Below are positions 1 through 64,000 of a stretch of 64,000 nucleotides of DNA, in pieces. A program made the translations under genes and the position numbers. Every line of letters begins with the position of its first letter. Positions within the stretch are counted from its first letter, which is position 1. This DNA comes from Chloroflexota bacterium (GTDB taxonomy: Bacteria > Chloroflexota > UBA11872 > VXNJ01): the NCBI GenBank assembly GCA_965261345.1, contig OZ253449.1, forward strand, positions 1,824,001 to 1,888,000, in the 5' to 3' direction. The notes below the pieces were generated by a model. It was not told the DNA's origin. It worked only from the letters and a program-made list of their open reading frames with translations, and searched no databases.

Positions 1-156
1 CGCGTTTACCAGCACCACATATGAGGGCAGGAAAATGATGGCTGCAACGACGACAAGAAACAGGTAAATGAGGCTGCGCCGGAAGATCCGGGCGACCCGG
101 TTGGTGCGAATGGTACCGGATGCCGCCACCGTGGAACTAACTGCTGTGGTTGCCAT
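1..156 (-). CDS. Carbohydrate ABC transporter permease (MalG/UgpE-like), N-terminal part only; runs off the window edge
   Basis: ATG at 156, 2 nt after the upstream permease stop. Reads MATTAVSSTVAASGTIRTNRVARIFRRSLIYLFLVVVAAIIFLPSYVVLVNA, a typical first TM helix of a MalG-type permease. Not in the ORF track. Confidence 0.8.
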   Translation of the reverse strand, partial: MATTAVSSTVAASGTIRTNRVARIFRRSLIYLFLVVVAAIIFLPSYVVLVNA

Positions 157-158
157 GC

Positions 159-1127
159 TCAGACTTCCTTGCGAATGCTCCACAGGTACGGAACCACCAC
201 GATCGCCGACAACATGACCATGACCACAGCAATTACCGCAGCCCGGGAGAAGCGGGCATCCTGAAACGCCAGCTGGACCATGTGCAAGGCGAAGGTGTCA
301 GTTGAGAAATTGGCGCCCGACCCGGATATCGCCGCGACCAGGTCGAACAGCCGTAGGGCCAGTCCGAACAGGATGATGAACGCGGTCAAAGTTACCGGCC
401 TCACCAGCGGGATTATTACGTGGCGGTAAATGTCCATCGTATTTGCGCCGTCAATTTGGGCCGCTTCGCGCAGGTCCTGGGAGATGCCGCGGATGCCGGC
501 GAAGTAGAGCGCCATCGTGTAGCCGACCATCTGCCAGGCTGCGGCAAATGAAATTGCTACGATGCCGAAATTGGAATCCGAAAACCATAACCAATTGAAC
601 TTCTCGGCGCCAAAAAGGGCCAGGATGTTATTGAAGCCCATCAGGTCGATTAGGCGGTTGAACCCATGCGACTGGTTCATCATCCATTGCCAAACCACAC
701 CGGTAACCACCGATGAAATTGCAAATGGCATGATATAGATCGTGCGCAGGAAACCCTCGCCCTTGATGTGTTGATCTAAAAATGCGGCGATCAGGAACCC
801 GCCGATCATGCACTGGGCAAGGAACAACACGGTAAACAGGGTCATGTTGCGGATGTCTTTGTACCAACGTGGCAGGTCAAAGAGCCATTGCCAGTTGTCG
901 GTGCCTGCATACGGTCCCGCGATCGAGACCCTCGTTTCCGGCAGATTCCAATCTAGGAAGGCAACCAGACCGGTCCACGCAACAAAGCCGTAGACGAATA
1001 CTGCCGTAACCACCAGCGACGGCGACAGAATGATGATCGCCAGTACGCGGTCGCGGTTGACGTACCGCCAAAGTCGCCGCAGCGTGCTAGGCGGTTTTGG
1101 CGCCGCCGGAAGTGTGATCGTTGCCAT
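159..1127 (-). CDS. Carbohydrate ABC transporter permease (MalF/UgpA-like)
   Basis: Multiple TM helices; EAA loop 'DLREAAQIDGAN'; 'RTIYIMPFAISSVVTGVVW' is typical of CUT1 permeases. Confidence 0.93.
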   Translation of the reverse strand: MATITLPAAPKPPSTLRRLWRYVNRDRVLAIIILSPSLVVTAVFVYGFVAWTGLVAFLDWNLPETRVSIAGPYAGTDNWQWLFDLPRWYKDIRNMTLFTVLFLAQCMIGGFLIAAFLDQHIKGEGFLRTIYIMPFAISSVVTGVVWQWMMNQSHGFNRLIDLMGFNNILALFGAEKFNWLWFSDSNFGIVAISFAAAWQMVGYTMALYFAGIRGISQDLREAAQIDGANTMDIYRHVIIPLVRPVTLTAFIILFGLALRLFDLVAAISGSGANFSTDTFALHMVQLAFQDARFSRAAVIAVVMVMLSAIVVVPYLWSIRKEV

Positions 1128-1168
1128 CTTTTGTGATCGCGTTTCTTTTGCTCAAACAGCCTTCAGCA

Positions 1169-1200
1169 GAGGGGGAGCCGCTTGGGAACGGCCCCCCCTC
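1169..1200 (-). promoter_or_regulatory. Intercistronic stem-loop after the binding-protein gene (likely mRNA-stabilising or attenuating)
   Basis: GAGGGGGAGCCG (1169-1180) pairs with CGGCCCCCCCTC (1189-1200). The single mismatch is a G-U pair on the minus strand. No U-tract follows. Confidence 0.6.
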
Positions 1201-1213
1201 CCTTTAGGAACTG

Positions 1214-2659
1214 CTAGCAGATAACAGCGTCTTCACATGCTCTCTGCATTGCGGCCTGTGCGTTGGCCACCGCGTTGGCGTCGCCACTGCGAACCTCTGA
1301 AGCCAGAGAGTTCCCAATATTGACGAATTCGGTGATCCAACTCTGCCGCGCGGCAAATCCGTGCACCACACTAGGTGCAACGAAGGTAGCCGGGTTCTGC
1401 CAGTCGAGGATTGCTCCCTTTTGGTAGGTGTTGAAGTAGGACAGATTGGGGTTCTTGCCCACCGAGATCGACCCTTTGAAGTGGTTGAACTCGTCCTGGC
1501 CCGCTTGCCCACCGCAGACCTTGAGGAACGCTTCCGCGTTCTCCGGGTTGGGTGCGCCTACCGGCAGCGTAAATGAATCGCACAGGGCCATGTAGGTACC
1601 CTGCGTTCCCGGCGGTCGGGCAAAGCCGAATTGGCCATCGTAACCCTTGCCGCGGTAGAAACCTTCTGCCCAGTCGCCGTTAATGGTCATGACAGCGTCG
1701 CTGAAGATCTTCTCGAACGCCGTTGCCGGGTCCACAGTGAGAATATCGTCATTGACGTAGTTTTGAACCAGATTTTCAGCGATCCTTAGGGCGTTGGTTA
1801 TCTCTGGACCATCCCAGTTGCTAGTGCCATTGAACAGGTCAACGTATGCCGGTCCGCCGATCGTGCCCAAAAGGACGTTCTCGAGGACGTGGCCGGTGTA
1901 GAACGGGCGGGATTCACCCATTGCGAACGGCGCGCGGTCGCCTTCGGCCTTGATGGCGTCAAACGCGTTGAACGCGTCATCCCAGTTCTCGTAAGTCGTG
2001 GGATCCGGGATGCCAGTGTCGCGGAAATACTGCTTGTCGAACCAAGTTACGTTCGAACGGTGAATGTTTACCGGCACTGCCCAAACATGGCCGTCCCATT
2101 TACCGTTTTCAACGAATCCCTCAGGGTAGCTCTCGAAATAGCCTTCCTGCGTCCACAGATCGTCGAGCGCCTCGACCCGGCCAGCGACCGAGTGCGAATA
2201 GGTCAACTCATGACCCCAGTGAATCTGGAAGGAGTCCGGCGGCTCACCGGCCAGCATGCGGGTTTCCAGGATCGCCTTGGCGTTACCGCCGGGCCCTGAT
2301 CCGCCCGCGATGGCGGCATTGATGATGTTGATGCCGGGAACCCCAGCCTGCAGGTTCTTAAACAGCGTGTTGAGGGCTTCCACCTCACCCGCGTTGGTCC
2401 ACCAGGAGAAGATCTCGACGTCGCCCGCTACGCGTTCGACCTCAACGATTTTTTCTACCGTTTCAGTTATTGTCTGGGTCTCGGTTACAACCTCGGTTAC
2501 AACCTCGGTTACAACTTTTTCAACTTCGACTAACTGAGTAACGATCTTCGTCTCGGTGACCGTCTCACCGCACGCGGCTAGGGCCGCCGCTGCCGCACCA
2601 CCGGCCAAACCGGTAGCTAACAACTTGCGGCGACTTAGTCTGGAATCATGCATGGGCAT
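1214..2659 (-). CDS. Sugar (glucose/mannose-type) ABC substrate-binding lipoprotein with Tat signal
   Basis: Twin-arginine signal SRRKLL and lipobox LAAC. 'EIFSWWT...INAAIAGGSG..NAKAILETRMLAGEPPDSFQIH' resembles GlcE/GtsA-type glucose-binding proteins; 'VPVNIHRSN' also present. Confidence 0.9.
   Translation of the reverse strand: MPMHDSRLSRRKLLATGLAGGAAAAALAACGETVTETKIVTQLVEVEKVVTEVVTEVVTETQTITETVEKIVEVERVAGDVEIFSWWTNAGEVEALNTLFKNLQAGVPGINIINAAIAGGSGPGGNAKAILETRMLAGEPPDSFQIHWGHELTYSHSVAGRVEALDDLWTQEGYFESYPEGFVENGKWDGHVWAVPVNIHRSNVTWFDKQYFRDTGIPDPTTYENWDDAFNAFDAIKAEGDRAPFAMGESRPFYTGHVLENVLLGTIGGPAYVDLFNGTSNWDGPEITNALRIAENLVQNYVNDDILTVDPATAFEKIFSDAVMTINGDWAEGFYRGKGYDGQFGFARPPGTQGTYMALCDSFTLPVGAPNPENAEAFLKVCGGQAGQDEFNHFKGSISVGKNPNLSYFNTYQKGAILDWQNPATFVAPSVVHGFAARQSWITEFVNIGNSLASEVRSGDANAVANAQAAMQRACEDAVIC
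2480..2515. repeat. Perfect 12-bp tandem repeat x3 (CTCGGTTACAAC) encoding VVTE-VVTE-VVTE
   Basis: Three exact copies at 2480, 2492 and 2504, inside the binding-protein N-terminal linker. Confidence 0.95.
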
Positions 2660-2748
2660 TGCCTCCCTTTGGCTTTTCCATCTCGAATTTCCAACCGGGG
2701 CTTTTTTTGATAAACGAAACCCCGGGGTAGGAACAACAAAGTGTGCTC

Positions 2749-2757
2749 ATGTTACCA
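2749..2757 (-). promoter_or_regulatory. Putative extended -10 promoter (TG-G-TAACAT) of the sugar ABC operon
   Basis: The minus strand reads TGGTAACAT about 90 nt upstream of the ATG at 2659. An SD (GGGAGG) precedes the start. Confidence 0.45.
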
Positions 2758-2761
2758 CGGC

Positions 2762-2785
2762 GGCCGGGCCGGATCCGGCCCGGCC
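2762..2785. repeat. Perfect 24-bp palindrome GGCCGGGCCGGATCCGGCCCGGCC (terminator or operator candidate)
   Basis: Self-complementary; lies between the oxidoreductase stop and the putative promoter. Confidence 0.6.
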
Positions 2786-2809
2786 TTGCAATCTGCCCTT
2801 GGCCGTTAC

Positions 2810-3805
2810 TTATAGCGGCAGATCGACCGACCGACCGGTCTGGGCCGAAATTCGTGCGGCTTCAATCAATTCCATGGTGGCAAGCGCCTCACCTGTTGAA
2901 ACCACCGGTTGACCCTGTCCGCGAATAAAGCGCGCCAACGATTCATAGATCTCGATCCACCGGCCTTGCCCGATTGCCAACTCCTCCGGCTCGGCCCCGG
3001 CGCGGTGAACGTATACCGGCTCGCCGAAACCCTTGCAAATCAAAGTGCCCTCGTTGCCGATTACGTGCCATTCCGATTGTCCGGCGTGCGCAAAAACGCA
3101 GACCTCGGCCTTGCCGATGATTCCGTTTTGGAATTCGACCATCAGGCTGAAGAAGTCATCAGATTCCTTGGACCATTTGACCGCGCGGAGATGGCAATAG
3201 ATCGACTTTGGAGGCGATTTGGCAAAGCGCATCAGTTGGTTTAACAGGTGCGGACCCCAATCGATGAGGTGGCCCGCCCACGCCTCCAGTCGCCATTCGG
3301 GTTGGTATTCCTGGGCCGCGTAGTCTAGATGCGGCCGGTCCCGGTAATGGGCACGGGCGATCGAAACTATCTCGCCGACGGCTCCGTCATTTAACGCCTT
3401 TTCTATCGCCAATGATTCGCCATCGAAGCGCCGGTTCTGGTAAACCGATGCATAGCGATCGCAACGCTTGGCGACAGCGGCGATTTCGCGCGCTTCGGCC
3501 AAGTTGAGGCCCAGCGGCTTTTCGCAAATTACGTGCTTGCCAGCCTCCAGGGCGGCGATTGCGTGTTCCCTGTGGAGGCGGTGCGGGGTTGCCACCACGG
3601 CGACCTCAACCGCCGGGTTTTCAAGCAGCGGCGCCAGTTCTGAATACACCGGTCCGTGAATGCGCGGCGCCAGCAGTTCGCGGCGGGCCGGGGTGATGTC
3701 CGTGCCTGCCACCGCCTGAACCAGCGGCGAGTCGGTCACGAAGGGCAGATGCCAGAGATTTACAGTTTGGCCAAGCCCGATGTAGCCAATTCCTACTGGG
3801 TCCAA
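2810..3805 (-). CDS. Gfo/Idh/MocA family oxidoreductase
   Basis: Rossmann GYIGLG, 'VATPHRLHREHAIAALEAGKHVICEKP', 'YQNRRFD' and 'GHLIDWGPH'. TTG start at 3805 chosen because GGAGG lies 8 nt upstream (ORF track start 3877). Confidence 0.9.
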   Translation of the reverse strand: MDPVGIGYIGLGQTVNLWHLPFVTDSPLVQAVAGTDITPARRELLAPRIHGPVYSELAPLLENPAVEVAVVATPHRLHREHAIAALEAGKHVICEKPLGLNLAEAREIAAVAKRCDRYASVYQNRRFDGESLAIEKALNDGAVGEIVSIARAHYRDRPHLDYAAQEYQPEWRLEAWAGHLIDWGPHLLNQLMRFAKSPPKSIYCHLRAVKWSKESDDFFSLMVEFQNGIIGKAEVCVFAHAGQSEWHVIGNEGTLICKGFGEPVYVHRAGAEPEELAIGQGRWIEIYESLARFIRGQGQPVVSTGEALATMELIEAARISAQTGRSVDLPL

Positions 3806-4169
3806 GAATCTTGCCTCCACCTGCCAAAACCTCAACCGACGATGTCGGACCGCCAGCGCGGACCACACACCATGCATTCAATTTTGCCCGCATGGTTCGT
3901 TAATTTAAGCCTAATTTCGGCAAACTGTTCGTTGGCCAGATTTGCACTGGCGGACCCTATAAATTCGTTCACGCTTACCCATTCGGCCGGCGCGCGGTTG
4001 GCCCACCCAGGCGGTCGTCGGGCAGGGCCCGCCGCACCCTGGCATCCATAGATCTTTGGCGTCGACGGTTGGAGTCGTCCCATATTGCGCGCCCGATCGC
4101 CGCAACTTGGCCCGGGGCCAATCCCGGCGATGCCGAATTCGCCGCACCGCCGCCAATCGGCTAAATACT

Positions 4170-5447
4170 TTAGGAGCAAATTCGGCTGATCGCTTCCCCG
4201 CCCGGTCCGGCCAAGGTCGCCACATCACCGGAGTTGTTCCATACTGCCCGCCTTCCCCAGGGCTTGAGGTCGCCGATCGCGTCCCCGGAAGCGATCAGAA
4301 AGTTGCCATCAGCGTCCAGACTTGTTCCCGCAGCGAAGGTGTGAGCAAAATTACTCCCCTGGTCGGAAATCTGCCAGCCGGCCAGACTAAAGCCTGGCGG
4401 ACCACCCAATTGCACCCTTTCCGCGCTGGCATCGCAAAAACGGATTTCCAATTGCCCGGACGGGGTCGCTTCCGCTTGAGCGGCTGCGTCGGGTCCGGTG
4501 CTCGCGGTAGGGCCCGCTTCCGGGGCGGAGGTTGCCAAGGGAGCCCTGGTGGATATTGGAATCGGTATCGGGTTTTCCTGGGAAATCTCCTGCTCCGGGC
4601 AGCCGCCTAATATGCGGGCCAGCGCCGCATGCTCGGCGCCATCGGCGGCCAGCCTCCAGCGCAATTTGACCACCACCCAAGCCTCGGCGTAAAAGCAGTG
4701 CGAATCGGCATTTGGCGGAAGCCATTCGGCCGGGTCCTTCTTTCCCTTCGAACGGTTGGAGCTGGCAGATACGGCAATCAGCGAATGCTGGTAGGAAAGG
4801 TCATTGGCGTAGTTCTGGCGTGTTGCCCGGTCCCAGCGGTGTCCACCGGATTCGTGCGCTTCGGCCAACGGCACCAAGTGGTCAACGTCAAACCCGGACG
4901 GATTGCTGGTGACTAGGCCGTCGAATATCGAATACCAGGTTCCGTCGGGCAACCGTTCGCTTTCTACGACCTCGCAGCGGGCGTGGCATCCATCGCCGTC
5001 CTGGTCCTTCCAGTGCGGCCAATCATCGCGGTCGTAGTCGCTGCCCGGATGCTCGGGTTCGATTGCGATTTCCGCCAACAGCGCCCGCGCGGTTGAACCG
5101 CTGCGGTTGGCCACAGCGGTGCCCGGTGGTGCCGCGTCTTCTAAATCGGCCTGATCCGCAATGTCGGTAACCGCGGCCGTGGTTGCTCGATCTACCGTTT
5201 CGCGAGACGGCCCGTTGGAAGTCGATTTCGCGGTTGCGGTTGGCGCGGTGTCAACCGGATCGGTCTGACCTCGAATGTCGGTAATCGCTGCCGCGGTTGG
5301 TCGGCCCGCCACCGATCCCGGGGTGGGCGGCGTTGTCACCGGGTCACAGGACAGGGCAACCGCTGAAAGAAGGATCAGCAGGGCAACGCCCAATTGCCAG
5401 CCGCGGGACAATCGACGGTACCAACTAATAATTGCTATCAACGGCAT
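4170..5447 (-). CDS. Lipoprotein HNH nuclease (DUF1524/GmrSD-C-like) with C-terminal lamin-tail-like domain
   Basis: Signal peptide and lipobox VALSC. HNH core 'DVDHLVPLAEAHESG...NDL...LIAVSASSNRSKGKKDPAEWLP'. LTD-like 'ERVQL...SLAGWQISD...HTF...VWNNSGDVATL'. Start placed at the ATG at 5447. Confidence 0.8.
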   Translation of the reverse strand: MPLIAIISWYRRLSRGWQLGVALLILLSAVALSCDPVTTPPTPGSVAGRPTAAAITDIRGQTDPVDTAPTATAKSTSNGPSRETVDRATTAAVTDIADQADLEDAAPPGTAVANRSGSTARALLAEIAIEPEHPGSDYDRDDWPHWKDQDGDGCHARCEVVESERLPDGTWYSIFDGLVTSNPSGFDVDHLVPLAEAHESGGHRWDRATRQNYANDLSYQHSLIAVSASSNRSKGKKDPAEWLPPNADSHCFYAEAWVVVKLRWRLAADGAEHAALARILGGCPEQEISQENPIPIPISTRAPLATSAPEAGPTASTGPDAAAQAEATPSGQLEIRFCDASAERVQLGGPPGFSLAGWQISDQGSNFAHTFAAGTSLDADGNFLIASGDAIGDLKPWGRRAVWNNSGDVATLAGPGGEAISRICS

Positions 5448-5649
5448 TTCCGGTTGCGGGATTGATCGCGAAATTTGCGATCTTGCGAATTGCGTTCGCG
5501 ACCAAAATCTAGCAATTGCCATATTGGCGATCAATTCGCACCTCAAAATAGCCCAGATTCGCTGCGATTGCAATTTGCCGCCCCTGACCGGATACCCGCC
5601 GGATAGCGGCGTTGGCCAATTGCTCGCGACTGGAACGGTACGAAGCCAA

Positions 5650-6558
5650 ATGGAAATAATCGAGCGCCTGCGCGGTTCAATGCCGGCGATGGTCACCCCG
5701 CTCGGTGACGATTACAAGGCGGATTTGGCGGCCGCGGCGCGCCTGATTGGCTTCTACATCGAATCGGGTTCGCACGGCGTGGTGGTGTTGGGCAGCTCGG
5801 GCGAATTCCAGGGCGTTCGCTACGCCGACCGGGCTGGTCTGTTGTCGGCTGCAGTGGAAGCCGCGGCCGGCCGCATCCCGGTAATAGCCGGCGCCGGTCT
5901 GCCTAATCTGTGGGCAACCATCGACCAGGTAAAGCAGGCTGCCGACTGTGGCGCCGACGCCGCCCTGGTGACACCGCCCTATTACTTTCCGATCGACCAG
6001 GACGCGATAGTGGATTGGTTTACGCGGTTGGTCGGCGCGGTGGATCTTCCAGTTCTCTATTACCACTTCCCGACGATGACCAAACTAGCGGCCAATCCCG
6101 ACACGGTTGGGCGCTTGGCCGATTGCGGAGTGTGCGGTCTAAAGGACTCGGGTGGATCGACCGCTTGGCTGCACGCCGTTCTGGGCCGCGTGGGCGAGCG
6201 TCGCGACTTTCGACTGTTCTTGGGTGGCGACGGGCATTTGCTAGATGCACTAATTCACGGTGCCGATGGTTGCATCGGATTGGCCCAGAATCTGATTCCG
6301 CACATATCGGCCCAACTGTACGAGGCATATTGCGAGGGTGACCTGGGAACTGCGGTCGAACTTCAGCGGCACGCGGTCGAATTTGGCGCCAGGCTGCAAA
6401 CTGGCACCCTGGGACAACCATTCGCCAAAGCCGTGCTGTCGCATATGGGATTGTGCTCACCAGTCGTGGCTCCGCCTATGAAGGCCCTTTCACCGGCCGC
6501 GGCATCGGCCGCATTCGGCCGAGTCGAAAAATATTTGCTGATCCCGACCAGCGCCTGA
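5650..6558 (+). CDS. Dihydrodipicolinate synthase-family aldolase/dehydratase (probably not DapA)
   Basis: 'PAMVTPL', 'GSSGE', 'IPVIAGAG' and Schiff-base Lys in 'GLKDS'. The DapA substrate Arg after the YN(V)P motif is replaced (YHFPTMT). ATG at 5650. Confidence 0.85.
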   Translation: MEIIERLRGSMPAMVTPLGDDYKADLAAAARLIGFYIESGSHGVVVLGSSGEFQGVRYADRAGLLSAAVEAAAGRIPVIAGAGLPNLWATIDQVKQAADCGADAALVTPPYYFPIDQDAIVDWFTRLVGAVDLPVLYYHFPTMTKLAANPDTVGRLADCGVCGLKDSGGSTAWLHAVLGRVGERRDFRLFLGGDGHLLDALIHGADGCIGLAQNLIPHISAQLYEAYCEGDLGTAVELQRHAVEFGARLQTGTLGQPFAKAVLSHMGLCSPVVAPPMKALSPAAASAAFGRVEKYLLIPTSA

Positions 6559-6626
6559 TCCTGCGGCCCCCCGCAGTTGAAACGCTTAAAACTTGGCAAC
6601 AATCAAATGCGCAGGCACCAGACGCG

Positions 6627-8411
6627 ATGGCGACCCGGACCGTAAGCGATCAAGGCGTTCCCTTGCCGGATCCTCCGGTTGATCCGGGAGGGGAAGTCGA
6701 AAGCGGCCCTGGCGCGGCCCCGCCCGACCCACAGTTGGCGTCGGCTATTGAGATCGTCGAATTCGGCCCGCGCCTCCGGGTCGGGCGCTTTGCCAGGATC
6801 GGTTCGGATTACATCCTTGTAAACCTGGTCGAGACAGTTGCCAGTGACGGCCCGCCGTCAAATGACCCGGCTGCATCCTGGTCGGAAATTCAATCGCGCC
6901 TGGTTGGCGAAAACGATCTTTATCGAGATCATCCGGCTACGCCACTGGCGTTGACCGGCACCCGGTTGGCGCCTCCGCGACCGGCGATATTTATTGGCGA
7001 CGTGCCGCCGATCGAGCGGACCCAGCTGGTGGGCGCAATGCGTGGTCAGGGATTCATCACCCGGACCCAGATCAGGATGCCGGCCAAGGATTTTGTGGAA
7101 AGGTCCGATCCCAATTCGGTGGCCGAAAAAATCCGGGCCGCCAAGGCCGAACTTATTGTTCTGGCATTTATTGGCCCTCGATCCGGCGCCGCGCTCACCC
7201 TGGGGGCCCAGATTGTTCGGCATCTGGTGGCCACCGGCACCGGCGGTGGCCAGGTGCTGGCACTGCTTGGCTCCGAATCGAGCGCAGCAACTCAATCGGC
7301 ACTGGCCGAACGCGGCGATTGCGTCCGGCTAAACCCAAATGCCGGACGACCGGAAGGGGCCAAAGCCCTGCACGAAGCCCTGGCGGCGGCTTATGCGCGC
7401 CTGCTCAGCCCAACTCGGCCGGCCCTGGTGCCGGATGCTTTGAGCGGCTGCCCGGCGGTTCCGGTTACCGTGGCCCTCCGCCGTTCAGCCTGGCGATTGG
7501 CCAGCGCGATGGGCCTGCGGGTGTCGATTGCCCATGTTGAGCCGACCGGAATCATCCTGGCCTGGGCTTCGCCCGACTCGACCCGCATCGCCAGTTTTGG
7601 CTACGTTGCCGACGGTGGGGACGGCATGCCCTTTGGCCTTGCCCTGGATCCGGCCGAAATTGCCCGCTGGCTCCCGACCCCGCTTTCGGAGGAGTCGGTT
7701 ACGTCCAGCCTGCTGGCCTGCGGCCTGCGGCCGTGGGCGATCGTGGTTAATCGACAGGATCGATTGATCGCCGATGCAGCCGTCGCGGCCGGGCTGGGTC
7801 GGGCTTGCCGGCAGCTTGGCCTGGAACGGTTCGAATGCGATTTGGCAATTGCCAGCGGGGGCGCACTCGGCTCCGATTGTTCGCCCGCCGCCGCCGCCGC
7901 CGCGCTGTTGAACGGGTTGCAACCAGCGCACTTTTGCCAATTGGCCCAAGATTCGGCCAGCACCCTGGCGATGCTCGGTGCAATCGACCTTGCCGGGGAA
8001 CCGGTCGACCATTCGATGGGACTGATTCCGTTGGGGTTGAGCGTGGCCGTCAGTGGGCGCGCTCGCGACGGGGAACCGGGACTGAGGATACTAATCGACC
8101 GGCCCGACGGCCGACGTCTGGACCGGGTGGTCCCGTTCGGGTCCATTGAGCGAATGGCTACCGCCACGACCGACCCGTTGACCGTACGCGCCATTCCAGC
8201 CCCAGGCCTAGATCTGGGACGCGGGTCGGGTCAGGCCGTCCAATTGGAAACCGCGATTGCGCCGTCGACGGCCGGCATACTAGTCGACGTCCGCGGGCGC
8301 CCGCTGGAGCCGGCATTAGATTCCAGCGCTCAGGCCGACCAGGTACTGCAATGGCTGCAGGGATTAGACACCTTTCATCCTCCGGAAACGCCGTCGGGGG
8401 CATCGCAATGA
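6627..8411 (+). CDS. Glutamate mutase L (GlmL/MutL)-like ASKHA-fold protein, divergent
   Basis: The C-terminal half 'DLAIASGGAL...ALLNGLQP...LGLSVAVSG...VVPFGSI...PAPGLDLGRGSG...GILVDVRGRPL' matches the long GlmL-like proteins I recall from Chloroflexota. The N-terminal nucleotide motif is degenerate. Confidence 0.6.
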   Translation: MATRTVSDQGVPLPDPPVDPGGEVESGPGAAPPDPQLASAIEIVEFGPRLRVGRFARIGSDYILVNLVETVASDGPPSNDPAASWSEIQSRLVGENDLYRDHPATPLALTGTRLAPPRPAIFIGDVPPIERTQLVGAMRGQGFITRTQIRMPAKDFVERSDPNSVAEKIRAAKAELIVLAFIGPRSGAALTLGAQIVRHLVATGTGGGQVLALLGSESSAATQSALAERGDCVRLNPNAGRPEGAKALHEALAAAYARLLSPTRPALVPDALSGCPAVPVTVALRRSAWRLASAMGLRVSIAHVEPTGIILAWASPDSTRIASFGYVADGGDGMPFGLALDPAEIARWLPTPLSEESVTSSLLACGLRPWAIVVNRQDRLIADAAVAAGLGRACRQLGLERFECDLAIASGGALGSDCSPAAAAAALLNGLQPAHFCQLAQDSASTLAMLGAIDLAGEPVDHSMGLIPLGLSVAVSGRARDGEPGLRILIDRPDGRRLDRVVPFGSIERMATATTDPLTVRAIPAPGLDLGRGSGQAVQLETAIAPSTAGILVDVRGRPLEPALDSSAQADQVLQWLQGLDTFHPPETPSGASQ

Positions 8412-9421
8412 AAGTGGCCGGCCTGCTCGGCGATCTTCGCCAACGGCATACCTTTCCGATTGATGGTCGGGCAATTTGCCAATCGGGCGAGGATGTTGGG
8501 GTAGGCCGCGAAATCGCCGAATATTTCGTCCCTGGCCCCGCGCGTGCTGTCCAGCTGTCCGGGTTGCCTAACGCCTCGGTCGGGGACACGATCGCCGCCG
8601 GAACCGAGATTGCCAACGAGGGCAGTTGGCTGCGTGGGAGGCCAATCCTCCTCGACTACGACGCTAGGGTTGTTGCTTTAAATGAGGAAGCCGGCCAGGT
8701 TTTCTTGGCAGGCGAATCGGGCAGACGGGCCGTGCGCGCAAATCTCACCGGGACGGTACTGCAACACACGCGTCCGGGACAGATCACCCTCAGTGCTCCA
8801 GGGTTTTCACTGTGGTGCCCGCTGGCGTTTGGGGGCGAGGCTTTCGGAACCTTGGCGCTGGCCCCCGATTTGGGCGCCGCCTTGGCCGGCGACTACCCGG
8901 GGCCGGCGATTGCCGCAATTGCCGACGGATCCGCGCTGGAATCTATAGAGCAGGTTTGGCCGGCCAACTTGAATGGCCTGATCGCCCCCTCCTTGCCGGT
9001 AGGCGGCGTATTGGCCCATCGGGCCGGACTCGATTCAAACGAATCGCTGTTTGCGCATTTAGCCGAACCGACGCTGGGATTTAGCGAGGGCCTCGGCACC
9101 GCCACCTGGCCTGATGCGCTCGCGGCGATCCTGCGTGCGCTTGCCGGCAATCCAGCCTGCCTTTTGCCAGCCAACCCCGGCGGATACGGACAGCTGCTGG
9201 TCAGTGGGCCAATACCCGAGCTGGAGTTCGACGATCAGTTGATCCGCGGCCTCGCATCGTCCGGATTCATCTATGGAACATTCGCCCGGTCTCCGGGGAC
9301 GCTGCACCTGCGCCCGCCCGGCGGTCCACTGATCCCGGCGGCGGCGATAGCCTGCGGGGACACGGAATTGAAGATCGCACCCTTAAACGGCGAACGAATC
9401 GTGGTCCGCGCTCGCCAATAA
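8408..9421 (+). CDS. Hypothetical protein, partner of the GlmL-like gene (barrel-sandwich-hybrid-like motifs)
   Basis: ATGA overlap with the upstream stop indicates translational coupling. 'FPIDGRAICQSGEDV' and 'VGDTIAAGTEIA' are biotinyl/lipoyl-like hairpin motifs. Confidence 0.6.
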   Translation: MKVAGLLGDLRQRHTFPIDGRAICQSGEDVGVGREIAEYFVPGPARAVQLSGLPNASVGDTIAAGTEIANEGSWLRGRPILLDYDARVVALNEEAGQVFLAGESGRRAVRANLTGTVLQHTRPGQITLSAPGFSLWCPLAFGGEAFGTLALAPDLGAALAGDYPGPAIAAIADGSALESIEQVWPANLNGLIAPSLPVGGVLAHRAGLDSNESLFAHLAEPTLGFSEGLGTATWPDALAAILRALAGNPACLLPANPGGYGQLLVSGPIPELEFDDQLIRGLASSGFIYGTFARSPGTLHLRPPGGPLIPAAAIACGDTELKIAPLNGERIVVRARQ

Positions 9422-9435
9422 CCTCGGGCGGTCGC

Positions 9436-11100
9436 CTAAGGCTCGCCGCGCCGCATACGATCCGGGGCGGCTATCCCCATCAGGTCTAGGGCCCGCGCCA
9501 GGACGGTCGCAACCGCCTCGGCCAGGGCGAGGCGGGCCTGCGACAGCTGGTGATCAGAAGAGATCACCCGGTGGCGGTGGTACATCGAATTGAAATCGTT
9601 GGCTAGCCTCAAGGCGTAATGCGGAATCCGGTGTGGTTCCAGGTTTGTGGCGGCCAGGGCGACCAACTCGGGAAATTCCAGCATCCGCTTGATGATGTTG
9701 ATTTCGGCCAATTCGATTAGTCGGTGGGACTCGCGGCAATCGGGCGCCAGCCCCTGATCGCCCGCCCGCCGCAGGATGCTGGCGATTCGGGCGTGCGCAT
9801 AGCGAACCTTGTGCACAGGGTTCTCATCGCCCTGCCGCCGCGCCAGATCGGTGTCGAAATCCATCTGGCTGTCAGCGTCGCGCGAAATCATGAAATAGCG
9901 AACGCTGTCGGCGCCGACGTCGTCAATTAATTGTGAGAGCAGTTCAAATTCCCCGGCGCGTTTGCTTTGCTTGACGCGCTGGCCGTCTACGAGGAGGTGA
10001 ACGATCTGACAGAGCACGAATTTGAGGCGTTCAGGATCGATGCCAAGGGCGGCCATGGCCGCCCGCATTCGGGCAGTGTGTCCGTGGTGATCGGCCCCCA
10101 TCACATCAATTGCCACATCGAACCGCCGGGATTCCAACTTTTCGCGATGGTAGGCGATGTCGGCCGCCAGATAGGTGGGCTCGCCGGTCCGCTTTATGAG
10201 GACGTTGGCCTGGTCGCCGCTCTCACCGTGAGAAAACCAAACTGCCTGTTCGCGATTGACGACGTGGCCGCGCTCGGCTAGGGTCGCGATCGTGGTGGTT
10301 ATCGAGCCCTGATCGTGTATTCGACTCTCTGAAAACCAGTTGTCGAAGCTGATTCCCAACCGTTCCAGTGGGTCGCGGATTTCCACCAGCGCCCGACTGA
10401 TGCCCCAGGCGGTAAGAAACTCGACCTGGCGGTCGGCCTCGAGTTCAAGTAATTCGGGCTTCTCGGCGTACAGCTCGCCGGCCCAGTCGGCCACGTAATC
10501 GCCGCGGTAACCGGCCGACGGCTCGGACGATTCCTTGCCGGCCAATAGGCGGATGCGGTGTTGCAGGGACAACCCTAACAACCGGACCTGGTTGCCGGCG
10601 TCATTGATGTAGTACTCCCGCGTGACCCTGGCGCCGGCGGTTTCCAGCAACCGGGCTAACACGTCCCCCAACACCGCCGAGCGGCCGTGCCCAACCGTCA
10701 ATGGGCCGGTGGGGTTTACGCTCACGTATTCAATCAGGATGCTCTTGCCGGCACAGGTGTCCGAATCGCCAAATTTCTTGCCGCAAGCGTGGATCTCGCC
10801 CAATTGCCCGGCCAGCCAACTCGGATCCAACACGAAATTGATAAAGCCCGGCCCGGCCGCCTGGGCCGATTCGAGCATCGCGTGCTCGGGCAAGGCAGCT
10901 ATGATCAGTTCGGCGATTGCGAGCGGCGGAGATCCGATCGCGCTGGCCAGCCGCAGGGCAAGGGTGGAGGAGTAATCGGCACCCTCAACGCGCGATTTTT
11001 CCACCGCCAGTGATCCCAGATCCAGCTCCGGCAATTGCCCTGTGGCGCAAAGCGACTCCAACGCGCCTCTTAGCAGGGCCTCGATCTTGCTGCGGTTCAT
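9436..11100 (-). CDS. argS: Arginine--tRNA ligase
   Basis: HIGH-like 'EYVSVNPTGPLTVGHGR', 'REYYINDAGNQ', 'TYLAADIAYH', 'GADHHGH', KMSK-like 'KQSKRAG' and anticodon domain 'YAHARIASILR'. Confidence 0.97.
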   Translation of the reverse strand: MNRSKIEALLRGALESLCATGQLPELDLGSLAVEKSRVEGADYSSTLALRLASAIGSPPLAIAELIIAALPEHAMLESAQAAGPGFINFVLDPSWLAGQLGEIHACGKKFGDSDTCAGKSILIEYVSVNPTGPLTVGHGRSAVLGDVLARLLETAGARVTREYYINDAGNQVRLLGLSLQHRIRLLAGKESSEPSAGYRGDYVADWAGELYAEKPELLELEADRQVEFLTAWGISRALVEIRDPLERLGISFDNWFSESRIHDQGSITTTIATLAERGHVVNREQAVWFSHGESGDQANVLIKRTGEPTYLAADIAYHREKLESRRFDVAIDVMGADHHGHTARMRAAMAALGIDPERLKFVLCQIVHLLVDGQRVKQSKRAGEFELLSQLIDDVGADSVRYFMISRDADSQMDFDTDLARRQGDENPVHKVRYAHARIASILRRAGDQGLAPDCRESHRLIELAEINIIKRMLEFPELVALAATNLEPHRIPHYALRLANDFNSMYHRHRVISSDHQLSQARLALAEAVATVLARALDLMGIAAPDRMRRGEP

Positions 11101-11283
11101 CGACTCTGACGTTGCGAAATTGTTAGGAGTTGGCCACAACCGGCGGTCATTTGGTCGCTACAACCCGCGGTTGCCGGAAAAGGATTATCACGGCTAGACC
11201 GGGTCGGGTGGCCGGCCTCGCGATCGAGTCGGTTCGGTCGGAGTGGGACAACGACCGATTGACCGGACCTTGAGGGGCCGACA

Positions 11284-12603
11284 CTATTCGTAGCGAAGAG
11301 CTTCGATTGGGTTGAGGCGGGCCGCCCGGTTTGCGGGATAGAGGCCGAATATCAATCCGATCCCTGAGGCGACCGCCAACGCCAGCACAACCGACTGCAG
11401 TGTAACTAAGGTCGGGATTGGGTCGCCGTTATCGATTGGTATCTGGCTGACACCAAAGGCAATCAGCCAGCCGAAGCCGACTCCGATTGCTCCCCCCAAG
11501 ACACTTAGGAATATGCTTTCGATCAGGAACTGGGCAATCAGATCGCGGTAGCGGGCGCCAAGCGCCTTGCGGATTCCGATCTCGCGGGTGCGCTCGGTAA
11601 CCGTCACCAGCATTATGTTCATTATTCCGATGCCTCCCACGAGCAGCGATATGCCTCCCACGCTGCCCAGGAAAATGCTGGCGACCAGGGTGATCTGGGC
11701 AAAGATTTCCAGCAGCTGGTTCTGCGATAAGAATTGAAAATCATCTTCCTCGACTCGGTGGCGAGCCCGCAATACCGCGCCAACTTCGGCGGTTACCTGG
11801 TCTGAAGTTTGCTCGGTCTCGTCGGCCAGCGCCAAGGTGATTTGATCGACTCTCACCTCGCCGTTGGCGGTGTGGCGGGATCCGATGCGGTAGTGCATGG
11901 TGGTCAGAGGGATGTAGGCGTTGCCGTCACCGCCGCCGAAACTCTGGCCCATTTCGGAAGCCAGCCCGATAACGCTGAAAACTTGGTTGTCGACCCTTAC
12001 GTCGCGTCCGAGGAGCGCCCCCGCAGAGGTGGACCGGTTTGCCTCCGCGTCGGACGCCGACATTCCCGGCACCAGCGTGGCGCAGGATCCTTCAATCCCG
12101 GCCAGCTGATTAACGATCTGTGATCCCAGCACGATGACCGGTGCCGCCAAGTCGAACTCCCGCTGGTCGAACACGCGCCCGGCGTCCAACTCCAGACCTG
12201 TGATCGCGAACTGCTCGGGATCTACCCCGGCGAGCGAAATCTGTCGGCCGCAATCCCCAAGCTTGATGACCGCGCCGTCGCCAGAATCTACCGCTACCGC
12301 ATCAAGCTTGGGGATCTGGGCCGCGCGCAGCGCTCGCGCATCCTCCAACGTGAGGGCTCCACTGGCTCCCGGCCGAAAAACCGATCCGCGTGCGGAAGAT
12401 GATCCGCCGGGAAACACAAACACCAGATTTGCACCGGCGCCGCGAATTTCCGAAACGATCAGCTCGTTAAAACCCGAAGCCAGCGACAGCAGGGCGATCA
12501 CCGAAGCGACCCCGATCACGATGCCCAGGGTGGTAAGCAGCGTGCGCAGGGTATTGGTGGCCAGCGAGCGCAGCGCCTGCGCGATGGCGTCAGCTATTCG
12601 CAT
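11284..12603 (-). CDS. MacB/FtsX-type ABC exporter permease (YknZ-like)
   Basis: '[18 protein letters not shown]', '[33 protein letters not shown]' and '[18 protein letters not shown]'. Confidence 0.95.
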
Positions 12604-13363
12604 TGGTACCAACTGACAAGGAGGTGGCCGGAATCTGCCGCCGGTCGCTGGCAATCTGCCCGTCAAGCAAGGTAATTACCCGGCGACACGTCGCCGCGAT
12701 TTCGAGTTCGTGAGTAACCAGAATCGTGGTAATGCGTTGTTCGCGGTTGAGCCTGACGATCAGATCCATGATCTCCCTTGAAGTCTGTGAATCCAGGTTG
12801 CCGGTCGGCTCATCGGCCAGGATGATTTCCGGATTCGTAACCAGCGCACGGGCGATTGCGACCCGTTGTTGCTGCCCGCCGGAGAGCCGGTTGGGGGTGT
12901 GGTCGATGCGATCGGAAAGCCCAACAAGGTCGAGCGCCGCGCGCGCCAGGCGTGAGCGCTGGCGGGCCCGCCGATAAATGAGCGGTAACTTGACTTGGTC
13001 GATTGCCGCCAACCGCGGAAGGAGGTTGTAGGCCTGGAAGACAAATCCGATCTTGGCATTGCGCACTTGCGCCAATTGCCCGTCGCTTAGGTTGGCAACG
13101 TACTGTCCGTCGAGCCAGTAATCGCCTTCGGTAGGGACGTCCAAGCACCCCAGGATGTTCATAAGGGTCGATTTTCCCGACCCCGATTGCCCCATGACCG
13201 CCACCAATTCGCCCCGCCCGATCCGGGCGCTTACTCCTCGCAGGGCAAATATTTCATTCGTTCCGGCTCGGTATACCTTGCTTAGACCGGCTATCTCAAT
13301 TACCGTCGAATCCTCGCCAGTGGCCTCCGGGGGTTGGCCGGGCGCACCCGGATCGCCAAGCAC
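12590..13363 (-). CDS. MacB/LolD-type ABC ATP-binding protein (YknY-like)
   Basis: Walker A GQSGSGKS, signature LSGGQQQR, Walker [12 protein letters not shown]; GGAGG upstream of the GTG start. Confidence 0.95.
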
Positions 13364-13365
13364 CG

Positions 13366-15186
13366 CTAGCTTCCTCCCCGGCCTCCGCCTTGATCACCGT
13401 CCGGCGGCCCACCGCCGAATAGATCGACCTCCTCGAACCCGGCGAGTTGAGTGCGCAGCATCTGCCCTTCGCTAAGATCGGACACGATTTCGACTTCGGA
13501 ATCATTGCGGGCGCCGGTGACTACATCACGCTCGAAGACCTCGTCGGGCAGGTCGCCTGCGACCAGAACGTAGCTGCGGCCACCTTCTTCGATCAGTGCG
13601 GCCAGCGGGATCAGCAGCACGTCGGGGTGTGATTCGATCAGAATTTTCAGGGCCACCGTCATTCCCGGCAAAAGGCTCGTCGGGTCGGATTCAAAGTCGA
13701 CCGTCAGTTCGTAGGTGACTAGGCCGAAGTCGCTCGTGGCCTCCGGGTTTATCGCGGCGATGGACCCCGCAAACGTTTCGCGGGCGCCAAATATGTCCGG
13801 TTCAATTTCAACCCTTTGACCGATTTCGATCTTGCCGATGTCAATTTCCGAAACCTGAGTTGCGATCTGCGGTCGCGCGCTCGATTGCATTGTTACGAAA
13901 TTGCTGGGCGGGGATGCACCCAGCGTTCCCGCCACCGACGTGATAACGCCAGCGTAGGGAGCGCGCAGCTCGGTATTGGAAATTGCCTCGCGTGCCGCCT
14001 CGACCCGGCGTCGGGCACTAACAATCACCAATTCAGATTTGCGGATCGCCCCGGCGTCGGGTGGGCTCTGGAGCCGCCGCAATTCAACCTGACGCCGGAC
14101 GATCGTGTTTTCGGCATCGGTTATTTCGTGAACTTCGGGCCCGGCCTGGTATTCCTCGAGCGCGAGCTGGGCGGCCGAAATCTCCAGCAGGGCAGCCTGG
14201 TAATCAATTTGCAGAACCGAGGTCTCATCCGAATCACCTTCAGTTACCTCGATCAGATTGAGCCGCGCGGTTTCGTAATCCTGCTGGGCAGCGGCCAGGC
14301 TGGCCGCACGCTGGCGTCTTTCGCTCTCACTAATGGGCGCCTCCAGTTCCGCTAGGCGTTCGCGCGCCTCAATTACCACCAGCGCCTGTAGATCGATGTC
14401 GGTTTGGGTGGTGCGGGATGAGTCCTCGAATTCGGCCAGCGTTTCTGCGGCCTGTTTGAGGGTCAGGCGAGCCGTTTCTAGCACCAGCTCGCTCGGTCCG
14501 TCCAGGAAATCCTGATAGGACTGGCGTTCCCGTAACCAATTGGATTCGGCGCGCTGGAATGTCGCGGTGGCCGCGGTTATCTGGCCGGCGGTGGGACCGC
14601 CCTCCTGTTCGGCCAGATTTTGCTGGGCAAGTTGGAGCCCCCGCTGGCTGGATAGCAATTGCTGGCGCAGCGCGATTTCGCGTTGCGGGTCGCCAAAGTC
14701 CTGGAGCCGGGCAAGCGCATTTTCGGCCTCCAGCAAAGCCAGTCGGGCCAGCAGCAGATCGTCCGGGTCGGCCGGTTCCAGCAGCGCCAGGTGGTCCAGG
14801 CTGGCCACCTCAAGCGACTGCTCGGCCTCTTTGAGGGATTCGAGCAGATCGGCCGCGTCCAGCCTTGCCAGTAATTTACCGTCTGCGACCCGGTCGCCAG
14901 GGGCCACCAGAATTTCGGCCAAAACTCCCTGGGATTCAAACTGCAGGGCGTCGGATCGATGGGCCTTGACGTTGCCGACTGCACCGACCGAAATTACCAG
15001 GTCGCCGCGAATTACCTCAATTGACCGTCCATATTCCGGCCGGGAACCAGTATCGTCTCGGCCCGGACCGAATCCGAGCAGCTGGACCGCCGCAATCGCG
15101 CCGGCAATTAGGACGAATCCACCCAGCAGAAGCCAACGCCAGCGGCGCCAGAAAGGTGTAGCAGTTTCGGTTCTCAACGGAGGCAT
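13366..15186 (-). CDS. Periplasmic adaptor/membrane fusion protein (MacA/YknX-like) with a very long coiled coil
   Basis: N-terminal TM; lipoyl half-motifs '[24 protein letters not shown]' and '[10 protein letters not shown]'; beta-barrel '[15 protein letters not shown]', 'LLPGMTV' and 'LLIPLAAL'. About 295 helical residues separate the lipoyl halves. Confidence 0.9.
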
Positions 15187-15281
15187 TCCACTCAGTTGGC
15201 GAATGGGTTCCGGGCCGAGTGGTTCGGTACCCGGCTGCCGGCGGCGCGACTGTGGGCGCCTTGCCGATCGAGGCTAGTACA

Positions 15282-16163
15282 TCAAACCGTAATTACCGGC
15301 AGGATCTGCAATACCTCGTTTAGCGATCCCGACCGGAATCCCTGAAGATCAAGCGCCACGTAGCGGTATCCGGCCGCCTTGAGCCCTTTCAGAACGCGCT
15401 CGCGGCGACCTTGCTCAAAGAGCAGTTGCAACTCGTCGCTGCGAAGTTCCAGGCGGGCGACATCGCCATGATGGCGAACCCGAAACTCATCGAACCCTTC
15501 GGCCCGCACTATCTGTTCGGCCAGTTCAATCTGTGCCAATTTGGCGGCGGTTATGTGTTCGCCGTAGGCTACCCGGGAGGAAAGGCAGGGGGCCGCGGGT
15601 TTGTCCCAGCTCGGCAATTCGAGCGCCAGCGAAAGCGCCCGAACCTCAGATTTTGATATCCCCGCCTCCGCCAGCGGGGCGGCGGCGCCGGCGACCTTGG
15701 CGGCGTTCATTCCAGGCCGATGGTCGCCCAAATCGTCGGTCACCGGACCATATACAACGCTTTGGAACTGCGGGTTGGCAGATCGAAACTCGTCCAGGTT
15801 GATGAAGAGTTCCTGCTTGCAGAAATAACAGCGGTTGGAATCATTTACCTGATATTCGGCGTTGTCAACCTCGGTGGTGTGGACGAACTCATGGCGAATC
15901 CCGATGTGGTCGGCAAAACGCTCGGCGTCGACGCGGTCGTTGGCCGAATAGCTCGGCGAGATAGCGGTGACTGCGACCGCGGACTGCCCCAATTCGTCAT
16001 GGGCCACCTTGGCGAGCAGGGTCGAATCGACCCCGCCCGAGTAAGCCACGATTACCGATTCCAGATCGCGCAACCGCGAGCGCAGATTCGAATACTTGCG
16101 AGCCAGGTTGGGGGCTAGGGCCAAGGTCTCCAAGCTGCCGTTGGTTGCTCCCCGGTCTTCCAC
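15282..16163 (-). CDS. larE: LarE-family ATP-dependent sulfur transferase (PP-loop)
   Basis: PP-loop SGGVDS, 'NRCYFCK', 'DDLGDHRPG', 'DKPAAPCLSSR', 'RVRHHG' and 'DLQGFRSGSLN'. Confidence 0.9.
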   Translation of the reverse strand: MEDRGATNGSLETLALAPNLARKYSNLRSRLRDLESVIVAYSGGVDSTLLAKVAHDELGQSAVAVTAISPSYSANDRVDAERFADHIGIRHEFVHTTEVDNAEYQVNDSNRCYFCKQELFINLDEFRSANPQFQSVVYGPVTDDLGDHRPGMNAAKVAGAAAPLAEAGISKSEVRALSLALELPSWDKPAAPCLSSRVAYGEHITAAKLAQIELAEQIVRAEGFDEFRVRHHGDVARLELRSDELQLLFEQGRRERVLKGLKAAGYRYVALDLQGFRSGSLNEVLQILPVITV

Positions 16164-16375
16164 GTGGCCGCATTCCTTACATTAGTAATCAATCAAACGC
16201 AGCGCGGACGCACCTGCATCGCTCGCCGGCCGCAATCAGTTCCATAGTCTAATTCTTTGCGTCGGTCGGAATCGACGCTCCGGCGCGATTTTTCCCGATG
16301 TGGGAACCGGCGGGTTGGCCGGATCGCGCCGGCCGCGAGCGTATCGGAGATTTGTGGTTGCAGCAAATCATGAGT

Positions 16376-16795
16376 TCAGCGACCGACCACCAACTCGCCC
16401 GGCACCGCCCGCCCATTGCCGAGCAGATGGAATGTTGCCACCGGCTCGAGCGGGTTGGCTAGTGAGACGATCAGCATGCGGCTGGTGCCGATTCGGGCCT
16501 TACCGATATCGGTCCGCGACGGTGTCGGGGGCGAGGCGGGATGCGAGTGGAAATAGGCGACCTCTTCCAGCCCGGCCGCCTCAGCCTGATCGATTGCCGC
16601 CAACAGTCCGCGTGGATCCATCTCGTAGTAGGTTGGACTGGGGTGCACGTTTTGCACCGGAATTGCCATCGTCGCTGTCTGGCCGCCGGCGGTCAGGCGG
16701 CCGGCCAACACCCCGCAGGCCTCGTCGGGCGCCTTTTGGCGGCAGTGCGCAACGACCGCCAGCCAGGCCTCCCGGGTCAGTGAGAGCTTTTCCAT
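16376..16795 (-). CDS. JAB/MPN+ (Mov34) metallopeptidase, Mec/CysO-cysteine peptidase-like
   Basis: 'EACGVLAG' and the JAMM motif HSHPASPPTPSRTD. Confidence 0.9.
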   Translation of the reverse strand: MEKLSLTREAWLAVVAHCRQKAPDEACGVLAGRLTAGGQTATMAIPVQNVHPSPTYYEMDPRGLLAAIDQAEAAGLEEVAYFHSHPASPPTPSRTDIGKARIGTSRMLIVSLANPLEPVATFHLLGNGRAVPGELVVGR

Positions 16796-17085
16796 GCGAG
16801 GTCCGCCTTCCGTCGCGAGATTTTGAGACAAGAATTCAACCGCCGATACCAGGCACAATGAGCGGTCACGCCGCCGGTCGTTTCTAGGGGTGACCGCCCG
16901 CTTGGCCCGCCACCTGGCAATCTGGGCCGGTGCGTTGATTTTGCTAAACTCTCTCCAGCTTCAGATCAGTTGCATTCCGCATGCTGACTGGGCACCTCGA
17001 CCGCGTGCCGGGCAATGGTGCGCCGGATCGAATTTTCCGTATCCCCACTTTTTAGATTCTGCCTAATGTCGCAGAGGGAGCCTAT

Positions 17086-18714
17086 ATGGCCAAGCAAGTA
17101 GCGCTCGACGCCGAAGCCCGCAAGCTTTTGCTTCAGGGTATCGACACTGTAGCCAACGCGGTTCGAACCACCCTGGGGCCCAAGGGTCGCAATGTAGCGC
17201 TTGGCAAAAAGTTCGGTGCACCGACGGTTACCCATGACGGAGTCACCGTAGCCAAAGAAATCGAACTTGAGCAGCCCTTCGAGAACATGGGCGCGCAGCT
17301 TATCAAGGAAGCCGCTTCCAAAACTAACGACGTCGCCGGCGACGGCACCACGACCGCCACAGTCTTGGCACAGACCATCCTCAAGGAAGGACTGCGCAAC
17401 GTGGCCGCCGGGTCCAACCCGATGATCATCAAGCGCGGAATCGCCAAGGGCGTCGATGCGCTGGTTGAAAACCTCAAAGGCCAGGCCAAGCAGATCAAGG
17501 GCACCGAGGAAATCGCCCAGATCGCCTCGATTTCGGCTGCTGATGCCGAAATCGGCAACATGATCGCCAAGGTCATGGACAAAGTCGGTAAAGACGGGGT
17601 GATCACGGTTGAGGAGTCCAAGGGACTCGAACTTGAAGACGACTACGTCGAAGGACTGCAGTTTGACCGCGGTTACCTGTCGCCGTATTTTGTAACCGAC
17701 CAGGACCGCATGGAGTCGCAAATCGAGGATCCCTACATCCTCATTACCGACGGGAAGATCTCGGCGGTGTCGGACATCCTGCCAACCCTTGAAAAAGTTA
17801 CCCAGGGCGGCAAGAAGGATTTCGTCGTAATCGCCGAGGACATCGAGGGTGAGGCGTTGGCCACCCTGGTCGTTAACAAGCTGCGTGGAATCCTCAATTG
17901 CCTGGCGGTCAAAGCGCCCGGTTACGGTGATCGCCGAAAAGAGCTCCTCCAAGACATTGCAATCATCACCGGCGGCACCGTCATCGCCTCCGATATGGGC
18001 CGCACCCTCGATAGCGTAATCGTCGAGGACCTGGGGCGTTCGCGGCGTGTATTTGCCACCAAGGATGAGACCACCATCGTCGAGGGCGTCGGTACCGACG
18101 AATCTCGGCTCGGTCGCATCAAGCAGCTGGATGCCCAAATCCGCGAGGCCACTTCCGACTATGACCGCGAAAAGCTCGAGGAACGCAAAGCCAAGCTCTC
18201 CGGCGGCGTCGCGATCATTCGCGTCGGCGCGGCAACCGAAACCGAGCAGAAGGAAAAGCAGCACCGCGTGGAAGATGCCATTTCGGCAACCCAGGCGGCG
18301 ATTGAGGAGGGCATCGTAGCCGGCGGCGGAGTCGCCCTGGTCAACGCCCTGGAAGCCCTCGATACGGTACAGGTCGACGGCGATGAGTCGGCCGGAATTC
18401 GCGCACTGCGCCGGGCGTTGGTTTCACCGCTTGAGTACATTGCCGAAAATGCCGGTCACGACGGCGGGGTTGTAGTACAAGAGGTTCGCCGTCTCCATGT
18501 CGAATCCGGCAACGCCTTCATCGGTTTTGACGTGATAACTGAAGACTATGTAAACATGTTCGACGCCGGCATAATCGACCCCTTAAAGGTCACCCGCTCG
18601 GCTTTGGAAAACGCGGCCTCTATCGCCAGCATGATCCTGACCACCGAAGCGCTGATTGCCGACCTGCCGGAGGAAAACGCGCCTGCCGCCGCCGGGCCGG
18701 AGATGGGTTACTAG
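17086..18714 (+). CDS. groEL: Chaperonin GroEL
   Basis: 'TLGPKGRNV', 'DGVTVAKEI', 'AGDGTTTAT' and '[10 protein letters not shown]'; SD GAGGGAG upstream. Confidence 0.99.
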
Positions 18715-18741
18715 TCCGCGGGTAAACACCGCAAGCGTAAT

Positions 18742-18777
18742 AAACGCCCCGGTCGCCTGCAGGCGACCGGGGCGTTT
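18742..18777. terminator. Bidirectional intrinsic terminator between groEL and the convergent darA-like gene
   Basis: Perfect 36-bp palindrome AAACGCCCCGGTCGCCTGCAGGCGACCGGGGCGTTT with A and T runs at the ends. Confidence 0.85.
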
Positions 18778-18805
18778 TGCGTCGGGTCCCCGCGGGGACC
18801 GGGAC

Positions 18806-19090
18806 TTAGACCCGGGTGAAGTTGGCCAGGTTTGAAACCATGATCCAGCCGCCGCTCTTGCCGGCATGGGCGCGCACCGCGGCGATCGCCCGCCCGACAT
18901 CCTCGCTGGCGACTCCAATCAAAAACGTGACATTACCGCGCCGCAGGAAGCCGCCGGCGGTGTTGATGCGAGTTACCCGCAACCCCTCGGCTAGCAGGCC
19001 CTGTTGTAGTCGATCGGCCGCGGCGTGGGTAACGATCGCCAATAAGGCCTTGGTTACGGTTGCAGCCGTCGGCGGGGATTGATCGGGCAT
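18806..19090 (-). CDS. Cyclic-di-AMP receptor, PII-like (DarA/PstA family), shortened
   Basis: 'KALLAIV...RVTRINTAGGFLRRGNVTFLIGV' matches the DarA/PstA signature TGGFL-xx-GNTT-F-xIG. ATG at 19090. Confidence 0.85.
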   Translation of the reverse strand: MPDQSPPTAATVTKALLAIVTHAAADRLQQGLLAEGLRVTRINTAGGFLRRGNVTFLIGVASEDVGRAIAAVRAHAGKSGGWIMVSNLANFTRV

Positions 19091-19234
19091 TCCGGTCCAA
19101 ATGGGTGTTGGTAATTTGCAGGACTCAATATATTGTCCGTTGCCGGCGCAGCCAATCAATCGGTCACGGATAATCGATGCATCAAAAAGTCCACAAAAAT
19201 TTGCGGGCAATTTCAAATTTCGGGGCTCACAACG

Positions 19235-20098
19235 ATGCGTAGCGCAACCACGCTGAACAGGTCTCAGCCGCGCACCCACTTGATCCTGCATGCTGCCGCA
19301 TTCGTGCTGGGTTTTACCGCATTGTTTTCAATTGCCGGATTCTCGTTCGGCATTGTTGGCAGCCTGGTTGACGAATATCGACCGATCATCAACGTGGTGG
19401 TGGGTCTGGCGCTGGCTGTTTTCGGCCTGCACATGGCCGGTCTTTTCCGCGAGTTGGCCTTCCGCCTAGCCGGACCCGCCGGTCCCGGTCGATTCGACCT
19501 GCTGCGCCGCGCGGTTGCCGGCGCCAGCGCCAGGTTGGCAGGTGTCCTGTACCGCCAGGGTCAGGTTGAGTTTTCCCCGACCCGGTCCGGTTACCGTTCC
19601 TCGTTTGCGGTTGGCGTTGCTTTCGCCCTCGGGTGGACACCTTGCGTGGGTTTTATTCTGGGCGGCATCCTCACCGCGGCCTACAACACCGAATCTGTTT
19701 TTGCGGCCTACCTATTACTGGTTGCCTACTCGCTCGGCCTGGGCATTCCCTTCCTGGCACTGGCGGCATTTACCGACCGGCTGCAGGGACCGCTGGCGGC
19801 AATGAGCCGCCGATCAAACCTGATTGCAATCATTTCTGGATTGCTGCTGACCGTCTTCGGTCTTTTCATCGCCTTCGACCTGGTTGGCCTGCTCTCGACC
19901 TACCTGTTGGCGGTCCCCTTCATAAGCGATGAATTCCTGCTCGACAGCTCGTCTAACATCGGCGTCTCCTGGCTGGTTCCGTCATTTGTGGCCGGATTAC
20001 TCTCATTCCTCTCGCCCTGCGTGCTACCGCTGGCCCCGGTCTACCTGGCGCATTTGACGGCCCGAGTTTCAGCCGATCAAATTGGCGTTGCCCCGTAG
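19235..20098 (+). CDS. ccdA: CcdA/DsbD-TM-type membrane thiol-disulfide transporter, circularly permuted
   Basis: Both redox motifs are present but in swapped order: GWTPCVGFILG is central and AGLLSFLSPCVLPL is C-terminal. Also 'LHAAAFVLGF' and 'AYSLGLGIPFL'. Confidence 0.85.
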   Translation: MRSATTLNRSQPRTHLILHAAAFVLGFTALFSIAGFSFGIVGSLVDEYRPIINVVVGLALAVFGLHMAGLFRELAFRLAGPAGPGRFDLLRRAVAGASARLAGVLYRQGQVEFSPTRSGYRSSFAVGVAFALGWTPCVGFILGGILTAAYNTESVFAAYLLLVAYSLGLGIPFLALAAFTDRLQGPLAAMSRRSNLIAIISGLLLTVFGLFIAFDLVGLLSTYLLAVPFISDEFLLDSSSNIGVSWLVPSFVAGLLSFLSPCVLPLAPVYLAHLTARVSADQIGVAP

Positions 20099-20186
20099 CG
20101 ACCGGTAATCTGAGTTTTTAAAGATCGCCATCGCCCAGGAGAAATGTTCGATTAATCGTCAATCGCCAGAATTCAACGCGGCCGCC

Positions 20187-21284
20187 TTGGTTGGCTTCCG
20201 CGACCAGATCGATGAATTCGACCGACAGATGGTCGAACTGCTCAACCGCCGGGCGGCGGTCGTTACTCAGATCGGACGCGCCAAGTCGGCCAGTGGAGAA
20301 CCGGTTTTTGTTCCCGCCCGGGAAGCCGATGTAATCCGCCGGGCGATTCTCCATTCGGCCGTCAATACCGAAGGCGCCCTTGGAGCCGAGGCTCTGGCGG
20401 CGATATTTACCCAAATAATCGCTGCCTGCCGTGCGCTGGAGAAGACTCTGCAGGTGGCCTACTTGGGCCCGCCGATGACGTTTAGCCACGATGCCGCCCG
20501 CAAGGTTTTTGGCGAGAACGCCGACTATGTGCCGGCCAATGCGATCGACTCGATATTTGCGCTGGTTTTTCGCGGCGACGCAGATTTTGGCGTGGTGCCG
20601 ATCGAAAACAGCGCCGCCGGCATGGTCGGCGACTCAATCGACGGATTCATGCGCCATGACGTGTCAGTTATCGCTGAGACCAGCGAAAGGATCGTCCACA
20701 ATCTGCTTTCGACCTCCGACCTGGGCGAAATACAGGCGGTCTACTCACATCCGCAGGCCCTCGCCCAATGTCAGGACTGGATCTCCCGTAACCTTCCCGC
20801 CGCCGAACGGGTAGAGGTTGCAAGCACCGCCGCCGCCGCGATTAAGGCCAGCACCGAGCCCAGATCAGCCGCGATTGGCCTTGAGGCCGCCGCCCTGGCC
20901 AATGGCCTTGACGTCGTGCGCCGCAACATCGAGGATTTTTCGGCTAACAGCACCCGTTTCTTTCTGCTTGGCAAGCGCGCCAACCCTGCCACCGGCAACG
21001 ACCGAACCGCAATGATCTTTGCGGTCAAAGACCGGGTGGGTGCCCTCCATGAGGTTTTGGGCGCGCTGCGTGATCGCAATGTCAACCTGTCCAATTTGCA
21101 ATCGCGGCCGGCGCGTGGACTGCCCGGCGCGATCGCTGGGCACTACGTCTTTTACGCCGAATTCGCCGGCCACCGCCTCGATCCCAGCGTGGCCGATGCG
21201 ATCGAGGCGGTTCGAGAGATGTGCTCGGAAGTGCGGATCATCGGGTCGTGGCCGGCCGAACTGCTCGGGGCACAACTCGTATAA
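20187..21284 (+). CDS. pheA: Bifunctional chorismate mutase/prephenate dehydratase
   Basis: CM domain 'RDQIDEFDRQMVELLNRRA'; PDT motifs 'AYLGPPMTFS', 'VPIENS', 'SHPQALAQC' and 'NSTRF'; ACT domain 'NLSNLQSRP'. The true start may be ATT at 20151. Confidence 0.95.
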   Translation: MVGFRDQIDEFDRQMVELLNRRAAVVTQIGRAKSASGEPVFVPAREADVIRRAILHSAVNTEGALGAEALAAIFTQIIAACRALEKTLQVAYLGPPMTFSHDAARKVFGENADYVPANAIDSIFALVFRGDADFGVVPIENSAAGMVGDSIDGFMRHDVSVIAETSERIVHNLLSTSDLGEIQAVYSHPQALAQCQDWISRNLPAAERVEVASTAAAAIKASTEPRSAAIGLEAAALANGLDVVRRNIEDFSANSTRFFLLGKRANPATGNDRTAMIFAVKDRVGALHEVLGALRDRNVNLSNLQSRPARGLPGAIAGHYVFYAEFAGHRLDPSVADAIEAVREMCSEVRIIGSWPAELLGAQLV

Positions 21285-21287
21285 GGG

Positions 21288-21545
21288 TTAGTGGCGCGGC
21301 CTTTTTTCGAGGATCAGCCGGGCCAGGAACCAAGCGGCAAAGCAGACCAATCCGATTGCGGCGACGACTAGGTACTGATCGGGATCTAGGTCAAAGAATG
21401 GCCAGAGCAGCAATCGGATTACAAAGAACGCGGCGTAGATAACAAACGTCACGTTGATCGACCAGAGCAGGCGGCGGCGGAAACCGGAGTGGATGATGAA
21501 TCCGCCGGCAATCGCCAGCGAGAGCAGGATCAATATCCGAAGCAA
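21288..21545 (-). CDS. Small membrane protein (about 3 TM)
   Basis: 85-aa hydrophobic ORF whose TTG start abuts the stop of the K+ channel gene. Confidence 0.65.
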   Translation of the reverse strand: MLRILILLSLAIAGGFIIHSGFRRRLLWSINVTFVIYAAFFVIRLLLWPFFDLDPDQYLVVAAIGLVCFAAWFLARLILEKRPRH

Positions 21546-22559
21546 TTAATCGTTCCCGAGGATGGAATCGGCGGCGCCGGATATTGCCGCCAGCGATGCC
21601 GGCGACCCAACCGCCACTATTAGATCGCCGCCGCCAATCCGGGTTTGCGGTCCGGGCAGCAATTCGACGTTGTCCACACCCTTCGCCAACGCCAGCACCG
21701 GCAGATTGGTGTCGGGTTCGCGCAGCAGTTCACCGACGCTTTCACCTACCAGCCTGGAACGCGGATGGACGCGCAATTGCTTCATCGAAATCGACCCGAT
21801 TTGATCATCTAGCAGGGCCTCAACCACCAGTCCGACCAGGGGAGTGGTCAACTTGGTCGCGATCGCCCGCGAACCGGCAGCATAGGGGGTGATCGCATCG
21901 TTGGCGCCGGCGCGCAACAACTTTTCGACCGCGGCGTCTTGTTCGGCCCGGGTAATTATTTGGATCTGCGGAGCAAGTGCCCGGGCCGAAAGGGTCACGA
22001 AGGCGTTTACCGAATCGGATCCGACCGCAGCGACCAGGCTGTCGGCGTTCTCAATACCGGCCTCGCGCAGGATTTCGTCCTCGCTGGCATCGCCGCCGAT
22101 CGTCGGGTAGCCAGCGCTGCGGGATCGTGCGGCGCCGGTCTCGTCGGGATCGATTACAACTACCTGGCGGCCGCTTGAAATCAGCTGGCGGGCTAACTCG
22201 GCGCCGAGCCGGCCGAACCCGCAGATTATGGTGTGTGCGTTCAATCGTCTGATCCTCCGCCGCGCCCGAGCGCTTCCGATCTCGCCGCGAACGACTCCGG
22301 TCACAAGATATTCGGCAAATTGGGTGATCGAATAGAGCGCCGCCGACACCCCGACAACAATCACTACGATGCTAATTACGGTGCCGGATGGAGTCAGCTC
22401 GCGCGGCGTGCCGTAACCGACGGTGGTAAGGGTGATCACCACCATGTAAACCGACTCGAGCAGCGACCAACCCTCGATGAAGTAGAAGGCTGCGGCGCCG
22501 GCCACCAAAAAGGCGATGCCAGCCGCCAGGGCGACCAGTTGGAGTTGGTGTCGGCGCAA
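21546..22559 (-). CDS. Potassium channel, 2TM pore plus RCK (TrkA-N/TrkA-C) domains (MthK-like)
   Basis: Selectivity filter TTVGYG; RCK_N 'IICGFGRLG' and 'GDASEDEILREAGIENA'; RCK_C 'SRLVGESV...PGPQTRIGGGDLIVAVG'. Start uncertain (ORF track gives 22703). Confidence 0.9.
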   Translation of the reverse strand: MRRHQLQLVALAAGIAFLVAGAAAFYFIEGWSLLESVYMVVITLTTVGYGTPRELTPSGTVISIVVIVVGVSAALYSITQFAEYLVTGVVRGEIGSARARRRIRRLNAHTIICGFGRLGAELARQLISSGRQVVVIDPDETGAARSRSAGYPTIGGDASEDEILREAGIENADSLVAAVGSDSVNAFVTLSARALAPQIQIITRAEQDAAVEKLLRAGANDAITPYAAGSRAIATKLTTPLVGLVVEALLDDQIGSISMKQLRVHPRSRLVGESVGELLREPDTNLPVLALAKGVDNVELLPGPQTRIGGGDLIVAVGSPASLAAISGAADSILGND

Positions 22560-22800
22560 ACTCGTCTTACTTACCCCCGGATTCTGGCAGAGAACCCATT
22601 GTCGGTAACCGGTGCTCGGCTCCAATCGCTGCACCCGACCGGCGGGCCTCGGACGGCAATGTTCCCACGTCCCGCGGGCGGTCAACTGGCGCCAATCGGG
22701 CAATCTGCCACCCGGATACGGTCGGCAAAATCCACCTACCTGGCAAGCGTTGCAATGTCAGTTAAGAATTGATTTGCAGGCGAAAGTCGTAATCTTACAT

Positions 22801-24579
22801 ATGGCGTCCCGACCGCGCTTTCGAACGGAAATCGCAACGAGTTGCCGGCTGCTGCTGCTCGCCGGCCTGTTGTTGCTTCTCGCATCCTGCCAGCAGACGA
22901 CCGAGACCGCAGTTAGCAGCCAGCCCCCGACCGCGGTGCCGACCCCGCTGCAAAAGGGATTCGAGTTGGCCCGTTTCCACGCCGAAACCGCCCAGCTGCT
23001 GCAGCAGGGAATTCGGGTCACCGCCACCGAAGCGGTTACCGACGAGGTGACCTGGAATATCGTGATCGAATCGCTCCCGTCGGCCGACCTGGTACGAATG
23101 TTTTTTGAGGCCGCCGGCCCCCAAACGGCCACGCTTGAGATCGCCGGCACCACCGACCGGATTTACATGCGTGGCCAAAATTCTGAGCAAACGATCGACT
23201 GGGTCAGCTTGCCGGCCACCGGCAGCGAAAAAAATACTTTCTTTGAGGGTGCCCCGGGCCTCGCCCTGCTTAACGCCGAGCGGCTCCTAAAGGCGTGGGA
23301 GGAAAAGCCGGCCACCGTCAGCTGCGGTGATGGGTTTACCTGCTATTCACTCATCTCCAGCCGAGAACCTGGGATCGAATTGCTGGTCAATGAGGATTCC
23401 TATGAGCTGGTCAGCTTCATTGAGGATGGCGACGCCGACGGCGAGGGTTTGCAATTCGATGTCAAATGGGCGGCCGAAATCAACATCGATCTGCCCGGCC
23501 AGGTTGACGAGAGCGAATTGTCACCAGAACAATTCCGCGACGTTTTCGTGAACCTGCTTGGCGCGGTTACCAACACCGCTCTGGAAACCGGCGCCTCACC
23601 CGCTGAGCTTGATATCGGCCAGGGATCGCCCGTGTTCCGTGATCTGGGCCGGCGCCTAATTGACCAGTTTTATGCAGGCGATCTGGAGTCGCTCTGGGAG
23701 CTGATGAACGAGGATTCACGTACCGGATTCGAGTCGGTAGAAAACCTTGCCGAGGCGCAGGCGGCGATGCTCGATTCGTTTGGTCGTGAAACGCTCGTCT
23801 ACGAGGAGTACATCACCCGGGTGGGTGAGTTCGAGATCTATGAGCGGATCGCTGGGATGGTTGATGCGGCCGGTCCGATTTCGCTGCGCATGGCATTTGA
23901 CGCCGACGGCCAGATCGCCGGATTCGACATCGACTACGCGGTAAGCGGCGAGCCGCCGATCGAAAATCCCAACGCCGACATTCCCTCCGACGTTCGCTTC
24001 GAACTCCCTTTTAGCGGCCAGTACGTAGTCCAGTGGGGCGGGCGCTTGTCGGTCCAGAACCGCCACGCGATTGATCCGCGGCAACAATTCGGCTATGACT
24101 TTGTCTTTTCTCGCAACGGTAGCCTGCATCGCGGCAGCGGTCTGGTCAATGAGGACTTCTTCTGTTTTGGCCAACCGGTGTTGGCCCCGACCACCGGGTC
24201 GGTGTTTCTCGTAACCGACGGTAGTCTGGACAACCCGCCGGGCTCCACTAGTCAATCGAGCGAATATGGGAACCATGTCGTACTCTCGCTGGGGGCTGGC
24301 CACTACGCCTTCCTAACCAACTTGCGCCTTGATTCGATCGCGGTGATCGAAGGACAGGTTGTAAACGCGGGCGAGAAGATCGGCGAATGCGGCAACAGCG
24401 GCGCATCGTCGTTTCCGCACATCCATCTGCACATCCAGGACGGCCCTGACCCGCTGCTCGCCTACGGGGTTCCGGCGCGATTTAGCGACTACGAAGTGGC
24501 CGGTTTTGGTCCGGTCACCACCGGCGAACCGACCTCGGGTCAAACGGTCGGCAACCGACCGGCCCAGGCCGGTCGCTAA
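22801..24579 (+). CDS. Lipoprotein with DUF3887-like domain and C-terminal M23 peptidase domain
   Basis: Lipobox LASC; 'FYAGDLESLWELM...FDADGQIAGF'; M23 motifs 'GQPVLAPTTGSV', 'GNHVVL' and 'GECGNSGASSFPHIHLH'. Confidence 0.8.
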   Translation: MASRPRFRTEIATSCRLLLLAGLLLLLASCQQTTETAVSSQPPTAVPTPLQKGFELARFHAETAQLLQQGIRVTATEAVTDEVTWNIVIESLPSADLVRMFFEAAGPQTATLEIAGTTDRIYMRGQNSEQTIDWVSLPATGSEKNTFFEGAPGLALLNAERLLKAWEEKPATVSCGDGFTCYSLISSREPGIELLVNEDSYELVSFIEDGDADGEGLQFDVKWAAEINIDLPGQVDESELSPEQFRDVFVNLLGAVTNTALETGASPAELDIGQGSPVFRDLGRRLIDQFYAGDLESLWELMNEDSRTGFESVENLAEAQAAMLDSFGRETLVYEEYITRVGEFEIYERIAGMVDAAGPISLRMAFDADGQIAGFDIDYAVSGEPPIENPNADIPSDVRFELPFSGQYVVQWGGRLSVQNRHAIDPRQQFGYDFVFSRNGSLHRGSGLVNEDFFCFGQPVLAPTTGSVFLVTDGSLDNPPGSTSQSSEYGNHVVLSLGAGHYAFLTNLRLDSIAVIEGQVVNAGEKIGECGNSGASSFPHIHLHIQDGPDPLLAYGVPARFSDYEVAGFGPVTTGEPTSGQTVGNRPAQAGR

Positions 24580-24582
24580 CCG

Positions 24583-25752
24583 GTGGGCTGGTCGGTTGCC
24601 CAAAAGACGGGCCTTACCTTCGCGCGTTCCCAGTTGGTCTACAACGGCTACACCCTGATCTGCCCGGCCGGCACCACAACGATCTATCTGATCGACATCC
24701 AGGGCAGGGTCGTTCACACTTGGCAACCGGACTTCTTCCGATGCAATCATGCCAAATTGCTGCCCAACGGGAACCTGCTGGCGCTGGGGCGTGAGAGCTC
24801 GATCGGCATGCCGTCTCCCCCGATGCCGGGCGATCCGGCCCTCCCCTTCCACGAGGATGTAAGGCGACTGGGCGCCAACGCCACCGAATTGCGTGAGCTG
24901 GATTGGGACGGCAATCAGGTATGGAGTCACCGCAATTGGTACCTGCATCACGACTTTGCGCGAACCGCCGACGGTCACACCTACGTGCTCGAGTTCGCCC
25001 AATTCTCAAAGGAGCTGACCGCCCGGGTCCAGGGTGGGTACACCCCGCCGGGCGAGGATCCGCCGGAGCAGTTGATCGGCGACGATGTGGTCGAACTTGA
25101 CCAGGCCGGTGCTGAGACCGGTCGCTGGTCGGTGCACGAATATCTGGACCCCGAAATCGACCGACTCTGCCCGCTCGACCTGCGCCATGAGTGGACCCAC
25201 GCCAACAGCATCGATGTCGACGGGGCGCGCCTGCTGCTCTCGCTACGCAACACCCATACGGTGCTGGTCCTCGACCGCGAGGCGGACGAAATCACCTGGC
25301 GCTATCAGTGGCCAAAGATCGCGCACCAGCACAACGCCACTTTCGTAAATGGCGGAAACGTACAGATTTTTGACAACGGCGCCCACGCCCCGCGGCTGCA
25401 GTATTCGTCGATCGTTGAGGTGGACCCGGAAACCAACGAGGAAGTGTGGCGCTACCGGGGGACTCCGAACGAGCAGTTTTTTTCCGGCCACTTATCGGGC
25501 GCCCAGCGGTTACCCAACGGCTCCGTCCTGATCTGCGAAGGTACATCCGGCCGTGTATTTGAAGTGCTGCGCCGCGGTGACGAGGTGTGGGAGTGGATCA
25601 GCCCGTTTACGGTCGGCCGCGCCAACGGAGAGGGCAATTCCTGGCTGTTCCGGGCCTATCGCTACGGATTGAGTTACCCGGCGTTTAAAAACCGACGGCT
25701 GGACCCGCAGGACCATGCGAGTCTGAATCGGAGCTATTCGCTGCTCGACTAG
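24583..25752 (+). CDS. Arylsulfotransferase (ASST)-family beta-propeller protein, no signal peptide
   Basis: 'YLIDIQGRVVHTW', 'HHDF', 'WTHANSI', 'HQHNA', 'FDNG', 'SGAQRLPNGSVLICEG' and 'FRAYRY'. Confidence 0.8.
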   Translation: MGWSVAQKTGLTFARSQLVYNGYTLICPAGTTTIYLIDIQGRVVHTWQPDFFRCNHAKLLPNGNLLALGRESSIGMPSPPMPGDPALPFHEDVRRLGANATELRELDWDGNQVWSHRNWYLHHDFARTADGHTYVLEFAQFSKELTARVQGGYTPPGEDPPEQLIGDDVVELDQAGAETGRWSVHEYLDPEIDRLCPLDLRHEWTHANSIDVDGARLLLSLRNTHTVLVLDREADEITWRYQWPKIAHQHNATFVNGGNVQIFDNGAHAPRLQYSSIVEVDPETNEEVWRYRGTPNEQFFSGHLSGAQRLPNGSVLICEGTSGRVFEVLRRGDEVWEWISPFTVGRANGEGNSWLFRAYRYGLSYPAFKNRRLDPQDHASLNRSYSLLD

Positions 25753-25771
25753 CCCGATCGGCGCCTGGAAA

Positions 25772-26488
25772 CTACAAACCCAGGGTGTTGAGCCATTTGC
25801 CGAACATCGCGGTCCCGGCATCGGCCAGCGGTCCGGCCCATAGATCGGCGCCACGGCGCAATTCGGCGACGGTCGATACTCGGCTCGACGAGATTTCAAA
25901 ACTGTGCCCCACCAGCCAGGGTTCGATTCCGCCGCGATCGGTCTCGGCGTGAAACTGCAGCGCCAGCGCGAAATCGCCAATCGCAAATGCCTGCACCGGG
26001 CAGGCCCGGGTACTGGCCAGCAGTTCGGCGCCGACCGGCAATTGACAGCAGTCGCCGTGCCAGTGCAGCACCCTGACTCCCTGGAGTTTGGCAAGTGGCG
26101 AGGTAAGCCCGGCGGTGGTGAGCTGGACTGGTCCGTAACCCAATTCCCGCTCGGCGCCGGGCGTGACCGCAGCTCCCATTGCCGATGCCATTAGCTGGGC
26201 GCCCAAGCATATCCCCAAGGTTGGCAGCTCATGTTCCAGGCGCCACTGCACGAGCTCGCGTTCAGATTGCAGGAACGGGTACTCAGGTTCCTGGTAGACG
26301 CCGATCGGCCCGCCCAGGACCACCACCAAGTCGACGCTCCGGGCCGAGTCGAGATCGTCGTCCCACGCATCCAGATAGGAGACCGTGTGGCCACGGCCGA
26401 CCAGCAATCCCTCAAGCAGGCCGAGGTCCTCGAACTGGAGGTGTCGAACGGCAATTACCCGCAGGGTGGCAGCGCTCCCCTCGGGCAC
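25772..26488 (-). CDS. Class I glutamine amidotransferase (stand-alone, GuaA-like)
   Basis: 'LGGPIGVY', nucleophile elbow GICLGAQL, 'HWHGD' and catalytic 'QFHAE'. Confidence 0.92.
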   Translation of the reverse strand: MPEGSAATLRVIAVRHLQFEDLGLLEGLLVGRGHTVSYLDAWDDDLDSARSVDLVVVLGGPIGVYQEPEYPFLQSERELVQWRLEHELPTLGICLGAQLMASAMGAAVTPGAERELGYGPVQLTTAGLTSPLAKLQGVRVLHWHGDCCQLPVGAELLASTRACPVQAFAIGDFALALQFHAETDRGGIEPWLVGHSFEISSSRVSTVAELRRGADLWAGPLADAGTAMFGKWLNTLGL

Positions 26489-26507
26489 CCGCCGGGCACT
26501 CGGCCTG

Positions 26508-27605
26508 CTAATGCCATCGCGCGAGTTGCCTACCTGGATCCAATAGGCGCAGTTGGTTTCCGCTGATCTCGATCAGGCCGGCGGCAACCGACCGATCGGT
26601 CACGCTCTGGGCAAATTCTGGCTGCCAACGCAGTCCCAGGTGCAGATGGGCAAGGGCGTTCTCCTCAAATTCACGATCGGTTCCTTCGTGGTTTAGGAGA
26701 TGGATAACGAGCATCATCTGGGCAAATTCAAGCGCTTGACGCCGCCGCCGCCGTTGCCGTGCGATTATCCCGCGGTGCGGGGAAAACAGGGCCGACAGCG
26801 CAAATTGTGCCCCGATCGCCGCCGCGATCGACCCGGCGATGGTGGTATCGAGAGACCATGCCGCCAGGTACCCGAGTCCGGCCGCGCTGGCACTGAGGCC
26901 AAGCGCCCAAATCAGCATCCGCGGCAGCGAATTTGTCAGCAATAGGGCCGTCGCCGGGGGACCCACCACCAGTGCAACGACCAGGATCGAACCGATAGCT
27001 TCGAACGCGGTCACTGCGGTGATTGAGACGACGGCGACCAGCCCGAGGCCGATCAACCCGGGCGCCAGTCCCAGGCTGGCGGCCAACGCTGGGTCAAAAC
27101 TGGATGCCTTCAACTCTTTCCAAAATACCCCCGTCAGCGTTGCGTTGATGGCCAGGGCGATGGCCAGATAGGCCATCGCGCGCGGGATATCCCAGTTGCC
27201 GAAGCCGATTCGATCAAACGGGGTCAGTCCGATTTCACCGGTCAAAACCACATCGGTGTCCAGGTGCACCGATCCCGCAAAGCGGGACACCAGCAGCACC
27301 GCGGCGGCAAAGAGCACCGGAAAGACCAACCCTATGGCCGCATCGGTGCGAACCAGGCGATGCCGCCCCAGGAGGTCCACCAACACGACCGTGAGTATCC
27401 CGATCAGCGCTGCGCCCAGGCGGAGCAGCGGCGAGGTCAGGTCACCAGCCAGAAAAAAAGCCAACACGATGCCGAGCAGCACGGTGTGCGAGATGGCATC
27501 GACCAGCATCGCCGAGCCGCGCAGCACCAGCCAGATCCCCGGCAGGCAGCATGCCCAGCTCACCAATACGGCAATGCCCAGCACCTCGGTTTGTCCAGCG
27601 GTCAT
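26508..27605 (-). CDS. Mn/Zn ABC permease (TroD/MntD-like) with C-terminal wHTH-like tail
   Basis: 'AMLVDAISHTVLLGI', 'HLDTDVVLTGEI', 'KELKASSFDP' and 'AFEAIGSILVV'. Confidence 0.9.
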   Translation of the reverse strand: MTAGQTEVLGIAVLVSWACCLPGIWLVLRGSAMLVDAISHTVLLGIVLAFFLAGDLTSPLLRLGAALIGILTVVLVDLLGRHRLVRTDAAIGLVFPVLFAAAVLLVSRFAGSVHLDTDVVLTGEIGLTPFDRIGFGNWDIPRAMAYLAIALAINATLTGVFWKELKASSFDPALAASLGLAPGLIGLGLVAVVSITAVTAFEAIGSILVVALVVGPPATALLLTNSLPRMLIWALGLSASAAGLGYLAAWSLDTTIAGSIAAAIGAQFALSALFSPHRGIIARQRRRRRQALEFAQMMLVIHLLNHEGTDREFEENALAHLHLGLRWQPEFAQSVTDRSVAAGLIEISGNQLRLLDPGRQLARWH

Positions 27606-28753
27606 GGGTCGAGCATCCAGGCCGGCAGATTACGTTCAGCGACAAGCGCGCGCGCGCTTGTCAGCCCGCTGGCGGTAAGGCGCCAACCCAGGCTTGGCGA
27701 TCCGGAAGCCAGACCGGCCTCGGCGAGTTCCCGCAACGTACCGGTAAGCCGGCCCTGTCCCGGGGAACCGGCTTCGATGGCGGCGGCCGGGTGCGGGCGA
27801 TCGCCCTGCGGGTGGCGGATTTGCAGGGCCAGCATTGCGGTCAGGGCCATCTCGCGGCGAAAGCGCGAACGCTGGCGCATTTGCCGGATTTTCCGCGGCA
27901 GAATTCCATGCGCCGGCGCCAGCAGGATTGAACACAGAGCGATCGCTCCCAGCGTCAGAACCACCAGGGGGCCGGTGGCCAGTGCACCCCCCAGCGATGA
28001 GATAAACGCCCCGACGACCCCGGCAATCGCGCCGATTAACCCGCTGAGCAGGGCGACGGTTCGGAATCGGTCCGACCATTGACGGGCGGCTACGGCCGGC
28101 GCAACCAGCATCGCACTCATCAATATCACGCCGACGATCTTGAGCCCGATCGCAATCGTAATGACCAGCAGGATCACCAGAACAAGGTCGGTCCGGCGGA
28201 GTCTCAACCCTGCCACGGCGGCAAATTCGCGGTCAAAACAGAGGGCGGCGAAATCGTTCCAGCGCCACGTTGCCACCGCCAGCACCAGTCCGCCGGCTAG
28301 CGCTATCGTGACAACGTCGGCGGTAACGATCGCGGCCGCTTGACCGAACAGGAACGTGGATATTCCCGCCTGGGCTGCGTCCGAGCGGCTCTGGAACACC
28401 AATAGCACCATTCCAAGTCCGAACGCGGTTGAGAGAACCAAAGCCAGACTGGAATCAAACTTTATCGGGGTCGTATTTGCGGTATGGCTGATTACCGCCG
28501 CCGCCGCCAGCCCGGCCAGGGCGGCACCGACCAGCAGCGCCCAGGGCTCGCGCGGCCCGAAGATCATCGCCGCAATCACGACCCCTGGCAGGGTGGCGTG
28601 GGAAACCGCATCGCCAAGCAGGCTCTGGCCGCGGGCAACTGCGAAAGCCCCGATGATCCCGCTGACCAAGCCCATCGCCGCCGCCCCCAGGGCCACCGTG
28701 CGGAGGGTATGTCCGAGCAGTATTTCGGCGACGAATCCGGTCTCGATCTCCAT
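27602..28753 (-). CDS. Mn/Zn ABC permease (TroC/MntC-like) with C-terminal wHTH-like tail
   Basis: 'QSLLGDAVSHATLPG', 'FLFGQAA', 'CFDREFA' and 'VGVILMSAMLVAPAVAARQW'. Confidence 0.9.
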   Translation of the reverse strand: MEIETGFVAEILLGHTLRTVALGAAAMGLVSGIIGAFAVARGQSLLGDAVSHATLPGVVIAAMIFGPREPWALLVGAALAGLAAAAVISHTANTTPIKFDSSLALVLSTAFGLGMVLLVFQSRSDAAQAGISTFLFGQAAAIVTADVVTIALAGGLVLAVATWRWNDFAALCFDREFAAVAGLRLRRTDLVLVILLVITIAIGLKIVGVILMSAMLVAPAVAARQWSDRFRTVALLSGLIGAIAGVVGAFISSLGGALATGPLVVLTLGAIALCSILLAPAHGILPRKIRQMRQRSRFRREMALTAMLALQIRHPQGDRPHPAAAIEAGSPGQGRLTGTLRELAEAGLASGSPSLGWRLTASGLTSARALVAERNLPAWMLDP

Positions 28754-28757
28754 CGCG

Positions 28758-29507
28758 CTAGACCGGATCGGGCAGCAGCGGGTGCTTTACCCCGTAGGCG
28801 TGGGCCAGGTGTTCATTGGTAAACGCCGACTCGATCCGGCCGGCGGCGATGGCCGAGACGTTAAGGACTAATACGTGATCGAAATATTCGCGGACCGTGG
28901 CAAGGTCGTGATGGACCGCCAGCACCGTACCGTCGCGATCTTGGATACTGCGAAACAGGGCGGCGATGGACCGTTCGGAAACCGCGTCAATCCCCTGGAA
29001 CGGCTCGTCCAGGATGAACAGCTCGGCATCTTGGACGAGGGCGCGGGCCAGAAACACGCGTTGCTGCTGGCCGCCCGATAGGTCGGCGATATGGCGCTGG
29101 GCGAAGGCATCCATTTCAACCGCGGCCAGCGCATCCAGCGCTAGATCGCGATCGCGCTGCCCCGGCCGCCGCAGCCAGCCGAGATGACCGTAACGCCCCA
29201 TCAGGACAACTTCCAGCACGTTGATCGGAAAGTTCCAGTCAACCGTGTCGCGCTGGGGCACGTAGGCCAGTTGCGATGACCGGGACCCGCTATGGTCGCC
29301 GGTGACGATGCTGCCGGCGGCCGGCTTGACCAAGCCCAATATCGCCTTTAGCAGGGTCGACTTGCCGGCCCCGTTCGGTCCGACGATGGCCATCGCGGCT
29401 CCCCGAGGAACATCCAGGTCAATGTCCCATAACACCGGCCTGTCGCTATAGGCAACGGTCAGGTCGAACACCCTGATCGCGTATTGCAGGTTGTCGTTTT
29501 CGGTCAA
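28758..29507 (-). CDS. Mn/Zn ABC ATP-binding protein (TroB/MntB-like)
   Basis: GPNGAGKST, 'YVPQR..VDWNFP', [13 protein letters not shown] and 'VHHDL'. Confidence 0.93.
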   Translation of the reverse strand: MTENDNLQYAIRVFDLTVAYSDRPVLWDIDLDVPRGAAMAIVGPNGAGKSTLLKAILGLVKPAAGSIVTGDHSGSRSSQLAYVPQRDTVDWNFPINVLEVVLMGRYGHLGWLRRPGQRDRDLALDALAAVEMDAFAQRHIADLSGGQQQRVFLARALVQDAELFILDEPFQGIDAVSERSIAALFRSIQDRDGTVLAVHHDLATVREYFDHVLVLNVSAIAAGRIESAFTNEHLAHAYGVKHPLLPDPV

Positions 29508-30481
29508 CTCAAGGCCTCTGTGATGGTTGCAACGTTGGCGCGGTACATTCCCTCAAACGTCGCGGCCGCCGTGGCCGGAGGGCCCAGGGCGTCCGAGAAC
29601 AGCACCCCGCCGATCTGGACCGGGTGGCCGCGCGCCTGCGCCGCTTCAAGGACGGCCTGCATGGAATGGCCGGGGACGGAGCTTTCGACAAAGATCGCCG
29701 GAATCGACTCCTCGCTCAAAAAATTTGCGAGACGCTGCACGTCGGCCGCCCCGGCCTCCGTGGCGGTGGAGATGCCCTGCAGGCCGCGCACCTCGAACCC
29801 CCAGGCTCGCCCGAAGTAGCCGAACGCGTCGTGGGAGGTGACCAGGGTCCGCCGCTGCGGCGGAACCGCCGAAAGCATCTCACCGCTCCAATCGGCCAAT
29901 TCGGCGAGTTGCGTCCGGTAGTTTGCGGCGTTGGTCCGATAAGCGTGGGAGTTGCTGGGGTCTGCATCGACCAAGGCGGCCGCTACCGTGGCCAGGGCCT
30001 GATTCCAGAGTCCGAGGTCGAACCATACGTGGGGGTCGTAGCCTCCTTCAAATTGCCCGGTCCCGATCAGTCGGGCCGGGTCGATGTCGGCGGTAACGGC
30101 CACCGACCGGCGTCCCGGGCCATCAATGCCGGCCAGCACCTGGGCCAATCGTGCCTCGAGGTGGAGACCGTTGTACAGAATCAGGTCGGCCTGTTCCAGG
30201 CGCACAAGGTCGCCTTCGCTGGCTATGAACAGGTGGGGATCGGTGCCCGGTCCCATTAGCGCATGGACTCGGACGAGGTCGCCGGCAACATTGGTGACTA
30301 GGTCTTCGACCTGGGTGGTGGTGGCGACCACCTGCAGGCGCGGGTCCTTCGAGGCGTTTGGATTGCAGGCCGCCAGAATGCCCAAAAGCAAGCAGGCGAT
30401 GGCCACGATACGGATTAGTGGCGCGAGCCTTTGTCCTTGGCGATCGTCGCTGGCGGCAGGTGGTATGGAGGGCGCAATCAT
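29504..30481 (-). CDS. Mn/Zn ABC substrate-binding lipoprotein (TroA/MntA-like)
   Basis: Lipobox LAAC; metal ligands DPH, DPHVW, SHDAF and FSDALG, giving the His3-Asp set seen in TroA. Confidence 0.93.
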   Translation of the reverse strand: MIAPSIPPAASDDRQGQRLAPLIRIVAIACLLLGILAACNPNASKDPRLQVVATTTQVEDLVTNVAGDLVRVHALMGPGTDPHLFIASEGDLVRLEQADLILYNGLHLEARLAQVLAGIDGPGRRSVAVTADIDPARLIGTGQFEGGYDPHVWFDLGLWNQALATVAAALVDADPSNSHAYRTNAANYRTQLAELADWSGEMLSAVPPQRRTLVTSHDAFGYFGRAWGFEVRGLQGISTATEAGAADVQRLANFLSEESIPAIFVESSVPGHSMQAVLEAAQARGHPVQIGGVLFSDALGPPATAAATFEGMYRANVATITEALS

Positions 30482-30490
30482 AAACGCAGT

Positions 30491-30505
30491 TAATAACTAT
30501 TTACA
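30491..30505. promoter_or_regulatory. Putative Fur-family (Zur/Mur/Fur) 7-1-7 operator with adjacent -10
   Basis: TAATAAC-T-ATTTACA (10/14 match to TGATAAT-N-ATTATCA) lies between a minus-strand TAAAAT -10 (30512-30517) and the troA ATG (30481). It is an AT-rich patch in a GC-rich genome. Confidence 0.5.
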
Positions 30506-30776
30506 ACTGGGATTTTAGCCCGATTGGGTCTGGCAATCGGTTCGGGTGGTGGATCAAACGCGTTGATCCGGGCCGGCCGCAGGGTCTACGGCCGCGGGAA
30601 TTTAATTGTTTTGAGGGTCGATTAAGCAGGCGGCTTTCACCGCCGGCCTGGTGTTAGCGCATCAACGGCCGGTGACCGTGATCGCTCCGATCGGCTTGTC
30701 CGGAGAATGGAGTCAAGGGCTCTGGTCGCCGGCGCTGCTCCCCGGCTGGGCGGTGCCGATTGCCGGCCGGCGCGGG

Positions 30777-31322
30777 CTAGTAGCGGGCCAACCGCCAAAA
30801 TACGGCCGCCACACCGGCGAGCAAAAAGAAACCCGAATTGACGACCAGGGCCACGTACAGGATTGGCAGCTCCTCCAACGACACCGCCGCGGTTCCGACC
30901 ACCCCTAGCACGGTGGCCAATGCGGCCAGCAAAGATCCGGCCAATACGCCCTGGATGATCGAACCTATCCCGAGCCAGCGGGCACGCCCGGTCTCAAGTC
31001 GGGCCCCGGTGCGTATTCGCTCGCCGATAAACCAGCCGGCGCCGACGCCGGCGATCAGGGCCAGTGGCGAACTGAAGTCAAAGTTGGCAACGAGAAGGAA
31101 GATCACATTGGCGGCGGTGGCGATTCCGATCAAGGTCAACGATTCCTTGAGGGCACGCCGGCGGCGAGCTTTGTCCGGAGGTAGCTGGCCCAGGCATTCA
31201 AAGCAGATCAATCCGGCGTCCACTCGCTGCAGACAGTCCTGGCAGTAGGGGCGCGAACAGCGGATGCATTCCAACAGGGTCGCCTGCCCACAGTGTGAGC
31301 AGAGAGATCCGGCGTCAGCCAC
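30777..31322 (-). CDS. B-box-like zinc finger membrane protein
   Basis: N-terminal CSHC-x7-CIRC-x4-CQDC-x9-CFEC followed by about 4 TM helices; last gene of the cmk-der-plsY run. Confidence 0.7.
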   Translation of the reverse strand: MADAGSLCSHCGQATLLECIRCSRPYCQDCLQRVDAGLICFECLGQLPPDKARRRRALKESLTLIGIATAANVIFLLVANFDFSSPLALIAGVGAGWFIGERIRTGARLETGRARWLGIGSIIQGVLAGSLLAALATVLGVVGTAAVSLEELPILYVALVVNSGFFLLAGVAAVFWRLARY

Positions 31323-31333
31323 CGCCCCAGCCC

Positions 31334-31999
31334 CTATTGGCGCGGCGAGCGCGAGCGCTTAAAGTACGTCGGCCAGGCCGCCAATTGCAATTCGTTGCCG
31401 GCCAACAGTCGTTTAAGGTTGTCAAAGTGCCGCCAAATAATGAGGGCGCTACCGAGTCCCACGTAGATCATTCCCCACGGAGACTGCCATAGGCCGGTAA
31501 AGTACAGCGTGAACGCTAAGACCACGGCGATCAGGGTCCCCAGCAGCGAACCCAGCGAAACGTAGCGGATCGCCACAACCAATGCCACGCCGGCCACGAC
31601 CGCCACAACCACTACCACCGGGTATATGACCAGTCCGGCTCCAATCCCAGTGGCCACGCCACGGCCGCCGGTAAATCGGTTAAATACCGACCAGTTGTGA
31701 CCGATTACCGCGGCCAAGGCGGCGATCGCCTGGATTTCGGGATGGTTCGGGAACAGTAGACCGGGAATTAGGGCCGCGAGAATGCCTTTTATCACGTCGG
31801 CGGCCAGGATCAGTCCGCCAGCCGCCGGTCCAACCACTCGCAGGGCGTTGGTGGCGCCGTAGTTGCCGGATCCGGCCGAGGACAGATCTGCGCCGAACAG
31901 GCCGCTGGCCACTAAACGGGCGATCGGCACCGCACCCAATAGGTAGGCCGCCAGCGTGGTGATGGTCAGGGCAAGAATTGAAGAAATGTCAGTGCTCAC
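31334..31999 (-). CDS. plsY: Glycerol-3-phosphate acyltransferase PlsY
   Basis: 'YLLGAVP', 'GSGNYGATNALR', 'DVIKG', 'GHNWS.F..FTGGRGVAT' and 'RHFDNLKRL..GNE'. Confidence 0.95.
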   Translation of the reverse strand: MSTDISSILALTITTLAAYLLGAVPIARLVASGLFGADLSSAGSGNYGATNALRVVGPAAGGLILAADVIKGILAALIPGLLFPNHPEIQAIAALAAVIGHNWSVFNRFTGGRGVATGIGAGLVIYPVVVVVAVVAGVALVVAIRYVSLGSLLGTLIAVVLAFTLYFTGLWQSPWGMIYVGLGSALIIWRHFDNLKRLLAGNELQLAAWPTYFKRSRSPRQ

Positions 32000-32002
32000 T
32001 GC

Positions 32003-33328
32003 TTATCGCCTGCCCGGTGTCGCGTCGCCGTGCGAGCTCCGCACGATCATTCGCACCACTGATCCTTCAAGCTTAAATTGGCGCCGCAGGCCGTTTTCCA
32101 GAAAGCGTAGATAGGTGCGGTGGATGTGCCGTGGGTTTGAGAAAAACAGGTTGAAGGTCGGGGGATTGTTGCGCGTCTGGGTGGCGTAACGCAGACGCGA
32201 CGTTTGTCCCCGAGGGCCGCGCGCGCTGCGGCGGTCGGCCAGGGCCAGCAGGCAGCGGTTGACCTGGCTGGTCGGAATCCGGCGCGAGCGATTTGTGTAG
32301 ACGGTCAGCCCGTGGGTAAGGACCGCACCGACTCCGCGCCCGGTCAGCGCCGAAATCTGGGCCAACGGAGCATGGGGAATAAACCGCAGACGGACCTGCA
32401 GCGAATCCTCGAATCGGTGCCAGGCGGTCACGTCGTCAACTAGCAAGTCCCACTTGTTGGCCACCATCACCACGCCACAACCGCATTCGGCGGCGAATCC
32501 AACGATATGGGCGTCCTGGGCGGTTACGCCTTCGCTGGCGTCAACAACCACCAAACACACGTCGGCCCGTTCGATAGCGCGCAGTGAACGCACGACCGAA
32601 TAGCGTTCAACCCCCCGGGTCACCCGACCGCGGCGGCGCAATCCGGCTGTATCGAGCAGGAGCAGTGGCCGACCGTCGAACTCGATGTGGGCGTCGACCA
32701 CGTCGCGGGTAGTACCCGGGATGGGGCTGGTCAGGGCGCGATCCTGTCCCAGTAAGCGATTGAGCAGGGTCGATTTACCGGTGTTGGGGCGGCCGACGAT
32801 CGCCAAGCGGGGAACGTTGGAGTCCTCCCCCTCCGGTTCGTCTTTTGGGGCGAATGTTGCAATATGGGCGAGCAGGGCGGTAATCCCGCGCCCGCGGCGC
32901 GCCGATATCGGCAGCGGATCACCCAGACCGAGGCGAAAGAATTCGGGTGACAACTGATCGCGCTCGGGCGAATCGCACTTGTTGGCCAGCAGCAGGCGCG
33001 GGATTTTCGACCGGCGGACCACGTTGGCCACCGCCATGTCCTGGGCGGTAACCCCCAGCGGCGCGTCGACGACCACCAGAAGCAGATCGGCCTCCTCGAC
33101 CGCGGCCCGTGCCAGTTCGTCGGCGGCCATTGCCAACTCGTCCCGCGGATCGGCGAATAATCCGGCGGTATCCACCAGCATGAAGCGAGCGTCGCGATGG
33201 TCCACCAGACGGTATGAGCGATCGCGGGTGGTCCCCGGGCGATCTTCGATGACCGCGCTGCGCGACCCCGTTATTCGATTAAAGAGCGAGGACTTACCGA
33301 CGTTGGCGGGCCCGATGAGGGCCACCAA
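32003..33328 (-). CDS. der: Ribosome biogenesis GTPase Der (EngA)
   Basis: Two tandem G domains (GPANVGKS, GRPNTGKS, GTTRD x2, DTAG x2, NKCD/NKWD) and a KH-like C-terminus. The start may be ATA at 33361. Confidence 0.97.
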   Translation of the reverse strand: MVALIGPANVGKSSLFNRITGSRSAVIEDRPGTTRDRSYRLVDHRDARFMLVDTAGLFADPRDELAMAADELARAAVEEADLLLVVVDAPLGVTAQDMAVANVVRRSKIPRLLLANKCDSPERDQLSPEFFRLGLGDPLPISARRGRGITALLAHIATFAPKDEPEGEDSNVPRLAIVGRPNTGKSTLLNRLLGQDRALTSPIPGTTRDVVDAHIEFDGRPLLLLDTAGLRRRGRVTRGVERYSVVRSLRAIERADVCLVVVDASEGVTAQDAHIVGFAAECGCGVVMVANKWDLLVDDVTAWHRFEDSLQVRLRFIPHAPLAQISALTGRGVGAVLTHGLTVYTNRSRRIPTSQVNRCLLALADRRSARGPRGQTSRLRYATQTRNNPPTFNLFFSNPRHIHRTYLRFLENGLRRQFKLEGSVVRMIVRSSHGDATPGRR

Positions 33329-33357
33329 CGGGGCCGGCGGGCGACCTGGAACCGGGT

Positions 33358-34728
33358 CTATTGGAGTTCGCCCTCGGCCGGGAACCGACCGGAAATATCG
33401 GCGCTGGCCCCGGGGGGCAACAGAGCGGCGATTTCGCGCATGATCTTCCAGCTGGCCCAGCTCGCGGCCTGCGAACCGGTCAAGCCAGGCGGACGCCGCA
33501 GGCGAAACGGTTTGCCAAATCGTAAAACGGTTGGCACCGGGTCGGGGCAGGCGAGTTTTGACAGGTCAAGCCGTTCCATTCCCAACACCGCGGCCGGGAC
33601 CACCATCGCCCCCGAGCGCAACGCCAAGAATCCGGCCCCAGGATGCGGGGGTTGCAGGCGGGTATTGCGCGAGCGCCTGCCCTCCGGGAACACGCACACC
33701 GCCTCGCCGTCGACTAAGGCCGCAAGCGCCCGCCGCAGTCCGCCGGTATCACCTCCGTCGCGCCGGGTCGGAATCGCTCGCAAGGCACCGACCGCCCAGC
33801 CGATCAGCGGCCGTTCAAAGAGAGCATCCTTGGCCAAAAAGCGCAGGTGCCGCGGGGCGTGGTGGGCCAGGAAATTTACGTCGGCATTGTGCACGTGACG
33901 CGGAGTGATGATCACTGGCCCGCGGCTGGGCACGTTAGCGGCGCCCTCGATGCGGATCGGATCGCAGTAAAGCCGCAGGTAAACGTCGAAGAATTCGGTG
34001 ACCGCATCCATTAGCAGGGCGTTGCCAAGCGGCCAGTTATCGGAGGCCTGGCAGTTTTTCCAGGCGCGCAGGATTGCCCGGCTGACCGCACGCGCCGGCA
34101 GTTGGTCGGTGTCCAGTTGGAGGGCCCCAGATGGAACTCGCAGCGGTGAACTCGCCCGGTTGCTGTCGAAATCGTCGCGCCGATCGATCTCGGTTTGCAA
34201 CCGGGCCAGCGGCATATGCTGGCCGCCGGCGCGTCTTGCTGACCGCAATCGCTGGGCCCGCACCGCGGCATCAGCGTCCAGATAAACCTTGAGCCCGGCC
34301 TCGGGGCAAACCGTCGTGCCCGCGTCCCGCCCCAACAGCACCGCACCGCCGCCGAGGAGCCCGCGCTGCTTTGGTAAGAGTGCTGCGCGCACCGACTCCT
34401 GTCGGGCAATTAACGGTACGGCTCGCTCGACCTGGTCCAGGTAGAGGTGGGCGCTCGTCGACGGCAGGCCGTGAACCAGCCGGCGACCGTTGATGCGCAA
34501 GGTTGGCCGTGGCCCGTTGCCAAGCGTGACCTGTAGGCTGGCGGCGTATTGAGTGGCCGCCGGTCCCTGGCCTGGGTCGCCGCTGGCCCTTAGGCATTCG
34601 TAGGCGACCGCACGGTAGATGAGGCCGGTATCGATCAGTGGTAGGCCCAGGCGATTGGCTACCGTTCGCCCGACCGTGGTCTTACCCGACCCTGATGGGC
34701 CGTCGATGGTAATGATCGGGTTCGGCAT
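33358..34728 (-). CDS. cmk: Cytidylate kinase fused to 1-acyl-sn-glycerol-3-phosphate acyltransferase (Cmk-PlsC)
   Basis: Cmk motifs IDGPSGSGKTT, DTGLIYRA, GRDAGTTVCP and RRDDFD. PlsC motifs HX4D (HVHNAD), 'FLAKDALF' and 'FPEGRRS'. Single uninterrupted frame. Confidence 0.9.
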   Translation of the reverse strand: MPNPIITIDGPSGSGKTTVGRTVANRLGLPLIDTGLIYRAVAYECLRASGDPGQGPAATQYAASLQVTLGNGPRPTLRINGRRLVHGLPSTSAHLYLDQVERAVPLIARQESVRAALLPKQRGLLGGGAVLLGRDAGTTVCPEAGLKVYLDADAAVRAQRLRSARRAGGQHMPLARLQTEIDRRDDFDSNRASSPLRVPSGALQLDTDQLPARAVSRAILRAWKNCQASDNWPLGNALLMDAVTEFFDVYLRLYCDPIRIEGAANVPSRGPVIITPRHVHNADVNFLAHHAPRHLRFLAKDALFERPLIGWAVGALRAIPTRRDGGDTGGLRRALAALVDGEAVCVFPEGRRSRNTRLQPPHPGAGFLALRSGAMVVPAAVLGMERLDLSKLACPDPVPTVLRFGKPFRLRRPPGLTGSQAASWASWKIMREIAALLPPGASADISGRFPAEGELQ

Positions 34729-34849
34729 CTGCTCTGGCTTCCAAGAACTTTTTGTAATTCGCAGCGGGGTGGCCCTGATTTTCCCAAGCCGCGCCTCAAT
34801 TCGATTCATCGAAGCGCCAAATATCATTGCCCTGAGTGATATACGCATC

Positions 34850-36472
34850 TTGGTGGCGCAATTGCAGTCCAATGTTTCGCGCGAAATAGCGCGCTATCTA
34901 CGGGGTCTTGGCGTACAGCGCGCCTACGGACTGCCCGGCGGCGAAGTCACCCACATAATCGACGCCATGGTGGCGGCGGGAATCGAATGGGTGCTGGTTC
35001 ACCATGAAGCGGCGGGAGCGCACATGGCCGACGCTGAATCGCAGCTGACCGGACGCCCGGCGGTCTGCGTATCGACGGTCGGACCGGGCGCGACCAATCT
35101 GGTAAACGGGGTCGCCAACAGCTTTCTGGAACGGAGCCCGGTAATCGCCTTGGTCGGCGAATTTGACGACGCCGAGCGGGCGACCACCGTTCACATGAAC
35201 GTCGATCTGCGGGCCCTGTTCGACCCGATCAGCGCCTATGTTGAGCGCGTCGACGCCGGCAACCTGGCCACGGTTTTGGCCCATACCGACAATGCCCTAC
35301 GAGCGCCGGTTCCCGGACCGGTGGCGTTGTTGATTTCAGCCCGTGACCAACGCCGCCCGGTTGACCAGTTGCAGCTGCCCGGTCCGGTCAGTGCGACCAC
35401 GCCCAAATCGGGTGCTGGCGAATTGGGCCGCCAATTTCGCAATGCCAGCGGTGCCAGTCTGGTGCTTGGCGTAGGCGCCCGGGAAAACGGATTGATCGAT
35501 GCGGTCCGGACCCTGGCGGCGGCCCATGATTTGCCGGTGGTAATTACACCCAAGGCCAAGGGTTGGATGCCAAGTGACGACCCCCGGTTTGGCGGAGTGT
35601 TGGCCTCATATGGTTCAAGCGGAGCCGAGCACCTGCTGGCCGAGTCCGATCTGATCGTAGCCGTCGGCCTTGATGGCACCGACCTAATCCGCCCCTGGAG
35701 ATTCGCCGCGCCGCTGCGATTGGGGGTCGCTGATCGCTACGATCAATCGGTCCCGGGTCGGCAGTTGATCTGCGACCCGCTGTTGACCCTGAGCGAATTG
35801 TGCGAGGTTGAATTACCTAGCTTCGGCGGCCTGGGGCGGGCCGCCGGCGCGCGCGCCGCCGCCGAGTGTGCCCGCACCACCGGCACGCTGGCGGCGCGCG
35901 CGTTGCCCGAGCATATGCACGGCGGGCTGGACCCAATCGATGCCCTGCGGGCGATCCGCCGGGCAGCCCCGCGGGAGGCGATTGCCACCTGCGATGTAGG
36001 GATGTTCAAGCTGGCAATATGCCAGTACTGGGACTCCTACCAGCCTGGCTCCTTTCTGGTCTCCAATGGGTTATCGACGATGGCCTACGGCCTGCCGGCG
36101 GCCAGCGCGGCGGCCTTGGCCCGGCCCGGACACCCGGTCGTCGCGCTGCTCGGCGACGGCGGACTGCTGATGGGAGCGGGCGAACTGGAGACTCTTTCCA
36201 GGCTGGATCTGCCGGTCACCGTGCTGGTGGCGGTCGATTCCTCAATGGCGCTAATTCGGCTCAAGGCCGAGGTGGACGGCCTGATCGAACAACCCAACGA
36301 CTTTCGGCCGGTTGACTATGTGGCGCTGGCCCGGTCGATGGGATTGGGTGGCCGACGGGTGAAAGACCTTGACCAGCTGCAGGCGGCGGTGGTGGACGGA
36401 ATCGCCGGAAATCGGCCGAATCTGATCGAGTTTCCGGTCGACTACTCGATCTACCGGAATATGGGCGGGTAA
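34850..36472 (+). CDS. Thiamine-diphosphate enzyme, acetolactate synthase-like
   Basis: 'YGLPGGE', 'HHEAAGAHMAD', 'GPGATN', 'DVG', 'SNGLSTMAYGLPAA' and ThDP motif GDGG. No ilvN/ilvH subunit adjacent. Start approximate. Confidence 0.88.
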   Translation: MVAQLQSNVSREIARYLRGLGVQRAYGLPGGEVTHIIDAMVAAGIEWVLVHHEAAGAHMADAESQLTGRPAVCVSTVGPGATNLVNGVANSFLERSPVIALVGEFDDAERATTVHMNVDLRALFDPISAYVERVDAGNLATVLAHTDNALRAPVPGPVALLISARDQRRPVDQLQLPGPVSATTPKSGAGELGRQFRNASGASLVLGVGARENGLIDAVRTLAAAHDLPVVITPKAKGWMPSDDPRFGGVLASYGSSGAEHLLAESDLIVAVGLDGTDLIRPWRFAAPLRLGVADRYDQSVPGRQLICDPLLTLSELCEVELPSFGGLGRAAGARAAAECARTTGTLAARALPEHMHGGLDPIDALRAIRRAAPREAIATCDVGMFKLAICQYWDSYQPGSFLVSNGLSTMAYGLPAASAAALARPGHPVVALLGDGGLLMGAGELETLSRLDLPVTVLVAVDSSMALIRLKAEVDGLIEQPNDFRPVDYVALARSMGLGGRRVKDLDQLQAAVVDGIAGNRPNLIEFPVDYSIYRNMGG

Positions 36473-36512
36473 GCGCCCCCGGGGGCGGCCTAACGCGGCC
36501 GCGCCGGCTGCC

Positions 36513-38462
36513 ATGAACAATTTCCCCGCGTCGAGGGCAACGGTTGCGCCTGAATCGCCCACCCGGCTTCTGGCAAGGGTGGCAGCAGTCGGCCTGGCGT
36601 TGGTGCTCGCCCTGCTGATTGGACCAGGGCCGGTCGGTGCCAATTCGAAAATTGCCTACGATCCTGACCTGCGCATCCGCTTTGAGGGAGTCGGCAACGG
36701 TCACGGAGTCGGCATGTCGCAATGGGGGGCCTACGGCCGGGCGCTGGCCGGCCAGAGAGCCGACGAAATAATCCACGCCTACTACACCGACGTGGCAATT
36801 GAACAGCGCAACCTGGACGAGCAGGAGATCCGCGTCCTGGTATCCAGCGGCTATCGCGCCCCCGCAGTTGATGCTTCGTACGCTGGAACCGGCGGCCTGC
36901 GCGGGCAGATATTTGCGTGGGGCGGACCTTGGGAAATCGCCGGATTGACGGTGCCGATCGAGGCCGGCGGCCGGATTGAGCTGTTGTCATATCCCGGGGA
37001 GGCCAAGTATCTGGTGCAGGTATTTAATTCAGGCAACGTGCAATTGAGCCAGTTCGAGATGTACCGCTGGATCCGTATCAGGCCGCTTTCGCCGGCGACC
37101 ACCTTCCAGGTGTGGTACAAGGAAACCGCCCCGGTACCAGGAGGCGCGGGCGCGATCTATTACGATGTCTATCGTGGTGGCCTGCGTCTGATCGTCCGCG
37201 GCGACGGAACCGTCGACACCGTCAACGAAGTACCGATCGAGCAGTACCTGCGCGGGGTTGTCCCGGTAGAGGTAGTCCACGACTGGCCGATCGAAGCGAT
37301 TAAGGCCCAGGCCATGGCTGCGCGGACCTTCGCCCTGGACCGGATCGCTGGCGGCGGGGTTGACTGGGATACTGGCGATACGGTCTTCTCCCAGGCATAT
37401 CTGGGCGCCAACGCCGAGCAGGAAAACACCGATCTTGCGGTCAGCGACACCAGGGGTCTGGTAATAACCCACGCCGGATTGCCGATCAACGCGCTCTATT
37501 TTTCGAGCTTTGGCGGTCGCACCGAGAATTCCGAAGAAGTTTTCGGCGGGGCCGAACCCTGGCTCCGATCGCGTTCCGATCTGGATGAAAACGGACAGCC
37601 ATTTGACGCGGTGGGCCCCTGGGGAAGCTGGTCGACGCCGGAATTTCCAATGTCGCAGTTGGCGCAGGCGTTTGCCCAGAAATCCAATACCGACGTCGGG
37701 GAGTTGGTTGCGGTCGACTTTTCCGACCGATCGTCGTCGGGTGCGGTGCGCAATGTAACGATCACCGGCAGCCTGCGTGAAATCGTGGTGACTGGCGAGT
37801 TTTTCATCCAGGTCTTCAATGTGCGGACAGCCCGTTCATCCGGGATCCTCTACAGCCACAATTTCGAAGCTGTGCTGCCCGAACAGCCCCCGCCGGTCGT
37901 CGGACCGGGCCCCAGTCCGGCGCTGGGCCCAACAATTCCAGGCGGCGCCTATTTCTATCCGCAGACCGGCCATTGGATTGGCGGGCCGATATTGGACTTC
38001 TATCTAGGCAATGGCGGGGTCGCAGCATTCGGCCTGCCGCTGACCGGGCAATTGCCTGAGCATGGACGGATAGTTCAGTACTTTGAAAAGGCGCGGATTG
38101 AATTGCCGCCGGGCCCGGCCGCCGGGCCCGGCGGCATAACCCTGGGGCTATTGAGCCAGGAACTTCTCGGGGAAACAGAATTCGTCCCAGATTTGCGGCC
38201 ACTGGGTGAAGGGGACCTGCGGTTTGCCGAAACGGGCTTTAGCGTGCGCGGCGTTTTGCGCCAATTTTTCAACGACAACGGCGGGGTTTTTCGCTTTGGC
38301 TACCCGATTTCGCCCAGTTACCAATCCGGCCGGCTCACAGTGCAGCACTTCCAGCGGGCGACCATCAATTTCCCTTCCGATCGAGAGGATCTTATGGCCG
38401 TTACCAACGTTGGTTCACAGCTGCTGCAACAGCGCGGCTGGTTCGGCGGGTTGCCCGCCTAG
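36513..38462 (+). CDS. SpoIID/LytB-domain lytic transglycosylase with C-terminal YFPETGH-type surface repeats
   Basis: 'GNGHGVGMSQWGA', 'NEVPIEQYLRGVVPVEV...EAIKAQAMAARTFA' and 'DTVFSQAY'. Two repeats: 'YPQTGHWIGG...FGLPL...VQYFEKAR' and 'FAETGFSV...FGYPIS...VQHFQRA'. Confidence 0.9.
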   Translation: MNNFPASRATVAPESPTRLLARVAAVGLALVLALLIGPGPVGANSKIAYDPDLRIRFEGVGNGHGVGMSQWGAYGRALAGQRADEIIHAYYTDVAIEQRNLDEQEIRVLVSSGYRAPAVDASYAGTGGLRGQIFAWGGPWEIAGLTVPIEAGGRIELLSYPGEAKYLVQVFNSGNVQLSQFEMYRWIRIRPLSPATTFQVWYKETAPVPGGAGAIYYDVYRGGLRLIVRGDGTVDTVNEVPIEQYLRGVVPVEVVHDWPIEAIKAQAMAARTFALDRIAGGGVDWDTGDTVFSQAYLGANAEQENTDLAVSDTRGLVITHAGLPINALYFSSFGGRTENSEEVFGGAEPWLRSRSDLDENGQPFDAVGPWGSWSTPEFPMSQLAQAFAQKSNTDVGELVAVDFSDRSSSGAVRNVTITGSLREIVVTGEFFIQVFNVRTARSSGILYSHNFEAVLPEQPPPVVGPGPSPALGPTIPGGAYFYPQTGHWIGGPILDFYLGNGGVAAFGLPLTGQLPEHGRIVQYFEKARIELPPGPAAGPGGITLGLLSQELLGETEFVPDLRPLGEGDLRFAETGFSVRGVLRQFFNDNGGVFRFGYPISPSYQSGRLTVQHFQRATINFPSDREDLMAVTNVGSQLLQQRGWFGGLPA

Positions 38463-39577
38463 ACGTAGTCGGCTATCGGTGTGGCCACCAGGGCGTGGTC
38501 GGGAATACTGGTCTCGTGGCTTCCCTGGGCAGGATATTTGAAGACCTTGCCCTCGTAGTTGACCAGCGTGGCGTATTCGGAGTCGAGATTGACTAGGCGG
38601 TTGGGGGCAACCGTCATCTTGCCGCCCCCGCCGGGGGCGTCGATTACGAATTTGGGCACCGCAAATCCGGTGATGTTTCCCTGCAGGTGATTGATGATGT
38701 CGAGCCCGGTCTGGATGCTGGTGCGGAAATGGTGGGTTCCCTTGACCAGGTCGGCCTGGTAGAGGTAGTAGGGCTTCACCCGCATCTTGAGCAGTCCAAG
38801 CATCAATTCCTTCATAACCGCGGGGTCGTCGTTGACACCCTTTAACAAGACCGTTTGGCACCCCAGCGGCACCCCGGCGTCGGCCAACCGGGTGCAGGCG
38901 GCATGGGCTTGGGCGGTCAATTCGCGCGGGTGGTTAAAGTGCGTATTTACGTAGAGCGGGTGGTATTTGCGCAATATGTCGCACAGCTCGGGAGTTATTC
39001 GGGCGGGCAATACGCAAGGCAGTTTCGATCCGATTCGAATCACCTCGATGCTCGGAATCGCCCGCAGATTGGAAAGAATGCGGTCCAGGTGCTGATCTGA
39101 AAGCAGCAGCGGGTCGCCGCCCGAGAGCAGCACGTCGCGTACCTCGGGATGTCCGCGCAGGTACTCGAATACCGCTTCCATTTCCGACCAGCGCGGGACC
39201 GGGTATTTGCCGACCTTGCGCTTGCGGGTACAGAAGCGGCAGTAAATGGCACAGGTGTAGGTGACCGTGAACAGGACGCGGTCGGGGTAGCGGTGGGTAA
39301 GGTGCGGAACCGGACTGTCGTCGCCGTCCTCGCCGAGTGCATCCTCCATGTAATAGGTGGGATCATCCAATTCCGCTTTGGAAGGAATGACCTGCTTCCA
39401 GATCGGGTCGTCGCGCTCTTGAATTAGCGCACTGTAGTAGGCGTTGGAGAAAAACGGGTAAAGCTTGCGAATGGAATCCACTTCATCAGATTCAAGGCCG
39501 TCGGCGCCGGGAACGTCCTGCCCACGCCGTAGGCTCTGGCGCATCTCCTGCTTCCACTGGGGAGCTGCTTTGATCAA
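38459..39577 (-). CDS. kamA: KamA-family radical SAM/PLP enzyme, lysine 2,3-aminomutase type
   Basis: 'HRYPDRVL', CxxxCxxC (CAIYCRFC), 'LSGGDPL', 'THFNHPRE', 'QTVLLKGVND', 'YYLYQAD' and PLP-lysine 'DAPGGGGK'. Confidence 0.9.
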   Translation of the reverse strand: MIKAAPQWKQEMRQSLRRGQDVPGADGLESDEVDSIRKLYPFFSNAYYSALIQERDDPIWKQVIPSKAELDDPTYYMEDALGEDGDDSPVPHLTHRYPDRVLFTVTYTCAIYCRFCTRKRKVGKYPVPRWSEMEAVFEYLRGHPEVRDVLLSGGDPLLLSDQHLDRILSNLRAIPSIEVIRIGSKLPCVLPARITPELCDILRKYHPLYVNTHFNHPRELTAQAHAACTRLADAGVPLGCQTVLLKGVNDDPAVMKELMLGLLKMRVKPYYLYQADLVKGTHHFRTSIQTGLDIINHLQGNITGFAVPKFVIDAPGGGGKMTVAPNRLVNLDSEYATLVNYEGKVFKYPAQGSHETSIPDHALVATPIADYV

Positions 39578-39676
39578 TTAGGGCCTGCTTTTGCGGATTG
39601 GGCCAGGGAGGTCGGCGGTCGGCATATGGTGCACCGCATGGAACCGGCAACTTGTAATTTTCGCCAAATCCGCTGC

Positions 39677-41131
39677 CTACAACGGCGATTGCGGATCGAT
39701 CGCTACCGGTGCCATGACCGCGTCGGCCATCCCATGCAGGATCTTGGACGAATCGGGGCAGGCGGTGGCCAAAATGCCGCAAAACGTAACCTTCTGTCCG
39801 TCATCGATGTAATACGGCGAGAAACGCGATCGGACCCGGGCCCGCCGCAGCGTGTTGTGGCTCCGGTCAAACCAATCAACCTCGAAGCGCCGGCTGGCCA
39901 AATAGGGCTGAAGAACGTGTGGGGACCGGGCGAAGCTGTCTTGGGCCAGGGCAAGCGATTCGGCCCACTGCTCGGCCGGCACGTCGTGACCGATGGTCAC
40001 CCCGCGCGAGCCCCAAGCCTGGGGCGAATAACCGGACGGTTTGAGCACCAACCTTCGCTGGCGCTGGGTCGCGGCGGCCAATTCGCCCCAGCGGCGGACC
40101 TTGAGCGACCCGCATTGCAGCGGTGGGTCGATCGCCGCAAACGGCGGCAGCGGAGTCGGGTCGACTACCCACGTTGGCGGGAGATGACTGGCCAGGATCG
40201 CGTGTCGCTCACGGCCGAGCTGGGTTTGCCAAAAATTGCGCAATCCGGGATTGTGGAATAGCGCCAACAGCATCTTTTCTTCCAGCGGCGCCCGCGGCGG
40301 CGGCGTGATTGCGACAGCGCGCGCCTGCATCGCCGCCAGCATCTGGTCGGTCCCGGGTATGTTTTCCAGATCGAAGAGTTCGAAAAATCGGTAGATAATA
40401 TCCACTTGCTGGCACGCCCCGCGGTGCTCCAGCGTTACGCCGCTCCCCGGGTAGCCTAATTCTTCGGGGGCGGCCAGCGCGCAGCGCAGGCCCAACCGGC
40501 CAAGCTCGCTGGCCAGGGCGGCCATCTCCGGCCGGTAGGCTGCCGATTCATCCGAGACTACGAAGGCTACAAAAGGGTCCGGGCCGGGGGCCTGTCGCTG
40601 CAGCGCGTCTTTTAGGGTTTGGGCCAGCGGGGCGCCGGCGGTGCTCAACCCGGCGGCCTGATACCCGGCCCGCAGCGATTGCAATACGCCCAACCCACCG
40701 GGGACCGAATCCAGTTCGGTGGCAATGATCGATCCGTCTTCGGCCAACATCAGGTCGGGGCGAATGACCATAGGAAATTTCCCTCGCAGGCGGTTGCGGC
40801 GTGCCAGCGAGACCACCTTGTCGTCCTTACCGGCATCGAGCAAACGAGCTGGCCAGGCGGGGAGATTGCCACGCACGCTGTCCTGATACAAGCGACCGGC
40901 GGCGCGATAGAAAGCGGCCAGGTGTTCGCCCAGACCGGCGATCGTTTCCAGGGTAGCCGACGAGATTCCGATTGGGCGCGGCGAGAGCCGAAATGGGGCT
41001 CGGTTGGCGCCATCGGCGATCCCGGTCTCGCCGTAGAGCCCGCTGGCGGGCAGCGATTGATCGAGATCGGCGACCAATTCGCCGGGCGACCGACAGGCTG
41101 GCGCGGGGCTAGTCTGCCGCAAAAATATCAA
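39677..41131 (-). CDS. Uncharacterised ATP-grasp amide ligase (glutathionylspermidine synthetase/circularly permuted ATP-grasp-like)
   Basis: 'IRPDL...ATELDSVPGG' (R-x-D...E-x-D/N metal motif), 'IYRFFELFD', 'EEKMLLALF', 'VLKPSG....WGSRGV' and 'VLQPY'. Start uncertain. Confidence 0.65.
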   Translation of the reverse strand: MIFLRQTSPAPACRSPGELVADLDQSLPASGLYGETGIADGANRAPFRLSPRPIGISSATLETIAGLGEHLAAFYRAAGRLYQDSVRGNLPAWPARLLDAGKDDKVVSLARRNRLRGKFPMVIRPDLMLAEDGSIIATELDSVPGGLGVLQSLRAGYQAAGLSTAGAPLAQTLKDALQRQAPGPDPFVAFVVSDESAAYRPEMAALASELGRLGLRCALAAPEELGYPGSGVTLEHRGACQQVDIIYRFFELFDLENIPGTDQMLAAMQARAVAITPPPRAPLEEKMLLALFHNPGLRNFWQTQLGRERHAILASHLPPTWVVDPTPLPPFAAIDPPLQCGSLKVRRWGELAAATQRQRRLVLKPSGYSPQAWGSRGVTIGHDVPAEQWAESLALAQDSFARSPHVLQPYLASRRFEVDWFDRSHNTLRRARVRSRFSPYYIDDGQKVTFCGILATACPDSSKILHGMADAVMAPVAIDPQSPL

Positions 41132-41380
41132 ATCCTACAGAGGCAACTGGCAATTTGCCAACCGGATTGTATTCGCTTGCTAGTTGAGGCTGACGTCCGC
41201 GATCGCCGATAATGCGGGGAGTAGTCGGCCGGTTTCGACCATTGCTCTGTCCGGTATTTCGCCGACTGATTCCTTCAACCGACGCAGCAAGGCCCAGCTT
41301 CTAGGACTTTCGCTCGACTGGCGTCTGCGATCCGCCCAGATTCGGGCGACGCCGGGCGCGCCGTAAAACAACTAGGGACC

Positions 41381-43453
41381 ATGACCAAGCCATTCCCCAT
41401 CGTACGGCGATACCTTGCCGCCGCGCGCCCACCGCTGGCGCTGGCGTTCTTTGCGGGGCTGGTGATTGCCCTTGCCGGTTGCGAGTTCTTTGTCGCGACC
41501 GTCGCCCCCACCCCCACTCTGGTCACTTCGGCCAGTTCGTCCTCGCGTCCGCTGGTGGCTGTCGAGCGTGGAACCGTCGAACAGGCTATTCGGGCCACCG
41601 GGAGGATCGTGGCGCGCGAACGCGAGGACCTTTACTTCCTTTCCGGCGGTCGCATCAAGGGAGTTACCGTACGCCAGGGCGACCTGGTTGAACCGGGCGA
41701 TGTATTAGCCGAGCTCGAAACTGGAAATCTCGCCTCCCAGGTGGCCGCCGCGCAGGAGAGTTTTGAAACCGCCTCGCTGCGGGTCAAAGCCGCCCAGCAG
41801 GCGCTAAACGACGACCGATCGAACATCCAACAACAACTGCTCGCGGCTCGCAACGATGTGATCCGAAAGCAGGAAGCGATCGATTTCGCCCTTGATGGCG
41901 GCGACCCTGATGCGGTTGCAACCGCCCGTGCGCAAGTGACCGCGGCCCAGTTGGCGGTCACCGAGTCCCAGATCAATCTGTCGGTGTTGCAACGATCGCC
42001 GGAGGACATCCGGGAACGGGTCGAATTGGAACTTGGGAGCCGGCGCGACATCCTGGCCGATCTGCAGCGCGAGCTGGCCAATCTCGTATCCGCTGGCGCG
42101 CCAACTGAGCTTGAAGTCAACGACCGGGCGCGAACCCGCCTGGAGAACCTGCGCAGCCAGGTGGCCAATGCCCAGGCCAACCTGCAGATCGCCAAGGACA
42201 ACCTGGACCGGGCGATTAACGGAGCCAGCGGCGACGACCTAGAACAGGCCCAGCTGATCTTTCGGCGGGCCGAGATCAACTATGAAAACGCCCTGGAGCG
42301 CAACTTTACAGGTGATCAGCGCGAGCAGACCCAGATATCGTACGATCTGGCCCGGTTGGCCTACGAACGGGCGGTAAATCCGGGCGACGAAACCGATGTG
42401 GCCAAGGCCCGGGTCGCCGTACAGCAGGCCGAGGCCAACCTGGAACGGGCGCGCGATCTGCTCAGCGATGTCCCTGGAAACGGCAGCGATGCGATCGCTC
42501 TGGCTTATCTGGTTGACCAGGTCCAATCTGAACACCGCAGCGAAATCGCCGCTGCGCAGTTGGCCGTGCTCGGTGCCCAGCGGGCGGTTGACGAGTACGA
42601 AGTCGAATTGGAAAACGTGAGCGGCGGCCGGGGATCCTCCGAGCAGCGGGCCGCCCAATCTGGCCTGGTAAGAGCTCAAAACGCATTGCAACAGGCCCAG
42701 ATCCGGCTCTCCGATTTGCTAAATCCGTCCGATTCGGCAATATCGATCGCCATGAACGATCTGAGCTTGGCGATCGCCCGCCTGGAGAATCTCGAGCGGC
42801 GGGAAGAGCAGTTCGTCCAGGGCGATTCGCAGAAGGACATCGACCTGACGATCACCAGCAACAATTTCGAGCAGGCCCGGATCCAACTCGAGCGCCTGCA
42901 GGCGCAGACCATCGAGAACTTGATCATTGCCCCGTTTGCGGGCGAAGTCACTTTCGTAAAGGGCCGCGCCGGCGACCAGATCCAGGCCTATCAGGAGATT
43001 GTTGGGCTGTCCAATCCACAGTTTCTGGTGCTTGAATCGCTGGTCCCTGAGGTTGAATTTGAGGATCTCTCAATCGGCCAGATCGTCGATGTTCAGCTCG
43101 ACGCCTTTCCCGGTCGCGATTTCCAGGGCCGAGTGACTTCGCTACCGCGCAGCATCGTCTCCAATACCGGCCAGGCGATCACCGTCCCTGAGACCGAGAT
43201 CGAGGTCGATTGGGGAACGGCGGGAGTAGAACTGGGAATGCTGGCGCGCCTGAAAATCACCGTCCAGGTCAAAAACGACGTGTTGAAGGTTCCGCTCGGG
43301 GCGGTACGGTCGGTCAACGCCCGTGACTTTGTCGAGACCATCGTCGACGGTCAACGCCGTAGCCTGCAGATTACGACCGGTATTTCTTCCGACACCGAGA
43401 TTGAGATCGAAGCTGGCCTTGAAGAGGGACAAGAAATCTACGCGTCGCTTTAG
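41381..43453 (+). CDS. Lipoprotein periplasmic adaptor (MFP) with an extremely long coiled coil
   Basis: Lipobox LAGC; lipoyl halves 'GRIKGVTVRQGDLVEPGDVLAELE' and 'IIAPFAGEV' about 400 residues apart; C-terminal 'VLKVPLGAV...ITTGI...EIEAGLEEG'. Confidence 0.88.
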   Translation: MTKPFPIVRRYLAAARPPLALAFFAGLVIALAGCEFFVATVAPTPTLVTSASSSSRPLVAVERGTVEQAIRATGRIVAREREDLYFLSGGRIKGVTVRQGDLVEPGDVLAELETGNLASQVAAAQESFETASLRVKAAQQALNDDRSNIQQQLLAARNDVIRKQEAIDFALDGGDPDAVATARAQVTAAQLAVTESQINLSVLQRSPEDIRERVELELGSRRDILADLQRELANLVSAGAPTELEVNDRARTRLENLRSQVANAQANLQIAKDNLDRAINGASGDDLEQAQLIFRRAEINYENALERNFTGDQREQTQISYDLARLAYERAVNPGDETDVAKARVAVQQAEANLERARDLLSDVPGNGSDAIALAYLVDQVQSEHRSEIAAAQLAVLGAQRAVDEYEVELENVSGGRGSSEQRAAQSGLVRAQNALQQAQIRLSDLLNPSDSAISIAMNDLSLAIARLENLERREEQFVQGDSQKDIDLTITSNNFEQARIQLERLQAQTIENLIIAPFAGEVTFVKGRAGDQIQAYQEIVGLSNPQFLVLESLVPEVEFEDLSIGQIVDVQLDAFPGRDFQGRVTSLPRSIVSNTGQAITVPETEIEVDWGTAGVELGMLARLKITVQVKNDVLKVPLGAVRSVNARDFVETIVDGQRRSLQITTGISSDTEIEIEAGLEEGQEIYASL

Positions 43454-43493
43454 CGACGCCATCACCCCCTGCGCGCGGGCCAGGTAGCGCCCG

Positions 43494-46352
43494 ATGTTGT
43501 TTCCGATGGCGGTATTTGCGGCAAAAAGGCTGCTGCATAAGAGCCAGTTGATCATCGCCACCGTTCTGGGCCTGATCATTACGGTGACGCTGGTTACTGC
43601 GGTGCCGGTATTTGCCGACGGAATGTCGGAATTTCTGCTCCAACGCGAGCTGACCGAGCCCAACACCGAGCGCCGCCAACCCAGTTCTTCGATTCTGTTG
43701 CGCCATTTCTCACGCCCGCAGCAAAATGAACCGCCGACCGCGGTCGAAGACTATTTGCTGGCCGACAATTTCTTCGCCCACCGGATGCCGCAATTGACCA
43801 GCATGGACGAGATCGGGCAGGTTTCCTACCTGCAAACCGACGTGCACCCGGTTCTCCCGTTTGAGGCCTCGATCCAGGCCGGCCGGCGCCAGCGGACCCT
43901 CAAATATGCTTGGTTTGCAACCGCTTCCGATCTGCTCGATAACATCATGTTCATCGAGGGCAGACCGGCTTCCTCGGAGATCGGGTCAATCGAGGTCGAT
44001 GGGGCCGAGTCCCTTCTGCTCGAGGCATCGGCATCCAACGACCTGCTCGACAAATTCGGGTACCTGGTGGGCGACCGGATAAAGCTCATCTACGAGGACG
44101 AGAACACCGAGGAAGAGCACCCGATCGTCTTTGACATCGTCGGACGCTGGGTGCCAACCGAACCCGAAAATCGCAGCTACTGGTTCTACAACCCGGATTC
44201 GACCTATAACCGCGGTGGCTTCGTGGTCAATCGCGACGTCTTGCTCGAGACCCTGGTGGGGAGGTATCCGGGGATTTTCTACGAGGCGACCTGGTACTCG
44301 AATTTTGATCCGGCCTCGATCCGGGCGTCCAATTACCGGGCGGTGGCCGGTGGGCTGGTGACGCTGCGGGCCAGCACCAATTCGATTCTCCCGGGAACCA
44401 AGCTGGACTATTCGCCACAAGACATCATCGTCCGCTTCAACGAAAAGCTGTTCTTTTTGAAACTGTTGCTATTCATCCTGGCGGCGCCGGTGGTGGCGAT
44501 CATCCTCTACTACGTCAGCCTGACGGCGGGGATGGTGGTGGACCAGCAACGCAATGAGATCGCGGTGCTCAAGAGCCGTGGGGTAGGGACCCATCAGATT
44601 GTTGGGGTTTACATAATGGAGGGGTTGTTGGTGGCCGCGGTGGCGCTGATCATAGGACCCTTGCTGGCGCTGGGCCTGGCCCAGGTGATCGGCAAGACGT
44701 ACACCTTCCTGGTGTTTACCAATCGTGAAAACCTTCCGCTGATGCTTACCCAGCAGCACTACCTGTACGCTGCCGGCGCGGTGCTGCTGGCGATGCTGGC
44801 AACCCTTGCACCGGCGATCGCAGCGGCCCGGCTCTCGGTTGTCGAATTCAAGCAGGATGTCTCCCGGACCCTGCGCAAACCGCTTTATCAGCGCTTCTTT
44901 CTGGATTTCCTGATCGTTGGACTCGTCATCTACGGATACATGACGCTGCGCAACCGGGACTCGCTGCTGAGCTTTGGCCCCAGCGGCGAGTTGTTCTCCG
45001 ATCCGCTGCTGGTGATCATGCCGGTGCTGTTCATCTTTGCCCTGGCGCTGCTGTTCCTGCGCTTTATTCCCTACGTGGTCGCTTTGCTGGCTTTTGCGGG
45101 GAACCGGTTCTGGGGAGTTGGCATTCACCTGGGTCTGCGCCAGATCGGGCGCAGCCCCGGACAGTACACACGGCTGGTGCTGTTGCTAATACTCACCTTT
45201 GCACTTGGAACGTTTTCCGCCTCGATGGCCGCCACCATCGATCGCAACATTTCCGACCGCGCCTACTATTCAGTCGGCTCGGACATTCTTTTTGAGGAAT
45301 CGGGCTATTGGGATGCCGACAACGAGGTCTGGATCATTCAACCGGCCGATCTGCACGCCAAGGCGGTCGACGCCAACGGCGAACCAATGCTGGAACAGTT
45401 CGCGCGTCTCTGGCACGATTCGGACGCCCACTTCGTCCCGCCGGGTCGCACCCAGGCGGAAGTCATAAATGTCTACGGGGTCGATCCGATCCCGTTTGCC
45501 AAGACCGTGTGGTGGCGGTCCGATTTTTCCCTCCACCACCTCAATTCGATGATGAACGCGCTAGCCGGCGACGAGCGCGCGCTCCTAGCCGACCAGTCGT
45601 ACTTTGGCGACGAATTGCTGTTGCGCCCGGGCGATCCGCTCACGATCCGGTTTTCGCAGACCGATTTGGACTTTTACATCGCTGGGTGGATCGACGATTT
45701 TCCGACCCATTACCCTGAACGCGGCCCGTACGTGGTCGCCAACCTTGACTACGTCCATCGCAACATCGGCGAGAGCCCCTGGGACATCCTCGGGGTTCCG
45801 GCCGGGGACAACCAGGCACCCGAAATTGCCGATGCAATCTGGGAACTGAGCATCGACCTGCTCCATTACAACGTCGCCCAGAATTTGATCCAGGACTCGC
45901 GCGCCGACGCCACCCAGACCGGTACCTTCGGAATCCTGACCGTCGGGTTCATCATCTCGACCCTGTTGACCCTGCTCGGTTTTCTGCTCTACTCGTTCCT
46001 CTCGTTTAGGCGACGCCTACAGGAATTTGGGGTACTGCGGGCGATGGGGCTCTCAGTTAGACAGATGATCAACCTGTTCATGTTCGAGAATGGATTCCTG
46101 ATCGGCATGGGCACTCTGGTCGGCACCCTGCTTGGGATATTGACCGGAAATCTTTTCATTCCCTTCCTGCAGCTGTCGGCCGACCAATTTGCCGACACCC
46201 CGGCTTTCGTGATCGAGACCGCTTGGGGGGACATCGCCAAGATCTTCCTGGTCTTGGGGGTCGTCCTGGCGGTGGCGGTGCCGGTTTCGATTTGGATGCT
46301 GCGGCGAATCCGCATTCACGAGGCGATGAAGTTTGGAGATGAAACCGGATGA
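43494..46352 (+). CDS. Large duplicated FtsX-like ABC permease (952 aa)
   Basis: Two FtsX-type repeats ('QQRNEIAVLKSRG' and 'RRLQEFGVLRAMG'), each with a large extracytoplasmic domain. Confidence 0.9.
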   Translation: MLFPMAVFAAKRLLHKSQLIIATVLGLIITVTLVTAVPVFADGMSEFLLQRELTEPNTERRQPSSSILLRHFSRPQQNEPPTAVEDYLLADNFFAHRMPQLTSMDEIGQVSYLQTDVHPVLPFEASIQAGRRQRTLKYAWFATASDLLDNIMFIEGRPASSEIGSIEVDGAESLLLEASASNDLLDKFGYLVGDRIKLIYEDENTEEEHPIVFDIVGRWVPTEPENRSYWFYNPDSTYNRGGFVVNRDVLLETLVGRYPGIFYEATWYSNFDPASIRASNYRAVAGGLVTLRASTNSILPGTKLDYSPQDIIVRFNEKLFFLKLLLFILAAPVVAIILYYVSLTAGMVVDQQRNEIAVLKSRGVGTHQIVGVYIMEGLLVAAVALIIGPLLALGLAQVIGKTYTFLVFTNRENLPLMLTQQHYLYAAGAVLLAMLATLAPAIAAARLSVVEFKQDVSRTLRKPLYQRFFLDFLIVGLVIYGYMTLRNRDSLLSFGPSGELFSDPLLVIMPVLFIFALALLFLRFIPYVVALLAFAGNRFWGVGIHLGLRQIGRSPGQYTRLVLLLILTFALGTFSASMAATIDRNISDRAYYSVGSDILFEESGYWDADNEVWIIQPADLHAKAVDANGEPMLEQFARLWHDSDAHFVPPGRTQAEVINVYGVDPIPFAKTVWWRSDFSLHHLNSMMNALAGDERALLADQSYFGDELLLRPGDPLTIRFSQTDLDFYIAGWIDDFPTHYPERGPYVVANLDYVHRNIGESPWDILGVPAGDNQAPEIADAIWELSIDLLHYNVAQNLIQDSRADATQTGTFGILTVGFIISTLLTLLGFLLYSFLSFRRRLQEFGVLRAMGLSVRQMINLFMFENGFLIGMGTLVGTLLGILTGNLFIPFLQLSADQFADTPAFVIETAWGDIAKIFLVLGVVLAVAVPVSIWMLRRIRIHEAMKFGDETG

Positions 46353-47296
46353 GGGACTTCACTTCCGAGATTGAAGTTGGCCAATCGCTGGTGGTTTGCA
46401 CCGGGTTGGTCAAGATCTATAAGGTCGCCGATCTGGAGGTGGTGGCCCTGCAGGGATTGGATCTCTCAATCGGTCGTGGTGAACTGATGGCCATCATCGG
46501 CAACAGCGGTTCGGGCAAGTCGACCTTGCTAAACATCCTCGGGGGGTTGGACCGGCCGTCGGCTGGAAGTTGTCGGGTTGGCGATCTGGACCTGGTCAAC
46601 TGCTCCGAATCCGACATCGTCTTTTACAAGCGTCATATTGCCGGTTTTGTCTGGCAACAGAGTTCGCGCAACCTGATCCCTTACATATCGGCGTTGGAAA
46701 ACGTCGAGACGCCGATGATCTTCTCGGGAACATCGGGGCGGATGCGTCGCGAACGGGCTCGGGAGTTGCTGGTTACCGTCGGCCTGGCCGATCGCATGGA
46801 TCACCGCCCCGGAGAACTCTCGGGCGGCCAGCAGCAGCGGGTGGCGATCGCGGTTTCGCTGGCCAACAACCCCGACCTGCTGTTGGCCGACGAACCAACC
46901 GGCGAGGTTGACACCGAGACCGCACACCTGATCTACGATCTGTTCCACACCCTCAATCGCGAGCGCGGCCTGACCGTGATCGTGGTCTCACACGATCGCC
47001 AGATCGCCAACCAGGTTGACCGGGTGGTGGCAATTCGCGACGGGCGGACCTCGACTGAGACCGTGCGCCGGATTTCTGGAGACCAAACCGAGGGCGTATC
47101 GCACGAGGAATATGTAATCGTCGACGATGTAGGCCGGCTGCAGATTCCACAAGAGCACCTGGAAGAGGCCGGAATTTCCGGTCGTGCGGTGGTCGAATAT
47201 GAACAGGGTCGAGTTGTGATCAAACCGGCCGGCGACCAGGGAGATGCTCGCGGACGCAACGCGCCCGATCGCGGGCGTTTCCTGGGGGTCCGGTGA
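46349..47296 (+). CDS. ABC ATP-binding protein (LolD/MacB type) with C-terminal AbrB/MazE-like domain
   Basis: [17 protein letters not shown] and LADEPTG; tail '[41 protein letters not shown]'. Confidence 0.9.
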
Positions 47297-48174
47297 TGGA
47301 CCAAAGGAAATCGGCCAACGGCGTCCTGGTTGAGCTGCGGTCAGCTAGCCGCTATTACCACGAGGGCGGAGTCAACGAGGTCCGGGCGGTTGACCAGGTC
47401 AACTTGGAAATTGGCCGACAACGTTTCGTCGCGCTGCGCGGCCGCTCCGGATCGGGAAAAACCACCCTCCTGAATCTGATCGGCGGGCTCGACAAGGTCA
47501 CCGACGGGCAGATCCTTTTCGAGGGCCAGTCGCTGGCGGACCTATCCGACAACCGGCTAACTGAGATTCGCCGTCATTCGATGGGATTCGTGTTCCAGAC
47601 CTTTAGCCTGTTGCCGGTGCTTTCGGCTTTTGAAAACGTCGAGCTGACCATGCGCATTGCCGGTATGGCGCCAGCCGAACGGGCCATACGAGCGCGCGAA
47701 CTACTCACCCTGGTTGGCCTGCGCACTCGAATGCACCATCGGCCGTTCGAGCTCTCCGGCGGCGAACAGCAGCGGGTCGCAATCGCCCGCGCACTGGCCA
47801 ATCAACCGACCCTATTAATTGCCGATGAACCTACTGGATCGTTGGATTCGGTGACTGGAATCGAGATCGTCCTGCTATTCCGGCGGGTCGTGGAGGAGCA
47901 GGGCCTCACCGTTTTGATGGCGACTCATGATCCTTCACTCTCGCAATTTACCGACGACACATGGTTGATGGAAGACGGTCGGCTCAGCCATGCCGAGGGG
48001 CCGCTGGACATTGACCTGCCCGACCTGATCCAGCACGTCGAATTCGACGACCCGCTGCTCAATCAGGAAAAGTCGGTCCACGATGCAACCCGTGCGCTCG
48101 ACGAGGTTGCCCCGCCGCGAGCGATTCCAGTGATCGGCGGTACCGACCAGTTCCGGCGGCCCGAAAAACCTTAA
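47293..48174 (+). CDS. Second ABC ATP-binding protein (LolD/MacB type)
   Basis: GRSGSGKTT, LSGGEQQR and IADEPTG; GTGA overlap with the upstream stop. Confidence 0.93.
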   Translation: MMDQRKSANGVLVELRSASRYYHEGGVNEVRAVDQVNLEIGRQRFVALRGRSGSGKTTLLNLIGGLDKVTDGQILFEGQSLADLSDNRLTEIRRHSMGFVFQTFSLLPVLSAFENVELTMRIAGMAPAERAIRARELLTLVGLRTRMHHRPFELSGGEQQRVAIARALANQPTLLIADEPTGSLDSVTGIEIVLLFRRVVEEQGLTVLMATHDPSLSQFTDDTWLMEDGRLSHAEGPLDIDLPDLIQHVEFDDPLLNQEKSVHDATRALDEVAPPRAIPVIGGTDQFRRPEKP

Positions 48175-48200
48175 ATCCGGCTGCGCCTGGTGATATCTGG

Positions 48201-48386
48201 AAGCCGGCAGCCGGTCCGGCAAAGGATGCCCGCCCGACGATGTCAGAATCCCTGGATGGAGGCCCGACACGCCTGCTCTGCGGGTCGCCAGACCCAGATG
48301 ACGTCAGCTAAGTGGACCCACAATCGGGGTATTTGCGGCGCCAACCCTGAATGCCGCCCTACGGTTAGCGCAATCGCTGCCGGTTC
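48201..48386 (+). ncRNA. ssrS: Probable 6S RNA
   Basis: About 185-nt rod. Closing stem 48202-48211/48376-48385; inner stems 48239-48245/48299-48305 and 48261-48266/48281-48286; 3'-bubble hairpin ACCC/GGGT (48316-48330). G-U pairs favour the + strand. A -10-like TGGTGATAT lies just upstream. GGAGGCCCG and GGACCCAC resemble Gram-positive-type 6S motifs as I recall them. Confidence 0.6.
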
Positions 48387-48428
48387 TCGGGTCCCGGCCG
48401 GGGCGACGCCTGCCATTGGCTTGCCTGG

Positions 48429-49031
48429 ATGAATCGGCCACCCGGATCCTTTTCCCGACTGGAGCGCTCACTGCTGGCGCCGCTGCGCCGGATCGGCGGG
48501 CCGGCGATCCTGGGAATTGCGCGCCCGTTGGCAAAACTTGGGATTTCGCCCAATGCCGTCTCACTCCTGCAGATACCGATCGGAGGGATAGTCGCCTGGT
48601 TGCTGGGGCAGAACCCGACGCTGGCACTGGCGCTCTTCGTGATGGCCCTGCTGCTGGACGGGATCGACGGGACCTTGGCCCGCGCCACCGGCAAGGCCTC
48701 TGCTTACGGTGCGCTCATCGACCAGGTCGCCGACCACGTGCGTGAACTGACCGTAATGGCCGGATTCGCGTTCGCCGGACTAATCGACGGAGGGATTGCG
48801 ACCCTCTACGCGGCGGCCTATCCGTTGACCAATGCCGTGCTGTGGATTGGTGACCGATATGACCGGCCGGTACCGCTTTCAGCCAAGGTTTGGTTTACGT
48901 TTTACCCATTTTTCGCTTTGTGGGCAATCACCGGGATTGATTGGCTCGAACCGGCTGCGCTGGCTTCGATCGGGCTGCTGCTCGCCAGCAGCGGATGGCA
49001 GCTGCGGCGGCTGCGTGCGGCCGAGCTTTGA
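48429..49031 (+). CDS. CDP-alcohol phosphatidyltransferase family protein
   Basis: 'GISPNAVS' and the signature DGIDGTLAR-x7-GALIDQVAD. Confidence 0.9.
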   Translation: MNRPPGSFSRLERSLLAPLRRIGGPAILGIARPLAKLGISPNAVSLLQIPIGGIVAWLLGQNPTLALALFVMALLLDGIDGTLARATGKASAYGALIDQVADHVRELTVMAGFAFAGLIDGGIATLYAAAYPLTNAVLWIGDRYDRPVPLSAKVWFTFYPFFALWAITGIDWLEPAALASIGLLLASSGWQLRRLRAAEL

Positions 49032-49053
49032 GATGGGCTTTTCCGACCGTCGG

Positions 49054-49920
49054 CTAGACGCTGATCCGCAGTCCGTCGCGCCCCCAGTGAAGCTCGCCGC
49101 CAAAGTGTCGGGCCACATCGGCGATCGCCCGTTCGGTTTCTCCCGGGGCCTCCATAGTCGGCGATTGGTGATTGATCAGCAGCCGCCGAGCCCCGGCCGA
49201 GGCGGCCATCCGACCGGCCGAATCGGTCGAAGTCTCCGATATGCGGCTGGGCAGGGTTTTCCCCAGGACCTCGCGGTGGACGGCTTCGATAACCGCCAGG
49301 TCGGCATCGCGACAGAGCTCAACAACCGCCTCACAGGGGGCGGTGTCGCCCGAAAACGCAAAGATTCCATCTTCGGTTTCAAATCTGAAACCGAAGCACT
49401 CAATGTACGGTTGGGCGTGCTTGACCTCGAGCGCACTCACCTGCCAGCCGTTTCCGGCAGCCACCGGCCCGTTTGCAAATTCTGAAACCTCCACCGTCGG
49501 CGGCGGTCGGTCGCCGCGGCCTCCGCGCGAGTGGTAGGCGTGGACGCTCATCGGATGGTTGGTGCGGGCGATTACGTCGTACCAGAAAACGCCCCGCTCC
49601 GGGCTCCAGAGCCGGTCGTGAATGTCGCGTAACGGCGTGGGGCCAAATACCTTGAGGTTGGGCTCGGTTCCGATCTGCTGGTCGAAACGAGTCATGAGAA
49701 AGCACGGATAGTCGGCGATGTGGTCGGAGTGCAGATGGGTAAAAAACAGATGTTCGATTTCAGTGCTAGCGACCCCGAACTGGTGTAACAGCTTGTGAGT
49801 GGAGGCCGGGCCGCAGTCAATTAGGAATTTCTGGCCCACCGCTTCAAGCAGAAAGCAGGTTCCCCAGCGGGTTAGGGCAGGCACCGGGGTGCCGCCGCCG
49901 ACTACCGAGAGACGGGCCAT
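49054..49920 (-). CDS. Metallo-beta-lactamase fold hydrolase (RNase Z/ElaC/AtsA-like)
   Basis: 'GGGTPVP', 'LIDCG', THLHSDH, 'FSGDTAP' and 'LLINH'. Confidence 0.88.
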   Translation of the reverse strand: MARLSVVGGGTPVPALTRWGTCFLLEAVGQKFLIDCGPASTHKLLHQFGVASTEIEHLFFTHLHSDHIADYPCFLMTRFDQQIGTEPNLKVFGPTPLRDIHDRLWSPERGVFWYDVIARTNHPMSVHAYHSRGGRGDRPPPTVEVSEFANGPVAAGNGWQVSALEVKHAQPYIECFGFRFETEDGIFAFSGDTAPCEAVVELCRDADLAVIEAVHREVLGKTLPSRISETSTDSAGRMAASAGARRLLINHQSPTMEAPGETERAIADVARHFGGELHWGRDGLRISV

Positions 49921-49921
49921 G

Positions 49922-50944
49922 CTAGCAAATCTCCGCCGGGCGTACCCATTGGCCCGTGCGGGCCGATCGGTAGATCGCCTGGGCGATCTTGAATTCGGCG
50001 AGCGACTGCTCGGGGCCCGCGCGCAGCGGGGTGCCGTTCAAAATCGCGTTGGCAAAGTCGCCGATCTCACCGGCGAAAGCCCCCTGAAAACCCACCGGCT
50101 CCATCACCGAGCGGCCCTCGGGCGAATCTGAATCGTATACAACCAATTCACCCGCGAATCCTTCGCGAATGGCGATTTCGCCATCTGCCCCGACGATCCG
50201 CCACCAGTCCTGCGGCCCGATGTAGCCGTCGATATTTAGGGCTTCAAAGGCTGCAGTTTTTCCGGATTCAAATCGGAATATCGCCTGGCAGTGCGACTCA
50301 CCCTCCATGGCTGCAAATGGGTGGCCGACAACCGCCACCAGCGAATCGATTTCCCCCATCCAATTGCGCAGCGGCCGGATCCAATGCGAAGACCCGTCGA
50401 CCACGATTCCGCCGCCGGTCTTGGCGGCGTTAAGGCGCCAAGGATCCTCCTCGCGGAACCACTGCTTGTCGAAGCCGTAGACAAAGTGCGCCCGGGCGGT
50501 GATCACTTCTCCGATCACGCCCTGCTCGATTAGTTCTTGGGCGCGGATAAGTTCCGGCCAAAATTCGCCGTTTTCGGCGACCGCAAATACAAGACCGGAG
50601 TTTTTGGCTGCCGCCATTATGGCGTTGCAGGAGTCCAGCGAGGTGGACATAGGTTTTTCAAGCAGGACGTGTTTGCCGGCCGCGAACGCCTGCAGCGTCA
50701 ACGGCTCGTGCAGGTGATGCGGAACCAATATTTCGACGGCATCAAAACCGCCGTCGGCCAGCGCGGCGTCCAATGTCGGGTAGGCCTTCCCGCCGGTACG
50801 GTCGGCAAGAGCCTGGGCGCGTTCCAGCACCGGGTCAACCAGCGCAGTGACCGCTACCAGGCCACCCAATTCAGCAATGCCGGTTAGGTGGTACTGGGCG
50901 ATCGAGCCGCAGCCCACTAGCGCCATACGGAGTTGTTCGGCCAA
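49922..50944 (-). CDS. Gfo/Idh/MocA family oxidoreductase
   Basis: GCGSIA, 'PHHLH', 'GKHVLLEKPM' and 'GGGIVVDGSSH'. Confidence 0.92.
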   Translation of the reverse strand: MAEQLRMALVGCGSIAQYHLTGIAELGGLVAVTALVDPVLERAQALADRTGGKAYPTLDAALADGGFDAVEILVPHHLHEPLTLQAFAAGKHVLLEKPMSTSLDSCNAIMAAAKNSGLVFAVAENGEFWPELIRAQELIEQGVIGEVITARAHFVYGFDKQWFREEDPWRLNAAKTGGGIVVDGSSHWIRPLRNWMGEIDSLVAVVGHPFAAMEGESHCQAIFRFESGKTAAFEALNIDGYIGPQDWWRIVGADGEIAIREGFAGELVVYDSDSPEGRSVMEPVGFQGAFAGEIGDFANAILNGTPLRAGPEQSLAEFKIAQAIYRSARTGQWVRPAEIC

Positions 50945-50953
50945 TTTTTTCCC

Positions 50954-51244
50954 CTATTCGGATTCGGACTCGTTTTCGTCGCGCCTTAAGACTCGACCTC
51001 GCCGGGCCATCCAGCCGGCGGCGTCCCAGGGAGCGCCCCAGAGCCACCACCAACAGCGCCGCACCAGGCGCATTGCGCCGATCGCCCAAATGACGACGAA
51101 TGCAATAAATCCTACGATCAGGGGCCAGATCCAGAGCGCCGGGATTACGATTCCACGCGAGTAGAACGCGAGATTGAGCCCCATTCCGGCGGCGGTAATT
51201 AGTAGCACCGCCACCGGCAACCGCAGCCTTGCCCACCGGTTCAA
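50954..51244 (-). CDS. Small membrane protein (2 TM)
   Basis: TTG start with AAGGGA upstream, just after the uvrB stop; two hydrophobic helices; fits the operon spacing. Confidence 0.55.
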   Translation of the reverse strand: MNRWARLRLPVAVLLITAAGMGLNLAFYSRGIVIPALWIWPLIVGFIAFVVIWAIGAMRLVRRCWWWLWGAPWDAAGWMARRGRVLRRDENESESE

Positions 51245-51254
51245 TTGCGATCCC

Positions 51255-53291
51255 TTAGCTGGCCCTGGCCGGCAGACCGGCCCGGTGGTCATGGTCAAGC
51301 ATGGCTCGAATTTCTGCTACTTCGTCGCGCAGCTCGGCGGCCCGTTCGAAATTGAGGGCATCGGCGGCGATATGCATCTCCTCTTCCAAGCGGGCCGCCC
51401 GGCGGGCGGCCTCGGCTGGCGCCAGCCGGGCGATATCGATCGAATCGCTTTTGCCAGCCCGTCGGCGGGCCGGCTGATCCGACTGTTCAGATTCGAGATT
51501 TAGCATCTCGCGGACGTCGCGCAGCTGCTTGCGTATTGATTCGGCGGTTATGCCGTGTTGGCGGTTATAGGCCACCTGCACCTGACGGCGGCGGTCGGTC
51601 TCGTCGATTGCGCGGCGCATGCTGCCGGTAACGTAATCGGCATACATGATCACCTGGCCGTCGACATGGCGCGCCGCCCGCCCCATGGTTTGGATGAGCG
51701 CACCCTCCGAGCGGAGGAAACCCTCTTTGTCGGCATCAAGAATGGCAACCAGCGTCACCTCCGGCAGATCGAGTCCTTCGCGCAACAGGTTGATCCCCAC
51801 AACCACGTCGTATACCCCGCGCCGCAGATCGTTGAGGATTTCGATCCGGTCTAGGGTGTCCACCTCCGAATGCAGATAGTGCACCTTGATGCCCAGCTCG
51901 GCCAGATACTCGGCAAGCTCCTCAGCCATGCGCTTGGTCAGGGTAGTAACCAAAGCCCGCTGGCCGATCCGAGCGCGCTTGTTGAGCTCCTCGACCAGAT
52001 CATCGATCTGTCCGCTGGTCGGTCGCACGCTAACTTGCGGATCGATCAGTCCGGTCGGCCGCACGATCTGTTCGACGATGCGCGACGAATTCTGATACTC
52101 GAATTTTGCCGGAGTGGCCGAGGTGAATACCGCCTGGTTGATATGGGTTAGAAACTCGTCGTGCGAGAGCGGACGATTGTCGAATGCCGACGGTAATCGG
52201 AAGCCGTATTCAACCAAGTTCTGTTTGCGCGACCGGTCGCCGCCCAGCATAGCTCCCACCTGGGGCAGCGCCAGATGCGATTCATCGATGATCATCAGAA
52301 AATCATCGGGCAGATAGTCGAGCAGGACCCAGGGCGGGTCGCCGGGTTTGGTGCCGGCGATATGGCGCGAATAGTTTTCAATGCCCGAGCAGTACCCGAC
52401 CTCGCGCAGCATTTCGATATCGTACCGGGTCCGCTGCTCTAGCCGGGCGGCGGCCAGCAGTTCGCCGGAAGCGCGCAGCTGCGCCAGTTGGTCGGTCAAC
52501 TCCACCTCAATCGACCCGATCGCCGTTTCGATCCGCTCGGCTGGGGCAACGTAGTGGCGGGCGGGATAGATTTCCACCGAATCCTGCTCGGCCAGAATTT
52601 CCCCGGTCAGGGTGTCAATCTGCAGGATTCGTTCGAGTTGGTCACCGAAGAATTCGCAGCGGTAGGCAAAGTCGTCATAGGACGGGAATATCTCCAGGAC
52701 GTCACCGCGCAGTCGGAAATTTCCATGGGTAGGCGCATGGTCGTTGCGCCCGTACTGCAGATCGGTCAGCCGCCGTAACAGGCGGTACAAGTCATATTCT
52801 GATCCGACCGCAAGCGCGACCTTCATCTGCCCGTAGTCGACCGGTGAGCCGATCCCGTAGATGCACGAGACCGACGCCACCACGACCACGTCGCGGCGTG
52901 AGAAAACCGAACGAGTGGCCGAAAGGCGCAGCTTCTCGATCTGCTTGTTGATGTCGACTTCCTTGTCGATATAGGTGTCGGTGCGGGCTATGTAGGCCTC
53001 CGGCTGGTAGTAGTCGTAGTAGGAGACGAAATATTCGACCGCGTTTTCCGGAAAAAAGTCGCGAAATTCCGCGCACAGCTGGGCTGCCAGTGTCTTGTTC
53101 GGGGCCAGCACCAGGGTAGGGCGATCAATCCGGGCAATTACATTGGCCATGGTGAAGGTCTTGCCCGAGCCCGTAACCCCCAGCAGGGTCTGGAATTTTT
53201 CGCCGCGGCCCAGACCCTCGATCAGGCTTTCGATTGCCGCCGGTTGGTCGCCCGCGGGGGCGAACGGCGAACGGAGTTTAAATAGACCCAT
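51255..53291 (-). CDS. uvrB: Excinuclease ABC subunit B
   Basis: 'GDQPAAI', GVTGSGKT, '[13 protein letters not shown]', DESH, '[14 protein letters not shown]' and a C-terminal UVR domain. Confidence 0.99.
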
Positions 53292-53383
53292 TTAAAGTAA
53301 CCGGGCAACCATAAATACCGCCCATTTTCACCTGCCGTCGCCGCCAATTATCCGGCGGACAGGGTACGATAATGGTCGCGATG

Positions 53384-53470
53384 GCCGAGGTGGCGGAATT
53401 GGCAGACGCGCTAGCTTGAGGGGCTAGTGATCTTCGGATTGTGCGGGTTCAAATCCCGCCCTCGGCACCA
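53384..53470 (+). tRNA. tRNA-Leu(GAG)
   Basis: Acceptor stem GCCGAGG/CCTCGGC plus ACCA; D-loop GGAATTGGCAGAC; anticodon stem CTAGC/GCTAG with loop TT-GAG-GG; long variable arm; T-loop GGTTCAAATCC; encoded CCA. Confidence 0.97.
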
Positions 53471-53671
53471 ACCAATAGGTCGCCGGACGCTTTGTGGAAC
53501 GAGCGGCGGGCCCGCCCGATCGCTGCGCTGCGGCCAAGCGTGGACAGTCAAATTAACTGGCCGGAAGGCACCACCGCGGGTGATCGGTTCCGGCACGGTG
53601 CCTGGCAGTCCGCCCTCGCGTCAATTGCGAAACATGGCCCGCCGTCCGTCCGCTTCCGCTTAGGGCGGCCT

Positions 53672-54892
53672 CTAGTGGACGCCTTCACGCCGCCCCAGGA
53701 TGGCGAAAACGATTACGACTGGGATCAACACGACTGCGGCCGCGAGGAAACCGGCGCGCAACGAGTACCCGAGCGCGATCGCTCCCAATAGGGGGCCTCC
53801 CACAACCTGGCCGATTGAATCGCCCTGCCCGCCAATGGACAGGACGGTGGCACGGACGGACGAGGGTACGAAGCGGTTCTGCCAGGAAATAAGCAGCGGG
53901 TCGCCGGCTCTCCGGAGCGGGCCGCGCGCCCAGAACATTGCCAAGGCAAGCGGCAGTCCGGTAGCCAGCCCGAAGGCTGCGAGGCTGCCGGTGTAGAGGA
54001 CCTGAAGGGCCATTAGAACCCGGGCCAGGATCCGGTCGTTGGAGGTGTCCACGGTGCGTCGGACGACCTCCAACGCACCGAGCGTAAGTGCAAGCGATAC
54101 GTAGCTGCTCAGACCAAACCATGCCACCGGGTCCAGCGGTCCCAGCCGCGGGAGGACGATTGTCTGCAAGAGGAACGGCGTGCTCAGTCGATCCGGGACT
54201 TCGCTCGCCGCCCCCAGTAGGAGGGGCACGATCACGACCAGCAGCAGGGCCCGCCGTCGCGCGATAACTCTGATGGCCTCGCGCAACGTGCGCCCCATCG
54301 CCTGGAACGTCCGGCGCCGGCGGGCGGGCAACGGCCGGAACCCGTTCTCGGTCATGGTCAATGCCGCCAGCACCGCCAGGCTGATGTAAATGAGTCCTCC
54401 GGCAACGATCGGGAAGGCGCGGTCGATACTCGCCAACGCGACCGATAACGACGCCCCCGCCAGCCCGCCGCCGACATTGGCCTGCGATCCCCGCAGAAGC
54501 GCTTGGGGCAGTAGTTGGGTGCCGACTTCGTCGGCTAGCCAGGCAGTCCTGGCGCCACTGACGAACGTGTGCCCGAGACCCCAAACGACCTGGGCAATCA
54601 ACAGCGCACCAAATATCGGAACCGACCCCTCGAGGACGAAACCGCCGCCTATGAGGGCTAGCCCAATTACGACCGAGAGGCGGCGACTATAGACATCGGC
54701 AACGACTCCGGTGGGGATTTCGAAGGCAAAGACGGTCGCCTCGAGTGCGGTGCCGACCAAGATGAGTTGGAGTGGGTTGAGGCCGACCGACTCGACCTGG
54801 TAAACGAGGTTGGTGGTCACGACCGTCGCAAACGCCAATCCCTCGACCGCCGACATGCCGATCGAGAGCGGGTATGCGGGCGGCCGCCTCAT
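53672..54892 (-). CDS. MFS efflux transporter, TetA(P)-like family
   Basis: 'LNPLQLILVGTALE...FEIPTGVVADVYSRRLS', 'FVSGARTAWLADE' and 'SSVRATVLS'; about 12 TM. Substrate not established. Confidence 0.85.
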   Translation of the reverse strand: MRRPPAYPLSIGMSAVEGLAFATVVTTNLVYQVESVGLNPLQLILVGTALEATVFAFEIPTGVVADVYSRRLSVVIGLALIGGGFVLEGSVPIFGALLIAQVVWGLGHTFVSGARTAWLADEVGTQLLPQALLRGSQANVGGGLAGASLSVALASIDRAFPIVAGGLIYISLAVLAALTMTENGFRPLPARRRRTFQAMGRTLREAIRVIARRRALLLVVIVPLLLGAASEVPDRLSTPFLLQTIVLPRLGPLDPVAWFGLSSYVSLALTLGALEVVRRTVDTSNDRILARVLMALQVLYTGSLAAFGLATGLPLALAMFWARGPLRRAGDPLLISWQNRFVPSSVRATVLSIGGQGDSIGQVVGGPLLGAIALGYSLRAGFLAAAVVLIPVVIVFAILGRREGVH

Positions 54893-55098
54893 TGGCCGGT
54901 CGACCCCAACCGTTGGCGCCCGACTTGGCAACTAATCCGGTAATGGCGCATGCCGGCCGATCTAGAGGAGAAAGCAGGGCGAGAACTTGCGAAAGCTGCC
55001 AATTGTGCACAGGCTGCCTGACACCCGTCGGGGCGTGTTAGATACTTGCAGCGGAAATTAACCAGGTTCGCCATATTGGCTGGAATCGAATCCCACCG

Positions 55099-56088
55099 AT
55101 GGCCAACTTGCCGCACGCGATCTCAGCCTCCCGACTCTATCGTGATTTCGGCCGCGTGCCGGCAGTTGCCGGCGTTGACCTGACCGTGGCTCCCGGTGAG
55201 GTTTACGCATTTATCGGCCCCAACGGGGCTGGCAAAACGACCACCCTGCGCATCCTTACAACGTTGCTCCTACCCACCAGTGGCCAGGCCTTCGTGGCCG
55301 GTCACGATGTGGTCGCCGATGCCGGCCTGGTGCGCCTAAAAATTGGCACTGCGTTGCAGGACGTGGGCCTCGATCCCAAGCAAACCGGCCTGGAATTGCT
55401 GCGGCTGCAGGGGGCGCTTTACGGGCTCTCGCGCCGCGAAACCGCCCAGCGGATTGGTGAACTTGAATACCTGATCGACATCGGTGATGCGCTTGGCCGC
55501 CTGATCGAGACCTATTCCGGGGGCATGAAGCGCCGACTCGATCTTGCCGCGTCGCTGATTCATTCGCCCCAGGTGCTCTTTTTGGATGAACCGACCACCG
55601 GACTGGATCCGATCAGTCGGTCGCGCGTCTGGGAGTACGTCCGCCATGTCAACCGGGAACTGGGCGTTTCCATTTTCCTAACTACCCAATACCTGGAGGA
55701 AGCCGATGCCCTGGCCGATCGGGTGGGAATCATCAATCACGGGGTGCTGGCGGCCGAGGGAACCTCCGACCAATTGAAGCGATCGGTCGGTTCGGACGTA
55801 ATCGTCGCCTCGGTCAGTGATGCCCGGCGCGCCCAGCGGGCGCTGGTTGGTCTAACTCCGGCGATGCAGACCGAGGCGTATGAGAGCGAACTGGCAATTT
55901 CCACCACCGACGGCGCTGGCCAGATAAGCCAAATTGCCCTGGCCCTCAACCGGGCCGGCGTGACCGTTACCTCATTGACCCTGCGTACGCCGACGCTTGA
56001 TGACGTATTCCTGCACGTTACCGGTGCGCGAATGCACGACGAGGCCGACGATCACACAGGTAAACCTGCCCCTGAGGTTTCCGGTTGA
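55099..56088 (+). CDS. DrrA-family ABC-2 ATP-binding protein
   Basis: GPNGAGKTT, YSGGMKRRLDLA, LDEPTTGLDP, TTQYLEEAD and C-terminal 'TLDDVFL'. Confidence 0.93.
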   Translation: MANLPHAISASRLYRDFGRVPAVAGVDLTVAPGEVYAFIGPNGAGKTTTLRILTTLLLPTSGQAFVAGHDVVADAGLVRLKIGTALQDVGLDPKQTGLELLRLQGALYGLSRRETAQRIGELEYLIDIGDALGRLIETYSGGMKRRLDLAASLIHSPQVLFLDEPTTGLDPISRSRVWEYVRHVNRELGVSIFLTTQYLEEADALADRVGIINHGVLAAEGTSDQLKRSVGSDVIVASVSDARRAQRALVGLTPAMQTEAYESELAISTTDGAGQISQIALALNRAGVTVTSLTLRTPTLDDVFLHVTGARMHDEADDHTGKPAPEVSG

Positions 56089-56903
56089 ACGCCGGCGTGG
56101 TCGGCGGTCGGCGGGTGGTCGCCAAACGGGCCGGCCTATGGCGCGATCTCTTTTACCTGGGCGGACGCGGTGTGCGATCGGTCACCCGCGATTTCGAAAT
56201 GCTGGTGACCGCGTTGATCGTCCCGGCCTTTTTCTTTGTCATCAACGTCGGTGCGCTGCAGGACCTGACCGAACTCGGGGCGGGCGGGTTGGCGACCGGG
56301 TTTGATTACAAGGCATTCCAGATCCCGGTTGCAGTTCTCTTTGCGGTAACCGGCCTGAGCCGTGCCAACATCCTGGTTTCCGACATTCAGGGAGGATACT
56401 TCGACCGCTTGGCGCTGACTCCGGTCAATCGCCTGGCGATGCTTTTGGGGTTGCTGGTTGCCGACATGGCCATCGCGGTTGTCATGACCATTCCGGTGCT
56501 GATCCTGGCGCTGGCCGTCGGCGTGAGTTTTAGCTCGGGTCCGCTCGGAGTGATCGTGCTGCTGCTGCTGACGGTGATTTGGACTGCGATCTACAACGGA
56601 TTCCCTTATGCGGTTGCCCTAAAGACCGGCAATCCGGCGATGGTCAACGCGAGCTTCATCATCTTTTTTCCGGTCGTTTTCATGAGCCCGGTTTTCGTCC
56701 CGCAGGAGGCGATGACCGGCTGGATGGCAACCATCGTGCAATTTAATCCGGTCACCTACCTGCTGCGGGGGATGCGTTCGCTGATCAACGAGGGGTGGGT
56801 ATTTGAGGACATCCTCGGCGCCCTGGCCGGAATTGCCGCGATTGGGCTTATCTCAATCCCGCTCGCGTCCTGGGCGCTGCGGGGGCGGGTGCGCCGCCGG
56901 TAG
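56085..56903 (+). CDS. DrrB-family ABC-2 permease
   Basis: 'DIQGGYFDRLALTPVNR' and 'FNPVTY'; 6 TM; TTGA overlap with the ATPase gene. Confidence 0.92.
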   Translation: MNAGVVGGRRVVAKRAGLWRDLFYLGGRGVRSVTRDFEMLVTALIVPAFFFVINVGALQDLTELGAGGLATGFDYKAFQIPVAVLFAVTGLSRANILVSDIQGGYFDRLALTPVNRLAMLLGLLVADMAIAVVMTIPVLILALAVGVSFSSGPLGVIVLLLLTVIWTAIYNGFPYAVALKTGNPAMVNASFIIFFPVVFMSPVFVPQEAMTGWMATIVQFNPVTYLLRGMRSLINEGWVFEDILGALAGIAAIGLISIPLASWALRGRVRRR

Positions 56904-56953
56904 CCGCTCCGGTTGGTCGGTGCTCCCGCACGGCGGCGGGCGTGACCCCGTGG

Positions 56954-57448
56954 CTAGTCCAGCTCGGTGGCCAGGATCTGCGCGCGCTGGGCAATCCGGT
57001 CCTCGGTTAAGGCCCAGTCCAGCCGGGCGTCGTCGAGCGCCAGAATCTGGATCGCCAGTAACGCCGCGTTGTGGGCGCCGGCTTTGCCGATCGCCAGGGT
57101 CCCAACCGGGATGCCGCGCGGCATTTGCACCGTGGCCAGCAACGAGTCAAGACCATCGAGCGCCCAGCCCGGCATCGGCACTCCCAGGACCGGGCGGACA
57201 GTCTGGGCAGCCACCGCACCGGCCAGATGAGCAGCCCCACCGGCGGCGGCGATGAACACCTTGGCGCCACGCTCTTCGGTTTCCCGAACCCAGGCCACGG
57301 TCTCCTCGGGGGTGCGGTGGGCCGAGAGCACCCGTGCGTCGAATGCAACTCCAAATTTGGCCAGCTGCTCGGTGGCGCTGCGCATCACCGGCCAGTCGGA
57401 CTTGGATCCAAAGACTACGCCCACCTGAACGGGCCCCGGCTTTTCCAT
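56954..57448 (-). CDS. purE: N5-carboxyaminoimidazole ribonucleotide mutase
   Basis: 'GSKSDW', 'SAHRTP', 'AGGAAHLAG' and '[11 protein letters not shown]'. Confidence 0.97.
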
Positions 57449-58891
57449 CTATTGCCCCTGCGAGAGTGAATAACCGACCAACCCGTCATAGGTGTACAGA
57501 TTCTCGGCCTTTACGAAATCAATTCCGGCGGCGGCGAATCCGCTCAAGAGCTCGGCAACCTGGGCGTGTGTGGCGTCGGAGCACTCGTAACGGCAACGCC
57601 AGTGGTTGGAGAGATGGGCGATTCCCGCGTCGCCGGGCCACACCTTGAGACCGCGGTTGTCGATCAGCGAAAGGTCGAACTCGTTGGCCAGCGGGCCGAC
57701 CTGCTCGGCCAGCCTGGCCGGTGGACCACCGCTCCAATCCAGGAACACATCGACACCGACCAACTGTTTCTTGGGCCCTACGGTCGGTTTGGCACGGGCC
57801 GGTCGGCGCGAGCTGGATTCGCCGAAATGGGCCGGCGGGTAATGGGAAGGCTTACGCCCGGTTCGATCGATCACGGCGTCGGCAAATTCGCGGGTGCCCA
57901 CCTTGGCGGTGCTGTGCTCAGTCGAATAGACGTCATAGGTGTGGATGCCGTCCTCGATCGTTGACAGCCAGGCGTCGCGCACCCGGGCCGCCACATCGGA
58001 CTGGCCGATGTGCACCAGCATCAGGATCGCCCCGTTTAGCAATCCCGAGGGATTGGCCAGATTCTGTCCGGCCCGCCGCGGGGCCGAACCGTGAATCGCC
58101 TCGAACATGGCATAGTCGGTGCCCACGTTGGCCGATCCGGCCAGACCGACACTGCCGGCAATCTGGGCGGCGATGTCCGAGAGGATGTCGCCATAGAGAT
58201 TGGGAGTAACGATCACGTCGAAGACCTCCGGGGTGTCGGCCAGCTTGGCCATCCCGATGTCTACGATCCAATGTTCGTTTTCAATATCCGGGTAGTCGAC
58301 CGCGACCTCGTCAAACACCCGGTGGAACATTCCGTCGGTGAGCTTCATGATGTTGTCTTTGGTAAAGCATGTGACCTTGCCGCGCCCGAAGCGACGGGCA
58401 TATTCGAATGCGTAGCGGCAGATTCGCTCGGACCCGGCATGCGATATCAATTTGAGCGATTCGGTCATCCCGGCGGTCGGCTGATACTCGATTCCGGCGT
58501 AGAGGTCCTCCTCGTTTTCCCTAACGATCACCACATCCATGCCCGCGTGCTTGGTGGCCACATAAGGGTCGTAGGCTACCGCCGGGCGAATGTTGGCGTA
58601 AAGCCCCAGCGTCTTGCGGATGGTCACGTTCATGCTCTTGAACCCGCCGCCCTGCGGGGTCGTAATCGGCGCTTTCAGAAATACCTTGGTTCGCAGCAGC
58701 GACTCCCAGGCCGAACCCTCAATGCCACTGGTGTGCCCGCGCAGGTAGACCGGTTCGCCGACCTCGATTTCCTCCAGGGCAATCGCCGCCCCGGACGCCT
58801 GCAGGATACGCAGCGTGGCGTCCATGATCTCGGGGCCAATTCCGTCGCCCTTGGCGATCGTGATCGGTACGTTTTGGCGCGATGGTTGCAT
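57449..58891 (-). CDS. icd: NADP-dependent isocitrate dehydrogenase (long form with C-terminal extension)
   Basis: 'GDGIGPEI', 'KAPITTPQGGGFKSMNVTIRK', 'RENEEDLYAGIE', 'KDNIMK', 'NLYGDILSD' and 'EAIHGSAP'; C-terminal 'LVGVDVF...NRGLKVWP'. Confidence 0.95.
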   Translation of the reverse strand: MQPSRQNVPITIAKGDGIGPEIMDATLRILQASGAAIALEEIEVGEPVYLRGHTSGIEGSAWESLLRTKVFLKAPITTPQGGGFKSMNVTIRKTLGLYANIRPAVAYDPYVATKHAGMDVVIVRENEEDLYAGIEYQPTAGMTESLKLISHAGSERICRYAFEYARRFGRGKVTCFTKDNIMKLTDGMFHRVFDEVAVDYPDIENEHWIVDIGMAKLADTPEVFDVIVTPNLYGDILSDIAAQIAGSVGLAGSANVGTDYAMFEAIHGSAPRRAGQNLANPSGLLNGAILMLVHIGQSDVAARVRDAWLSTIEDGIHTYDVYSTEHSTAKVGTREFADAVIDRTGRKPSHYPPAHFGESSSRRPARAKPTVGPKKQLVGVDVFLDWSGGPPARLAEQVGPLANEFDLSLIDNRGLKVWPGDAGIAHLSNHWRCRYECSDATHAQVAELLSGFAAAGIDFVKAENLYTYDGLVGYSLSQGQ

Positions 58892-58926
58892 AGATTTTTC
58901 CGGGAAGTTGGTTCGGCCGAGGTGCT

Positions 58927-59745
58927 CTACGATGTTCCGGTTGGCCCGGCAAGGTCAACCCCGCGGGCTCGCGCCCAGTGCTGGGTGCGGGTGGGCAGCC
59001 GCCCGGTCCAGAAGAGGAACAGGGCCGCCGCCGAGGCCAGTCCAACCACCACCGCAATCCACTGGGCTTGGGTAAATGGTCCGTAAAGCTCGTCCTGACG
59101 CAGGAAGGTAACCAGGAATCGAAACAGCGAATAGGAGAAGGTATAGAGGAAAAATACGCGGCCGGAGCCGCCCCAGCGCTTCACCGCCCAGATCAGTAGT
59201 GCCAGTATCAGCAGGTCGGCGATCAACTCGTAGAGATGGGCGGGATGGGCGGCGAACGTATCGCCGAGGGCGTCGCGTGCGGCCAGGGTGGTGGAGTTCG
59301 TGTACAGGAAGGCCCACGGAAGATCGGAAGCCACGCGGGTGTGCTCGCCGTTGACGATGTTGGCCAATCGGCCAATCGCCTGACCCAATATCAGGCCCAA
59401 ACCGCCGACATCCATTATTGGTCGGATCGGGATCTTTTGGCGCCAGGCGGCAATAACTCCGCCGGCGACGCCGCCGAGGATCCCGCCCCAGATCGCCCCT
59501 CCGCCGTGCCAGATCTGCACGGCTAGGATCGGGTCATTGGCGTAAATCTCGGGCCATTTGTCGATCACGTGCAGGGCCCGGGTTCCGATTATTCCGGCGA
59601 TGATCGCCCAAAGTGCGATGGCATCGACAGCCTCAGCATCTATCCCGACGGCTGGGGCATAGCGCCGACACATCCACCATCCAGCCGCAATGCCGGCGAC
59701 CACGATCGGGCCGTACAGCCGCAGGGTAAGCGGGCCCAGGTCCAC
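58927..59745 (-). CDS. lgt: Prolipoprotein diacylglyceryl transferase
   Basis: 'LGPLTLRLYG', 'IWHGGGAIWGG', 'GQAIGRLANIVNGE', 'HPAHLYE' and 'YSLFRF'. The true start is probably a few codons upstream. Confidence 0.93.
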   Translation of the reverse strand: MDLGPLTLRLYGPIVVAGIAAGWWMCRRYAPAVGIDAEAVDAIALWAIIAGIIGTRALHVIDKWPEIYANDPILAVQIWHGGGAIWGGILGGVAGGVIAAWRQKIPIRPIMDVGGLGLILGQAIGRLANIVNGEHTRVASDLPWAFLYTNSTTLAARDALGDTFAAHPAHLYELIADLLILALLIWAVKRWGGSGRVFFLYTFSYSLFRFLVTFLRQDELYGPFTQAQWIAVVVGLASAAALFLFWTGRLPTRTQHWARARGVDLAGPTGTS

Positions 59746-59865
59746 GTAGGGCCCCCAGGGGATCTCGATTAAGCTAAAAATTGCCAGATCACTTTACAGT
59801 TGTAGCTTGCCGGTGCCAGAGTCCGAATAAGCATCATACGGCCAAACAAATGCGGCTCCTGGCCG

Positions 59866-60975
59866 TTACCGGCCGCACTGATTTTCCAAAATCACGGTGG
59901 TGGTCGGCGGCGCCCGGGTGACCTCGGCGTAACCGGTCAACTCGACAAATCCGCGGCCGACCGGGTCCGCCCCCTGCCTGGCGACAACCGAACCCTCCCA
60001 GTAAAAGCTACCGGTGCTCGCGGTAGCATCCAGCTCGGAATCGGCAATGTGCGGCTCAATCACTAGGTCGATTTCCTGAGAAGGGACCTGCAGATGCCAA
60101 CCGGCAGGGTAACTGGCGTTGCTGCTGGGGCTTTTCCATTGACCCAGGGGAGCGATCAATATATCGCTCTCGACCAGGTGGGTTTGCCCGCCGCTCGGGC
60201 CGGAGATCGTTCCGTAGATTGCGGCGACCTGGTCGTCTTCCCCGCGAACGACGGTGACCATGAGCTCGCGCCGGTCGGCCAGCTGCAATGAAAACCAGTC
60301 CCAGCCGCCGTCTCCGGTGACGATGAAATCGCCCCACTGGTGATCGAACCAGGCCTCACCGGCGACCGCGCGAGATTGACCCGCGATGGTTACGACGCCG
60401 CTGGCGCTCAGTCGCGGATGGGAATAGTAGTACGACCAGCCGTAGGGCGAGAAATCGATGATTCCGGACCGGTTGTGGAGGACCGCCGGAGCGGAAATGT
60501 CGAGCTCCAGTTCCAGGCCGATTTCGCCGTCCCGGGCCAAGATCGTAAATCCGTCGTCGGCAAGATTTAGCCGCCAGCCGCCGACGCACAGGGCGGCGCC
60601 CAGATTGGGATCCGAACCGTCGGCGGCCGAGGTGCGCTGCGCGTAAAGAAAGGTTTTGCTGGTTAAATCGGACAGCGCGAAGTGGGCGGCGTGCGAGCGC
60701 GGGAGGTTGGCCCGCTGGCCGGCAAAAATGACGAATTCGAATCCGTATTGGTGGCCATTCACGTCTTCCAGATGACCGGTAAAGTACCACCACTCACTCA
60801 GGTTGCGGTGCGGAAACTGATCTGCCGGCAGGGCTACCGGCGCCAGGTCGGCGATCACCGGCGGCTCGGGATCTGGAACCGGCCGCAGCGGGGCGTATGC
60901 ACCGCTGCAGGATACCAGCAGCAGCGCCAGCACCCCCATAAGCAGAACCGGCGCCAGTTTGGCTAGCCTGGACAT
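59866..60975 (-). CDS. Lipocalin-like/CrtC-AttH family lipoprotein
   Basis: Lipobox LVSC; 'EWWYFTGHL', 'SYYYSHPRL', 'AWFDHQWG', 'GWDWFSLQL', 'YWEG' and 'GFVELTGY'. Confidence 0.88.
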   Translation of the reverse strand: MSRLAKLAPVLLMGVLALLLVSCSGAYAPLRPVPDPEPPVIADLAPVALPADQFPHRNLSEWWYFTGHLEDVNGHQYGFEFVIFAGQRANLPRSHAAHFALSDLTSKTFLYAQRTSAADGSDPNLGAALCVGGWRLNLADDGFTILARDGEIGLELELDISAPAVLHNRSGIIDFSPYGWSYYYSHPRLSASGVVTIAGQSRAVAGEAWFDHQWGDFIVTGDGGWDWFSLQLADRRELMVTVVRGEDDQVAAIYGTISGPSGGQTHLVESDILIAPLGQWKSPSSNASYPAGWHLQVPSQEIDLVIEPHIADSELDATASTGSFYWEGSVVARQGADPVGRGFVELTGYAEVTRAPPTTTVILENQCGR

Positions 60976-63152
60976 AGCCGGAATCGCTTCCAGGGCATCC
61001 ACCAATTCCACTTGCCGGCCAGTTTCATCGCCGCCGGGGCCAGCAGCGAACGCACGATCACAGCGTCGGTGGCGACCGCGATCGCGCCAGCAACGCCAAG
61101 CGCCTTGACCGCGACCACGTCGGCGGTGGCAAAGGCCAGGCCCACTACCACGACCACCAACGCCCCCGATGTGATAACTCGCCCCGATTGCTGCAGACCG
61201 GTAGCTACCGCTTCCTCGATATCGCCGGTGGCCACCCAGGCCGCCTGCACCTGGGCCAGCAAGAAGACTTCATAGTCCATGCTCAGCCCAAAAAGCACCG
61301 CAAACAAAATCACCGGCAGGGTCGCATCGACGTAGCCGAGCGGTTCGAAATGCAATGGTCCGGCCAGCCAGCCGTTCTGAAAAATCAAAACTACCGCGCC
61401 GAAGCTGGCCGTTAAAGACAGGAGATTTAACAGCACCGCCTTGAGCGGGAGCACCAACGAGTGAAACATGATTGCCAACAGCACCAGGGTGGTGAGCAGA
61501 ATCACCCCGACGACCTTTGGAAACGTCGAATAGACGGCGTCGGCAAAATCGACGTAGTTGGCCGCGCCTCCTCCCAGCAGACCATCCAGCTGCCGGGCCT
61601 TGACCCAATCGCGGATTGCATAGACCAGCTCACGGCCCTCGGCGCCGTTGGAGGGTCCGTTGGGGACGATTCCCAGCACCGCGGTGTTGCCACTGGTAAG
61701 TGATGCGGCGACCGCTCGCGCCTGCAAATCGGCGGCTTCTGGCCCATCGCGGTAAATCGCCAGATACTGGGGCCAGGTGATCGCAGGATCGAGACTGACT
61801 ATTCCAGTGGTGTGGGCGACCCGGTCGTCGGCCTCAAGCGCCCGCGCCAATTCATACTGGGCGCGCAGCGCAGCGGGGGCGAATGGCCCATCGGGAAAAT
61901 CCAGGACCAGATACATCTGGGCCAGCTCGCCCGGGCCGTATTCCGCCTCGAGGAGTTCGAAGGATTGCCGGGCTTCGGAAGAGGCGGGCAGCACCCGCGC
62001 GTCCGGCAAGGAGATGCGGGCCCCGGCTAGGGGCAGGGCCATTACCGCCAGCAAAAGACTGACCGGGACCAGGACCCACAGCGGCCGCTTCATCACCAGC
62101 CGCGCGGTCCGCTCCCAGAGGCGGCGTTTGCTCTTGCCTTCGGGCAGCACCGCCAACCAGTTGATCCGCCGGCCCACTATCGCCAGCACCGCCGGAGCCA
62201 GGGTGAGTGCGCACAGGGCGGCCACCACCGTGACCGCCGCCCCGGCGATTCCAATCGATCGGAAGAACTGGAAATCAAAAATTGCCAGCGAGGCCAGGCC
62301 GACAACTACGGCGCTGGCGGAGAAAGCCACCGTCTTGCCGGTTGTGGCGGTGGTTGCGATGACGGCCGCGGAAGGTTCGCTGGATTCAAGCTGGCTGCGA
62401 AAACGCGAGACCAGGAACAGCGAGTAATCAACTCCCAACCCCAGCCCGATCAGGGTGGCGATATTGAGCGCAAAGATTGAAATGTTGACCCAGTCGGCCA
62501 ATGCCCAAATCACCGCCAGGCCGACCACGACCGCCACCGCGCCCAGCACCAGCGGGAGCACGGCCGCGGTGAGCGATCCAAAAACCAGCAGCAGGGCAAG
62601 CAGCAGGAACGGGATACCGATCAACTCGGCACGCTGCAGATCGGCCTTGGTAAATTGCTCGATGTCGTTGTAGTAAGCGGCCGGGCCGGCCAGGCTCACT
62701 TCCAGGAATGAATCTGAAAATGCGGCCTTTACCGCTGGAGCCAGGGTGTGCGCACGCTCGGGCGTCCGGTCGATGGCAAGGTGCAAGTAGATCGTCTGGC
62801 CGGAATCGGCGACCTGGTGGGCGACCTGCTCGGGACGCTCGATCGCGGTAATCTGGTCGAGGGCTAGAACGTTGGCGCTGACGCGCTCGATCTCGGAGTG
62901 ACTGGCCCGGTCGGTTATCGACCCGGAAGGGTCGTGGAAGATTACCGTTAGCAGCGGGATTGGATTGCCGAGACTATCGGTTAGGCGTTCGAAGGCCTGC
63001 GCTGCCTGCAGGTTGGGGGAAGAAAATCCGCCGGCCACCAGGCGGCCCGGCACCTGCAACGCCAACCCGGCGCAGAGGAGTCCCAACAGCGCCCAGGAAA
63101 TTACGATCGGCCATCGCCACCGCACCGCCGCCCGGCCCAAAGCTGCGAACAC
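60963..63152 (-). CDS. MMPL-family (RND) lipid transporter
   Basis: 'GLGLGVDYSLFLVSRFR', 'TTGKTVAFSA', 'FGLSMDYEVFLL' and 'SGRVITSGA'; two-fold repeat architecture. Confidence 0.95.
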   Translation of the reverse strand: MFAALGRAAVRWRWPIVISWALLGLLCAGLALQVPGRLVAGGFSSPNLQAAQAFERLTDSLGNPIPLLTVIFHDPSGSITDRASHSEIERVSANVLALDQITAIERPEQVAHQVADSGQTIYLHLAIDRTPERAHTLAPAVKAAFSDSFLEVSLAGPAAYYNDIEQFTKADLQRAELIGIPFLLLALLLVFGSLTAAVLPLVLGAVAVVVGLAVIWALADWVNISIFALNIATLIGLGLGVDYSLFLVSRFRSQLESSEPSAAVIATTATTGKTVAFSASAVVVGLASLAIFDFQFFRSIGIAGAAVTVVAALCALTLAPAVLAIVGRRINWLAVLPEGKSKRRLWERTARLVMKRPLWVLVPVSLLLAVMALPLAGARISLPDARVLPASSEARQSFELLEAEYGPGELAQMYLVLDFPDGPFAPAALRAQYELARALEADDRVAHTTGIVSLDPAITWPQYLAIYRDGPEAADLQARAVAASLTSGNTAVLGIVPNGPSNGAEGRELVYAIRDWVKARQLDGLLGGGAANYVDFADAVYSTFPKVVGVILLTTLVLLAIMFHSLVLPLKAVLLNLLSLTASFGAVVLIFQNGWLAGPLHFEPLGYVDATLPVILFAVLFGLSMDYEVFLLAQVQAAWVATGDIEEAVATGLQQSGRVITSGALVVVVVGLAFATADVVAVKALGVAGAIAVATDAVIVRSLLAPAAMKLAGKWNWWMPWKRFRLCPG

Positions 63153-63246
63153 GGTTTTGCCGGATCCCGATCCTACGATTTCGGCAGATTATCGTTAATT
63201 TAAAGAGATTACTTGTGCTTGCAAAGTAGCCATTTCCACTCAAAAG

Positions 63247-64000
63247 ATGCAGATTGCAATCACCGGCGGGACGGGCATGGTTGGCCGCGCGTTGGCTGCC
63301 GTCCTGGAGGCGGAGGGCCATGACCTGGTCCTGCTCTCGCGCAGCGGGCGATCGGCCGCCAACTACCGCCGGTCGGTCCATTGGGATCCGATAGCTGGCC
63401 CGGCGCCCAGCAGGGTCCTGGAAAACTGCCGAGTGGTAGTCCACCTGGCCGGCGAGCCGGTCAATGGCCGCTGGACCCGATCCAAGCGTGAGCGTATCGA
63501 GCGCAGCCGGGTTCTGGGCACTCAGAACCTGGTCGCCGGAATGGTGGCTGCCAATCCGGCCCCGCAGACCCTGATTTCGGTCAGTGCGATTGGCTACTAT
63601 GGCTCCCGCGGTGAACAGGACCTGAACGAGTCGGCTTCGGCTGGTGACGGGTTTCTTTCCAACGTTGCGCGTGGTTGGGAAATGGCCGCCGATCAATACT
63701 TGGCCTCCGGCAACCGGGTGGTGACGATGCGCCTGGGAATCGTGCTGGGCCGTGGTGGAATGCTGCAGAAAATCCTGCCGCTGGCGCGATGCGGATTGCT
63801 CGGAAGCCTCGGCAACGGGCGGCAGTGGTGGTCTTGGATCCATATCGCCGACCTGTGTCGGTTCATCGTGGCGGCGCTGGACGATATCGCCTTCGAGGGC
63901 GTCTACAACCTGGTTGCGCCGACTCCGGTGCGGCAGCGCGAGTTCTCCGGTCAACTGGCGGACCTGATGTCACGCCCGACATTTCTTCCGGTGCCAGAAT
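63247..64000 (+). CDS. YfcH/TIGR01777-type NAD-dependent epimerase family protein, truncated by the window end
   Basis: ATG at 63247 gives MQIAITGGTGMVGRAL...VVHLAGEPV...SR...SAIGYYG...RLGIVLG...GNGRQWWSWIHIADL. Not in the ORF track because there is no stop within the window. Confidence 0.92.
   Translation, partial: MQIAITGGTGMVGRALAAVLEAEGHDLVLLSRSGRSAANYRRSVHWDPIAGPAPSRVLENCRVVVHLAGEPVNGRWTRSKRERIERSRVLGTQNLVAGMVAANPAPQTLISVSAIGYYGSRGEQDLNESASAGDGFLSNVARGWEMAADQYLASGNRVVTMRLGIVLGRGGMLQKILPLARCGLLGSLGNGRQWWSWIHIADLCRFIVAALDDIAFEGVYNLVAPTPVRQREFSGQLADLMSRPTFLPVPE

What the first reader, a model, noticed from the sequence alone, without database searches (positions are those of the whole stretch)
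19235..20098. Circularly permuted CcdA: the first redox-cysteine helix has moved to the C-terminus
Established: CcdA begins with TM1 'AF.AG.LSF.SPCVLPL.P.YL', followed by TM2 'FVLGF' and later TM4 'GWTPC.GP.LG'. Seen: this ORF starts at TM2 (HLILHAAAFVLGFTALF), passes GWTPCVGFILG and TM5-6, then a linker (STYLLAVPFISDEFLLDSSSNIG), and ends with SFVAGLLSFLSPCVLPLAPVYLAHL. The open frame upstream to 19133 has no SPC motif, so this is not a missed start. Inference: a natural permutant joining the old C- and N-termini, which is topologically feasible for an even-TM protein. It changes which loops are covalently linked during the conformational cycle. The Pro after the central CxG is also replaced by Phe, and no thioredoxin/ResA or ccs gene is adjacent.
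Basis: partly seen in the sequence, partly recalled or inferred. Interest (0 to 1): 0.75.

Follow-up and report, generated by a model that had tools for sequence, protein, structure and literature searches.

The report
Naturally reshuffled membrane electron shuttle CcdA
A small membrane protein that carries electrons out of the cell has its first helix moved to the end of the chain, and the same reshuffle, in two forms, turns up in many microbes and seems to have arisen more than once.

Summary
Confirmed. The ORF at 19235-20098 (+, 287 aa) is a CcdA in the order TM2-TM3-TM4-TM5-TM6-linker-TM1. Against solved CcdA 5VKV, its C-terminus matches residues 5-33. A second class starts at TM4 (120 of 120 hits). 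Both classes join the old outside termini and cut in an inside loop. Trees interleave permuted and normal proteins; one origin is rejected (AU p=3.9e-6), though core recombination or reversion may inflate the count. Both cysteines are kept, and 35 of 78 loci carry a thioredoxin-fold gene, so it most likely works as an ordinary CcdA. Activity and the Cys-Cys distance are untested. No paper reporting this was found in the open library. New variant of a known kind.

The parts
19235..20098 (+). Circularly permuted ccdA gene, class A (TM2-3-4-5-6-linker-TM1), 287 aa
19280..19447 (+). TM2-TM3 hairpin, now N-terminal; the preceding Arg-rich tail is predicted inside
   Evidence: matches 5VKV 40-94; charge counts; coordinates
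19448..19591 (+). Lengthened TM3-TM4 inside loop (helical hairpin in the model, 9 K/R); similar length in normal-order sister proteins
19592..19687 (+). TM4 with redox Cys137 (codon 19643-19645) in GWTPCVGF; second Pro replaced by Phe140
19697..19879 (+). TM5, basic inside loop, TM6
19880..19963 (+). New junction: old C-terminal helix joined to the old N-terminus; acidic (0 K/R, 3 D/E), predicted outside
19964..20083 (+). TM1 moved to the C-terminus: broken helix with redox Cys262 (codon 20018-20020) in SPCVLP
   Evidence: matches 5VKV 5-33; helix 244-258, unwound 259-265, helix 266-283 in the model

Best explanation
It is a working CcdA-type transmembrane thiol-disulfide electron shuttle whose chain is circularly permuted. 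The six helices are inferred to keep their normal orientation, so that C137 (TM4) and C262 (TM1) form the redox pair that takes electrons from cytoplasmic thioredoxin and hands them to an outside thioredoxin-fold partner encoded elsewhere. What changes is connectivity: the two old outside termini are joined by a linker of about 30 residues, and new termini open in an inside loop (TM1-TM2 in class A, the window's class; TM3-TM4 in class B). The protein therefore goes from N-out/C-out to N-in/C-in, and the new TM6-to-TM1 link mirrors the native TM3-to-TM4 link of the inverted repeat. The rearrangement most likely arose several times from local normal ccdA genes, probably by tandem duplication, fusion and trimming. 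Shown: order, conservation, spread, two cut classes, non-monophyly. Inferred: topology, Cys pairing, activity, the duplication route.
For: Swapped order against 5VKV and by HMM in 196 of 196. Both P-C motifs invariant in 119 aligned class A proteins at 27-74% identity to the window protein. Charges: window N-tail 3 K/R and 0 D/E, TM3-4 loop 9 K/R, junction 0 K/R and 3 D/E; in 72 class A loci the junction averages 0.9 K/R vs 2.2 D/E and the N-tail 2.2 vs 0.65. AlphaFold2 with 119 permuted rows: pLDDT 82.4, pTM 0.77, C-terminal TM1 modelled as a helix broken at SPCVLP; Foldseek's top PDB hit is 5VKV (E 0.015). Neighbours: thioredoxin-fold gene in 35 of 78 loci, same strand within 1.5 kb in 25 of 78; 45 of 47 such CxxC proteins have a hydrophobic segment ahead of the motif; cytochrome c assembly gene in 12 of 78. 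All 120 long homologs examined (of 251 found), nearly all thioredoxin fusions, are normal-order, as expected if permutation removes the outside termini. Junction span G209-to-Cys has median 51.5 aa vs median 46 for the symmetric G64-to-Cys span. Origins: at least 10 changes forced by strongly supported branches in a 62-row IQ-TREE, at least 6 in a 223-row FastTree, AU p=3.9e-6 against one clade; a roughly 100-aa TM3-TM4 insertion left out of the tree is shared by normal P0145/P0146/P0222 and permuted P0133/P0134/L013/L041; normal P0200 ranks 1 of 150 for tail, head and loop against permuted P0185.
Against: No activity data. The Cys-Cys distance was not measured. Structural matches to 5VKV are weak: Foldseek E 0.015, above the 0.001 line; VIA-align Z 5.2, rmsd 5.6, 181 aligned, rank 26 among unrelated helical proteins, and they cover only TM2-TM6. 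TM4 is modelled as one unbroken helix and its PCxxP is PCxxF. The window and its syntenic relatives L008 and L046 have no redox partner gene nearby. No duplicated intermediate (two TM1 or two TM4 motifs) among 503 sequences. The 62 tree rows were picked after seeing the FastTree and are enriched for mixed pairs. For 6 of 13 permutants tested the TM1 module is nearest to another permutant; for 3 of these (P0133, P0134, P0124) the core is nearest to a normal protein, which fits core recombination or reversion. The window protein itself shows no junction similarity to its normal sister P0113 (ranks 97, 27, 32 of 150).
Confidence: 0.8

Rival explanations
1. The protein is a working permuted CcdA, but the permutation arose once or twice. 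Its scattered position on the tree comes from transfer, recombination of the TM2-TM6 core with resident normal copies, and reversions.
For: For P0133, P0134 and P0124 the TM1 module is nearest to other permutants while the core is nearest to normal proteins. 100 of 120 loci are in one phylum. No duplication intermediates were seen in 503 sequences. Change counts cannot tell gain from loss.
Against: For 7 of 13 tested (P0185, P0139, P0237, P0141, P0233, L022, and L003 by a tie) the TM1 module is nearest to a normal protein. P0185's linker and C-tail match the tail, head and loop of normal P0200. Two different cut sites exist. AU rejects one clade, though that test assumes no recombination.
Confidence: 0.2
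2. The window's clade has kept the fold but changed job or lost efficient electron transfer (for example a metal- or redox-sensing role), as hinted by the Pro-to-Phe change, the long inside insertion and the housekeeping neighbourhood.
For: PCxxF in TM4, modelled as an unbroken helix; neighbours are groEL, a DarA-like gene and pheA, with no thioredoxin; P-type ATPase genes lie near 17 of 78 permuted loci.
Against: Only two Cys, both invariant; that Pro position varies in 60 of 181 normal-order proteins; the insertion is shared with normal-order sisters; other permutants sit next to exported thioredoxin-fold genes.
Confidence: 0.12
3. Misassembly or a decayed gene.
For: Reads were not available. 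Two of 120 loci (L030, L078) are frameshifted, as is one protein hit (P0009).
Against: 118 of 120 loci from 117 record titles are in frame, 8 in records titled chromosome; 50 of the 120 best protein hits share the order; the gene lies in the same neighbourhood in L008 and L046 at 42-50% identity.
Confidence: 0.01

Closest known systems
CcdA (DsbD family, Pfam PF02683; Thermus thermophilus CcdA, PDB 5VKV)
   Same: All six helices are present and homologous; two P-C motif cysteines in TM1 and TM4; a 3+3 inverted repeat as described in PMC7329351 and PMC10319644 (passages read) and detectable here for TM2-3 vs TM5-6 (hhalign probability 75%); relatives lie next to TlpA/ResA-like genes.
   Different: TM1 is C-terminal (class A) or the halves are swapped (class B); old termini are joined; predicted N-in/C-in; the TM4 motif is PCxxF in the window; the TM3-TM4 region is about 29 aa longer than in compact CcdAs.
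DsbD, ScsB and CcdA-thioredoxin fusions (DipZ-like; that name is recalled)
   Same: Same membrane electron-transfer domain (PMC3322552, passages).
   Different: They carry outside domains on the termini that the permutant has joined; 120 of 120 long homologs examined keep normal order.
DsbB/VKOR proposed circular permutation (PMC4555120, passages)
   Same: Helical membrane thiol-redox proteins related by permutation, proposed to arise by duplication and deletion.
   Different: That case is one ancient, structure-inferred event between families. Here it is plain at sequence level within one family, at two cut sites, and apparently repeated.
Engineered permutants of membrane proteins (bacteriorhodopsin, PMC3879442, passages)
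   Same: Show that helical membrane proteins tolerate re-threading, and that circular permutation needs an even helix count.
   Different: Artificial; those here are natural and conserved.

Membership tests
CcdA (DsbD family) | Match to the DsbD_TM profile above the curated cutoff | tested here: met
   PF02683 39.7 bits vs cutoff 27.1; 5VKV E 1.3e-24
CcdA (DsbD family) | Six membrane helices, no fused alpha or gamma domain | tested here: met
   All six 5VKV helices matched; HMM columns 9-40 and 48-237 covered; model helices; no other Pfam domain
CcdA (DsbD family) | Two conserved redox cysteines, in TM1 and TM4, each after a Pro | tested here: met
   P136-C137 and P261-C262 invariant in 119 of 119 rows
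CcdA (DsbD family) | Second Pro of the PCxxP motif in both helices (motif as stated in PMC10319644) | tested here: inconclusive
   TM1 has PCVLP; TM4 has PCVGF. The position also varies in 60 of 181 normal-order family members, so it is not strictly defining
CcdA (DsbD family) | Internal 3+3 inverted repeat | tested here: inconclusive
   TM2-3 vs TM5-6 hhalign probability 74.7%, E 2.6e-5; TM4 vs TM1 only 7% though the P-C motifs align
CcdA (DsbD family) | CcdA fold with both Cys close together in the membrane | tested here: inconclusive
   Model pTM 0.77; 5VKV top in Foldseek at E 0.015; VIA Z 5.2, rmsd 5.6, 181 aligned, TM2-6 only; no coordinates for a distance
CcdA (DsbD family) | Transfers electrons from cytoplasmic thioredoxin to an outside thioredoxin-fold protein | not testable with these tools
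   Only context: 35 of 78 relatives have such a gene nearby; none in the window
Normal-order CcdA (form, not family) | Helix order TM1 to TM6 along the chain | tested here: not met
   Order is TM2-6 then TM1; filed as a permuted variant for this reason
DsbD / ScsB | Periplasmic alpha and gamma domains and eight membrane segments | tested here: not met
   287 aa, DsbD_TM only

The most novel reading that the evidence does not exclude
CcdA has been circularly permuted many times independently, in Chloroflexota, Archaea and other bacteria, always by sealing the two outside termini and reopening an inside loop, because that topology is favoured (easier N-in membrane insertion, or a tether on TM1 that mirrors the TM3-TM4 link and suits the elevator motion). 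This would be a natural, replicated experiment on re-threading a membrane transporter.
Probability: 0.4. Interest if true: 0.85.

Novelty: new variant of a known kind. Interest (0 to 1): 0.72.

Why it matters
Natural circular permutations of helical membrane proteins are rarely reported: PMC4555120 called its DsbB/VKOR case the first. Here one family shows two sequence-evident permutant classes across over a hundred species and apparently repeated origins. The proposed elevator motion of TM1 and TM4 in CcdA still awaits confirmation (PMC7329351). Natural variants in which TM1 is tethered at its outside end and free at its inside end, or in which the repeat halves are swapped, constrain which loops must be covalently linked and give ready-made constructs to test the mechanism. 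They also allow a direct test of whether first-helix orientation drives gene rearrangement. Where sources name these proteins they call them plain CcdA or cytochrome c biogenesis proteins, so the rearrangement is hidden by annotation.

Tried and rejected
Missed upstream start or separate TM1 upstream: no SPC motif in any frame except 20012; rejected. Misassembly: rejected. Pro-to-Phe as a result of permutation: rejected. Tandem or terminally redundant intermediates: none in the 120 long hits examined of 251, nor among 503 sequences; weak evidence, as the long search starts at 540 aa and scored 8000 candidates. First AlphaFold run with 47 rows was poor (pLDDT 69.4) and its VIA match to 5VKV was tied with unrelated chains (Z 4.7). 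Docking the C-terminal TM1 (240-283) onto TM2-6 (12-236) as two chains gave no verdict (score 0.02); it is not counted either way. Covariation in 119 rows (Neff 55) put A149-F251 (TM4 end with TM1 start) joint first, but the list is noisy and is not relied on. Plasmid tblastn: the 15 rows shown of 343 cover only the TM2-6 part; the 4 records covering 80% or more were not inspected. Repeats and promoter scans near the junction showed nothing above chance. Source names for the closest protein clusters could not be obtained, so the window's own lineage rests on synteny with L008 and L046. Metagenome and viral contig collections stayed unchecked. Whether genomes with a permuted copy also hold a normal ccdA was tested only in flanks (none in 78 loci).

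Full report
Observation. The ORF 19235-20098 (+) gives 287 aa with exactly two cysteines, C137 (GWTPCVGF) and C262 (SFLSPCVLP). phmmer against PDB sequences returned one hit at E<=1, T. thermophilus CcdA 5VKV, in three stretches: query 17-71 to 40-94, 121-227 to 111-213, and 247-275 to 5-33. Pfam DsbD_TM scores 39.7 bits over a cutoff of 27.1. No SPC motif lies upstream in any frame, the 97% identical P0002 is called with a different upstream reading, P0003 starts at the equivalent Met, and a divergent DarA-like gene starts at 19090. The order TM2-3-4-5-6-linker-TM1 is therefore real and not a missed start.

Spread. Of the 120 best hits in the protein search, 50 are permuted, 69 normal and 1 frameshifted. 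Of the best 150 representatives at 50% identity, 27 are permuted by motif order, 28 with P0139. A DNA pattern requiring the TM4 motif ahead of the TM1 motif matched once in the window and in 0 of 100 shuffles. In GTDB species genomes it stopped at the limit of 120 loci: 118 are in-frame permuted genes and 2 are frameshifted copies, from 117 record titles, 8 of them titled chromosome. By title, 100 are Chloroflexota (Anaerolineae 45, Dehalococcoidia 20), 15 Archaea (Woesearchaeota, Nanoarchaeota, Nitrososphaerales, unnamed) and 5 other bacteria. The pattern was designed on known permutants and needs exact motifs, and the scan was cut off, so these are lower bounds and the proportions are rough. 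The window's larE-JAB-groEL-darA-ccdA-pheA neighbourhood recurs in L008, and darA-ccdA-pheA in L046, both titled Chloroflexota; this suggests, but does not show, the window's phylum.

Two cut classes. An HMM from 72 normal CcdAs shows swapped order in 196 of 196 permuted and 0 of 181 normal sequences. Class A (112 of 118 loci; the window's class) starts at columns 39-56 and its TM1 block ends at 40-53 in 72 complete loci, so the cut is in the TM1-TM2 loop. Class B (6 of 118, five titled Dehalococcoidia and one Chloroflexi) reads TM4-5-6-TM1-2-3, cut near columns 122-130 in the TM3-TM4 loop; a search with L032 returned 120 of 120 listed hits in this order. Both classes share the TM6-to-TM1 junction.

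Topology (inferred). DsbD's membrane domain is preceded by a periplasmic domain (PMC3322552, passages), so TM1 runs outside to inside, and six helices put the C-terminus outside too; the C-terminal thioredoxin fusions seen fit this. In the window protein the N-tail has 3 K/R and 0 D/E, the TM3-4 loop 9 K/R, the TM5-6 loop 3 K/R, and the junction 0 K/R and 3 D/E; across 72 class A loci the junction averages 0.9 K/R and 2.2 D/E. So helix orientation is kept, the outside termini are sealed, and both classes become N-in/C-in. The span from the TM6 glycine G209 to the TM1 Cys has median 51.5 aa, close to the median 46 for its symmetry mate G64 to the TM4 Cys (118 of 119 rows); in the window these are 53 and 73, because of an inside insertion. 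All 120 long homologs examined of 251 found are normal-order, as expected if a permutant has no outside terminus to carry a domain.

Structure. With 47 rows the model was poor (pLDDT 69.4). With 119 permuted rows it reached pLDDT 82.4 and pTM 0.77, with the C-terminal TM1 as helix 244-258, unwound 259-265, helix 266-283, while TM4 is one helix, 120-151. Broken TM1 and TM4 are described for CcdA (PMC11965370, passages), so TM1 fits and TM4 does not. Foldseek ranks 5VKV first but only at E 0.015; VIA-align gives Z 5.2, rmsd 5.6, 181 aligned (13-237 on 36-224), rank 26. These aligners follow chain order and cannot place TM1. No coordinates are returned, so the Cys-Cys distance is untested.

Function. 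Both P-C motifs are invariant in 119 rows. In 78 loci with flanks, 35 have a thioredoxin-fold gene (TlpA/ResA-like or DsbA-like by Pfam on representatives), 25 on the same strand within 1.5 kb; among 48 loci with at least 3 kb on both sides, 22 have one. 45 of 47 such CxxC proteins have a hydrophobic segment ahead of the motif. A cytochrome c assembly gene is near 12 of 78. The window has neither among 52 ORFs scanned, nor do L008 and L046, so its partner is unknown. The Pro after CxG is kept in 99 of 196 permuted sequences and absent in 60 of 181 normal ones. The window clade's sister group is normal-order CcdA with Val or Ile there (support 97/92; close hits of that type are named Limnocylindrales), so the change appears to predate the permutation.

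Origins. Segments were mapped to 204 HMM columns; 11 of 377 sequences were dropped for gaps and the rest reduced to 223 at 80% identity. FastTree needs 19 changes of order, at least 6 forced by strong branches. IQ-TREE on 62 rows, which I picked after seeing that tree and which are enriched for mixed pairs, needs 18 changes, at least 10 forced for class A, and at least 9 with TM1 left out. The AU test rejects all 35 permutants as one clade (log-likelihood 354.6 lower, p=3.9e-6). Evidence outside the tree columns: a roughly 100-aa TM3-TM4 insertion is shared by normal P0145, P0146, P0222 and permuted P0133, P0134, L013, L041. In 7 of 12 sister pairs the normal protein's tail ranks in the top 5 of 150 against the permutant's linker, and P0200/P0185 ranks first for tail, head and loop; these segments overlap the tree columns by a few residues, and the window's own pair shows no such signal. 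Against a high count: of 13 permutants, 7 have a normal protein as nearest TM1 module (one by a tie) and 6 a permutant; for P0133, P0134 and P0124 the core is nearest to normal proteins, which fits recombination or reversion. No sequence among 503 has a doubled TM1 or TM4 motif, so the duplication route is inferred from general knowledge of circular permutation, not seen.

Comparison with the known. It is a CcdA-family member by profile, helix content and cysteines, and most likely works like CcdA, for which an elevator motion of TM1 and TM4 is proposed (PMC7329351, passages). It departs from the normal form in chain order. Papers seen as keyword passages only: PMC7329351, PMC11205269, PMC3322552, PMC10319644, PMC4555120, PMC4608589, PMC3879442, PMC11965370, bioRxiv 10.1101/2022.09.07.506916. 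The primary CcdA structure papers were not read and are known here only through these. Searches for a permuted CcdA (related searches, listings only) found no report: one search's single paper holds the terms only in its reference list, and one search listed 40 of 93. The library lacks most subscription papers, and supplements were not searched, so a prior mention cannot be excluded. The names DipZ, TlpA and ResA for neighbours are recalled labels placed on Pfam thioredoxin-fold matches.

Verdict. A real, conserved and widespread natural circular permutation of CcdA, in two classes and probably of repeated origin. New variant of a known kind; function probably ordinary; the evolutionary pattern and its use for testing the mechanism carry the interest (0.72).

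Noticed in passing
L003:5682-6521 (-), L014, L032, L039, L092, L111; proteins P0190, P0199, P0210, P0386-P0504: Second permutant class with the repeat halves swapped (TM4-5-6-TM1-2-3), in Dehalococcoidia; many have an extra Cys in the TM1 motif (PCCLP in 75 of 120).
   Followed up: partly
window 18806-19090 (-): DarA-like cyclic di-AMP receptor gene (PF06153, profile 2-64 of 109) divergent from the permuted ccdA; 94 aa and possibly shortened; also upstream in L008 and L046.
   Followed up: partly
25 of 78 loci, e.g. L004:5175-5933 (-): A DUF2085 membrane protein gene lies near, often directly after, the permuted ccdA; a candidate partner or substrate of unknown function.
   Followed up: no
archaeal loci L022, L035, L040, L042, L047, L056, L058, L073: Permuted ccdA is adjacent to a membrane-anchored thioredoxin-fold gene with a Y(S/T)CINC motif, resembling the thioredoxin part of DipZ (recalled) as a separate gene.
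   Followed up: partly
P0133, P0134, L013, L041 (permuted); P0145, P0146, P0222 (normal): CcdA subfamily with a roughly 100-aa hydrophobic insertion between TM3 and TM4, present in both helix orders.
   Followed up: partly
L003 and L032; L051 and L080; L029 and L091: Three genomes carry two permuted ccdA copies each.
   Followed up: no
L030 and L078, around 6001-6384: Frameshifted copies of the permuted gene; sequencing error or pseudogene not distinguished.
   Followed up: partly
window 18742-18777: Perfect 18-bp hairpin after groEL, between groEL and the convergent DarA-like gene; likely a terminator.
   Followed up: no
window 17086-18714: groEL without an adjacent groES ORF in the listing of ORFs of 70 aa or more.
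   Followed up: no
P0356, P0360, P0363, P0364, P0367, P0370: Normal-order CcdA fused to a domain matching PF14870/PF15902 rather than thioredoxin; in P0356 it lies N-terminal.
   Followed up: no

Follow-up and report, generated by a model that had tools for sequence, protein, structure and literature searches.

An unnamed ATP-grasp-type ligase gene linked to kamA: a probable two-gene module for a beta-lysine amide

A two-gene module on the minus strand of a Chloroflexota bacterium contig, comprising a gene for an unnamed predicted ligase followed by a kamA-like gene, probably yields an undescribed small molecule containing beta-lysine. Our preferred reading, held with moderate confidence, is that this ligase-kamA operon makes beta-lysine and then ligates it in an ATP-dependent reaction into a small amide. 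The known fates of beta-lysine are few, namely fermentation, acetylation to an osmolyte, modification of EF-P and antibiotic assembly. The module lies in a window of 64,000 nucleotides, the whole stretch of DNA analysed here (GCA_965261345.1, contig OZ253449.1, positions 1,824,001 to 1,888,000), and a full-text literature search, judged from its listings and the openings of abstracts, returned no description of it.

Organisation of the ligase-kamA locus

On the minus strand, the ligase gene (39677..41131) is located upstream of the kamA-like gene (38459..39577), which is predicted to encode a short AblA-type lysine 2,3-aminomutase of 372 aa from a TTG start. As the first-pass annotation of this DNA had described, the two co-oriented genes are separated by a 99-nt spacer (39578..39676, minus strand) and bounded by neighbours on the opposite strand: a SpoIID-domain protein gene (36513-38462, plus strand) is convergent with kamA and overlaps its stop by 4 nt, and an HlyD-like protein gene (41381-43453, plus strand) is divergent from the ligase gene. 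The ligase ORF is 484 aa long as listed; a relative with 94% identity (P0003) begins at the second TTG (41122), which is preceded by AGGA, and by this comparison translation more likely starts there than at the listed start, giving a protein of 481 aa. The intergenic region between the divergent ligase and HlyD-like genes (41132..41380) holds three sigma-70-like sites as against 0.9 +/- 1.0 in shuffled sequences, and two overlapping minus-strand sites, each with 9/12 matches, are found at 41161-41124, which points weakly to this region as the probable location of the ligase-kamA promoter. The minus strand of the spacer has no terminator-like site, and an Rfam scan of the spacer was empty at E ≤ 1, a pattern consistent with co-transcription of the two genes. 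A search for a riboswitch or leader gave no Rfam match over window positions 38000-41700 at E ≤ 1, nor at the gathering score in eight of the 80 related loci described below. A Pfam scan of 51 window ORFs (nearly all at least 150 aa) revealed no GNAT/AblB-like, EpmA-like, EF-P, KamDE or NRPS domain, in keeping with the earlier statement that the usual users of beta-lysine (KamDE, AblB, EpmA and NRPS modules) are absent from the window.

The kamA product is closest to AblA-type lysine 2,3-aminomutases

The window KamA passed the model for KamA family radical SAM proteins (TIGR00238; 282.4 bits, cut-off 199.2), and its best equivalog model was AblA/KamA (TIGR03820), where it scored 434.5 bits; since this is below the cut-off of 525.4, its substrate and stereochemistry are read from individual residues. 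It failed the models for glutamate 2,3-aminomutase (TIGR04368; 382.9 bits, cut-off 650) and EpmB (TIGR03821; 232.2 bits, cut-off 369.3). When aligned to the lysine 2,3-aminomutase of C. subterminale (2A5H; 351.7 bits), C109/C113/C116 (CxxxCxxC) and K320 of the window protein fall on C125/C129/C132 and K337, and R118, D276 and D313 fall on R134, D293 and D330, which we take to be the lysine-binding residues. The YQAD and VIDAPGGGGK motifs that had been picked out from the sequence beforehand are present, covering D293, D330 and K337 of 2A5H. Both side-chain-binding positions are Asp in the window KamA; Lys/Asn would be expected there in a glutamate 2,3-aminomutase. The first-pass annotation had also held these two acidic residues to argue against EpmB, but they are insufficient alone, as E. 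coli EpmB, to which the window KamA is 36% identical, has Asp and Glu at the same sites; it is the HMM score that rules EpmB out. The reported lack of the C-terminal zinc-binding cysteines held up on alignment: of the residues that presumably form this site in 2A5H (C268, C375, C377 and C380), the position of C268 is Asp, and the C375/C377/C380 stretch is absent, the alignment stopping at 2A5H residue 366 with no Cys after residue 349 of the window protein. In 35 ligase-linked KamAs the equivalents of CxxxCxxC, R134, D293, D330 and K337 are invariant and AblA is the top model for every one, while the AblA equivalog cut-off was passed by one of 34 (L033, 585.5 bits). By these comparisons, the window protein belongs to the KamA-family radical SAM enzymes, with the AblA-type lysine 2,3-aminomutases as its nearest relatives, and the first step that we propose, in which a KamA-type radical SAM/PLP enzyme would turn free L-lysine into beta-lysine, is well supported by homology.

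The ligase belongs to no named family and is predicted to fold like glutathione synthetase

The only Pfam match of the window ligase was to CP_ATPgrasp_2 (PF14403; E=0.015, 14.7 bits against a cut-off of 32, residues 167-280), with no match to GSP_synth (PF03738) and none in an NCBIfam scan. Among 30 relatives, GSP_synth matched weakly in four (best 2.6e-7) and CP_ATPgrasp_2 in five (E ≤ 1), and none matched GSH_synth_ATP or GSH_synthase at E ≤ 1. A PDB profile search with the 30 relatives returned only chance matches (E ≥ 1.2), the catalytic residues not being mappable by alignment, and hhalign against E. coli Gss gave a probability of 0.11 and no alignment, although with a lone sequence as template this test is weak. 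The motifs named in the first-pass annotation (R-x-D, E-x-D, LKP and WGSRG) were recovered as R124-P-D126, E139-L-D141, L363-K364-P365 and W373-G-S-R-G377 and are invariant or almost so across the 30 relatives; R124, D126, E139, D141, K364 and the G-rich loop WGSRG show no variation and are candidates for ATP and Mg binding. No fused forms were present among proteins of 848-2420 aa (weak evidence), and six members of 520-587 aa carried extensions without a Pfam domain. The family comprises 421 representatives at 50% identity (E ≤ 1e-30), and its members are unnamed or called "hypothetical protein" in the databases consulted; as judged by sequence, the ligase belongs to no named family.

An AF2 model of the ligase (pLDDT 88.6, pTM 0.89) gave 64 Foldseek matches in the PDB at E ≤ 0.001, and the best 32 of these were all ATP-dependent amide ligases: glutathione synthetase, Cp1B, CP-ATP-grasp, YjfC/YgiC, GspS and trypanothione synthetase. 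Ranks 1-27, at probability 1.00, were taken by glutathione/homoglutathione synthetases, Cp1B and 3N6X, headed by the human, plant and yeast glutathione synthetases at E-values of 5e-17 to 3e-14; taken together, the glutathione and homoglutathione synthetases (2HGS, 8FBZ, 1M0W and 3KAL) matched with E-values of 5e-17 to 5e-14, TM scores of 0.59-0.70 over about 500 columns and 13-16% sequence identity. Other E-values were 4.9e-14 for Cp1B (9CJN), 4.6e-13 for 3N6X, 4.8e-10 for YjfC and 4.2e-9 for GspS, and the ESM Atlas listed eukaryotic glutathione synthetase clusters at 0.96. On the strength of the model, the ligase is predicted to be a circularly permuted ATP-grasp enzyme whose fold resembles eukaryotic glutathione synthetase ahead of GspS. 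The earlier designation as a GspS-like ATP-grasp ligase therefore stands as regards the ATP-grasp amide-ligase superfamily, but "GspS-like" is not demonstrable, given the ranking of GspS behind the glutathione and homoglutathione synthetases, the missing GSP_synth match and the hhalign result.

Each of these structural relatives also differs from the ligase. Homoglutathione synthetase adds a beta-amino acid, and the eukaryotic-type enzymes are the best structural matches; unlike them, the ligase family is bacterial and kamA-linked, and it is as remote in sequence as the identities and the empty Pfam GSH_synth and PDB profile searches indicate. GspS/YgiC/YjfC (GSP_synth) and circularly permuted ATP-grasp type 2 proteins (3N6X) share the fold superfamily and are weakly matched by some ligase relatives, whereas the window ligase falls under both Pfam cut-offs and lacks an amidase domain; neither alpha-E nor transglutaminase proteins, the partners expected for such systems, accompany it. 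Cp1B, from fungal E-64 biosynthesis, is described in the abstract of PMC12568646 as a stand-alone, NRPS-independent small-molecule ATP-grasp amide ligase. It differs from the ligase in being fungal, in acting in another pathway and in sharing 15% identity.

The ligase gene is recurrently linked to kamA

The neighbourhood of the ligase gene was analysed in the best 80 of 591 confirmed ligase matches, a set biased towards Nitrospirota (31) and Poribacteria (20), and a locus was called decidable when 2 kb or more of sequence was present downstream (74/80). At 43 of the 80 loci (43/74 decidable) the ligase gene is followed immediately by a kamA gene of the same orientation; these loci are distributed over Chloroflexota (8), Nitrospirota (28), Nitrospinota (1), Bacillota (3), Armatimonadota (2) and Acidiferrobacteraceae (1), so that same-strand adjacency, at distances of 37-755 nt, extends to six phylum-level groups. 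Neither of the two computational results that had been set in advance as counting against the module, ligase homologs unlinked to kamA elsewhere and a fold other than ATP-grasp, was obtained. In 31 of the 74 decidable loci no kamA was present within 8 kb; these include all 18 decidable Poribacteria, three Latescibacterota, two Verrucomicrobiota and three Chloroflexota, and one Nitrospira locus (L030) has kept the ligase and lost kamA, for which reasons the ligase may be independent of beta-lysine. The Poribacteria that carry such ligase loci encode KamAs nested within the ligase-linked KamA clade in a quick tree. Quick trees of the ligases and KamAs also share several groupings, namely the window with L002, the Bacillota trio, the Armatimonadota pair, and a Nitrospirota locus (L010) with that of Acidiferrobacteraceae (L024), which suggests that ligase and kamA have been inherited and transferred as a unit. 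Linkage is scattered across most of the ligase tree, the linkage label changing 6 times against a shuffled mean of 25.5. In a comparison of 41 kamA-linked with 29 unlinked ligases, from which six loci with less than 2 kb downstream and ligase ORFs shorter than 400 aa were omitted, 82 positions conserved at ≥95% were common to both groups and none was group-specific.

The genes around the pair vary by lineage, a glutaredoxin-like gene excepted, so that the ligase-kamA pair alone recurs. This gene, encoding a CPxC protein, is within the module at 32 of the 80 loci, in three phyla and two gene orders: between ligase and kamA in 29 of the 31 Nitrospirota loci and in Nitrospinota, and 3' of kamA in two Armatimonadota loci. 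It is absent from the window module and from all Chloroflexota and Bacillota loci. The Nitrospira proteins have a conserved acidic C-terminal tail ending in HPSCRIN, which the short proteins of Nitrospinota, Armatimonadota and one further locus (L027) lack. When representatives of 46 recurrent neighbour families and 31 individual neighbours were annotated with Pfam or NCBIfam, no further conserved partner was seen beyond kamA and the glutaredoxin-like gene, the rest being lineage-specific; a LarE-like sulfur transferase gene lies 3' of the ligase gene in four loci.

Discussion

We infer that beta-lysine formed by KamA is ligated by the upstream protein. In this second step, the ligase would use ATP to convert a carboxylate into an acyl phosphate and would then couple it to an amine, with beta-lysine as one of the two partners and a small soluble beta-lysine amide as the product. 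The group added is Gly for glutathione synthetase, beta-Ala for homoglutathione synthetase and spermidine for GspS, and Cp1B couples an amino acid to epoxysuccinate; by analogy with this chemistry of its structural neighbours, the ligase more likely takes beta-lysine as the incoming amine. Our leading guesses for the product, both special cases of the preferred reading, are an AblB-independent compatible solute and a glutathione-like thiol.

The solute is a tentative candidate, in which the ATP-grasp ligase would replace AblB and attach an acyl or aminoacyl group that masks an amine of beta-lysine. The scheme would resemble AblA/AblB, which makes the methanogen osmolyte N-epsilon-acetyl-beta-lysine, in its AblA-type first enzyme (the type to which all 35 linked KamAs are most similar) and in an adjacent gene that would derivatise beta-lysine via an amide. 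It would differ from it in that the partner is a predicted ATP-dependent ligase of glutathione-synthetase-like fold rather than a GNAT acetyltransferase, no AblB-type GNAT domain having been found among the window neighbours or the annotated neighbours of related loci, and in its KamA, a short form with no C-terminal zinc region whose score does not reach the AblA cut-off. As would suit a solute, the pair stands by itself amid housekeeping genes, and record titles suggest a marine or sponge-associated origin for several carrier MAGs; many Nitrospira carriers, however, look like freshwater or soil MAGs by the same titles, no osmotic-stress transporter or regulator recurs beside the module, and neither the spending of one ATP per molecule nor the glutaredoxin-like gene is accounted for.

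That gene and the occasional LarE-like sulfur transferase are what recommend a low-molecular-weight thiol, together with the glutathione and homoglutathione synthetases as nearest folds. Here beta-lysine would be joined to gamma-glutamylcysteine or glutathione, in the way that homoglutathione synthetase attaches beta-Ala, a product that we consider rather unlikely, since Chloroflexota and Bacillota modules have no glutaredoxin-like gene, a glutaredoxin-like protein could have some other role, no gamma-glutamylcysteine ligase domain was seen among the annotated recurrent neighbours and window ORFs, and none of the 30 ligase members matched GSH_synth_ATP. The specific version in which beta-lysine takes the place of the C-terminal Gly or is appended to it, as in gamma-Glu-Cys-beta-Lys or glutathionyl-beta-lysine, with the CPxC protein of Nitrospirota, Nitrospinota and Armatimonadota as its dedicated redoxin, is slightly more doubtful still.

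It is improbable that the ligase instead places beta-lysine on a protein or peptide, whether as EpmA-independent, EF-P-like beta-lysylation or as modification of an amino-group carrier or tail. EpmA/EpmB is a precedent that likewise joins a KamA-family aminomutase to an ATP-dependent ligase using beta-lysine, as proposed here; CP-ATP-grasp-class relatives were reportedly proposed as peptide-tag ligases by Iyer and colleagues in 2009, and the acidic HPSCRIN tail of the Nitrospira glutaredoxin-like proteins could serve as substrate. However, EpmA is a paralogue of class II lysyl-tRNA synthetase and not an ATP-grasp enzyme, the window KamA is far from EpmB in both identity and score, and no efp gene is nearby among the 51 window ORFs. 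Moreover, neither EF-P nor any other candidate target recurs in the 80 loci, the tail is missing from the short glutaredoxin-like proteins and the whole gene from the window, and the nearest solved structures all act on small molecules. That the adjacency is functionally meaningless, or that the substrate of the ligase has nothing to do with what KamA makes, would fit the loci without kamA, L030 among them, but is highly improbable in view of the same-strand pairing, seen in six phylum-level groups amid neighbours that are otherwise unrelated, the parallel groupings in the two trees and the spread of linkage over most of the ligase tree.

If the preferred reading, ligation of beta-lysine into a small amide, is true, the module would represent a further beta-lysine route, via an enzyme family left unnamed by the databases consulted. 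Members of this family are found in hard-to-culture groups of environmental importance, among them the nitrite oxidisers Nitrospira and Nitrospina and, by record titles, sponge-associated Chloroflexota and Poribacteria. Identification of the product would reveal a new metabolite, be it a thiol, an osmolyte or another compound, and would annotate hundreds of protein clusters. Should it be a beta-lysine thiol, both the principal nitrite oxidisers and many Chloroflexota would have a redox buffer of their own.

Gene pair and its surroundings

The ligase gene (39677-41131, minus strand; 484 aa as called) and the kamA-like gene (38459-39577, minus strand; 372 aa) lie 99 nt apart. A gene for a SpoIID-domain protein (36513-38462, plus strand) runs toward the kamA-like gene, with a 4-nt overlap at the stop codon of the latter. 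Away from the ligase gene runs a gene for an HlyD-like protein (41381-43453, plus strand), with FtsX-like and ABC ATPase genes downstream of it; the arrangement of two co-oriented genes between oppositely oriented neighbors is thus as the first-pass annotation had described it. The spacer carries no terminator-like site on the minus strand, and no Rfam family matched the pair region. Translation of the ligase probably starts at the second TTG, at 41122, since P0003, a relative with 94% identity, starts at that codon, which is preceded by AGGA. The divergent HlyD-like, FtsX-like (952 aa) and ABC ATPase cluster (41381-48174, plus strand) recurs in part in the related Chloroflexota loci L001, L002, L006 and L031, the last two of which have no kamA; this cluster probably reflects lineage synteny and lies outside the module of ligase gene and downstream kamA.

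The G+C content of the window is about 62%, its remaining genes are ordinary housekeeping genes (among them Der, PlsY, a Cmk-acyltransferase fusion, ArgS, GroEL, UvrB and Icd), and the nearest relatives are Chloroflexota MAG proteins. The fusion is a single ORF (33358-34872, minus strand) joining cytidylate kinase to a PlsC-type acyltransferase domain, and is adjoined by PlsY and Der. A GmrSD_C restriction-endonuclease-domain ORF (4170-5696, minus strand) overlaps a DHDPS-family ORF on the opposite strand (5275-6558), and at least one of these two calls is probably too long.

The KamA homolog is most similar to lysine 2,3-aminomutase

The window KamA homolog (P0001) scored 282 bits on the KamA-family model, above the cut-off of 199. 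Among substrate-specific models the AblA-type lysine 2,3-aminomutase scored best, yet under its cut-off (434.5 bits against 525.4), followed by glutamate 2,3-aminomutase (383 against 650), arginine 2,3-aminomutase (325 against 600) and EpmB (232 against 369). Compared with the Clostridium subterminale enzyme (2A5H; 351.7 bits), P0001 keeps CxxxCxxC, R134, D293 (in YQAD), D330 and K337 (in VIDAPGGGGK), while the zinc ligand C268 is replaced by Asp and the protein stops short of the C375/C377/C380 stretch, in agreement with the earlier remark that the C-terminal zinc-binding cysteines are missing. We take the residues numbered after 2A5H to serve in binding of lysine, the cluster, PLP and zinc. 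Since both residues holding the epsilon-ammonium group are kept, the substrate is most likely free lysine and not an epsilon-acylated conjugate. The same acidic residues had been offered as an argument against EpmB; they are indeed present, but are insufficient for this purpose alone, as the two sites are occupied by Asp and Glu in E. coli EpmB, which differs in having no DAPGGGGK motif. Identity as EpmB is instead ruled out by the model scores (232 bits against 369) together with only 36% identity to the E. coli protein. Four long KamA homologs (P0137, P0155, P0162 and P0189; 516-575 aa) seem, on inspection by eye, to contain the barrel's C-terminal half a second time in degenerate form and look like internally duplicated aminomutases.

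The ligase is predicted to belong to the glutathione synthetase-like ATP-grasp superfamily

The window ligase (P0002) matched no NCBIfam model and, in Pfam, only CP_ATPgrasp_2 below threshold (E = 0.015); at the sequence level it is not a member of the Pfam families GSH_synth, GSP_synth or CP_ATPgrasp_2, and a PDB search with a profile of 30 members found nothing. Scoring of 8000 candidates placed at least 2873 clusters (90% identity) in its family; at 50% identity, the representatives number 421 for E ≤ 1e-30, 1093 for E ≤ 1e-10 and 2091 for E ≤ 1e-3, and all members listed are named 'hypothetical protein'. An AlphaFold model built on the 30-member alignment was confident (pLDDT 88.6, pTM 0.89). 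Foldseek matched it in the PDB to human, potato and yeast glutathione synthetases (E 4.9e-17 to 3e-14, TM 0.59-0.70), the E-64 ligase Cp1B (4.9e-14), soybean homoglutathione synthetase (5.2e-14), the circularly permuted ATP-grasp protein 3N6X (4.6e-13), YjfC (4.8e-10), GspS (4.2e-9), YgiC (5.8e-9) and trypanothione synthetase (1.5e-7), and the ESM Atlas returned eukaryotic glutathione synthetase clusters (0.96), ranked below unnamed bacterial clusters. On these Foldseek and ESM Atlas matches P0002 is assigned, from its modeled fold, to the ATP-dependent amide ligases of this superfamily. The first-pass label 'GspS-like ATP-grasp ligase' therefore stands for the superfamily but not for the nearest relatives, the model being closer to eukaryotic-type glutathione synthetase (4.9e-17) than to GspS (4.2e-9). 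The RPD, ELD, LKP and WGSRG motifs noted earlier are present and invariant, or nearly so, in 30 relatives; hhalign against E. coli Gss gave no alignment (probability 0.11) by which to equate these motifs, residue by residue, with the catalytic sites of a solved enzyme.

The ligase and kamA recur as a pair

A scan of species-representative genomes gave 591 confirmed ligase relatives, of which the best 80 loci by similarity were kept. A tblastn search with the window KamA found a match in 43 of the 80, always on the same strand and 37-755 nt past the end of the ligase match. Six loci had less than 2 kb of downstream sequence and were undecidable, so that 43 of 74 decidable loci are linked and 31 unlinked, bearing out the anticipated recurrence; with 31 Nitrospirota and 20 Poribacteria loci making up most of the sample, this fraction is no population estimate. 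Linked loci come from Nitrospirota (28), Chloroflexota (8), Bacillota (3), Armatimonadota (2), Nitrospinota (1) and Acidiferrobacteraceae (1), and unlinked ones from Poribacteria (18), Latescibacterota (3), Chloroflexota (3), Verrucomicrobiota (2) and one each from Nitrospirota, Bacillota, Gemmatimonadota, Sericytochromatia and an unclassified genome. In a quick maximum-likelihood tree built from 76 ligases, linked loci are spread over most of the diversity; 6 changes suffice to explain the label, where shuffled labels require 25.5 on average. A quick KamA tree repeats some groupings of the ligase tree, and because L024 (Acidiferrobacteraceae) pairs with L010 (Nitrospirota) in both, the phylogenies suggest that the two genes were transferred as one unit.

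All-against-all clustering of 1086 ORFs from these loci gave neighbor families confined to single lineages, except kamA and a glutaredoxin-like gene. The latter, a CPxC thioredoxin-fold ORF of 72-117 aa, lies inside the module in 32 of 80 loci (L046:9395-9733, L057:9388-9726, L065:9576-9914, L049:9407-9622, L067:10478-10699, L072:10362-10607 and 26 further loci). It occurs in two gene orders over three phyla: in the Nitrospinota locus and 29 of the 31 Nitrospirota loci it separates the ligase gene from kamA, and in both Armatimonadota loci it comes after kamA. These ORFs match glutaredoxin and GST-N models, all below cut-offs, the NCBIfam matches being YruB-like, mycoredoxin and Uxx-star; 6 of 10 copies inspected, all from Nitrospira-type loci, have a conserved acidic tail closing in HPSCRIN/H. 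In Nitrospirota, a protein combining CxxCxxCC and MprF C-terminal-like (LPG_synthase_C) parts is encoded divergently upstream of the ligase (L037:2757-4262, minus strand, and 17 further loci), with the CxxCxxCC part alone in six loci (L054:6980-7600, minus strand, and five more); this gene may belong to the system or reflect plain synteny.

The 41 ligases with adjacent kamA and the 29 without it have 82 positions in common that are conserved at ≥95%, and no position sets either group apart, which speaks for a single activity in both. The KamAs P0223 and P0237 (Poribacteria according to NCBI), with 57 and 53% identity to that of the window, are of the short form, score 479 bits on AblA and nest within the ligase-linked KamA clade; it is therefore plausible that Poribacteria ligase genomes carry an unlinked kamA elsewhere. 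In a Nitrospira MAG (L030:8001-10300) the ligase and glutaredoxin-like genes are kept, with a DCD-like gene directly next and no kamA; this looks like lineage-specific loss, and counts against strict dependence of the ligase on kamA. A LarE-type ATP-dependent sulfur transferase gene (319.5 bits, cut-off 150) lies immediately after the ligase, co-oriented with it, in L011 (9308-10282), L028, L038 and L079, three Latescibacterota loci and one Gemmatimonadota locus, all without kamA.

A proposed pathway and its alternatives

Beyond the directly established family assignments, modeled fold and conserved linkage, we favor, with moderate confidence, a two-step small-molecule pathway. The KamA-type enzyme would convert free lysine to beta-lysine, and the ligase would use ATP to activate a carboxylate substrate as an acyl phosphate and join it to an amine, beta-lysine being one of the two partners. 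By analogy, beta-lysine is more likely the amine than the acid, since in the close structural neighbors the acid is always a peptide or a dicarboxylate and the amine that comes in is small. The amines taken by these ligases are Gly, beta-Ala, an amino acid or spermidine. Cp1B couples a dicarboxylate acid to an incoming amino acid (PMC12568646).

The product of such a two-step pathway could tentatively be an AblB-independent osmolyte, as the KamA is AblA-like and no acetyltransferase appeared among the window ORFs scanned or the neighbors annotated. A glutathione-like thiol is a somewhat less likely candidate: the ligase fold is near glutathione synthetase, homoglutathione offers a precedent and a glutaredoxin-like gene is embedded in the module, but the surroundings showed no gamma-glutamylcysteine ligase, and the window has no glutaredoxin-like gene. 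Modification of a protein with beta-lysine, outside the two-step small-molecule pathway, is improbable because no target gene recurs and the structural neighbors all act on small molecules. Set beside the recurrent linkage, a coincidental adjacency of ligase and kamA is hardly credible.

The module has no GNAT and so is not AblAB; nor is it EpmAB, having no aaRS-like ligase and a KamA far from EpmB. As previously noted, no KamDE-type or NRPS domains were seen among the window ORFs scanned, nor among the neighbors annotated. A full-text literature search turned up no description of a ligase-kamA pairing; the 2009 amidoligase survey of Iyer et al. lay outside that search and may bear on this. 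A recurrent module of KamA with an ATP-grasp-superfamily ligase has probably not been described before, and this core of the first-pass interpretation is upheld by linkage and fold, while its choice of nearest relatives for the ligase is not. We propose that the module represents a beta-lysine derivatization pathway whose second enzyme is of a new class.
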